Made by a program: the position numbers and the translations under genes. The notes beneath the pieces were generated by a model. That model was given only the letters and a program-made list of their open reading frames with translations, did no database searches and was not told where the DNA came from. A stretch of 34,548 bases of DNA from Candidatus Limnocylindrales bacterium (lineage in GTDB: Bacteria > Chloroflexota > Limnocylindria > Limnocylindrales > CSP1-4). The number at the start of each line of letters is the position of its first letter. Positions within the stretch are counted from its first letter, which is position 1. Shown here in pieces: positions 1-34,548 of the stretch. The stretch lies in NCBI GenBank assembly GCA_040514195.1, contig JBEVDC010000141.1:1-34548 (forward strand), in the 5' to 3' direction.

Positions 1-1086
1 CTGCTGGCCTTCGGGACCATGCTGGCAGTGCTGCTCTTCACGTCCACGAGCCAGGTGCCGGGCGAGCTCGATTCGTTCTCGACCTCCATCGGCGGCTCCG
101 CTGATTGGTACGCCGAGGCGACCGCCGCCACGATCGCGGCCGGCATCGAGCTCAACCCGCCGTTCAGCCTGCTAGCCACGCTGCTTATCGCACCGATCGC
201 CTGGACGTCGCTGCAGTGGGCGACCTACAGCTCACAGCAGAACGGCGAGATCAAGGACGCGCGGTCGTTCCGCAGCCAGGCCTTCATCATCGTCGGCGCC
301 CTGGTCGTGACCGGCCTCCTGCTGGCCCTCCTGGCCTTCGCCCTCCAGCGATCGGTCGGGACCGAGTTCCTGTACGTAGCCGGAGCCGGCTACTGGTCCG
401 GTGTCACCGAGGCGACCATGGGCGGCTTCTGGCTGTGGCCGAACATCATCGCCATCGCGCTCTCGGCCAGCCCGATCATCACCCTCATCATCGGCGCCGG
501 GTTCATCCTCAACAGCCACCAGATCGTCCACAACTGCTACATCGGCATGACCCGGGTGATGGTCGCCATGTCTCTCGACCGCCTGCTCCCGGAGCTGGTC
601 AGCCGGGTCAGCGACCGATTCCACACCCCCGTCAATGCCCACGTCATCTACTTCCTGGCGAGCATCCCGGTCATCCTCCTCTACAACCTCTTCAGCTATG
701 GCGAGGGCGACAACGTGACGACGTGGACCTCACTGACGCTGGGCGTCACGTTCGCCTGCGGTTACGTCTTCGTGGCCACGGCACTGGCCGGTGCACTCCT
801 GCCGTTCCGCGCCAAGGGCGTTTACGAGGCTTCGCCGGGCTCCGCATTCCGCATCGGCGGGATCCCGGTCGTGACCATCGTTGGCATCCTCGGCTTCATC
901 GCCGGCTCGATCTTCCTGTGGCTCTTCCTGACCAACGAGCAGCTGGGCCTGACGAGCCAGCTCGCGTACACCGTGGTCGGCGGCATTCTCGTCTTCACCC
1001 TCCTCTGGTACATCGTGACCAAGATCGTCCGGCGCAACGCGGGCATCGACGTCGCCTATGCCTTCAAGGAGGTCCCGCCCGAGTGA
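1..1086 (+). CDS. APC-superfamily amino-acid/polyamine permease, C-terminal ~360 aa (5' end outside window)
   Basis: Frame 1 is open from base 1, so the Met at 19 in the ORF track is internal. The product is a series of hydrophobic helices with short loops and a basic C-tail (KIVRRNAGIDVAYAFKEVPPE), as in APC permeases. Third codon positions are almost all G/C. Overlapping ORFs in other frames are Arg/Pro/Gly-rich shadows. Confidence 0.65.
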   Translation: MLAFGTMLAVLLFTSTSQVPGELDSFSTSIGGSADWYAEATAATIAAGIELNPPFSLLATLLIAPIAWTSLQWATYSSQQNGEIKDARSFRSQAFIIVGALVVTGLLLALLAFALQRSVGTEFLYVAGAGYWSGVTEATMGGFWLWPNIIAIALSASPIITLIIGAGFILNSHQIVHNCYIGMTRVMVAMSLDRLLPELVSRVSDRFHTPVNAHVIYFLASIPVILLYNLFSYGEGDNVTTWTSLTLGVTFACGYVFVATALAGALLPFRAKGVYEASPGSAFRIGGIPVVTIVGILGFIAGSIFLWLFLTNEQLGLTSQLAYTVVGGILVFTLLWYIVTKIVRRNAGIDVAYAFKEVPPE

Positions 1087-1155
1087 GACGTCCGGCCGAG
1101 GGGCCGACTTCCACGTCCTGCATGGCCCGGGCGTCCGCGTCTGGGCCATCGCACG

Positions 1156-2061
1156 TCAGCCGTCTGCTGCCTCGCGCAGCCAGCGCTCGAAGTCGGGGCC
1201 GTTCAGGACGCCTGCCGCCCGTGCCCACCGTTCCTCCGCCCAGCCCCAGAAGTCGTAGTCGATCGAGGAAACCGCGGCCTGGATGGCGGCCCACAGGGTC
1301 CACCCGACGTCCGACATGATCATCTGCAGCCGCATGCGCGCCAGGTGCGCATCGGTCGCCTCGCCGAAGTAGGCGGCGCAGAGGGCCACGATGCGGGCAG
1401 CGTCCCAGCCGAGCTCCAGGCAGGTGTTGCCGAGCTCGAAGGTCGGGTCGTTGTTGCCGCTGTACTCGTAGTCGACGATCCGGATGCGCGTGCCGTCGTC
1501 GACGTAGTTCGCCGCGAGCAGGTCGTTGTTGCAAGGGACCGGCGGAAGCGCGTGCGCTGCCAGGACGGCCGCGATGTGCGGCAGGAGCGCCATGTGCTCT
1601 CGGTAGCCGTCGGGGATGCGGATCCTGCGCTCATCGACCACGCCGAGGTAGCGGTTCGAAAGGCGGACCATGTCGAAGTCGTCGCGGAACCGAGGTCCCG
1701 CATGGAGTCGGCGCAGCGCCGCCGCGATGCGTTCCGGCATGTCGGACTCCATGCAGCTCTCGTTGGAGAGCGTGCGACCAGGCAGCCACTCGAGGACCAT
1801 CACGTCCCAGGCCGGCAGGTGGTGAAGCACGCGCGGCCCGACGCCGGCAACGGCGGCGGCCCGGCTGTTGGCCAGCTCGTTGCCGCGGTCCACGGCGAGC
1901 AGGTCGGTGTCGGCGCCTGGGATGCGCACGAAGACCGGATCGCCATCGACCTCGACGCGATAGTTGCGGTTCGTCAGTCCGCCCGCGATCGCTTCGACGC
2001 TGACTCGACGGCCGGCCCATTCGGGGATGGCCGCGATGACCTCCTCGATCTCGATACCCAT
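1156..2061 (-). CDS. Aminoglycoside-phosphotransferase / choline-ethanolamine-kinase family phosphotransferase
   Basis: The homology-bearing part starts at ATG 2059-2061 (MGIEIEEVIAAIPEW...) with GGAGG 4 nt upstream. It carries the catalytic-loop motif 'PCNNDLLAANYV' and the metal-binding motif 'IRIVDYEYSGNNDPTFELGN' typical of APH/ChoK kinases. The 485-aa version in the ORF track runs antisense through the next gene and is not used. Confidence 0.75.
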   Translation of the reverse strand: MGIEIEEVIAAIPEWAGRRVSVEAIAGGLTNRNYRVEVDGDPVFVRIPGADTDLLAVDRGNELANSRAAAVAGVGPRVLHHLPAWDVMVLEWLPGRTLSNESCMESDMPERIAAALRRLHAGPRFRDDFDMVRLSNRYLGVVDERRIRIPDGYREHMALLPHIAAVLAAHALPPVPCNNDLLAANYVDDGTRIRIVDYEYSGNNDPTFELGNTCLELGWDAARIVALCAAYFGEATDAHLARMRLQMIMSDVGWTLWAAIQAAVSSIDYDFWGWAEERWARAAGVLNGPDFERWLREAADG

Positions 2062-2142
2062 GGCGCCTCCAGCCCGGAGGGTAGCGCAGGCCGTCGCCGA
2101 GGCGGGCACCCGCCGCGGTTCGCCGTGGCGTAGGCTTCCTGC

Positions 2143-2550
2143 ATGACCTTCCGCGAGGCCATGGAGACCGTCTCGCTCGCGTTCGAATTCGTGGGCGTGG
2201 CCGTCTTCGCCGTCGGGGCACTGGTGCTTGCCGTCCGGATCGTGGGCGGCTACCTCGGGGCTCGGCCGCGCGTGACGTACATCGGCGTACGGAACGAACT
2301 CGGGCGCATCATCCTGCTTGGCCTCGAGATCCTCATCATCGCCGACATCATCCAGACCATCACCGTCGACCTGACCCTCGAGAACGCGGCCACGCTCGGT
2401 GTCATCGTCCTCGTCCGGACCTTCCTGAGCTTCTCGCTCGAGGTCGAGCTGGAGGGGGCTCCGCCGTGGCGGCGACTGGAGCTGGCGCGGGCCGTCGGGG
2501 CGATCATGCCCGACCGACCGGAGGCGCATCCGCGCGACGACGCACCCTGA
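2143..2550 (+). CDS. DUF1622-family small membrane protein
   Basis: 135-aa product with predicted TM helices and the 'LLGLEILIIADIIQTITV' segment I recognise from DUF1622 proteins. It has an ATG start and is divergent from the kinase gene. Confidence 0.7.
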   Translation: MTFREAMETVSLAFEFVGVAVFAVGALVLAVRIVGGYLGARPRVTYIGVRNELGRIILLGLEILIIADIIQTITVDLTLENAATLGVIVLVRTFLSFSLEVELEGAPPWRRLELARAVGAIMPDRPEAHPRDDAP

Positions 2551-2910
2551 CCGGTCGGCGCCTGTGCGACGAGGCCCACAGAGCAGGGTCGCGCCGGTGG
2601 TGCCGAGAAGCACCGCCTAGTTGGTCGGTCTACGGGGCGGGCTCGAACGCCTGTGCTACGCTGCCCGTGTCGTGGTCGTGCCCGCTGTGCCCGCGTGCCG
2701 AGCCGCAACCGGATCATCGGCGCTGTCGACGCGTCGGTCCCGGTCGACGCGGAGCCGTACGTGACGTTCTCACATCTCAGGGCCAGCCTCCGTCCCCGTC
2801 TCGGGTTCACGCGGGCGAACGCTGGCAAGGCCGACACGCCCCAGGCCGCCAAGGTCCAGCCGGCCACGCCCGCCGAGGCCAGGGAGGCAACGCCCGGCGG
2901 TCAGAGTGCC

Positions 2911-3030
2911 TTCGGGCCGATCGTCACCCGCGCCGTGGCCACGGAACCGCCCCTGGTTGCCAGCCCTGGCTTCGGGCCGATCGTCACCCGCGCGGTGGCC
3001 ACGGAACGGCCCCCGGTCGCGAGCCCTGGC
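2911..3030. repeat. Tandem direct repeat, 2 x 60 bp, 55/60 identical
   Basis: Unit 1 is 2911-2970 and unit 2 is 2971-3030. Both begin ttcgggccgatcgtcacccgcgc and contain a gtggccac palindrome. The period is a multiple of 3 and the repeat is in frame with the downstream ftsE ORF. Confidence 0.9.
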
Positions 3031-3084
3031 GGGATCACTCCGACCAGCGCCGGCCGGTCGCGCACGCCAAGACCGGCCGTGGAC

Positions 3085-3795
3085 ATGGAGCTGCCCGATC
3101 TCAAACGCGTGGCGCTCGCGCTGCACGACGTGACCAAGGTCTACCCGACAGGCAAGCGCGCCCTGATCGAGGTCGACCTGATCATCCCGGAGGGCGACTT
3201 CGCCTTTCTCGTCGGCCCCTCGGGCGCCGGCAAGAGCACGCTCATGAAGCTGCTCATCCGCGACGAGCTGGCAACGACCGGCATGGTCATGCTGGGCGGC
3301 CAGGACCTTGCCCGCCTGAAGCGCCGTGACGTGCCACGGATGCGGCGCAAGATCGGCATCGTCTTCCAGGATTTCAAGCTCTTGCCCAGCAAGACCGTGC
3401 GCGAGAACGTGGCCTTCGCCCTCGAGGTCACCGGCACGCCGCGACGCGAGATCGGACCGGCGGTCGAACGGGTGCTCGCCCTCGTCGGCCTGACCGCGCA
3501 GGGCGAGCAGCGGCCGCACCAGCTCTCGGGCGGCGAGCAACAGCGCACCGCTATCGCCCGGGCCATGGTCCACGATCCGACCATCGTCATCGCCGACGAG
3601 CCCACCGGCAACCTCGACCCGCTCATCAGCTGGGAGATCATCCAGCTCCTGCTGCGCATCAACGAGTTGGGCACGACCGTGCTCATGGCGACGCACAACG
3701 CAGAGGTCGTGACCGCGCTCCGGCGCCGTGTCGTGGCGCTCGAGGAAGGTCGCATCGTGCGTGACGAGGTCGGCGGTTACCACCGTGAGTACTGA
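3085..3795 (+). CDS. ftsE: Cell-division ABC transporter ATP-binding protein FtsE
   Basis: Walker A 'GPSGAGKST', ABC signature 'LSGGEQQR', Walker B 'IVIADEPTGNLD' and H-loop 'ATHN' are present, and ftsX follows directly. The conservative start is ATG 3085, which has no SD. The same frame stays open and coding-like back to 2653, with an SD-preceded GTG at 2761 (see findings). Confidence 0.9.
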   Translation: MELPDLKRVALALHDVTKVYPTGKRALIEVDLIIPEGDFAFLVGPSGAGKSTLMKLLIRDELATTGMVMLGGQDLARLKRRDVPRMRRKIGIVFQDFKLLPSKTVRENVAFALEVTGTPRREIGPAVERVLALVGLTAQGEQRPHQLSGGEQQRTAIARAMVHDPTIVIADEPTGNLDPLISWEIIQLLLRINELGTTVLMATHNAEVVTALRRRVVALEEGRIVRDEVGGYHREY

Positions 3796-3798
3796 ACG

Positions 3799-4689
3799 GT
3801 GATCAGCTTCCTGGCCTTCTCCATCCGTCGCGCCTTCCAGGGCCTGTGGCGCAATCGCGTCATGAGCCTGGCGGCGACGGTGACCATGGTCCTCATGCTC
3901 GTCCTGCTGGCCGGCTTGTTGCTCGTCCTCTCTGGCCTCGAGGCCGGACTGCGGTTCGTGGAGTCGAAGGTCGAGGTCCAGGCCTTCATCAACGACGGTG
4001 TCTCGGTCGACCGGGTGCAGGAGCTGAAGTCCCAGGTCGAGGCACTGCCGGAAGTCGCCTCCGTCAGCTACCAGAGCAAGGCGGAGGCGCTCGAGGCGTG
4101 GCGTGCAGACCAGGCTGCACAGGGCCGGCCGGACCTGACCACCCTGACCGGTACCAACCCGATCCCGGCCAGCCTCAACGTCAAGCTGCGCGACCCGCGA
4201 CAGTACGGATCGGTGGTCGCGGTCCTCGAGGCTCCCAGAGGGCTGGTCTCCGAGGTGCTCGAGACACAGCGAGTGGTCGATGCCCTGGTAGCCATCACCG
4301 GCGTCCTCCGCACGATCGGACTGGGCATCGTGGTCATGGTCGGGTTGACCGTCCTCTTCATCGTCGTCAACACCATCCGCATGGCCGTCATGGCGCGGGC
4401 GGACGAGATCGAGATCATGCGCCTGGTGGGCGCCTCGGACGCGTTCATCCGCTGGCCATTCATCTTCGAGGGCCTCCTCGTCGGACTCATCGGGGCAGCC
4501 ATCACGCTCGGGATCCTGGGCGTCGCCGCGCCATCGATCAGCCAGCTCGGCACCACCATCCTGTCGGAGATCCCCATCGGCTTCGACCAGCAGCTCGGCC
4601 AGCAGCTGATCGTGGTCGTGGTCGGGGCGGGCGCCATGCTCGGCGGCCTGGGGGCCACCATCTCTGTCCGCAGCTACCTCATCAAGTAG
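3799..4689 (+). CDS. ftsX: Cell-division permease-like protein FtsX
   Basis: GTG start lies 3 nt after the ftsE stop. The N-terminal segment 'RRAFQGLWRNRVMSLAAT' and TM1 are followed by a ~100-aa extracytoplasmic domain and three C-terminal TM helices, the classic FtsX topology. Confidence 0.9.
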   Translation: MISFLAFSIRRAFQGLWRNRVMSLAATVTMVLMLVLLAGLLLVLSGLEAGLRFVESKVEVQAFINDGVSVDRVQELKSQVEALPEVASVSYQSKAEALEAWRADQAAQGRPDLTTLTGTNPIPASLNVKLRDPRQYGSVVAVLEAPRGLVSEVLETQRVVDALVAITGVLRTIGLGIVVMVGLTVLFIVVNTIRMAVMARADEIEIMRLVGASDAFIRWPFIFEGLLVGLIGAAITLGILGVAAPSISQLGTTILSEIPIGFDQQLGQQLIVVVVGAGAMLGGLGATISVRSYLIK

Positions 4690-4789
4690 GCATCCTCATC
4701 GAGTAGGCCTGGCGCTCTGAGGTGCAGGGGGCCGGACGCCTGGGACCCTGACGCCGGACCCGATCGGCAGATCCGGAGACCATCGACCG

Positions 4790-6163
4790 ATGACCGACCC
4801 GCGGACGCTCGAGGGGGGGACGACCGAGCCGACCGCGTCCGAGCCGGGTGCGCCCGGGGCGACCGCTCATGAGCCGACCGCGCCCGGGGCGACGCCAGAT
4901 GTCCCCGAGGGATCGCCAGATCCCAACGACCGACCGCCGACGAGCCGTCGGCTGACCACGATCGTGGCACTTGCGCTGGTCGGCGTCCTCGGTGGCGCGG
5001 CCCTCTTCGGCGCCGGCTTCCTCCTCGGCGACCAGCAGGCCCGGATGCCGGGGACACCCGACGATCGCGAGGCGTTGTTCGCCCCGTTCTGGGACGCCTA
5101 CGACGCCATCACCGGTCGGTTCGTGGGCCAGACCGACGGAAAGGCGCTGGTGGAGGGGGCCATCAGGGGGATGTTCGAAGCCATCGGCGACCCCTTCAGC
5201 GGGTACCTCACGTCGGACGAGTACAAGTCATCCATCTCGGGCATCTCCGGCAGTTTCGAGGGCATCGGCGCCGTGATGATGACCAGGGCGGAGCCCGGTG
5301 AGGAGGCGTGCGATCGTGCCGGCCCGACGTGCTACATCGTCGTCATCCGGACGCTTCCCGACGCGCCAGCGGCGCGCGCGGGCCTTCGCACGGACGACCG
5401 CATCGTGGCCATCGACGACGCTCCGGTGGACGGACTGACGATCGGCGAGACGATCGATCGAGTGCGCGGTCCGCGCGGCTCGACGGTCAGGCTCTCGATC
5501 GTACGCGGCCAGGCCGAGACCTTGGAGCTGGCCATCGTCCGCGACATCATCCAGACAGAGGTCGTGACCAGCGAGATCATGGTCGATGGCACGGTCGGCT
5601 ATATCCGGCTCGATGGCTTCTCTTCCTCTGCCGCCGACGACTTCCACGATCAGCTGGCGGCGCTGGTCGAAGCTGGCGCCCGGCGGATCGTCTTCGACCT
5701 GCGGGGGGACCCGGGCGGGTTCGTGGACGCAGCCGAGAAGATCGCCAGTGAGTTCATCGCCACGGGCCCCGTCTTCTGGGAGTCGTTCGCCGATGGCACG
5801 GAGCTTGCTCACCAGGCACTCCCCGGCGGCGTCGCCACGGACCCGGCGATCGAGGTCGTCGTGCTCGTCGATGGCGGCTCGGCGAGCGCCAGCGAGATCG
5901 TCGCCGGCGCCCTGCAGGACACCGGCCGGGCCCGCCTGGTCGGCGAGCAGACGTTCGGCAAAGACACGATCCAGCAATGGCAGACGTTGACCGACGACGC
6001 CGGCGGCTTTCGCCTCTCCGTGGCCAGGTGGCTGACACCGGACAAGCGCTCCATCCACGAGCTCGGCCTGACACCCGACGTGCCGGTCGATGTGCCCGCA
6101 GATGCCGAGTCGGATGTCGTGCTCGAGCGGGCTCTCGAGCTCCTCGGCGCCCCGGCGTCCTGA
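4790..6163 (+). CDS. S41-family carboxy-terminal processing protease (Ctp/Prc-like) with N-terminal membrane anchor
   Basis: Pro/Thr-rich N-terminus and one TM helix. There is a PDZ-like segment ('GLRTDDRIVAIDD'). The S41 catalytic block 'VLVDGGSASASEIVAGALQD' and the 'TFGKDTIQQ' Lys motif are present. The ftsEX-ctp arrangement is known from other Gram-positive-type genomes. Confidence 0.85.
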   Translation: MTDPRTLEGGTTEPTASEPGAPGATAHEPTAPGATPDVPEGSPDPNDRPPTSRRLTTIVALALVGVLGGAALFGAGFLLGDQQARMPGTPDDREALFAPFWDAYDAITGRFVGQTDGKALVEGAIRGMFEAIGDPFSGYLTSDEYKSSISGISGSFEGIGAVMMTRAEPGEEACDRAGPTCYIVVIRTLPDAPAARAGLRTDDRIVAIDDAPVDGLTIGETIDRVRGPRGSTVRLSIVRGQAETLELAIVRDIIQTEVVTSEIMVDGTVGYIRLDGFSSSAADDFHDQLAALVEAGARRIVFDLRGDPGGFVDAAEKIASEFIATGPVFWESFADGTELAHQALPGGVATDPAIEVVVLVDGGSASASEIVAGALQDTGRARLVGEQTFGKDTIQQWQTLTDDAGGFRLSVARWLTPDKRSIHELGLTPDVPVDVPADAESDVVLERALELLGAPAS

Positions 6164-6316
6164 CGAGCCGCTGCCCCTTGCGCAGAACCAGGGTCTCCGC
6201 TATCGTCCGCGCCAGACGAAAGGAGGTGATGTGCAGTGATCGACAGTCCCAAGCGCTGCACCACCTCGCGGGAGGCAACTGCCTGACCTAGACCCCGCAG
6301 GGTGGTACGCGTATTC

Positions 6317-6346
6317 GAACGCCGGTCCGGACACGGGCCGGCGTTC
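6317..6346 (+). terminator. GC-rich hairpin without U-tract downstream of the protease gene and micro-ORF
   Basis: gaacgccggtcc (6317-6328) pairs with gggccggcgttc (6335-6346): a 12-bp stem with one G:U pair and a 6-nt loop. No T-run follows, as is common in high-GC genomes. Confidence 0.4.
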
Positions 6347-6407
6347 GTGCGTCTGCCACTCGGCCGGCTGAACGCCTGTCACGAGACCGAACGACCGAAG
6401 GAACCTC

Positions 6408-6872
6408 ATGGGCGAGCACACCGTGGCCCTCAACCGGAAGGCCTACCACGAATACCACATCGAAGAGCACATCGAGGCGGGCATCGCCCTGACCGGCACG
6501 GAGATCAAGAGCATCCGGGCTGGCAAAGTCAGCTTGCAGGAGGCCTATGCCCGCATCGAACGCGGCGAGGCCTGGCTGATCGGCGTGACCATCGCCCCCT
6601 TCGCCGAGGGCAACCGTTACAACCACGAGCCCCGCCGCGACCGGAAGCTTCTCCTCCATCGTCGCGAGATCGACGAGCTACTCGGCCGCACGAAGTCCAA
6701 GGGCCTGACGCTCATCCCGCTGCGGCTCTTCATCGACGCCCGCGGGCGAGCCAAACTGGACCTCGGCCTTGCTCGGGGCAAGCAGCTCCACGACAAGCGG
6801 CGCGCGATCGCCGAGCGCGACGCCAAGCGCGACCTCGACCGCGAGCTCTCGGATGTGCGGCGGGGGCGCTGA
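6408..6872 (+). CDS. smpB: SsrA-binding protein SmpB
   Basis: Full-length match to the SmpB pattern ('NRKAYHEYHIEE..EAGIALTGTEIKSIR', 'RKLLLHRREIDEL', basic C-tail). The tmRNA gene lies directly downstream. Confidence 0.95.
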   Translation: MGEHTVALNRKAYHEYHIEEHIEAGIALTGTEIKSIRAGKVSLQEAYARIERGEAWLIGVTIAPFAEGNRYNHEPRRDRKLLLHRREIDELLGRTKSKGLTLIPLRLFIDARGRAKLDLGLARGKQLHDKRRAIAERDAKRDLDRELSDVRRGR

Positions 6873-6894
6873 CCGTCCGTCGACACTCCCGCGA

Positions 6895-6923
6895 TTGGCG
6901 CCGGGACGGTCTCATGCTACGAT
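6895..6923 (+). promoter_or_regulatory. Candidate sigma-70-type promoter for ssrA
   Basis: TTGGCG (6895-6900), a 17-nt spacer, then TACGAT (6918-6923). This lies ~34 nt upstream of the mature tmRNA 5' end, which would be compatible with a processed precursor. Pattern match only. Confidence 0.35.
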
Positions 6924-6956
6924 CTCGGTGTGCCTGGACCAAGGTCCTGGCCTTAT

Positions 6957-7331
6957 GGGGATGCGTGGTTTCGACAGGGCCGGATCCCCGGAGAATGCGA
7001 GCCGAGGTGCCGTCAGGCCTCGTTAAACCGGCGGCAAAACGAAGTAACTGGCAACCGCCAGCCTGCTCTCGCCCTCGCCGCTTAGGCGGTAAGGTGAGCG
7101 TGGAAGCAGCCTCCTCCCCGTGGGCTGTGGAAGCGTCATGCAGCGGGGATGCAGCTCCGGTGAGCGTCGCGTAACCGGAGACCAGGCCCGATCCAGGGGC
7201 ACGCGACTGGACCGGACGGCAGACTGCCGATGGCCGTCCGTCCGGTCGACGACAAAGCATCGGACACGCTCGTAGTACGTCTCCGGCTGATGGTTCTGGA
7301 CGGGGAGTTCGACCCTCCCCCATCTCCACCA
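6957..7331 (+). ncRNA. ssrA: tmRNA (transfer-messenger RNA), one-piece, ~375 nt
   Basis: The 5' end reads GGGGATGCGTGGTTTCGAC and the 3' end reads GGACGGGGAGTTCGACCCTCCCCCATCTCCACCA. The acceptor stem (6957-6963 with 7321-7327) has the G3:U wobble that is the alanine identity element. The T-arm is GGGAG-TTCGACC-CTCCC and the CCA is encoded. The internal tag frame ends GCC CTC GCC GCT TAG (..ALAA stop) at 7071-7085. Confidence 0.95.
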
Positions 7332-7342
7332 GAACTCACGCA

Positions 7343-7373
7343 GAAGCGGCGCTCTCCGCCAGAGCGCCGCTTC
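7343..7373 (+). terminator. Hairpin terminator after ssrA
   Basis: Perfect 13-bp inverted repeat, gaagcggcgctct (7343-7355) and agagcgccgcttc (7361-7373), with loop ccgcc. It starts 12 nt after the tmRNA CCA end. Confidence 0.7.
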
Positions 7374-7599
7374 GTCGTCTCCTCCCCGGGTCTCCATGGG
7401 CGCGCGTCTGGGGGTAGCTGCCCGGTCTTCGGCGTTGTGATACGGTCCGGTCCGTTTCATCGGCGCAAGCCCTCCGCGATTCGACCGGCCGGACTCCATG
7501 CGCCACGACTCGGCGCGCATCGGCGAGATCTGATCGAGCCGGTGCGACGTATCTTTGGCTGCTGGCCGCATGGTCGGTCGGACAGCGGAGGACGTTCTC

Positions 7600-8181
7600 G
7601 TGGTCGATGGAGCTCGGGTCTGGGGTCGGAGGTCGCTGTTGGCCTTGGCCGGCATCGCGTTGCTGGTCGTGGGCTGCGGGGCCGCGGGCGGGTCGCCCTC
7701 GGTCTCAGCGGCCGCCCCTGAGCCGACCGTCGCCGCAGAGAGCCCTTCGGCCGCCGCCCCCGTCGAGGTCGGCGTGGCGACCGACCCGACGCTCGGAGAG
7801 ATCCTCGTCGGCGAGGGCGGCAAGACGCTGTACGTCTTCACCAAGGACGCCGGCGGCAAAAGTGTCTGCAACGGTGACTGCGCCGCGGCCTGGCCGCCCT
7901 TCGTGCTCGGGGACGGAGTGGCACCGGTCGCAGGCGACGGCGTGACCGGCGTGCTGGCCACCATCGTTCGCGATGACGGTGCGATGCAGGTCACGTACGC
8001 CGGCGCGCCGCTCTACTACTACGCCGCGGACACCAAGGCCGGGGACGTGCTTGGCAACAAGGTCAACGGCGTCTGGTTCGTGGCTACGCCCTCGGGCGCG
8101 AGCGGGTCCGGCGCCTCGCCGACCCCTGGGGGCGACGAGTATTCGCGGGGTGGTGGCTCGAGCCCCACCGCCACGCCGTAG
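7600..8181 (+). CDS. Secreted lipoprotein with tandem COG4315-type repeats
   Basis: GGAGGA (7587-7592) lies 7 nt before GTG 7600. The signal peptide has the lipobox 'LLVVGC'. The segments 'GKTLYVFTKDAGGKSVCNGDCAAAWPP' and 'TYAGAPLYYYAADTKAGDVLGNKV' match the repeat seen in this lipoprotein family. The tail is Ser/Gly/Pro/Thr-rich. The ORF-track start at 7555 (TTG) is a possible alternative. Confidence 0.7.
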   Translation: MVDGARVWGRRSLLALAGIALLVVGCGAAGGSPSVSAAAPEPTVAAESPSAAAPVEVGVATDPTLGEILVGEGGKTLYVFTKDAGGKSVCNGDCAAAWPPFVLGDGVAPVAGDGVTGVLATIVRDDGAMQVTYAGAPLYYYAADTKAGDVLGNKVNGVWFVATPSGASGSGASPTPGGDEYSRGGGSSPTATP

Positions 8182-8251
8182 GGGGTGCTGGACGGGAGCA
8201 CGCGGAAAGGCCACCATCGCGTGGGGGCATCATCCGCAGAGCGGGAGCGCG

Positions 8252-8890
8252 GTGGAGCAGACGCAGGGACGAGCGGACGGGGATCTGGCCCGACTCATCG
8301 CGGCCGGCGATGAGGCCGCCTTCATGGCTGCCTACGATGACCATGCCTCGCTCCTCTATGCCGTCGTCATGCGACTGCTCTCGGACCGCGAGGCTGCGGC
8401 GGAGATCATCCAGGAGACGTACTTGACCCTCTGGCAACGCGCAGCACAGTACCGACCCGAGGCAGGCAGCCTGCGGACCTGGTTGATGCGCATCGCCCGC
8501 AACCGCGCGCTCGACCGACTCCGCGCCGAGGCGCGACGGCCACATCTCGTTTCGGTCACGGAGTCGATGGGGTCGGATGGCGGTTGGATGCCCCGTGCGG
8601 ACGACCGCAACCAGGCCGGCGATGAGCCCGGTCCCAGTCTCGAACGCAGGTGGACCCAGGCCGTCGTCCGGACGGCCGTCGCCGGCATGCCCCACGACGA
8701 ACGAAAGGTCCTCGTGCTGGCTTACGACGAAGGCCTCAGCCAGTCGCAGATCGCGGCTCGGCTGGCGCTGCCCATCGGGACCGTGAAGTCGCGGACGCGC
8801 CGCGCTATGGCCCGGCTGCGCGACATCCTTGGCACCGTCCCAGACCTGGTCGATGGCGGCGTGGGGGAGGCGATCGATGGATCACGCTGA
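8252..8890 (+). CDS. ECF-type RNA polymerase sigma-70 family factor
   Basis: Region 2 ('EIIQETYLTLWQ', 'WLMRIARNRALDRLR') and the region 4 HTH ('LSQSQIAARLALPIGTVKSRTRRAMARLR') are present. GTG 8252 has GGGAG 4 nt upstream. The 305-aa ORF-track version begins inside the upstream lipoprotein gene. Confidence 0.85.
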   Translation: MEQTQGRADGDLARLIAAGDEAAFMAAYDDHASLLYAVVMRLLSDREAAAEIIQETYLTLWQRAAQYRPEAGSLRTWLMRIARNRALDRLRAEARRPHLVSVTESMGSDGGWMPRADDRNQAGDEPGPSLERRWTQAVVRTAVAGMPHDERKVLVLAYDEGLSQSQIAARLALPIGTVKSRTRRAMARLRDILGTVPDLVDGGVGEAIDGSR

Positions 8891-9725
8891 GGCGCACGAG
8901 CGCCTCGCCGACCTGGCCCTCGAGCCCGGGCGCCTGATCGACCTCGAGGCCGATCCGACGCCCGAGGAACGAGCCCTCCTCGCCCACGCAGAGACATGCT
9001 CGACGTGCCGCGCCGAGCTGGCCGACTGGCGCCGGACGCACTCGGCCGTGCTCGCCGCGTCCACCACGGGTGGCATCGATCCCACTGGACGCCTCGAGAT
9101 CGGCTCCGCCGAAAGTTCCGCGGGACCGCCGACATCGCTCCGCGTGGCGGTCGCGGACATCCCGCGTCACTCGCCGCGCCTGCTCGATCCGGCGAGCGAA
9201 CGACCAGGGGCTCGGATGAACGGGGACGAGCAGAGGTCCCGCTGGCGGACCTCGGCCGTGGCGGCCGTCATCATCGTCGGCCTCTGCGTCGGGCTCGGTG
9301 CCATCGCAGCCGACCAGGTGCAAAGAGCCGATGTCGCCCGCCAGCAGGTCCGAGCGCTCGTCGGTCTGTCGACCAGCCTGGATCGGGTGCTTCGCGACGA
9401 CGGGCACACGGCGATCGCACTGGTCGGCCTCGACGGTGCGCCCGGCGGCACTGCCGCCTGGTCATCGAGCGAGATCGTCATCATGACCACGGCCCTGACG
9501 TCGCCGGGTCCGGACGCGGAGTACCGATGCTGGGTAGAGCGCGACGGCCAACGAACGGCGATCGGTGCCATGCGGTTCGCGGACGGAGTGGCCTACTGGT
9601 GGGGATCCCTTGACCGCTACGACGGCACGCCGCTCGACGGCGGCGGACGGCTGGGCGTCAGCCTCGAGCAGACCGGCCAGTCCGGTAGCCACGCCCCTGT
9701 CCTCCTCGGCGAGCTGCCGAGCTGA
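8877..9725 (+). CDS. Membrane anti-sigma factor (zinc-finger N-domain, RskA-like extracytoplasmic C-domain)
   Basis: ATG 8877 has GGAGG 6 nt upstream and overlaps the sigma gene's stop by 14 nt. It has the 'HAETCSTC' H-x3-C-x2-C anti-sigma motif and one TM helix ('AVAAVIIVGLCVGLGAIA'). The C-terminal domain ('YRCWVERDGQRTAIGAMRF') resembles the RskA type. Confidence 0.7.
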   Translation: MDHAEAHERLADLALEPGRLIDLEADPTPEERALLAHAETCSTCRAELADWRRTHSAVLAASTTGGIDPTGRLEIGSAESSAGPPTSLRVAVADIPRHSPRLLDPASERPGARMNGDEQRSRWRTSAVAAVIIVGLCVGLGAIAADQVQRADVARQQVRALVGLSTSLDRVLRDDGHTAIALVGLDGAPGGTAAWSSSEIVIMTTALTSPGPDAEYRCWVERDGQRTAIGAMRFADGVAYWWGSLDRYDGTPLDGGGRLGVSLEQTGQSGSHAPVLLGELPS

Positions 9726-9829
9726 CACTGGCGCGACCCGACCGCGGGCGCGTAGCTTCAGGCGTCTGGCGAAGGTCCCGGACCGATGACCTGGTGACGG
9801 AGCCGCGTGTGTGGTTTCATGCGGGCGTG

Positions 9830-11224
9830 ATGGAGCGACTGGCCGGTCTCAGCCGGACGAGGGCCGCAGCGATCGCGCTCGCATCGGTCCTGGCGTTCGC
9901 CCGGCTCGCAGGTCCTGGCCATGTCGCGCCAGTTCGGGCAGCCGACGATCCTGTGCTCGTCGGCGCTGGCGACATCGCCACCTGCGACTTCGAGGAAGAC
10001 GAGGCCACGGCCCGCCTCCTGGACGACATCCCAGGGACGGTGTTCACGCTCGGCGACAACGCCTACGACTCTGGCCGCGCGGCCGAGTTCCGCGACTGCT
10101 ATGGACCGACCTGGGGCCGCCACCGAGCGCGCACCCGCCCGGCCGCCGGTAACCACGACTACCTGACCGCCGGCGCCGGACCGTACTTCGATTACTTCGG
10201 CTCAGCGGCCGGTGTTCGCGGCCAGGGATGGTACAGCTACGACGTCGGCGCCTGGCACGTCGTGGTCCTCAACTCGAACTGCTCGGACGTGGGCGGCTGC
10301 GGCCGCGGCTCACCGCAGCTGGCATGGCTCAAGGCGGACCTGGCTGCGTACGCTGACGCCCACGTGCTCGCCTACTGGCACCATCCGCGCTTCAGCTCTC
10401 GAGCTCCGGCTCCGGTCCACGACGTTCGACCGCTCTGGGAGGTGCTCTACGACGCCGGCGCGGACGTCGTGTTGAGCGGCCACAGCCACGACTACGAGCG
10501 CTTTGCCCTCCAGGATCCGTGGGCCCGACCGGATCCGACCCACGGCATCCGGGCCTTTGTCGTCGGTACCGGTGGCGCGTGGCTCCGGCCGAAGCTGAAC
10601 GAGGCCGATAACAGCGAGGTCTGGGCCAGCGCGCACGGCGTCCTGGCGCTGACGCTCCGCGCCGACGCCTACGACTGGCGCTTCGTGCCCATCGCCGGCG
10701 GGACGTTCACCGACGCCGGCAGCGACACACCGCACGGCCGTCCCCCGCCGCGAACGAGACGGACCTTCGCGGCCCACACGGACACGTGGGTGGATGAGGG
10801 CGCACCGAACACCACGCATGGCGCTTCGCCGAGGCTCCGCGTCGACGGGAACCACGGGGGCGGCGACGACTATCGCAGCTATCTCAAGGTCCGGGCCACT
10901 GGTCTCTCGGGCACGGTGTTCCGAGCCGCCGTCCGAATCTGGGTCACCAACCCGACCCGCGACGGCCCGGCGATCTTCCGGACATCGACGCGCTGGTCGA
11001 GCCGGACCCTGACCTGGAGGAACCGGCCGGGCCCGATCGGAGGTTCTCTCGACGACGCTGGCCCGGTGCCGAGCGGCTCCTGGATGGACTTCGACGTGAC
11101 CGAGGCCGTGACTGGCAACGGCACGTACGCCTTCCTGCTCAGGTCGACCTCTGGAGACGGCCTCGTCGCGTCATCGGAGCAGGGCGCCCACCCGCCGCGC
11201 CTGGTCGTCGAGACGATCCCCTAG
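9830..11224 (+). CDS. Secreted calcineurin-like metallophosphoesterase with C-terminal beta-rich domain
   Basis: Signal peptide (MERLAGLSRTRAAAIALASVLAFARLAG). Metallophosphoesterase motifs 'GAGDIATC', 'TLGDNAY', 'AAGNHDY', 'YWHHP' and 'LSGHSHDYER' are present. The last ~150 aa form a separate domain ('TDTWVDEGAPNTTHG...LKV'). GTG 9794 is an alternative start. Confidence 0.75.
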   Translation: MERLAGLSRTRAAAIALASVLAFARLAGPGHVAPVRAADDPVLVGAGDIATCDFEEDEATARLLDDIPGTVFTLGDNAYDSGRAAEFRDCYGPTWGRHRARTRPAAGNHDYLTAGAGPYFDYFGSAAGVRGQGWYSYDVGAWHVVVLNSNCSDVGGCGRGSPQLAWLKADLAAYADAHVLAYWHHPRFSSRAPAPVHDVRPLWEVLYDAGADVVLSGHSHDYERFALQDPWARPDPTHGIRAFVVGTGGAWLRPKLNEADNSEVWASAHGVLALTLRADAYDWRFVPIAGGTFTDAGSDTPHGRPPPRTRRTFAAHTDTWVDEGAPNTTHGASPRLRVDGNHGGGDDYRSYLKVRATGLSGTVFRAAVRIWVTNPTRDGPAIFRTSTRWSSRTLTWRNRPGPIGGSLDDAGPVPSGSWMDFDVTEAVTGNGTYAFLLRSTSGDGLVASSEQGAHPPRLVVETIP

Positions 11225-11958
11225 CGCTGGTCAGAGGCCTCTATCGGCCCGACCGGGCGCACGTTCCTGCGCTCGACCCGATCCCGGATGCCTCGAAGCA
11301 TCCTCTCTTCGAGCGCGAAGTGGAGCGGCTCGACCAGGGCCCCGTTGAAGACGTCTGCGGCGCCGGACGGTGCCCACGTCATGCGCCACCGCGAGAGCAG
11401 ACGCGTGACACCCTCGCCCCGGTCACGGAGTACGAGGACCCAGGTTGCAGCCGGCGCCGCGGCGAAGTAGTCGCCCGCCAGAAGGGGCTCCCGAGCGGCG
11501 CCAGGTGGCGCGTCGGCCTCCGGCGCGGAACGACCGGTGCGAAGGACGAGCAGACCCGGTGCCTCGAGCCGTTCGACGGTCAGGACCAGGCCGTCCGGAC
11601 CGCCGACCGGCGCCAGGCGCACGGTGTCCCCGACGGCCAGGTCTTGCAGCTCGGGGATGATCGTGTCGGCGCTCTGCATGCCCGGGCCGACGAGCCGCTC
11701 CAGCGATTCGTAGCTGTACAGCCCGCCTCGACCCTCGCCGATCTGCGCCAGCCACGGCCAGACGGCCGAGGGCGGCGCGGCGATCGTGATGGCACGGGTG
11801 GATGTGAACCGCGGGACCGGCACCAGGCCGTCACCCGGCAGCGGCTCGGCCACTTCAGCCTCGGTCGCCCCCCAGCGCTGGAGCTGCGGCCGTACGCCCA
11901 GGACGTAGGCCGCGCCGGCTGTGCCGATGGCTGCCAGCCGGGCCAGAGCGCCGAGCAT
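11221..11958 (-). CDS. SRPBCC (START/polyketide-cyclase-like) family protein
   Basis: The segment 'AITIAAPPSAVWPWLAQIGEGRGGLYSYESLERL' is typical of SRPBCC proteins, preceded by an N-terminal hydrophobic segment. Its stop shares the tetranucleotide CTAG with the convergent phosphoesterase stop. Confidence 0.6.
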   Translation of the reverse strand: MLGALARLAAIGTAGAAYVLGVRPQLQRWGATEAEVAEPLPGDGLVPVPRFTSTRAITIAAPPSAVWPWLAQIGEGRGGLYSYESLERLVGPGMQSADTIIPELQDLAVGDTVRLAPVGGPDGLVLTVERLEAPGLLVLRTGRSAPEADAPPGAAREPLLAGDYFAAAPAATWVLVLRDRGEGVTRLLSRWRMTWAPSGAADVFNGALVEPLHFALEERMLRGIRDRVERRNVRPVGPIEASDQR

Positions 11959-11967
11959 CTCGCCTAC

Positions 11968-13815
11968 TCAGCGGGTGTCGGCGCCGGATGACCGACCGAC
12001 CAGGATCACCCCCGTGACGCGCGCGTAGTGCGAGTAGAAGGTTTCCTTGCTGAGCAGCTTGCCGTTCCGGTCGCGAACGTATCGGGTGACCCAGACGTCC
12101 TTGCCCGTCGCCGGGAATTCGACCTGTTGGCGGCGCCCCGGCCGTAACGAGGACGTGTACTGCACGATGGTGCCGGCGGGCCGGATGTTGCGGACGATCG
12201 GCCTCGTGAAGCTGACTCGGCGCCCCGAATCCACGGACCAGAGCTGGAAGTTGACGATGCCGAAGCTCGTCCAGCCGCGGATGAGGATGGGCGAGTCTGT
12301 GTCGTTCTTGAAGCTCATCGACTGGACGCTGCCGCCGCCACTCTTGAAGACCGTGGCGTCAAGGCCGAGCGGGTAGCGATCGATGTAGTAGTAGTGATTG
12401 CGCCGGTCGCCCATCTCCAGGCCGTACCGCACCGCGGCGTTGAAGAGCGTCGTGGAGCAGCTGCAGATGCCGCCGGCAAGCGCGCCGGTCGGCTCTGTGC
12501 GGCCGTTGATGATGGCTCCGCCCGGCCCGAAGCCGCGGGCCCGGCTGAGCTCGCCGACCACCTCCCAGAAGTCGAACCACTCGCCCGGCGCCACGACGTA
12601 GCCGTTGATGAGGCTGGTGGGGATGGAGATGTTCTTGCCGAAGAAGTTGCGCTCGCCCTGCGGGAAGTGGGTCGTCCAGCGCGCCCGCTTGATGGGCTTC
12701 AGCTTGTTCTTCCATGCCTTCGCGTCCGCGGTCGTGAAGGCCGGCTCGCTCGAGGCGACAGCCAGCTGCGCTGTCGGCAGGCCATCGGGTGAGGGCTGCG
12801 CGAGGGAAGCCTGGATCGCGGCCACGGAGGCCGCCACGTCCGTGGCACGGCCGGCCTTGGAGGGGATGATCGACGATGGGCGCCCGCCGGAGATGCGGTA
12901 GCGCGCGTTGGTGCCCGCCTGGTCGACCTTCTTGGCGAAGCCCTTGACCGCCTTTTCCAGCCGATTGGCGTCGAAGGCCGGCACGATGCTGCCATCCGGG
13001 CCGGCCTCGAAGGTGACCCACGAGCGGAGGCTCTCGTTCCTGATGGTGAAGCGCTGCTTGCCAGCCGTGACGGTCAGGTCGACCGCGGCCAGGAGCGAGG
13101 CGCGATTCGCTGCCGCTTCCGCTTCGGCCGTGGTGATGCCGGGCTCCACCGGCTGAGTCACGGCGGGCACGCTCGCCTGGCCAGGGTCACTCGCAGCCAG
13201 GATCGGGTCGATGGCCAGCAGGGTCGCGGAGACGTCCAGCGTTCTGCCGTCGACGGCCGGGGTGGCACGGAAGAAGGCGCTCCCTTCCGGCAGGCCGACG
13301 CTGGCGTCGATCGGGTCGCGTGCCATGTCCGCAGCGATGACCACCAGCCGACGGTTGGCAAGCTCTCGGTCGTACTCGGCGATCGGCAGCACGCTCGTGC
13401 CTCGGATGAGACTCCGGAGTCGGTCCAGCGACTGATCAGCAAGCGTGCCCCGACGGCCGACCTCGAACGCCGCGTCGAGCATCGCTCCGAGGTCGTAGTC
13501 GCGGGCGACCGAGGCATAGGGGATCGCGACAGACTCATCGTCCACGGTCAGGGTGATGGCGCCGTCCCCGAGGGCCGGCAGAGACGCACGCAGCGCAGCT
13601 TCTGCGCTGGTCCGATCCAAGCCGGAGACCGAGACACCGGCCACCGTTACGCCTGGCATGGCCTTGCTCTCGTAGGCCACGGCCAAGCCGGCCATGAAGC
13701 CGGCCGCGAGGACGGCGACGAAGGCGACAGCGACGAGAAAGCCGAGGACGCCGAACCGCCAACCACGCGGGCGTGGCTCGGTCCTGGCATTGAAGGTGAT
13801 GCTCTCAGTGGTCAC
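11968..13815 (-). CDS. VanW-domain protein with N-terminal membrane anchor
   Basis: GTG start and a TM helix ('FGVLGFLVAVAFVAVLAAGF'). A long extracytoplasmic region follows. The VanW signature is present: 'YVVAPGEWFDFWEVVG', 'GICSCSTTLFNAAVRYGLEM', 'RRNHYYYIDRYPLGLDATV'. Confidence 0.8.
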   Translation of the reverse strand: MTTESITFNARTEPRPRGWRFGVLGFLVAVAFVAVLAAGFMAGLAVAYESKAMPGVTVAGVSVSGLDRTSAEAALRASLPALGDGAITLTVDDESVAIPYASVARDYDLGAMLDAAFEVGRRGTLADQSLDRLRSLIRGTSVLPIAEYDRELANRRLVVIAADMARDPIDASVGLPEGSAFFRATPAVDGRTLDVSATLLAIDPILAASDPGQASVPAVTQPVEPGITTAEAEAAANRASLLAAVDLTVTAGKQRFTIRNESLRSWVTFEAGPDGSIVPAFDANRLEKAVKGFAKKVDQAGTNARYRISGGRPSSIIPSKAGRATDVAASVAAIQASLAQPSPDGLPTAQLAVASSEPAFTTADAKAWKNKLKPIKRARWTTHFPQGERNFFGKNISIPTSLINGYVVAPGEWFDFWEVVGELSRARGFGPGGAIINGRTEPTGALAGGICSCSTTLFNAAVRYGLEMGDRRNHYYYIDRYPLGLDATVFKSGGGSVQSMSFKNDTDSPILIRGWTSFGIVNFQLWSVDSGRRVSFTRPIVRNIRPAGTIVQYTSSLRPGRRQQVEFPATGKDVWVTRYVRDRNGKLLSKETFYSHYARVTGVILVGRSSGADTR

Positions 13816-13861
13816 GGGCGACGAATCCTAGCAGGCGGCGGGCGGATCTCAGGTCGTAGAT

Positions 13862-14896
13862 TCAGACGCCGCGTGGCAGGATCACGACACGTCGATCCGG
13901 CTCCTCGCCGATCGACTGCGTGGTGACCTGGTCGTTGGCGCGCAGGGCGAGGTGGATCCAGCGACGCTCAAGGGGGGTCATAGGGTCGAGCTGGAGCATG
14001 CGCCCGGTCTCCACCACACGTGCAGCGGCGCGGTCAGCGATCTCGTGGAGCTGTCGCTCCCTGCGGCCGCGGTACTCCTCGACGTCGACCAGCACCCGCG
14101 TCCAGGCGCCCATGCGCTTGGAGAGCATGAGGTTGACGAGGTGCTGAAGGGCGGACAAGCGCTCGCCCTTGCGCCCGATGAGCGCCCCGAGCGACTCCTT
14201 CTCCGATTCATCGCCGATGACGCTCAAGCGTGAGGTCTCGCCGGCCTCGATGGTCACGGTGACCTTGTAGCCCAGGAGCGCCATGACCTGCTCGAGGATC
14301 TCCTTACCGGCCGAGAGCGCTTCGGGCGAAGCCTCGGCGGCCTGGACATCCTCGCGGTCGGCGACCGACGACGCGCGGGCGGCCGATAGTTGCGCCTGCT
14401 CGCCCTCGGTCAGCGCGCTCGAGCGCGTCGGCCGGGGCTCCCGACGCGACCTGTCGTCGCGGCGGGGCGGCCGGTCTTCCCGCCGGGGGCGTTCGTCCCG
14501 CGGCGCGGCGGCCGCACCCGACGATCCCCGCTCGACGGCCTCGCTGGCGACAGCCGCCGGCACGTCGCCGCGTGGCTCACGGCGGTCGTAGCCGCCCCGC
14601 CCGCGGTCGTCGCGGCGCGGCGGCCGGTCGTCGCGTGCCCCCCGGTCCTCGCGGGCAGGCGGAGGCGGCAAGGGCACACTGGCGGCGGCCTCGCGCCGGG
14701 GGGCTGCACCGCCGAGGGCGGACCGCGGCGCGGCTACGATGCGGGCCGGCTCGGCGCCCATGCCCAGGACGCCGCGTGCGCCGTGGGTCAGGATCTCGAA
14801 GTCGAGGTCGTTGAGGCTCGAGACGCCGAAGGCCTGCATGGCCTGCTTGATGGCGTCCTCGACGGACTTGCCCGTGAACTCCTGGTAATCGCTCAT
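13862..14896 (-). CDS. jag: Jag/KhpB-type RNA-binding protein (Jag_N + KH + R3H) with long Arg/Asp/Pro-rich linker
   Basis: The N-terminus 'FTGKSVEDAIKQAMQAFG' is Jag_N-like and 'GYKVTVTIE' is a KH-like segment. The R3H-like C-terminus reads 'MTPLERRWIHLAL'. It sits directly after yidC with an ATGA start/stop overlap. Confidence 0.85.
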   Translation of the reverse strand: MSDYQEFTGKSVEDAIKQAMQAFGVSSLNDLDFEILTHGARGVLGMGAEPARIVAAPRSALGGAAPRREAAASVPLPPPPAREDRGARDDRPPRRDDRGRGGYDRREPRGDVPAAVASEAVERGSSGAAAAPRDERPRREDRPPRRDDRSRREPRPTRSSALTEGEQAQLSAARASSVADREDVQAAEASPEALSAGKEILEQVMALLGYKVTVTIEAGETSRLSVIGDESEKESLGALIGRKGERLSALQHLVNLMLSKRMGAWTRVLVDVEEYRGRRERQLHEIADRAAARVVETGRMLQLDPMTPLERRWIHLALRANDQVTTQSIGEEPDRRVVILPRGV

Positions 14897-16215
14897 CGTC
14901 GTCTCCCCCGCCGGCTTGTGCGGGCTCGCTGTCTGGATGGTTTGACGGTTCCGGCTGCGCTATCGGTCGTCGTTCGCCGCGCAGGCGCCGCCGCCACCCC
15001 ACCCGAGAGGGTGTTCGGCGATGGGGGCGGAGAGACCGGATAGCGGGGCGTGTGGTTCCTGGCGAAGGCGGGGTTCCAGCCGAAGAGCGGGAAGAGGGCG
15101 CCCCATCCCGCGATCATGTACTGCTGGACGATCGAGAAGATGGTGGTCGTGATCCAGTAGATGAAGAGGCCGGCCGGCAGGAAAGCGCCGTAGATGATCG
15201 AGATGGCCGGCAGGATGAGCATCGTCCGGTTCTGCACGCGCAACTGCGGGTCGCTCGTGTTGGTCTGCGCCATGCGCGTCTGGATGAGTTGCAGGAAGGC
15301 CGCGATGAGGGCCAGCAAGCTGACGCCGAAGCCAAGCACGGGAAGCGTGAAGAAGATCTCCGACACGCTTGCGTTCAGGCCGCGCTCGGTCGCACCCGGC
15401 AGGAAGCCCAGCCAGGGAATGAACGGGTCGATGCACGAGGCGAGGCCGGTCGCCGCCGCCGGCTGGCAGGTGACATGGATGACCTGCACGCCGAAGACGG
15501 TCAGCATCGAGCTGATGTCTGGGGCCTGCAGGCCCGCGGTGAAGACGTAGTACATCGGCCCGAGCAGGAAGAGCGTCAGCAGCGCGGGCAGGCATCCGGA
15601 GGCAGGGCTCACCCCACGGTCTTTGTAGAGCCGCTGCTGCTCCTGTGCCAGCTTGGCCCGGTCGCCCTTGTACTTCTGTTGGAGCGCCTTCATCTCCGGC
15701 TGGAGGGCGACCATCCGCCGCGAGGAAACGATCTGACGTCGGAAGATCGGGATGAGCAGGACGCGGATGATGAGAGTGACCACGATGATCGCGATGCCGA
15801 TGTCGCCGAGTTCACGGCTGCCGAGTGCGCTGCCGATGATGCCGGTCACGTTGTAGGCAGCGGCGAGGAGCATGAAGATGGCCTGGAAGAGCGGCGTGAA
15901 GATCCAGGCGATGGTGCTCACCGGGTCCGCCCCCGGCACGGCTGGACAGAGGTTCGGTCGCTGCGTCGGCAGCGGGAGAGGTGTCGGTTGCGGCGTCTCG
16001 CCCTCGCGGGTCGGCTCGGGCGTCGGCGTCGGGACAGGCGTCGGGTTGGGGCACGGTGGGGCGGTCGCGCCGGGCGCTGGGGTAGGCTCGGACGCAGCCG
16101 GCGAGGCTGCCGGGTCGGGGCTCGGGCTCGCGGCCGCCGCCGGCAGGCCGATGAGCAGGATGAGTGCGAACGCCAGGACGGCGACGAGGCCGATCTTGAT
16201 GCGCCGGTCGGTCAC
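14893..16215 (-). CDS. yidC: Membrane protein insertase YidC (Gram-positive type)
   Basis: 'RQIVSSRRMVALQPEMKALQQKYKGDR', 'LPALLTLFLLGPMYYV' and 'PAGLFIYWITTTIFSIVQQY' match the YidC/Oxa1 core. The N-terminal exported segment is Pro/Thr-rich and the C-tail is basic (SRQRARTSRRGRRR). GTG start. Confidence 0.9.
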   Translation of the reverse strand: MTDRRIKIGLVAVLAFALILLIGLPAAAASPSPDPAASPAASEPTPAPGATAPPCPNPTPVPTPTPEPTREGETPQPTPLPLPTQRPNLCPAVPGADPVSTIAWIFTPLFQAIFMLLAAAYNVTGIIGSALGSRELGDIGIAIIVVTLIIRVLLIPIFRRQIVSSRRMVALQPEMKALQQKYKGDRAKLAQEQQRLYKDRGVSPASGCLPALLTLFLLGPMYYVFTAGLQAPDISSMLTVFGVQVIHVTCQPAAATGLASCIDPFIPWLGFLPGATERGLNASVSEIFFTLPVLGFGVSLLALIAAFLQLIQTRMAQTNTSDPQLRVQNRTMLILPAISIIYGAFLPAGLFIYWITTTIFSIVQQYMIAGWGALFPLFGWNPAFARNHTPRYPVSPPPSPNTLSGGVAAAPARRTTTDSAAGTVKPSRQRARTSRRGRRR

Positions 16216-16251
16216 GAGGTGCGTGTCATCCTTCCTTGGCCGGTGTGCGGC

Positions 16252-16458
16252 TCAGCGAACCGGGTCATAGCCGCCGGCGGAGAACGGATTGCAGCGCGCG
16301 ATGCGCCTGGCGCCCATCCAGCTGCCCTTCACGAGGCCGTAGCGCTCGATGGCCTGTTCCGTGTAACGCGAGCAGCTCGGCTCATAGCGACAGGAGGATG
16401 GCGCCCAGGCGAACGCGACCCGATAGAACCGGATCAAGCCGATGCCGAGCCTCTTCAC
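16252..16458 (-). CDS. yidD: Membrane protein insertion efficiency factor YidD
   Basis: Canonical '[19 protein letters not shown]' and '[17 protein letters not shown]' motifs. Its GTG start overlaps the rnpA stop (GTGA). Confidence 0.9.
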
Positions 16459-16811
16459 CCCTCGGTCCTCTCTTCATGGAGCGCCCCGCCCTTGCGGAGC
16501 AGGCGTTCCAGTGTGGCTGCCAGTTCGACCTGGCTGGCCGTGATGCTTCCCTGCCTGGCCACCAGCAGGATGTCGAAGCCGGGCACGATGCCCGGCGACA
16601 ACGCCCTCAGCCCCTCGCGGATCCGGCGTCGGATCCGGTTGCGGACGACTGCGCCGCCGAGTCGGCGACTCGTCGAGATGCCGAACCTCGTGCCAGCCCG
16701 TTCGGTTCGCAAGAACCGAGCGCTGATCCGGCTGTCGGAGCGGACCACGTCCGATCCGCCGACGGCCGCGAAGTCGCTCGCGGATCGCAGCATCGTGGGC
16801 GCCTTGCTCAC
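16455..16811 (-). CDS. rnpA: Ribonuclease P protein component
   Basis: '[16 protein letters not shown]' is the RNase P protein RNR motif. The size (118 aa) and position between rpmH and yidD are canonical. GTG start. Confidence 0.85.
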
Positions 16812-16836
16812 GCCCGGTGCTGTGGCTGGACCGCCG

Positions 16837-16971
16837 TCAGACGGTCAACCGACGACGGCCCCTGGCACGTCGAGCGGCGAGCACCCGCCGACCGCCCTTG
16901 GACTTCATGCGAGCCCGAAAGCCGTGCTCCTTCGCGCGATGGCGCTTCTTGGGCTGGTAGGTCTGCTTCAT
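16837..16971 (-). CDS. rpmH: 50S ribosomal protein L34
   Basis: Not in the ORF track because it is under 60 aa. The reverse complement translates to [44 protein letters not shown] followed by a stop, a near-consensus L34. It lies 25 nt upstream of rnpA. Confidence 0.95.
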
Positions 16972-17405
16972 CGCGAGGCGTGGGCTCCTTGGCCGGGTCG
17001 ATGTGGAGCGTCAGCGATCCGGCGCCGGACGGCCTGCCCCGTGGGAGGTTGGTGCACCCGTTCGCTCCGCAGCACGAAACGGCCTGGCGCGCCAGTCGAA
17101 CCGGGGGATGATAGGCCGGTGCCGGATGGCCCGTCAAACGCGGCGGCGCCTCCGCCCGTCCCGGGCGCAAGTCTGGCGAACCGGCGCACCGGCGGCCCGT
17201 CCACCACGTCGTCCGCACCGGGCCGATTGGCGCGCGCGACGGCGCTGCCGACCTCGCCCGTCGGCGACCGGCGCCAGGACGGGCCGTCCCATGGGCAGGT
17301 GTGGTGCAGGGCGAGGCCATCCGAGGGGCTTCGCGCGGGTGGCCCTGCAGGCCTTCGGTGAACGTGGCATCATCCGCCGTCACGGACCGATGGGCGGTCC
17401 GAGGG

Positions 17406-17426
17406 CGATACTCCCGGGGAGTATCG
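17406..17426. promoter_or_regulatory. 21-bp perfect palindrome in the rpmH-dnaA spacer (candidate operator or paired -10-like boxes)
   Basis: cgatactccc-g-gggagtatcg has 10-bp arms around a single central base. It contains GATACT on both strands. It lies ~220 bp upstream of the dnaA ATG. Confidence 0.3.
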
Positions 17427-17645
17427 GGGAAATGCGTTGCGGGGCCTAAATCGCGGTGCTACGCTTCCCGGGCCTCCGCGCCGGGATGCGGGTGGAAGAG
17501 GCCATCGTGACCCCGGCAAGAGCGGGAGGAGCAGCGCGCGACGACCGCCTTGTCGACCGATGTCGACACGGTCTTCCGACGCCGCCCGCATGGGCCCGGA
17601 TTGACCGATCTATCGTCTGAACCCCGAAACAGGGTCGTGCCATCG

Positions 17646-18992
17646 ATGGACGCGAAGCAGGTCTGGCGCGCCGCGCTGGGAGAGCTCCAGGTCTCCCTCT
17701 CACAGGCGAACTTCGAGACATGGTTGAAGGACACCGCGCTCGTCGAAGTCGAGGACAGCACCTTCACCATCGCGGTGCCCAACGGCTTCGCCAAGGATTG
17801 GCTGGAGACCCGCTACCGATCGCTCATCAGTCAGACGCTGGCGCGCGTCGTCGGCTACAGCGTGCAACTCGACTTCGAGGTCCGCGAGGTGGTGCCAGAG
17901 GCCGAGGATGCGACGCCGACCCAGCCGGTCCGACTCGAGCCAAGCCGTGTCGGCGGCGAGGGTCCGTCCGCCAGCCTCAACCCGCGTTACACCTTCTCGA
18001 CCTTCATCGTCGGCTCGGCCAACCGCCTGGCACACGCCGCCAGCCTGTCGGTCGCCGAGCGACCTGGGCATGCCTACAACCCGCTCTTCCTGTACGGCGG
18101 CGTAGGGCTCGGCAAGACCCACCTGATGCATGCCATCGGCAACCAGGTGCTGGCCCGCTTCCCACGCAAGCGCGTCGTCTATGCCACCAGCGAGAAGTTC
18201 ACCAACGAGTTCATCACCAGCATCCAGCAGGGTCGCATCGACGACTTCCGCGCCCGCTACCGCAAGATCGACCTGCTGCTCATCGACGACATCCAGTTCA
18301 TCGCCGACAAGGAGCGGACGCAGGAGGAGTTCTTCCATACCTTCAACGCCATCCACGAGGACGGCAAGCAGATCGTGCTCTCCTCCGATCGGCCGCCCAA
18401 GGCCATCCTGACCCTCGAGGAGCGGCTCCGGAGCCGCTTCGAGTGGGGTCTCATCGCCGACCTCACCGCGCCCGACCTCGAGACGCGCATCGCCATCCTG
18501 CGCGCCAAGGCAGAAGAGAACGGGGTGCCCATCGGCCAGGACGTCCTTGAGTTCATCGCCCGCAAGGTCGTGAGCAACATCCGCGAGCTCGAGGGTGCCC
18601 TGAATCGGATCGTGGCCTACGCCAGCATGGGTGCCATGCCCATCACCATCGACCTCGCCCAGGCCGTGCTGTCGAACGTCCTCTACAACCCGAAGCGCCG
18701 GAGCGTCACGCCCGAGCGGATCGCCCTGGCGGTCTCGGAGTTCTATGGCGTGGACATGGATACCCTGCGCGGCCAGAAGCGCGACAAGGCCATCGTCCTG
18801 CCCCGCCAGGTCGCCATGTACTTGATGCGCGCGGAGACGGACGTCTCCTTGCTCCGCATCGGCGCCGAGCTCGGCGGACGCGACCATTCGACCGTGCTCC
18901 ACGCTTGCGACAAGATCGACCGGGCGAGCCAGGAGAACGAGGAGCTCCGCCGTGACATCGCTGCCGTCCGCGAGCTGATCTACGCTGATTGA
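17646..18992 (+). CDS. dnaA: Chromosomal replication initiator protein DnaA
   Basis: The N-terminus MDAKQVWRAALGELQ is typical. AAA+ Walker A 'GGVGLGKTHL' and Walker B 'LLIDDIQF' are present. Domain IV reads 'VLPRQVAMYLMR...GGRDHSTVLHA'. The ORF-track start at 17550 would add 32 non-conserved residues. Confidence 0.95.
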   Translation: MDAKQVWRAALGELQVSLSQANFETWLKDTALVEVEDSTFTIAVPNGFAKDWLETRYRSLISQTLARVVGYSVQLDFEVREVVPEAEDATPTQPVRLEPSRVGGEGPSASLNPRYTFSTFIVGSANRLAHAASLSVAERPGHAYNPLFLYGGVGLGKTHLMHAIGNQVLARFPRKRVVYATSEKFTNEFITSIQQGRIDDFRARYRKIDLLLIDDIQFIADKERTQEEFFHTFNAIHEDGKQIVLSSDRPPKAILTLEERLRSRFEWGLIADLTAPDLETRIAILRAKAEENGVPIGQDVLEFIARKVVSNIRELEGALNRIVAYASMGAMPITIDLAQAVLSNVLYNPKRRSVTPERIALAVSEFYGVDMDTLRGQKRDKAIVLPRQVAMYLMRAETDVSLLRIGAELGGRDHSTVLHACDKIDRASQENEELRRDIAAVRELIYAD

Positions 18993-19352
18993 AGGCGCCG
19001 GCGGGACCCGCGGCGCCGTGGACATCCGGTCAGGGAAGGTGGACATCCGTGTATTGGCGCGCCATAGGGGGCCCGGTCCGGTGGACGCCGGGCGGTGGTC
19101 GGAGCGTTCGTCCACATATCGTGCCCGCGATGTGCCCGACCTTCCCCATCGCGGCCGCGGTTACGGGCCCGAACAGCAGGTCCGTCCACCCTCGTCTCGT
19201 GCGTGGCCGAGCGTGCGCGTCCCCACCGTCCACAGCATGATGATGATGACGATGGATGAGAAGATAGGAACGAAGGAGCACCACAACCGAGCATCTCGAT
19301 GTGGACGCCCAACTCCGATGTCGCCCAGTCAGCCCGAGGGAGACCGTCGATC
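18993..19352. other. oriC: Predicted oriC (DnaA-box cluster plus AT-rich unwinding candidate) in the dnaA-dnaN spacer
   Basis: Seven GTCCAC-core 9-mers are close to the consensus TTGTCCACA. Their positions are 19017-19025(-), 19038-19046(-), 19080-19088(-), 19108-19116(+, TCGTCCACA, 8/9), 19182-19190(+), 19226-19234(+) and 19300-19308(-). The only AT-rich patch in the window is at 19236-19275 (23 of 40 A/T by my count). Confidence 0.7.
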
Positions 19353-20471
19353 GTGAAGCTATCCGTGATGCAGGAGAACCTGGCTCGCGGCCTCCAGGTC
19401 GTCAGCCGAGCCGTCAGCTCGCGCAGCACGCTGCCCGTGCTGGCCAACGTCCTGCTGCGGACCGAGGACGCAGGGCTCAAACTGACCGCCACCAACCTGG
19501 AGATCGGCATCACGTACTGGGTGCCAGGCAAGATCGAGACCGACGGCAGCATGACGGTGCCGGCGAGGCTCATCACCGACGTCGTCAACTCGCTGCCGCC
19601 CGGTGAGCGGGTCGACCTCGAGTCGGACGGGGCGGCAACGCTCGACCTGCGCTGCGGGCGTCAACGGGCTCACCTGCGCGGCATCGATGCGGACGAATTC
19701 CCTGTCATCCCATCGGCCGGCGAGCGGCCGACGACGCGGATCAGTCAGCGGGTCCTCAAGCAGGCCCTCTCGGAGGTCGTATTCGCGGCCGCCACGGACG
19801 AGGCGCGACCGATCCTGACGGGTGTTCTGACCCGCTTCGAGGGCGACCGGGTGACGCTCGCCGCCGCCGATAACTACCGCATCGCGGTCAAGACGCTGAC
19901 CACGCTGGCGCCGGTCGAAGAGACCTCCATCGTGGTCCCGGCACGCTCATACCACGAGCTGGAGCGCGTGCTGGCCGACAGCGACGATCCCGTCGACGTC
20001 GTGCTGGCTCCGTCGAAGAACCAGATCGTCTTCCACCTCGAGGGCATCGACCTGGTGAGCCGGCTCATCGACGGCCAGTTCCCGAACTATCAGCAGGTCC
20101 TGCCGACGTCGCACACGACCCGGGCCGTGGCGGACCGCGAAGAGCTCCTCAAGGCGGTCCGGTTGTCGGCGCTCATCGCCAGTTCGTCAGCCAATGTCGT
20201 GCGCCTGCGCGTGGACGCGGATGGCGAGCCAGGCATCACCGTGGCAGCAGCCGCCGACGTCGGGGACACCGAGGGGCACGTCGATGCGACGGCTGACGGT
20301 GAGGGCCTGACGGTGGCCTTCAACGCACGCTACCTGCAGGAAGCGCTGACCAACCTGGCGGCGGAGCAGCTGGCGCTCGAATTCCAGGGTCCGCTCTCTC
20401 CCGGCGTGCTCAAGCCGATCGGCGACGACGGCTACGTGCACGTCATCATGCCGGTCCGAACGCCGTCCTGA
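19353..20471 (+). CDS. dnaN: DNA polymerase III beta sliding clamp
   Basis: GTG 19353 gives the canonical N-terminus MKLSVMQENLARGLQVVSRAV, with GAGGGAG ~10 nt upstream. Three-domain length (372 aa) and the typical C-terminus 'YVHVIMPVR'. The ATG at 19299 in the track lies inside a DnaA box. Confidence 0.95.
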   Translation: MKLSVMQENLARGLQVVSRAVSSRSTLPVLANVLLRTEDAGLKLTATNLEIGITYWVPGKIETDGSMTVPARLITDVVNSLPPGERVDLESDGAATLDLRCGRQRAHLRGIDADEFPVIPSAGERPTTRISQRVLKQALSEVVFAAATDEARPILTGVLTRFEGDRVTLAAADNYRIAVKTLTTLAPVEETSIVVPARSYHELERVLADSDDPVDVVLAPSKNQIVFHLEGIDLVSRLIDGQFPNYQQVLPTSHTTRAVADREELLKAVRLSALIASSSANVVRLRVDADGEPGITVAAAADVGDTEGHVDATADGEGLTVAFNARYLQEALTNLAAEQLALEFQGPLSPGVLKPIGDDGYVHVIMPVRTPS

Positions 20472-20493
20472 GCGGCCGAGTCGGTCGACCACG

Positions 20494-21636
20494 ATGCGCG
20501 TCGACCGACTCTCGCTGACCGGATTCAGGTCATACGCTGTCCTCGACCTGCGACTGGGCCACGGACCGCAAGTCGTCGTAGGCGACAACGCCGCCGGGAA
20601 GACGAACCTCATCGAAGCCATCGTCCTGCTTGCGCGGGGGGCCTCCCATCGATCGACCAACGACACGGAGCTCGTCGGCTGGGGCCAACCCTTCGCCCGG
20701 CTCGAGGCCGTCGTGGAACATGGCGCCGGTCGGAGCTCTGACCGCGTCGAGATCACCCTCGAGCGGACGGTGTCCGGCGGCGCACGCAAGCGACTCAGGG
20801 TCGATGGCGTGCCGCGTCGGGCGGTCGCGCTCGCGGAAGCCCTCAGCGTGGTCCTCTTCGCCCCGGAGGAGATGCTCCTCGTGGCCGGCCCGCCTTCGCT
20901 CCGCCGAGCCGCCGTCGATGCCCTGGCCGGCTCCCGGTCGCCCGCCTACGGCCGGGCCATGGCCACGTACGGCAGGGCGCTCCAACAGCGCAACGGGCTG
21001 CTGCGACGGATCCGTGAGGGCGAGGCTGGACCTGACGAGCTGCCGTACTGGGACGCGATCGTGGTCGAGGCGGGTGGTGTCATCGTGGCTGAGCGGCTGA
21101 CGCTCCTGGCCGACCTGGCACCGGTCCTGGCGGCGTCGCATGCTGAGATCGCCCCTGCCGAGCCGACGCTCGAGCTTCGCTACGTGACGAACGCCCCGGC
21201 CCATCCGGATGAGAGTCCCCCGGAGGCCCTTCGCCGCCGCCTCGCAGAGACCGCTGAAAAGGAGCTCTGGAACGGGGCCACCCTGGTCGGGCCACACCGC
21301 GACGACGTGGCCTTCGACCTCGGTGGCCGCGACATGACGACGTTCGCGTCCCGCGGCCAGCAGCGTACGGCCATCCTCTCCCTGAAGCTCGCCGAGCTCG
21401 AGCTCCTGACGGATCCCGTCACCGGGGAGGCGCCGCTCCTCCTGCTCGACGATGTCTTCAGCGAACTCGACCCGGATCGGCGCGCGCAACTGGTTCGCCG
21501 GATCCGTCTGCTGCCGCAGGCCATCGTGACGACGACGACGCTCGACGACCTCGACCCCGCGCTCGTTTCGGCATCCACGACCTGGCACGTCCGGGATGGC
21601 GCTGTCGTCGCCGGTCTCGCTGCCGCCGCGCGCTGA
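20494..21636 (+). CDS. recF: DNA replication and repair protein RecF
   Basis: Walker A 'GDNAAGKTNLIEA', signature 'SRGQQRT' and Walker B 'LLLLDDVFSELD' are present. It occupies the canonical position after dnaN. Confidence 0.9.
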   Translation: MRVDRLSLTGFRSYAVLDLRLGHGPQVVVGDNAAGKTNLIEAIVLLARGASHRSTNDTELVGWGQPFARLEAVVEHGAGRSSDRVEITLERTVSGGARKRLRVDGVPRRAVALAEALSVVLFAPEEMLLVAGPPSLRRAAVDALAGSRSPAYGRAMATYGRALQQRNGLLRRIREGEAGPDELPYWDAIVVEAGGVIVAERLTLLADLAPVLAASHAEIAPAEPTLELRYVTNAPAHPDESPPEALRRRLAETAEKELWNGATLVGPHRDDVAFDLGGRDMTTFASRGQQRTAILSLKLAELELLTDPVTGEAPLLLLDDVFSELDPDRRAQLVRRIRLLPQAIVTTTTLDDLDPALVSASTTWHVRDGAVVAGLAAAAR

Positions 21637-21644
21637 GCTGGCCG

Positions 21645-21977
21645 ATGGATCGCCGACGCCCGATGCAACGACTGAGCGACCTGCTGCCCGAGGCCGCTGC
21701 CGCGTTGGGCATCGAGGACGACCTCCACCGTGCCAGGGTCGCAGCCGCCTGGGAGCGGACGATCGCAGAGCATGTGCCCGCCGCGGCCGGGGCGTGCTGG
21801 GTCGTCGGGCTGGAAGACGGCGGGCTGGTCGTGGCTGCCGACGAGCCGGCGGTCGCCCAGGAGCTCCGTCTTCGGGCGACCGAGCTGCTGGCTTCGCTTA
21901 GCCGGGCGCCGGCAGTCGGGAACCTGCGCGGCATCCGGATCGTCGTGCGTCGAGACCGCCCGCCGACGGTCGCCTGA
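21645..21977 (+). CDS. DUF721 (DciA-like) protein
   Basis: 110-aa protein directly after recF, as with the DUF721 gene of actinobacteria. The pattern 'RARVAAAWERTIAEHV...DGGLVVAADEPAVAQELRLRATELL' fits DUF721. Confidence 0.75.
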   Translation: MDRRRPMQRLSDLLPEAAAALGIEDDLHRARVAAAWERTIAEHVPAAAGACWVVGLEDGGLVVAADEPAVAQELRLRATELLASLSRAPAVGNLRGIRIVVRRDRPPTVA

Positions 21978-22005
21978 CCACGCCCGACGTTAGACTAGGC
22001 GCCCC

Positions 22006-24255
22006 ATGGCCGTCCGACTGCACCTGAAGATCGGCCTCGTCCCCGGCGCCGACCGCCTGTCCACATCCCCGGATGTGATCATCCACCACGAGCCGTCGAT
22101 CGGGTCGATCAGCCGGTCGAAGGGCAACCTGTATGGCGTCGTGACCGTGGCTCCCAAGAGCGGCGGGAAGCCTGGCGAAGCGGCCGCGCTCGTCGCCGAC
22201 GCCATCCGCGACCGCTACTACTACGACGAGTCTGCTGGCATCCCGATCTGCCTCGAGAAGTCGGTCCGGACGGCCAACCAGACGCTTCGCCAGGCCCGGG
22301 AGAGCCACGGGCTGGCCCCGGGCGCCATCGGCGCCTGCGTGGCGGTCGTGCGCGGCCATGAGCTGTACGTGGCGACGATCGGCGACGCCGACGCCTACCT
22401 CGTGCGCCAGGCGCGGCTGCTGACGCTGCCCGAGGACGAGCGCGGCGAGGGCTTGCCGGCGAGCGGCGACGTTCACGTCGACGTCTGGCGCGGCGAGATC
22501 GCCGTCGGCGACTCGCTGCTCCTCGTCTCCGGCAATGTCACCCGGACGGTGGGCACGGAGGAGTTCAAGGACGCTCTCGTGACCCTCCACCCACAGTCGG
22601 CCGCGGAGCACCTCCATCACCTCTTCGTGGCGGCCAAGGGCAGCGGATCGGATGCCATCCTCGCGCTCGAAGCGTCCGAGGTGCCGGCCACGCGCGTCGA
22701 GCACAAGCTCGTGCCCGTACGTCCGGCCGAGCCGCTGGCCGGGGCGCGCGACCGATCGCCCATCCCCCTGGCGGACCCCATCGCAGGAGCCGCTGGCGCC
22801 GTCGGCCAGCGGGCCAGCGACCTGAAGACCGGCATCGGCCTGGCCGGTGCCACGATCGTCGACCGGCTCTTCGGCCTGATGCCTCGCCGCCGGCCTCGCT
22901 ACCGGAGGGTCACGCCGCTCGCCTCCAAGCGCGAGTCCCAGCGCCGGGCCGGGTTCGCCGCCCTCGCCTTCCTGGGTATCGTCGTGGCGCTCGGCGTCGG
23001 CCTCTGGCTCGTGGGCGGCGCCCTGCCCGGTCGCGACGACCAGATCACCGACGTCAACGCCGGGGACAATGCCCTGGTCGAGGCCCAGGAGCGGGTCGAC
23101 CAGGTCTTCGGCGAGGGCGACCTCATCGCGGGCGACGCGGTCAAGGCGCAGCGATTGCTGCGTGAGGCCTGGGCCGAGCTCGAGACCGCGGAACGCCTCG
23201 GCGTTGCCGCCGCAGCCCTCCGCCCACTACGGACCGAAGTCGCCAACGGGCTCGATCGCATCTACGGCGTGACACGGGTCACCAGTGAGGTGGTCGTCGA
23301 CCTGACCGCCGAACTCTCTCCGGAGGCCGACATCGTGGACGTCGATCGCGGGCCGGACGGCGCTGCGTATCTCATCGACAAGGCCACCAAGTCCATCATC
23401 CGCGTCGACCTCGCATCGCGCACGGCCAAGGTGGTGGTCAAGGCGGGCGATGGCGCCGGGAAGGGCATCGGCGAGCCGTGGCAGATGACGCTTGGCGGTC
23501 CTGACCTCCTGATCCTCGACCGCGCCGGCGTCCTCTGGCGCTGGCGCCCGTCCGACGCCAAGGGTCGAGGCACGCTGGCCAAGCTGCGGTTGGGCGGCGA
23601 CTCGGCGCTGGGCGACGACATCCGCGACACATCGACCTTCGCGCGTGATGCCGACTCCGGACTCTATTTCTATTACGTCATCGACCCCAGCTCGAAACAG
23701 ATCCTGCGATTTCGGCCGGCCGGCGACGGCAGCGGCTACCCGTCGGCGCCGAACGACTACCTGGCCACGGCGACCGATGTCGCGGGCTATCGCGCCCTGC
23801 GCATCGACGGCGACGCGTATGTCCTCACGCGTGACGGCGTCATCCGCTATCAGAGTGGGCGCGCGGACGACTACGAGCTGGAGCAGCCGCCCGACGACGG
23901 CGACCTTCGGCCGGGTCATGATTACGGCCACTTCGCCATCGATCCCCTCCGACGCGAAGGCGGCATCTGGCTCTGGGACCGCGAGCACGCGCGAGTCGTG
24001 TCGATGGAGAAAGCGAGCGGGGATTACAACGAGCAGTTCCTGGCGGCACTGGGTGCAGAGGCCTTCGATGACGTTCGCGGGATGTTCGTCATCGACCCGA
24101 CCGAGCCGAGCCAATCGAACATCCTGATCTGGGCCGATGGCGGCCGCCTGCTGGCAGCGCCGCTCGTCGACCCGACCGCGCTGCCTTCTCCTTCCCCCTC
24201 GGCCGAGACGTCGCCGGAGCCGACGAAGACGCCCAAGCCGACCAAGAAACCCTGA
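22006..24255 (+). CDS. Membrane protein: N-terminal degenerate PP2C-like domain, one TM helix, large extracytoplasmic repeat domain, Pro/Thr/Ser/Lys tail
   Basis: PP2C-fold blocks are present: 'LYGVVTVAPKSGGKPGEAAALVADAI', 'GACVAVVRGHELYVATIGDADAYLVR', 'GDSLLLVSGNV' and 'GSGSDAILALEA'. The TM helix is 'FAALAFLGIVVALGVGLWLVGG'. The C-terminal ~400 aa has strand-like repeats. The tail reads 'ALPSPSPSAETSPEPTKTPKPTKKP'. Confidence 0.6.
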   Translation: MAVRLHLKIGLVPGADRLSTSPDVIIHHEPSIGSISRSKGNLYGVVTVAPKSGGKPGEAAALVADAIRDRYYYDESAGIPICLEKSVRTANQTLRQARESHGLAPGAIGACVAVVRGHELYVATIGDADAYLVRQARLLTLPEDERGEGLPASGDVHVDVWRGEIAVGDSLLLVSGNVTRTVGTEEFKDALVTLHPQSAAEHLHHLFVAAKGSGSDAILALEASEVPATRVEHKLVPVRPAEPLAGARDRSPIPLADPIAGAAGAVGQRASDLKTGIGLAGATIVDRLFGLMPRRRPRYRRVTPLASKRESQRRAGFAALAFLGIVVALGVGLWLVGGALPGRDDQITDVNAGDNALVEAQERVDQVFGEGDLIAGDAVKAQRLLREAWAELETAERLGVAAAALRPLRTEVANGLDRIYGVTRVTSEVVVDLTAELSPEADIVDVDRGPDGAAYLIDKATKSIIRVDLASRTAKVVVKAGDGAGKGIGEPWQMTLGGPDLLILDRAGVLWRWRPSDAKGRGTLAKLRLGGDSALGDDIRDTSTFARDADSGLYFYYVIDPSSKQILRFRPAGDGSGYPSAPNDYLATATDVAGYRALRIDGDAYVLTRDGVIRYQSGRADDYELEQPPDDGDLRPGHDYGHFAIDPLRREGGIWLWDREHARVVSMEKASGDYNEQFLAALGAEAFDDVRGMFVIDPTEPSQSNILIWADGGRLLAAPLVDPTALPSPSPSAETSPEPTKTPKPTKKP

Positions 24256-24293
24256 CGGCCGCGGGCCCGGGATCGCGTGGGATAATCCGAACC

Positions 24294-24785
24294 ATGGCAC
24301 ACGGGCTCAAGGAGATGGTCGTCGAGAGCGTACGCGTCCACATGCACTCCTCGCAGCACGTCGTCATCCTCAAGGACGTCGATCGGGACCTCTACCTGCC
24401 GATCTGGATCGGCGTCAATGAGGCCGACGCCATCGCCCGTCGACTGCAGGGCATCACGCCCGAACGACCGCTCACCCACGACCTCTTCGCGAGCACCCTC
24501 GAAGAGCTCGGCGTGGCCATCAAGCAGGTCGTCGTCTCGGACCTCTCGGACGAGACCTACCGTGCCCGACTCGTCCTCGAGCTCGGCGACAGGACGGTCG
24601 ACATCGACGCCCGGCCGTCCGATGCCATCGCGCTCGCCATCCGAGTCGGCGTTCCGATCTTCGCCACGGATACCGTCCTCGACCGCGCCGGCGTGACGCC
24701 GGAGCCGGATGAGGACGAACGCCTGTCGGTCTTTCGCGAGTTCGTCAACTCGCTCGAAGACGAGTCCGGACGGCGACCCGACTAG
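24294..24785 (+). CDS. Bifunctional nuclease family protein (DUF151/BFN domain)
   Basis: 'VVILKDVDRDLYLPIWIGVNEADAI', 'RPLTHDL' and 'DARPSDAIALAIRVGVPIF' are the conserved DUF151 blocks. Confidence 0.8.
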   Translation: MAHGLKEMVVESVRVHMHSSQHVVILKDVDRDLYLPIWIGVNEADAIARRLQGITPERPLTHDLFASTLEELGVAIKQVVVSDLSDETYRARLVLELGDRTVDIDARPSDAIALAIRVGVPIFATDTVLDRAGVTPEPDEDERLSVFREFVNSLEDESGRRPD

Positions 24786-25594
24786 CTGCCGAGGACGGGC
24801 TCGCCGCGCTCCAGGGCAGCCGACCGCCGGAACCAGAGCCGGATGCGCAGGCGCCAGAAGTCCCGAACGGCGCGAAGCACGACACGCGGGTTGGCGCCTG
24901 ATGCCTGGCCGGCGATCCGTGGATGATGCGGGACGCCGACCTCGGCCAGACTCCGGCCGCGAGCTCGGACCTTGATGAGCAGTTCCGCGGAGAGGAACGC
25001 GCCCCCCGACTCGAGCCGGACGCCCTCCAACGCCTGGCGTCGGAAGAGCTTGCAGGCACAGTCCACGTCGCGCACCGGCAGGCCGTAGAAGAGGCGCAGG
25101 CAGAAGCGGTACGCCCGCGCGTAGGCGAGCCGGATGGTCGGGTCGGCTCGCCGGATGCGGTAGCCGACGACGACCTCAGGCTGGTCGGTCGCCTCCGCCC
25201 GCGCCAGGAGGCGAGACAGGTCGGCGACCCTGAACTGGCGGTCGCCATCGGTGAAGGCGATAAGCGGATGTGAGGCAGTCGCGAAGCCAGTCCGCAGCGC
25301 CGCACCGTAACCGCGGTTGACCGGATGGTGGACGACACGCACGACGCCTGGGTGCTCGGCGGCCAGGCGGTCGGCGATATCTGCGGTGCCGTCGGTGCTG
25401 CCGTCGTCGACCGCGATGATCTCGAATGTGTCAGCCAGGGCCGGCAGCGCCAGGAGGGCCTCGTCGACCAGCGCCTCGATGTTCTGCGCTTCATCGTGCG
25501 CCGGAAAGAAGTACGAGAGCGCCGATACGCGAGGGACGACCAGCGACGGGGCAGCCGCGGGCAAGGCGGCCGACGATGCGGCGGGAGGGGGCAC
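24782..25594 (-). CDS. GT2 glycosyltransferase, polyprenyl-phosphate sugar synthase-like (DPM1/GtrB/Ppm1 type)
   Basis: 'SYFFPAHDEAQNIEALV', 'IIAVDDGSTDGT', 'NRGYGAALRTG', 'FTDGDRQF' and 'DCACKLFRR' match the GT2 family. The start is set at GTG 25592-25594, the first start codon before the conserved core. TTG 25562-25564 is an alternative. The 351-aa track version overlaps the divergent gene. Confidence 0.8.
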   Translation of the reverse strand: MPPPAASSAALPAAAPSLVVPRVSALSYFFPAHDEAQNIEALVDEALLALPALADTFEIIAVDDGSTDGTADIADRLAAEHPGVVRVVHHPVNRGYGAALRTGFATASHPLIAFTDGDRQFRVADLSRLLARAEATDQPEVVVGYRIRRADPTIRLAYARAYRFCLRLFYGLPVRDVDCACKLFRRQALEGVRLESGGAFLSAELLIKVRARGRSLAEVGVPHHPRIAGQASGANPRVVLRAVRDFWRLRIRLWFRRSAALERGEPVLGS

Positions 25595-25600
25595 CGCGGC

Positions 25601-25608
25601 AGTATAGT
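25601..25608. promoter_or_regulatory. Overlapping back-to-back -10-like hexamers between divergent glycosyltransferase genes
   Basis: The plus strand has TATAGT (25603-25608), 7 nt before ATG 25616. The minus strand has TATACT (complement of 25601-25606), 6 nt before GTG 25594. Neither start has an SD, which suggests leaderless transcripts. Pattern-based only. Confidence 0.3.
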
Positions 25609-25615
25609 CGGGGCC

Positions 25616-26854
25616 ATGGCCGCTGCCCCCGCCCTGGCGGAGCCGCCGGAGAGGCCCGTCATGGGCCGGGCCGCGTGGCCCGTGATGGCCACCTTCGCGC
25701 TCCTGGCCGGCGGCTCGGCGCTGCTGTACTGGTGGACGGGTCCCAAGCCGGTCGGGCTCGACGCCTTCGTGCCACTGGCCGATGCGTTCCTTCACGGCCG
25801 CCTCCACGTGCTCGAGCCGATGCCCTGGATCGAGCACGTCGATCGCGCCGCTGGCGGTTGGTACGTGCCTTATCCCCCGATGCCGGCCATCTCGGTCCTG
25901 CCCTTCGTGGCCGTCTTCGGGGCCGGTTTCGATCAGGGCTACGCGGCGGCCCTGATGGGCGGACTGAGCGTCGGCATGCTGTGGCTGATCCTCGGCCGGC
26001 TCGGGGTGGCGCCGCTGCCACGCCGCTCGCTGGTCGCTGCCTTCGCCGTGGGCAGCGCGCTGTGGTGGGCGGCCGGCATGGGCACGTCCTGGCTCTTCGC
26101 GGGCGTCAACGGCGTCTTCTGGTCCTTGCTGGCGCTGAGGCTGGCGCTCGACCGGCGCTGGCCGGTGGTGGCGGGGCTGTGTCTTGGGTTCGCGGCGGCC
26201 TCGCGGCTGCCGATCGGGCTGACGTTACCCCTCTACCTGGCGCTCTACGCCGGTGTCGAGGTCCGGCCGCGGCTGGCTCTTCCCGATCGGCACAAGATCC
26301 TGGCCGCCGGCCTCGTGCTGGTCGGCGTGGCGATCCCGGCCATCCTCGTCGCCCTCTACAACGTGGCCCGCTTCGGCAGCCCATTCGATTTCGGGTACGA
26401 GAAGATCCCGGGCGTGCTTCAGGAACCCTGGTACCGCGACGGGATCCTCTCACTGAGCTACATCCCGCGCCACGTTCACACGATGTTCCTGCGCGGCTTC
26501 GACTTCGCCGACGGCTTCCCATGGTTCCGGCCGAACTGGACGGGGCTGGCGCTGACCTTCACGACGCCCATCTACTTCTGGCTCATCAAGCTGCGCCGAC
26601 GAGAGACGTTCGTCGTCTTCGGCTGGATCGCGATCGTGCTCGCCTTGCTGCCCATCATCACCCACGGCAACGTCGGCGAGACGCAGTTCGGGTATCGCTT
26701 CAGCCTGGACGTGGCGCCCATCCTGTGGATCATGCTGGGCATGCTCTTCGCCAGGCGGATCTCGTTGCCAGCCAGGCTGGCCATCTTCGTCGGGATCCTC
26801 GTCCATGCCTACGGCATCTACGTCATCACGGTCCTCGACTTCGTCAGCTACTGA
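25616..26854 (+). CDS. GT-C-fold integral membrane glycosyltransferase (ArnT/PMT-like, family unassigned), paralog A
   Basis: Multi-TM protein with an early extracytoplasmic loop 'ADAFLHGRLHV...WYVPYPPMPAISVLPFVAVFG' and the C-terminal motif 'QFGYRFSLDVAP'. It is clearly paralogous to the next gene. ATG 25661 is an alternative start. Confidence 0.65.
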   Translation: MAAAPALAEPPERPVMGRAAWPVMATFALLAGGSALLYWWTGPKPVGLDAFVPLADAFLHGRLHVLEPMPWIEHVDRAAGGWYVPYPPMPAISVLPFVAVFGAGFDQGYAAALMGGLSVGMLWLILGRLGVAPLPRRSLVAAFAVGSALWWAAGMGTSWLFAGVNGVFWSLLALRLALDRRWPVVAGLCLGFAAASRLPIGLTLPLYLALYAGVEVRPRLALPDRHKILAAGLVLVGVAIPAILVALYNVARFGSPFDFGYEKIPGVLQEPWYRDGILSLSYIPRHVHTMFLRGFDFADGFPWFRPNWTGLALTFTTPIYFWLIKLRRRETFVVFGWIAIVLALLPIITHGNVGETQFGYRFSLDVAPILWIMLGMLFARRISLPARLAIFVGILVHAYGIYVITVLDFVSY

Positions 26855-26862
26855 CGCCCCCA

Positions 26863-28188
26863 CTACCAGCCCAGGACGATGCCCCAGTAGACGCCCCAGG
26901 CGTTGATGGCGATCGAGGCGATGATCAGGGTGACGGTCCACCATCGGACGCCATAGCGGGCCAGGCCGAGCGTCACCAGGAGCAGGCCGAAGGGCGCGGC
27001 GTCGTTGCTGAACCGGTAGCCGAATTGCACCCAGCCCTGGCTGAAGTGCATGACGTTCATGAGCATCACGGCGCCGATGGCCAGCACCGAGCCGAGGACG
27101 ATCCGGCGCCGCCAATCGCTGATGACGACGGGAACCGCCAGCAGCCAGGCCGGGCTGGTCAGGAACAGGCTCATGCCCAGCCGGTCCGGGCGGAGCAGAG
27201 GGCATGCCTGATCAAGGAGACCGAGTCCGCACTCCGGGCGGACCTCCGGCAGCCAGGCCGACATGATGAGCAGGTTCTGTGGGATGTAGCGGGGATCCTG
27301 GAGCGCCCATTCGCCGGGGTGATAGGTGATGCCCTGGAGGGCCGGAAAGAGCTGAGCCAGGAGGCCGCCCGGAACCGGTGTGTATTCGGTCTGGTAGAGG
27401 TGCTCATACCCCGGATGGAACAGCTGCCCGCTGGTGGCCAGGTTGTACGCCAGCAGGAGGAGTACCGCGATGGCCGCACCGATGCCAGCCGCGAGGCCGC
27501 GCCGAAGGACAGAACCGCCGCCCCCGACGAGCGCGAAGAAGGGGGCTGCGAGGACGGTGGTCAGACGAGCGGTGGCCGCCAGCCCGAGCAGCAGGCCTGC
27601 GACGACCTGGCGCCGGTCGATGGGGCTGCTCGAGGCCTCGGCAGTCGCCGACCGCCGATCCGCATCGAGAGCCGCCGTGATGGCCAGCAGCAGGCAGGTC
27701 GAAGCCACGACATGGGCGAAGTACCAGGTGCTGCCCAACATCCCTGCGTACCAGGCGACGGTGCCGAAGCCGTAGAAGATGGTGGCCAGGATGGCCACCA
27801 GCGGGTCCGTCGTCAGGCGCCAGACCATGCGGTACGCGAAGCCAAGGTTGAGCCCGCCGAGGACCGCCGCCACGAGGGCCGCGTCGGACGCCAGCCCGAA
27901 GGCCGCCACGACCGGCAGCAGCACGATGGCCGGCAGCGGCGGGAAGGGGATGAGGGCGCGGCCCTCGGCGATCGGGTAGAGGTCCTGGAAGTAGCCGTTC
28001 TGGAACTGGCCCTCGCTCACCGGCCACGGGATCCACGCCCGACCCTGCAGGAAGGCGTCGGCCTGCCAAACGAAGTGGTTGTACATGTTCTGGCGGGCGG
28101 GATTGCTGAAGACGTAGACGACCACGCCGAGGACGGCGAAGACGAGCATCAGCCAGCGTGGGTCGACAGTGGCGAGCAGGTGCCGCAT
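26863..28188 (-). CDS. GT-C-fold integral membrane glycosyltransferase, paralog B
   Basis: 'ADAFLQGRAWI...ALIPFPPLPAIVLLPVVAAFG' and 'QFGYRFSNDAAP' mirror paralog A. The start is chosen at ATG 28186-28188 (MRHLLATVDPRWLMLVFAVLG), just before TM1. ATG 28347 is an alternative. Confidence 0.65.
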   Translation of the reverse strand: MRHLLATVDPRWLMLVFAVLGVVVYVFSNPARQNMYNHFVWQADAFLQGRAWIPWPVSEGQFQNGYFQDLYPIAEGRALIPFPPLPAIVLLPVVAAFGLASDAALVAAVLGGLNLGFAYRMVWRLTTDPLVAILATIFYGFGTVAWYAGMLGSTWYFAHVVASTCLLLAITAALDADRRSATAEASSSPIDRRQVVAGLLLGLAATARLTTVLAAPFFALVGGGGSVLRRGLAAGIGAAIAVLLLLAYNLATSGQLFHPGYEHLYQTEYTPVPGGLLAQLFPALQGITYHPGEWALQDPRYIPQNLLIMSAWLPEVRPECGLGLLDQACPLLRPDRLGMSLFLTSPAWLLAVPVVISDWRRRIVLGSVLAIGAVMLMNVMHFSQGWVQFGYRFSNDAAPFGLLLVTLGLARYGVRWWTVTLIIASIAINAWGVYWGIVLGW

Positions 28189-28245
28189 GCGGGCGACGGG
28201 ACCGCGGCCGGATCGGTCGGCCGGCGAGGTGCCGGCGGGTGCCGT

Positions 28246-28254
28246 TGCTATACT
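28246..28254 (+). promoter_or_regulatory. Extended -10-like element (TGcTATACT) in the divergent spacer before the giant glycosyltransferase gene
   Basis: ttgctatact: TG at 28246-28247, one base, then TATACT at 28249-28254. This is one of very few AT-rich hexamers in the window. Pattern match only. Confidence 0.3.
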
Positions 28255-28385
28255 CCCCTCCACCTCGTCGCTCGTTCTTGGAGGCCGGTCGGCTGTTGAC
28301 GACGCCCGGGGCGGGTGCACCCGATCGGAGCCTCGGAGCGTCGGCACGCTCGGTCCCGGCGCCGACGGCCGTCCCGGCCCTGACC

Positions 28386-31300
28386 ATGCTGCTGCTGGCC
28401 GCGCTGGCCCTCCGCCTCATCATCGCATACGTCCTGTTGCCCAAGTCCGGCTTCGAGACCGACCTCGGGACGTTCACGGCCTGGGCCTTGCGCATGGTCG
28501 ACGTCGGCCCCGGCGGCTTCTACGCCGAGCCTGGCCTGTCCGACTACCCGCCGGCCTACATGTACGTGCTCTGGCTCCTCGGCAGCCTGGGCAAGATCCT
28601 CGGCGCCGCCAGCGGGACAGGGGTCGAGACGACCACGGCGCTGCTCAAGATCCCGCCGATCCTGGCCGATATCGCCTGTGGCTGGTTGCTTTACGTCCTG
28701 ACTTTGCGCTGGTTCGGCGACCGTCCCAGGGCGGCCACGCTGGCCATCGTGGCGGCATCGCTCTATCTCTTCAATCCGGTGACCTGGTACGACTCGGCGA
28801 TCTGGGGCCAGGTCGATGCCATCGGAGCGCTGCTCTCCCTGGCCACCGTTGCCCTGCTCATCGACGGCCACGCCGAGGCGGCGACGGCGATGGCCGTCGT
28901 AGCTGGCCTGGCCAAGCCGCAATACGGCGTCGTCCTGGTGCCCATTCTGGCCGTGGTGCTGTTGCGACGGCACCTCTTCCAGCCCGGAAGCGGACCGCGC
29001 GTGACCGCCGGCCCAGGTTGGTATCGGACGTGGTGCGACCGTGAGACCGGCGTCTGGCGGCTGATCTCCTCAGCGGCGGTCGGCGCCAGCCTGCTCTTCC
29101 TCATCACCGCGCCCTTCGGCATGGACCTCCCGCACCTCATCGTCCAGTACGGCAGGGCCGCGGCCACGTATCAGTATCTGACGGTCAACGCGTTGAACCC
29201 TTGGGCCCTGGTCGGCGTCGGCGACCAGCAGCCGATGGCAGAGGCCGGTTTCGGCCACTGGCCGCCCGACACGGTACCGCTGGTGGGGCCCGTGCCGGGT
29301 GTCGTCGTCGGGACGGCACTCCTGGCCGTCGGATTCCTGATCGGCTTGGCCCTCCTCGCTCGGCGCGGCGATCGCACCGCCATCCTCCTGGCGACCGCCT
29401 ACCTCTGCCTCGCCTTCTTCATCCTGCCCACACGAGTCCATGAGCGGTATCTCTTTCCCATCTTCGCCTTCCTGCCCTTGCTGGCCATCCTCGATCGACG
29501 GTACCTTGCGGCCACGCTCGTGCTCAGCGCCTCCACGTTCGTCGGCCTGCACGCGGTCTTGAGCACGCCGTTCTGGGCGACCCCGAACCTCGAAGACTTC
29601 TTCTACGGGCCCGCGTTCCGAAGCTACCCCGTCTACCTGGTCAGCATCGCCATGACCGGAGGTGTCTTCCTATTCCTGCTCTGGCGCGTGCTGCGGGCGA
29701 CGCTTGCACCCGAGGCCCCACTGGCCGGTGCCCCGTTGTTCGATGGCTCCGACGCACCCGCCCCCCGAGGGCCGCCCGTGGTCGACACGCCGCCGCGTGC
29801 AGCGGTCGCGCCCGGTGCAGCCGCCCTGGGGGCGGTGACCGACGCGCCCTGGCTCGAGGAGGTCCGTCCACGCCCGGCCCCGACCGAGCATCAAGCCGCT
29901 GCCCTCACGCGGGCCGCCGCTTCGGGCGCTGCTGTCGCCGGACGTGAGCGCACGACCCCTGCCGAGCCGCCGCTTGCTACCGACGAGGAGGCGTTCGATC
30001 CCGGCCCGGGCGTCATCGGTGGCCTGAGTGCCACGCTGCGCCGACAGCTCGGGACGCGGCTGCGCCGCCGTGACCGGAGCGCCGCGCTGGTCGCGGAGAA
30101 GCCTGGCCGTATCGACCGCCTGGATGTCGCGGTCGCGCTCCTCCTCCTCCTGGCCGCGTTGACCCTGCGGGGCTGGCGTGTCGAGGAGCCGTACGACATG
30201 TACTTCGACGAGGTCTACCACGCCCGCACGGCGACCGAGTTCCTGCAGCACTGGCAGTACGGCGAGCCGCCAAGGCGGATCTATGAGTACACGCATCCCC
30301 ACTTGGCCAAGTACATGATGGCGGTGGGCATCATGCTTTTCGGCAACGACGTCGTGAGCGCGACATCGGAGCTTGGCTTCGCGCCGCGCGATGCCGCCGT
30401 CGAGCAGCGCTGGGACGGTATCGGCACACGTTCCGGCCGGGCCGGCGACCGGATCTACGTGTCCGGCCCGGGCAGCGTGCGTGCCTACGATCTGGCCGGC
30501 CGCGATCTACTGGCCGAGATCACTCTCGGGGACGGCGCCGAGCCCGGTGCCCTCGTGATCGAGACGACCGACCATCGACTCCTCGTCGCCGACCTTGACG
30601 GGGGGCTGTGGGCGTTCGAGACGCAGGCGCTCGACGACGTCCGCGCGGGTGATGACCCCGCGACCATGGCGCCGCCCTACCGCCTCGGCGATCTTGGTGG
30701 CCCGGCCCGGGCGATGATCATCGACGAGGCCGGCCAAAGATTGACGGCGGTCACGGACGGTGATCGAGTCGTGGTCTTCGACCTGGTCGAGGGTTCGCCG
30801 GTGGTCGAGGCCGTCGTACCTGGCGCGGCTGACCTAGCGGCTACGACGGGTGGCCAGCGCCTCCAAGTGGACCTGACAGAGGTCACCGACCCGGGCGCGC
30901 TGGCCGACACCGTCGCGGAAGTCTTGGGCGACGACGCCGCAAGCATCAGGGCCATGCTCGTCGGTGCCCAGGGCGTGGTCACCGTGGCCGGGAGCCTCGA
31001 CGCCGACGAAGCCATCAACGTGCAGGAGGCTCTCGACGCCGGCGAGCTGCCCGGCGCCAGCATCGAGAGCGGCGACCTCGTCGCCGTGGCGGCCGCCAAC
31101 GGCCTCGTCCTGCTCGACGCGAACACGCTTGCGCAGGTGGACATGCACTCGTCCGACACCCCGGTCACGGCCGTCGTCCATGTCGAGGGTCCAGCCGAGC
31201 CGACCCTCTACGCCACGACCGGCGAACGGCTCATGCAGATCGAGGTCAAGAAGGGGCAACCGGCCAGCCCGCGCGACGACGTCTGGATGCCTGGCCCGGT

Positions 31301-33878
31301 GCGCGACCTCGTCTACGATCCGGCGACGCAGCTCATCCACGTGCTGGGCGAGAGCCAGGGCGGGGGCGGGTCCACGGTCTACGTGGTCGAGCCCCACGGC
31401 AACGTCGTCTTCGCTGATGCTCCCCTGTCTGCACCACCCGCCGCCTGGGCCCTCGACGCCGACCCGGATCGGCCAAGCCTGGACCGTGAGCAGCTGCTCA
31501 CGATCTCGGCGTCGGGCCAGATGTCGTCCGTCGAGACCGGCCAGCACGCTTTCGGCTGGCGCTTTCCGGGCGTCATCCTGGGCGCTCTGACAGCCGCTCT
31601 CCTCTACCTGCTGGCTCGAATCCTCTTCCGTCGCCGCGAGGTCGGCCTGGCGGTGGCCGCGATCGTGCTCGTCGACGGCATGACCTTCGCCCAATCGCGG
31701 ATCGCCATGAACGATGTCTACGTCGGCGTCTTCATCGTGGCCGCCTACCTCATCTTCGCGCTCGTCTGGCTTGGGACCTGGCGAGGCTGGAGCGCGATGC
31801 TCGTCGGGTTGCCGCTCATCGGGCTCTGCCTTGGGCTGGCGCTGGCAGCCAAGTGGGTCGGGCTCTACGCCGTGGGCGGCATCGTGCTGCTCATCCTCTT
31901 GCGTTCGGCCGTCGGCCGAGGTCTGGCCCTGGCGGCCATGATCGGCATGACCGGGGTCCTCGGTTGGCTGGCGGTCAGCGCGCCGAGCACAAGCACGCCG
32001 GACACCGTGGGACTCGTGGTGGTCACGATCCTGGTCGGCCTCGTGACGGCCATCGGCTTGCGCATGGCATCGGCCAGCACCGTCATCGTCGCGGTCGGGA
32101 CGGCCTTCGCGGTCATCGCGAGCTCGGTCCTGCTGCTCATGCCCGGAAACGGCGTGTTCCTGGTCATCATGATCGGCGTGACCCTTCTGCTGGCCGTGGC
32201 CGTCGTCCTGCGCCCGATTCGCTGTTCGCTCGACGAAGCGCGCTTCGCAGTCGCGGCCCCAGCCGTCCTGGGCATCCTCGGGACCCTGACCGCGATCATC
32301 ATCGGTTCGCGCCTGCCGACGGATGGCGCGGTGACCTCGACCACCCTGCTGGCCGTCTCGCTGGGCTTGGTGGTCACCAGCGTGGCCGTCTACGCCGGCT
32401 TCGCGTTGGCGGGGTCGCGCGGCATGGGACCGTTGGCTGCTGCGCGACCGGCGCCGACCGAGGGCGGTCGCCCGTTGGAACCGGCCTCTCCGCCGCCCGA
32501 CGGCTGGCTGCGACCTGGCTGGCGACTCGGGCTGCCCTGGGTCTGGGCGATCGCCTGCGTGGCCCTCCTCCCGGTCGTGGTCTACGTGATCAGCTATTGG
32601 CCCTGGGTCGAGCTCGGGAATACCTGGTTCGCGGGGTTTCCGGCCGATCACACGGGCCAGACCTTCCTCGCCCTCCAGCAGGAGATGTACAACTACCACA
32701 ACAACCTGCGGGCCACGCACGCGGCCTCATCGCCGTGGTGGGCGTGGCCCTTCGACCTCAAGCCCGTGTGGTTCTACCTCGGCAACCTGGCCGAGGGGTG
32801 GACGGCCGTGACCTACGATGCGGGCAACCTCGTCCTCTTCTGGCTATCCGTGCCGGCCATGGCCTGGGTCGCCTTCATGGCCTGGCGACGGCGCAGCCTG
32901 GCGCTCGCCCTGGTGATGATCGGCTTCGCCTGCCAGTGGCTGCCCTGGGCGCGCATCGATCGGGCCACCTTCCAGTACCACTACTACACGAGCCTGCCGT
33001 TCGTGATCATGGCCATGGCCTACTTCCTGGCCGAGCTCTGGCACGGTCCATCCGCGCGGACCTGGGTCGTCGCGCGCCTGGCTGCGGCGGCCGCCCTCGT
33101 GGCGGTCCCGCTCATGTGGCTCCTTCGTGTCCCGCTGTGCGCCATCTCGGGCGTGGCCCAGGTCAATCCCGGCTCCCAGGCGTGCGGCTACGTGAGCGAG
33201 GCCTTCGTGCTCACCGAACGGGTGGCCGTCTCCCTGGTCATCGTGCTGGTCGGCATCGTGGTCATGGCCTGGCAGGCGCACACGCTCGGCCTGCGCCGCC
33301 GGCGGGCGGAGCTCGAGGCGGCGCCCGAAGGTCGTCTGCCACCAGGCTCCATCTGGTTGTTGGTGACGGCAGTCACGACCGGGGTGGCGGTGGCCATCGT
33401 GCAGACTCGCTTCCCGGAGACACCCCTCGTCACGGCGCCTATCGGGGACCTTGGGCCGTACATCGGCGCCCTGCTCCTCGGCCTGCCTCTGGCCGTCGCT
33501 GCCTGGCTGGTGCTCGGGGCGCGCGATCCGCGCCGATTCGTCATCGGAGCGCTCGGTGCAATGGCCATCTGGTTCGTCGTCTTCCAGCCCGACATCGCGG
33601 CCCTGCCGGTCCCGACCGGCATCGCCCGGCTCTTCCAGACGCTCCCCCTCGCGACCTACAACTACGACTTCCAATTCGCGGTCAACGAGGCCGCTGCGAC
33701 CACGACGAGCCTGTTGAGCATCGAGTCGCTCGCCCTGACCACGATGGTCGCGTTCCTGGTCGGGGCCACGATGTACGCCGTCCGGGCTTGGCGCACAGGA
33801 GGCACGGAGGCGCCGGCCGAGCCGGTCGCCGAGGCACCCGCAGAGCCGGGCACCGAGCTGGACGCGATCCCGCGCTGA
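28386..33878 (+). CDS. Giant (~1,830 aa) fusion membrane protein: N-terminal GT-C module + low-complexity linker + PMT/GT39-like module with inserted soluble domain
   Basis: A single open frame with a coding-type third-position bias. The N module has 'GFETDLGTFTAWA', 'DYPPAYMYVLW' and 'RVHERYLFPIF'. The C module has 'YFDEVYHARTA', 'THPHLAKYMMAVG', 'FGWRFPGVILGALTAALLYLLARILF', 'SSPWWAWPFDLKPVWFY' and 'ATFQYHYYTSLPF'. ATG 28386 is the first ATG before TM1. The track start at 28158 overlaps the divergent gene. Confidence 0.75.
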   Translation: MLLLAALALRLIIAYVLLPKSGFETDLGTFTAWALRMVDVGPGGFYAEPGLSDYPPAYMYVLWLLGSLGKILGAASGTGVETTTALLKIPPILADIACGWLLYVLTLRWFGDRPRAATLAIVAASLYLFNPVTWYDSAIWGQVDAIGALLSLATVALLIDGHAEAATAMAVVAGLAKPQYGVVLVPILAVVLLRRHLFQPGSGPRVTAGPGWYRTWCDRETGVWRLISSAAVGASLLFLITAPFGMDLPHLIVQYGRAAATYQYLTVNALNPWALVGVGDQQPMAEAGFGHWPPDTVPLVGPVPGVVVGTALLAVGFLIGLALLARRGDRTAILLATAYLCLAFFILPTRVHERYLFPIFAFLPLLAILDRRYLAATLVLSASTFVGLHAVLSTPFWATPNLEDFFYGPAFRSYPVYLVSIAMTGGVFLFLLWRVLRATLAPEAPLAGAPLFDGSDAPAPRGPPVVDTPPRAAVAPGAAALGAVTDAPWLEEVRPRPAPTEHQAAALTRAAASGAAVAGRERTTPAEPPLATDEEAFDPGPGVIGGLSATLRRQLGTRLRRRDRSAALVAEKPGRIDRLDVAVALLLLLAALTLRGWRVEEPYDMYFDEVYHARTATEFLQHWQYGEPPRRIYEYTHPHLAKYMMAVGIMLFGNDVVSATSELGFAPRDAAVEQRWDGIGTRSGRAGDRIYVSGPGSVRAYDLAGRDLLAEITLGDGAEPGALVIETTDHRLLVADLDGGLWAFETQALDDVRAGDDPATMAPPYRLGDLGGPARAMIIDEAGQRLTAVTDGDRVVVFDLVEGSPVVEAVVPGAADLAATTGGQRLQVDLTEVTDPGALADTVAEVLGDDAASIRAMLVGAQGVVTVAGSLDADEAINVQEALDAGELPGASIESGDLVAVAAANGLVLLDANTLAQVDMHSSDTPVTAVVHVEGPAEPTLYATTGERLMQIEVKKGQPASPRDDVWMPGPVRDLVYDPATQLIHVLGESQGGGGSTVYVVEPHGNVVFADAPLSAPPAAWALDADPDRPSLDREQLLTISASGQMSSVETGQHAFGWRFPGVILGALTAALLYLLARILFRRREVGLAVAAIVLVDGMTFAQSRIAMNDVYVGVFIVAAYLIFALVWLGTWRGWSAMLVGLPLIGLCLGLALAAKWVGLYAVGGIVLLILLRSAVGRGLALAAMIGMTGVLGWLAVSAPSTSTPDTVGLVVVTILVGLVTAIGLRMASASTVIVAVGTAFAVIASSVLLLMPGNGVFLVIMIGVTLLLAVAVVLRPIRCSLDEARFAVAAPAVLGILGTLTAIIIGSRLPTDGAVTSTTLLAVSLGLVVTSVAVYAGFALAGSRGMGPLAAARPAPTEGGRPLEPASPPPDGWLRPGWRLGLPWVWAIACVALLPVVVYVISYWPWVELGNTWFAGFPADHTGQTFLALQQEMYNYHNNLRATHAASSPWWAWPFDLKPVWFYLGNLAEGWTAVTYDAGNLVLFWLSVPAMAWVAFMAWRRRSLALALVMIGFACQWLPWARIDRATFQYHYYTSLPFVIMAMAYFLAELWHGPSARTWVVARLAAAAALVAVPLMWLLRVPLCAISGVAQVNPGSQACGYVSEAFVLTERVAVSLVIVLVGIVVMAWQAHTLGLRRRRAELEAAPEGRLPPGSIWLLVTAVTTGVAVAIVQTRFPETPLVTAPIGDLGPYIGALLLGLPLAVAAWLVLGARDPRRFVIGALGAMAIWFVVFQPDIAALPVPTGIARLFQTLPLATYNYDFQFAVNEAAATTTSLLSIESLALTTMVAFLVGATMYAVRAWRTGGTEAPAEPVAEAPAEPGTELDAIPR

Positions 33879-34026
33879 CCGCTCCGATGGTGCCATAGCG
33901 CACCACCTGGCCGGTACCACCGGGTCGGGACCGCATGGGACCGCTCGGCTATGGCGACGCCCTGCCTTGCCCCCGAGACTGGCGGTCCGAGCCGGAGATC
34001 CCGGTTTGTCGCCTCGCCACGGATCG

Positions 34027-34548
34027 ATGATGTCGAAGCTCGCCCGCCTTCTCGGCCCGATCGCCCTGTCCGCCACCCTGCTGGCCACGCTCGTCCCCGT
34101 CGCCGGCGCGACCGACGACCTGACCGTCGAGCAGGCCGAGGCGAAGGTGGTCTCACTGCTCAACGCGCAGCGCACGAATGTCGGCCGCGTGGTCCTTAGG
34201 GTCGATCCGCGATTGTCGGCCATCGCCCGCGGTCGCTCCGAGGACATGGCGTCCAAGGGCTACTTCTCACACCAGCAGCCCGATGGTGACTGGGCCTGGG
34301 ACCTGATGACGGCGGCCGGCATCCGGTGGTTCGGGGCGGGCGAGATCCTCGCCTGGAACACGTGGGGCACGCTGGCCGACTCGGCCACATCGGCCAGTCG
34401 TCAATGGCATGACTCGCCCGGCCACTACGCCATGCTGACGAGTGCGGACTACAACTACTTCGGTGTCGGCCTGGCCGTCGACGGCAGCGGCAAGAAGCTC
34501 TGGACGGTGGTCTTCATGAAGGGCCCCGACCGGACCGGCGCCAGGGCG
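34027..34548 (+). CDS. Secreted CAP/SCP-domain protein (YkwD-like), 3' end outside window
   Basis: Not in the ORF track because there is no stop within the window. The frame from ATG 34027 is open to base 34548. It has a signal peptide (MMSKLARLLGPIALSATLLATLVPVAGA). 'MASKGYFSHQQPDG', 'WHDSPGHYAMLTSADYNYFGVGLA' and 'LWTVVFM' are CAP-domain blocks. Confidence 0.75.
   Translation, partial: MMSKLARLLGPIALSATLLATLVPVAGATDDLTVEQAEAKVVSLLNAQRTNVGRVVLRVDPRLSAIARGRSEDMASKGYFSHQQPDGDWAWDLMTAAGIRWFGAGEILAWNTWGTLADSATSASRQWHDSPGHYAMLTSADYNYFGVGLAVDGSGKKLWTVVFMKGPDRTGARA

Follow-up and report, generated by a model that had tools for sequence, protein, structure and literature searches.

In eukaryotic PMTs the role of acceptor-selecting cap is played by MIR domains, and yeast ALG6 is the Dol-P-Glc:Man9GlcNAc2-PP-Dol alpha-1,3-glucosyltransferase; ALG6/GT57 and PIG-V/Gpi18 proteins belong to the same broad group of GT-C enzymes that use polyprenyl-phosphate sugars. 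The ER-lumenal ALG6/8 enzymes are apparently unique to eukaryotes, according to one evolutionary study from 2016. Outside mycobacteria, bacterial protein O-mannosylation is poorly understood, and it took until a 2026 preprint (10.64898/2026.07.15.738315) for a multi-subunit bacterial Pmt to be proposed. There, mycobacterial Pmt (Rv1002c/ML0192c) was reported to pull down a GT87-like GT-C protein (Rv0051/ML2687c), a periplasmic beta-propeller (Rv3212/ML0810c) and a DivIVA-like bridge (Rv1209/ML1065) (bioRxiv 10.64898/2026.07.15.738315). The GT87-like partner was described as lacking catalytic residues and was likened to Pmt2, and the propeller subunit was described as 8-bladed and proposed to be an active-site cap that selects substrates. 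The same preprint mentions GT87-GT39 translational fusions in Paenibacillus (UniProt V9WAU2), and mycobacterial polysaccharide GT-C enzymes that also use propeller or periplasmic partners, such as AftB with a beta-propeller. The enzymes that elongate actinobacterial O-mannose glycans are not known (PMC11727336).

We investigated a giant gene in the window (the whole 34,548-nt stretch of DNA that was analysed, GC ~70%), whose host is a soil Chloroflexota bacterium. Positions 28158-33878 of the + strand form one open frame of 1906 codons, and the coding span runs from ATG 28386 (or TTG 28296) to 33878, giving a product of 1830 aa from the ATG, predicted to be polytopic with ~30 TM helices. The GC content by codon position is 0.71/0.52/0.87, a pattern typical of real genes in this window, in agreement with the coding-type third-position bias given in the original prediction, and all peptides quoted there are present in the translation. 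A random frame of the window's base composition is expected to meet a stop about every 52 codons, so that 1906 open codons would arise by chance with a probability of roughly 1e-16; the comparison with relatives provides stronger evidence for a real frame than this arithmetic. The layout of the gene and its neighbours is as follows (residues numbered from ATG 28386).

25616-26851, + strand: multi-TM protein, distant paralogue of the 26863-28188 gene, syntenic, with orthologues in 7 loci by tblastn
26863-28188, - strand: multi-TM "hypothetical" protein, divergently transcribed, adjoining the giant gene in 11 of 13 loci by tblastn
28296-28385, + strand: possible N-terminal cytoplasmic extension, which would exist only with TTG 28296 as the start codon; homologues P0004, P0010 and P0012 share "TTPGAGAPDRSLGAS..PALT" at their N-termini
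28386-29705, + strand: N-terminal GT-C module (aa 1-440), ALG6-like, ~12 TM helices, from AF2, Foldseek and the family profile
29706-30101, + strand: Ala/Pro/Arg-rich low-complexity linker (aa 441-572), predicted cytoplasmic, varying in length and sequence across the family
30102-30350, + strand: TM1 of the PMT module (aa 576-594), followed by the beginning of extracytoplasmic loop 1, which holds the catalytic Asp-Glu pair D608-E609 (nt 30207-30212) and a "THPHLAKY" helix, from translation and conservation
30351-31535, + strand: WD40-like beta-propeller (aa ~656-1050) with an alpha/beta subdomain of ~60 aa, between the DE motif and TM2, from AF2 and Foldseek
31536-31985, + strand: PMT core from TM2 onwards (aa 1051-1200), with R1059 ("FGWRFPG"), "SRIAMND" and "AAKWVG", from Pfam PMT and the yeast Pmt1 alignment
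31986-32657, + strand: extra hydrophobic region (aa 1201-1424) between the PMT and PMT_4TMC matches, from hydropathy segments
32658-33140, + strand: PMT C-terminal four-TM region (aa 1425-1585) with "SSPWWAWPFDLKPVWF" and "RATFQYHYYTSLPF", from Pfam PMT_4TMC and the Pmt1 alignment
33141-33878, + strand: C-terminal extension (aa 1586-1830) with ~5 more TM helices and the stop codon, from hydropathy

The start codon is uncertain between the two candidates. The closest homologues start at the counterpart of ATG 28386. TTG 28296 is preceded by a GGAGG ending 11 nt upstream, and starting there would add the peptide "MTTPGAGAPDRSLGAS...", which is also present in P0004, P0010 and P0012. Simple scans for sigma-70 promoters and intrinsic terminators over 28100-34100 gave no match and are uninformative for this organism. 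A 957-aa ORF at 25426-28299 (+) was rejected as spurious; it overlaps the conserved genes 25616-26851 (+) and 26863-28188 (-), which have syntenic orthologues and a GC3 of 0.87-0.88 in their own frames.

The original prediction had described two GT-C modules joined in a single frame, and the first question is whether the junction is real. Two separate genes could have been merged by an overlooked stop codon, a frameshift or a chimeric assembly join in the linker, and the linker is indeed low in complexity and GC-rich, as in regions where assemblies can err. At least 120 full-length homologues were found, from many independent datasets, with lengths of 1635-1946 aa and identities of 41-79%, and the frame runs uninterrupted across both modules, with neither stop nor frameshift, in 12 of 13 independently assembled related genome loci, which argues against an assembly artefact. 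All relatives that carry a taxon name are Chloroflexota of the class Ca. Limnocylindria. The exceptional locus, L008, contains about five frame switches within 1.4 kb, but these fall inside the N-terminal module and none is at the junction, and amino-acid identity is high in every piece between them, as expected of indel errors. A natural gene split at L008 was rejected on account of these switches, and the sequence there most likely reflects an indel-rich assembly. The family consensus likewise contains no conserved internal Met or Val start ahead of the PMT module, and a second, distant clade of ~1180-aa proteins from Actinomycetota MAGs shares the three-part layout in collinear order. Judged from these comparisons, the fusion in one frame is real and conserved, and the artefact explanation is effectively refuted, its probability being close to nil. 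The claim that such a fusion has no characterised example holds only in the biochemical sense, since GT87-like-GT39 fusions are mentioned in the 2026 preprint and databases contain many members of the fused family.

The Ala/Pro/Arg-rich linker between the two halves was correctly placed at ~29700-30100. Its composition (A31 P19 R14 G12 among 132 residues) and its alignment columns, with identities of 0.08-0.35 and gap fractions of 0.2-0.6, both fit a low-complexity, variable segment, and the distance from HERY to FDE ranges from 181 to 304 aa across 117 homologues. The loop between the TM helices that flank the linker carries 17 K/R, and the topology predicted from hydropathy and K/R counts assigns the linker to the inner side of the membrane and the propeller, like the catalytic loops of both modules, to the outer side.

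Each half gave significant GT-C evidence of its own. The AF2 model of the N-terminal module is a confident GT-C fold (pLDDT 93, pTM 0.93; the alignment for structure prediction was built from 43 diverse sequences), with both termini cytoplasmic by the positive-inside rule. Its first-ranked Foldseek match is yeast ALG6 (6snh; TMq 0.74, TMt 0.69, E 9.5e-7), and its family profile also matches ALG6 (E 8.1e-8). PimE (9dm5) is a weaker structural match, with a TMq of 0.56. A single-sequence phmmer search of the module against PDB sequences gave no match at E<=10; the whole-protein profile retrieved only PMTs from PDB sequences, and ALG6 was retrieved only by the profile restricted to the N-terminal module. 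The Pfam Alg6_Alg8 model (PF03155) scores 27.2 bits against a cut-off of 25 on the N-terminal module alone, with the best stretch covering only positions 304-388 of the 482-position model; it is not listed in the whole-protein Pfam scan, and a precomputed PF03155 match exists for some homologues. The GT87 model (PF09594, PimE/DUF2029) has no match to the giant protein at E<=1 and scores 26-31 bits on the relatives P0166, P0251 and P0480, and relatives also touch the GT87, PIG-U and PMT_2 models. Homologues carry the JGI label "Gpi18-like". The earlier description of this half as a GT-C enzyme of the PIG-V/Gpi18/DUF2029 type thus stands for the GT-C class by fold and profile; for the best relative, ALG6/GT57 is a better match than PIG-V/Gpi18.

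Conserved polar residues of the N-terminal module include D26 (nt 28461-28463), the DYPP at 53-56 (nt 28542-28553), D95, D136, Q142, D144, K177, Q179, R195, R350 and H352-E353-R354 (HER, nt 29439-29447). In the profile alignment, D26 lies opposite D87 of the ALG6 chain, which corresponds to native D69 provided that the 562-residue chain begins with a tag that accounts for its 18 extra residues, and VHERY lies opposite ALG6 QVHEK, so that HER is matched with HEK. ALG6 D69 has been named as the catalytic base (PMC12653191). With an ALG6-type catalytic Asp and a His-Glu-Arg motif retained, the module is probably itself catalytic. An alternative with the same architecture is that it serves as a non-catalytic dimer partner that stabilizes the PMT or recruits its substrate, leaving a single transfer. 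This would parallel ML2687c/Rv0051, the GT87-like protein described as lacking catalytic residues and compared with Pmt2 (10.64898/2026.07.15.738315), and PIG-U, a GT-C-like protein that is not catalytic, also appears in the fold search of the module. We consider a purely structural role unlikely, however: D26 is invariant and aligned to the catalytic Asp69 of ALG6; the fused proteins conserve D95, Q142, D144, K177, Q179, R350 and H352-E353-R354, as do 48 relatives of stand-alone length; and one relative with 52% identity is encoded by a separate gene among unrelated neighbours, which implies autonomous function. The wider prokaryotic family (3854 representative clusters at E<=1e-3) is found fused to GT39 PMTs, to DUF6541/YfhO-type modules and to TMEM260-like modules.

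The C-terminal part carries the signatures of a PMT. Pfam PMT (PF02366) matches aa 1053-1172 with 54.2 bits (gathering score 22.7) and PMT_4TMC (PF16192) matches aa 1425-1585 with 52.2 bits (gathering score 32.4); the two segments can be aligned to yeast Pmt1 residues 138-251 and 536-671, respectively, and the profile match to Pmt1 has E 4.6e-6. The loop-1 Asp-Glu reported at 30207-30212 is D608-E609 of FDEVYHART, a motif that is nearly invariant in 110 sequences and whose segment is collinear with the same motif of the Actinomycetota clade. R1059 (in WRFPG), at the end of loop 1 and the start of TM2, lies opposite Pmt1 R138, which we take to be functionally important, and is nearly invariant in the family. 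The NCBIfam Pmt equivalog NF058602 scores 28.9 bits, so far below its cut-off of 800 that the module is not an orthologue of characterized actinobacterial Pmt; by profile comparison it is a distant GT39-type relative and no equivalog. Between the two Pfam matches, two helices at ~aa 1201-1260 are missing in most homologues (gap fraction 0.65-0.75). The C-terminal extension has no Pfam match and contains a conserved outside loop, "FQPDIAALPVPT...LATYNYDFQFAVN", with a conservation of 0.5-0.6 at aa 1711-1770; it is missing in the ~1180-aa Actinomycetota clade, and in P0251 the chain ends after PMT_4TMC.

The region 30100-33878 had been predicted to be a PMT-like module, and this identity was confirmed by both Pfam models; it is not one continuous module, however, as loop 1 is interrupted at ~30351-31535 by a beta-propeller of ~400 aa that had been overlooked. 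The AF2 model of the propeller (pLDDT 93.4, pTM 0.91) contains 28 beta-strands, suggesting ~7 blades, and a Foldseek search returned 1716 PDB matches at E<=1e-3, headed by the WD40 propellers Rsa4, TLE1, Tup1 and G-beta (E 1e-13 to 1e-11). The propeller is acidic (63 D/E versus 22 K/R) and contains no Cys. An insert of 372-505 aa is present in every homologue in which the flanking motifs can be located. No Pfam repeat family (WD40, PQQ) matches it here even at E<=10, and the insert of the relative P0422 matches PQQ_2 with 28.5 bits versus 27.6.

The genes upstream encode further membrane proteins. The product of 26863-28188 matches the NCBIfam LA_3751/LA_3752 putative glycosyltransferase with E 3e-9, below the cut-off, and is possibly another GT-C-like glycosyltransferase. 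It has 2541 homologues, of which the few named ones belong to Limnocylindria/Chloroflexota except one labelled Ca. Sulfotelmatobacter, and its family profile has no relevant match among PDB sequences. Homology of this protein to the N-terminal module was not supported, as hhalign was not significant in two tests (probabilities of 0.8% and 15%). The 25616-26851 product has no Pfam or NCBIfam match; in four other loci its tblastn match lies at the position of the 26863 gene, with 25-29% identity. No polyprenyl-phosphate-mannose synthase gene is present within the window.

These two GT-C-like membrane proteins as conserved neighbours, the low Pmt equivalog score, and an NCBI name for the homologues that goes no further than "phospholipid carrier-dependent glycosyltransferase" would also fit a role away from proteins, in which both GT-C modules build or decorate an envelope glycopolymer or glycolipid, as do the mycobacterial LM/LAM and arabinan GT-C enzymes, and the propeller is a scaffold or a carbohydrate-binding domain. 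Propeller or periplasmic partners are also described for mycobacterial polysaccharide GT-C enzymes, AftB with its beta-propeller among them (10.64898/2026.07.15.738315). We regard this role as quite improbable, however: the GT39-specific models PF02366 and PF16192 were both passed while the general ArnT-like model PMT_2 reached only 17 bits, conservation extends to the DE motif and to R1059, the counterpart of Pmt1 R138, and the three-part composition corresponds specifically to the protein-mannosylation complex.

The reading that we favour, with somewhat better than even confidence, is that the giant protein is a single-chain protein O-mannosylation holoenzyme whose N-terminal module is probably catalytic. 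The C-terminal GT39-type module would take a hexose, which family precedent suggests to be mannose, from a polyprenyl-phosphate sugar and attach it to Ser/Thr of exported proteins at the outer face of the membrane, using the loop-1 Asp-Glu. By analogy, the WD40-like propeller in loop 1 may sit over the active site as an acceptor-selecting cap, and the N-terminal module, tethered through the disordered cytoplasmic linker, may complete a pseudo-dimer as its partner GT-C, the counterpart of yeast Pmt2 or mycobacterial Rv0051. Most plausibly, it would add a second hexose, from polyprenyl-phosphate-hexose, onto the O-linked sugar or the same substrates, and two sugar transfers may be coupled in one polypeptide, as the original prediction had proposed.

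A broader reading, which we hold tentatively and with considerable doubt, is as follows: the N-terminal module family would consist of active enzymes that partner protein O-glycosylating GT-C enzymes in general and, in the PMT fusions, would be the extracytoplasmic extender of O-linked mannose in bacteria; the three-part machine would be ancient and common to Chloroflexota and Actinomycetota; and the family would be a candidate prokaryotic root of ALG6/8. If this is true, the three-part fusion provides Rosetta-stone evidence for a machine of Pmt, GT-C partner and propeller. A natural fusion with partner GT-C and propeller offers independent evolutionary support for the Pmt complex and extends it to another phylum, and it makes the complete machine available to structural and biochemical studies as a construct of a single gene. 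The ALG6-type active site retained in the partner module makes a second sugar transfer by this GT-C a testable question.

Among known systems, yeast ALG6 (GT57, PDB 6SNH) is the best fold and profile match of the N-terminal module, with catalytic Asp, DYPP and His-Glu motifs aligned, but it has 14 TM helices versus ~12 by hydropathy and AF2 helices, and it works as a separate enzyme in the eukaryotic ER, on a lipid-linked oligosaccharide, whereas the module is part of a bacterial fusion with a marginal Pfam score. The Streptococcus mutans Pgf system (PgfS, PgfE, PgfM1 and PgfM2) likewise performs extracytoplasmic protein O-glycosylation that needs two GT-C enzymes; its GT-C proteins are separate, belong to other families, use HexNAc sugars and work without a propeller (PMC12041528). 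The yeast Pmt1-Pmt2 heterodimer (PDB 6P25) shares the loop-1 DE motif, the pairing of GT-C units and a soluble lumenal cap over the active site, but there the partner is another GT39 on a separate chain and a MIR beta-trefoil in loop 5 forms the cap, whereas here an ALG6-like partner is on the same chain and the propeller is in loop 1. In Paenibacillus V9WAU2, known from its mention in the preprint, a GT-C partner module is likewise fused in frame to GT39. The mycobacterial Pmt complex contains the same three kinds of part, namely a GT39 core with DE motif, another GT-C membrane protein that partners it and a beta-propeller outside the cytoplasm; these appear to be separate subunits there and are all in cis here. 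The mycobacterial propeller is separate and has 8 blades, whereas this one lies inside PMT loop 1 and has ~7, and the partner GT-C here keeps the ALG6-type Asp and HER, whereas Rv0051 is said to lack catalytic residues. No DivIVA-like bridge is seen in the fusion, and the cytoplasmic linker may replace it. The fusion belongs to Chloroflexota and the complex to Actinomycetota, and it is by description that the partner and propeller modules are likened to Rv0051 and Rv3212.

The open plus-strand frame from 28158 to 33878 showed GC values by codon position of 0.71/0.52/0.87, a pattern shared by the other real genes in the window, whose GC content is ~70%. All peptides quoted in the original prediction were found in its translation, which also placed the Asp-Glu pair of 'FDEVYHART' (D608-E609) at the predicted nucleotides 30207–30212. 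The closest homologs use ATG 28386 as the start, giving a product of 1830 aa. The real start may be TTG 28296, as the 30-residue peptide that it adds is also present in the homologs P0004, P0010, and P0012, and a GGAGG ends 11 nt upstream.

Homologs of the giant protein were searched among 5.8 billion proteins, revealing at least 120 full-length homologs (1635–1946 aa, 41–79% identity), named in their sources only as 'phospholipid carrier-dependent glycosyltransferase' or 'Gpi18-like mannosyltransferase / PMT'; the named homologs were nearly all from Chloroflexota / Ca. Limnocylindria. Scanning a single genome from each species yielded 13 loci with the giant gene, all in Chloroflexota MAGs, CSP1-4 included, and a single frame was open through both modules in 12 of them. 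The lone exception, locus L008 (6001–7465), contained ~5 frame switches within the N-terminal module. Since identity stays high in each piece (58–96% at the amino acid level), as fits an indel-rich assembly, the likely cause of the switches is assembly indel errors, not a naturally split gene or a pseudogene. An assembly artifact behind the fusion itself is effectively excluded by the full-length homologs and the 12 uninterrupted loci, which together with the open frame confirm the originally predicted single-frame fusion; the core interpretation of two GT-C modules in one chain is also supported. The linker between them (residues 441–572) was the least conserved part, with a distance from the HERY motif of the N-terminal module to FDE that varied from 181 to 304 aa. 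The fused family is abundant in databases; it is uncharacterized, and was foreshadowed by one preprint (10.64898/2026.07.15.738315).

The N-terminal module (residues 1–440), when scanned alone, gave a marginal match to Pfam Alg6_Alg8 (27.2 bits versus a cut-off of 25). Its AlphaFold2 model, built from 43 sequences, was confident (pLDDT 93, pTM 0.93) and had yeast ALG6 as the top PDB match (6snh; TMq 0.74, E 9.5e-7); PIG-U, STT3, ArnT, PimE, Gpi14, and ALG3 came next. A profile of the module with 37 stand-alone-length relatives also matched ALG6 (E 8.1e-8). The earlier label 'PIG-V/Gpi18/DUF2029-type' therefore holds for the broad enzyme group, but the closest solved relative by fold and profile is ALG6. 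The profile alignment put 'DYPP' opposite ALG6 'DYPP', 'VHERY' opposite 'QVHEK', and D26 opposite D87 of the 562-residue ALG6 chain, which is native D69, the catalytic base of ALG6 (PMC12653191), on the assumption that the 18 extra residues are an N-terminal tag. D26, D95, Q142, D144, K177, Q179, R350, H352, E353, and R354 were (near-)invariant in the fused proteins, and the identical set was (near-)invariant among stand-alone-length relatives. With 3854 representatives at E≤1e-3, the family is large; one relative, P0126 (495 aa, 52% identity), is encoded by a separate gene whose neighbors are unrelated. Stand-alone relatives gave only marginal matches, to Alg6_Alg8, GT87, PIG-U, PMT_2, and Mannosyl_trans4, placing the family, as judged from sequence, between curated GT-C families. 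Alg6, Alg8, and Alg10 seem to be eukaryote-only, with PMT and DUF2029 proteins as distant prokaryotic relatives (PMC4973528).

The PMT(GT39)-like assignment of the C-terminal half was borne out by PMT (54.2 bits) and PMT_4TMC (52.2 bits), both exceeding Pfam cut-offs; the general PMT_2 model scored only 17 bits on the giant protein. The module aligned with yeast Pmt1 residues 138–251 and 536–671, R1059 lying opposite residue 138. The giant protein did not reach the cut-off of the NCBIfam Pmt equivalog (29 versus 800 bits), and by these profile scores the module is a distant GT39-type enzyme. Two further segments accompany it:
residues 1201–1424, extra hydrophobic stretch between the PMT and PMT_4TMC matches, partly lineage-specific
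residues 1586–1830, C-terminal extension with ~5 more TM helices and a conserved loop on the outside, with no family match

The original prediction had overlooked a propeller in loop 1. This acidic, Cys-free soluble domain (residues ~656–1050) is bounded by the loop-1 'THPHLAKY' helix and by 'WRFPG' at TM2. Its confident AlphaFold2 model (pLDDT 93.4) comprised 28 beta-strands and a ~60-aa alpha/beta excursion, and WD40 propellers matched it at E 1e-13 to 1e-11. None of the Pfam repeat models detected the propeller in the giant protein; the equivalent insert of P0422, an Actinomycetota-labeled relative, reached the PQQ_2 cut-off.

Hydropathy, K/R counts, and model helices suggested ~12 TM helices for the N-terminal module, with both ends inside. 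The linker (17 K/R) is predicted to be cytoplasmic and the PMT TM1 to run from inside to outside, followed by loop 1, bearing both DE motif and propeller, outside and 'RRRE' inside. By the positive-inside rule, these orientations would put both predicted catalytic loops on one extracytoplasmic side.

To examine the wider distribution, we used P0251 (1181 aa) as a query. This revealed a second clade of ~1170–1240 aa in MAGs labeled Actinomycetota (P0397–P0466, e.g. P0251, P0403, and P0422), with N-terminal module, propeller, and PMT collinear with those of the giant protein and without the C-terminal extension. In proteins of other lineages (P0472–P0515), the N-terminal module was also fused to DUF6541/YfhO-type modules at ~1200 aa (e.g. 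P0480, 1215 aa), and to DUF6541 and a TMEM260-like module in P0475 (1746 aa). These fusions make the N-terminal module a recurrent partner for several GT-C enzyme types.

The window covers a replication-origin neighborhood (13862–21636), placing the giant gene in a conserved core chromosomal region. Genes of this neighborhood and those flanking the giant gene are:
13862–14896, minus strand, jag
14893–16215, minus strand, yidC
17550–18989, plus strand, dnaA
19299–20468, plus strand, dnaN
20494–21633, plus strand, recF
25616–26851, plus strand, multi-TM hypothetical, one of two directly preceding the giant gene, with synteny in most related loci
26863–28188, minus strand, multi-TM hypothetical divergent from the giant gene, syntenic in most related loci
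34027–34548, plus strand, CAP/SCP-domain protein gene downstream of the giant gene (Pfam CAP, 52.5 bits), continuing past the window end

From recF to the giant gene, related loci share the order of a 749-aa PP2C-like protein, then a BFN-domain protein, then the two hypotheticals. The hypotheticals are distant paralogs. The 26863–28188 protein weakly matched the LA_3751/LA_3752 putative glycosyltransferase family (E 3e-9), suggesting that the locus may encode further GT-C-like enzymes; its homologs are unnamed, the few named ones almost all from Limnocylindria or Chloroflexota. The CAP/SCP-domain protein looks secreted, its N-terminus resembling a signal peptide by eye. The 749-aa protein (22006–24252, plus strand), syntenic between recF and the glycosyltransferase cluster, had a weak N-terminal PP2C phosphatase match and no family match beyond it. 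Other window genes encode FtsEX, a VanW protein, an S41 protease, and a sigma/anti-sigma pair; in the product of another (9794–11221, plus strand), a CBM96 carbohydrate-binding module is joined to a calcineurin-like metallophosphoesterase. Long false ORFs are frequent at 70% GC; a 957-aa ORF (25426–28299, plus strand) was rejected as spurious, overlapping two conserved genes that lie in another plus frame and on the opposite strand, respectively.

We read the giant protein as a putative single-chain O-mannosylation holoenzyme, in which the GT39 core would be the O-mannosylation unit, the built-in propeller a cap selecting the acceptor, and the ALG6-like module a partner GT-C, probably itself active, that would most plausibly extend the O-linked sugar. 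An acceptor other than a protein is a less likely alternative. The elongating enzymes of actinobacterial O-mannose glycans are not known (PMC11727336).

A July 2026 preprint reported three partners of mycobacterial Pmt (Rv1002c) from predicted interactions, phenotype correlations, and pull-down: the GT87-like GT-C Rv0051, the eight-bladed periplasmic propeller Rv3212, modeled over the Pmt active site, and the DivIVA-like bridge Rv1209; in Paenibacillus, GT39 enzymes occur in translational fusion with a GT87 enzyme (10.64898/2026.07.15.738315). Rv0051 is described as lacking catalytic residues (10.64898/2026.07.15.738315), and a purely structural N-terminal module, as proposed for Rv0051, is the less likely alternative to an active one. 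The giant protein, by contrast, keeps the ALG6-type active-site residues, which argues against a structural role and favors an active module. Likened by kind of part, the GT39 enzyme, partner GT-C, and propeller of the mycobacterial Pmt complex are all present in the single chain of the giant protein.
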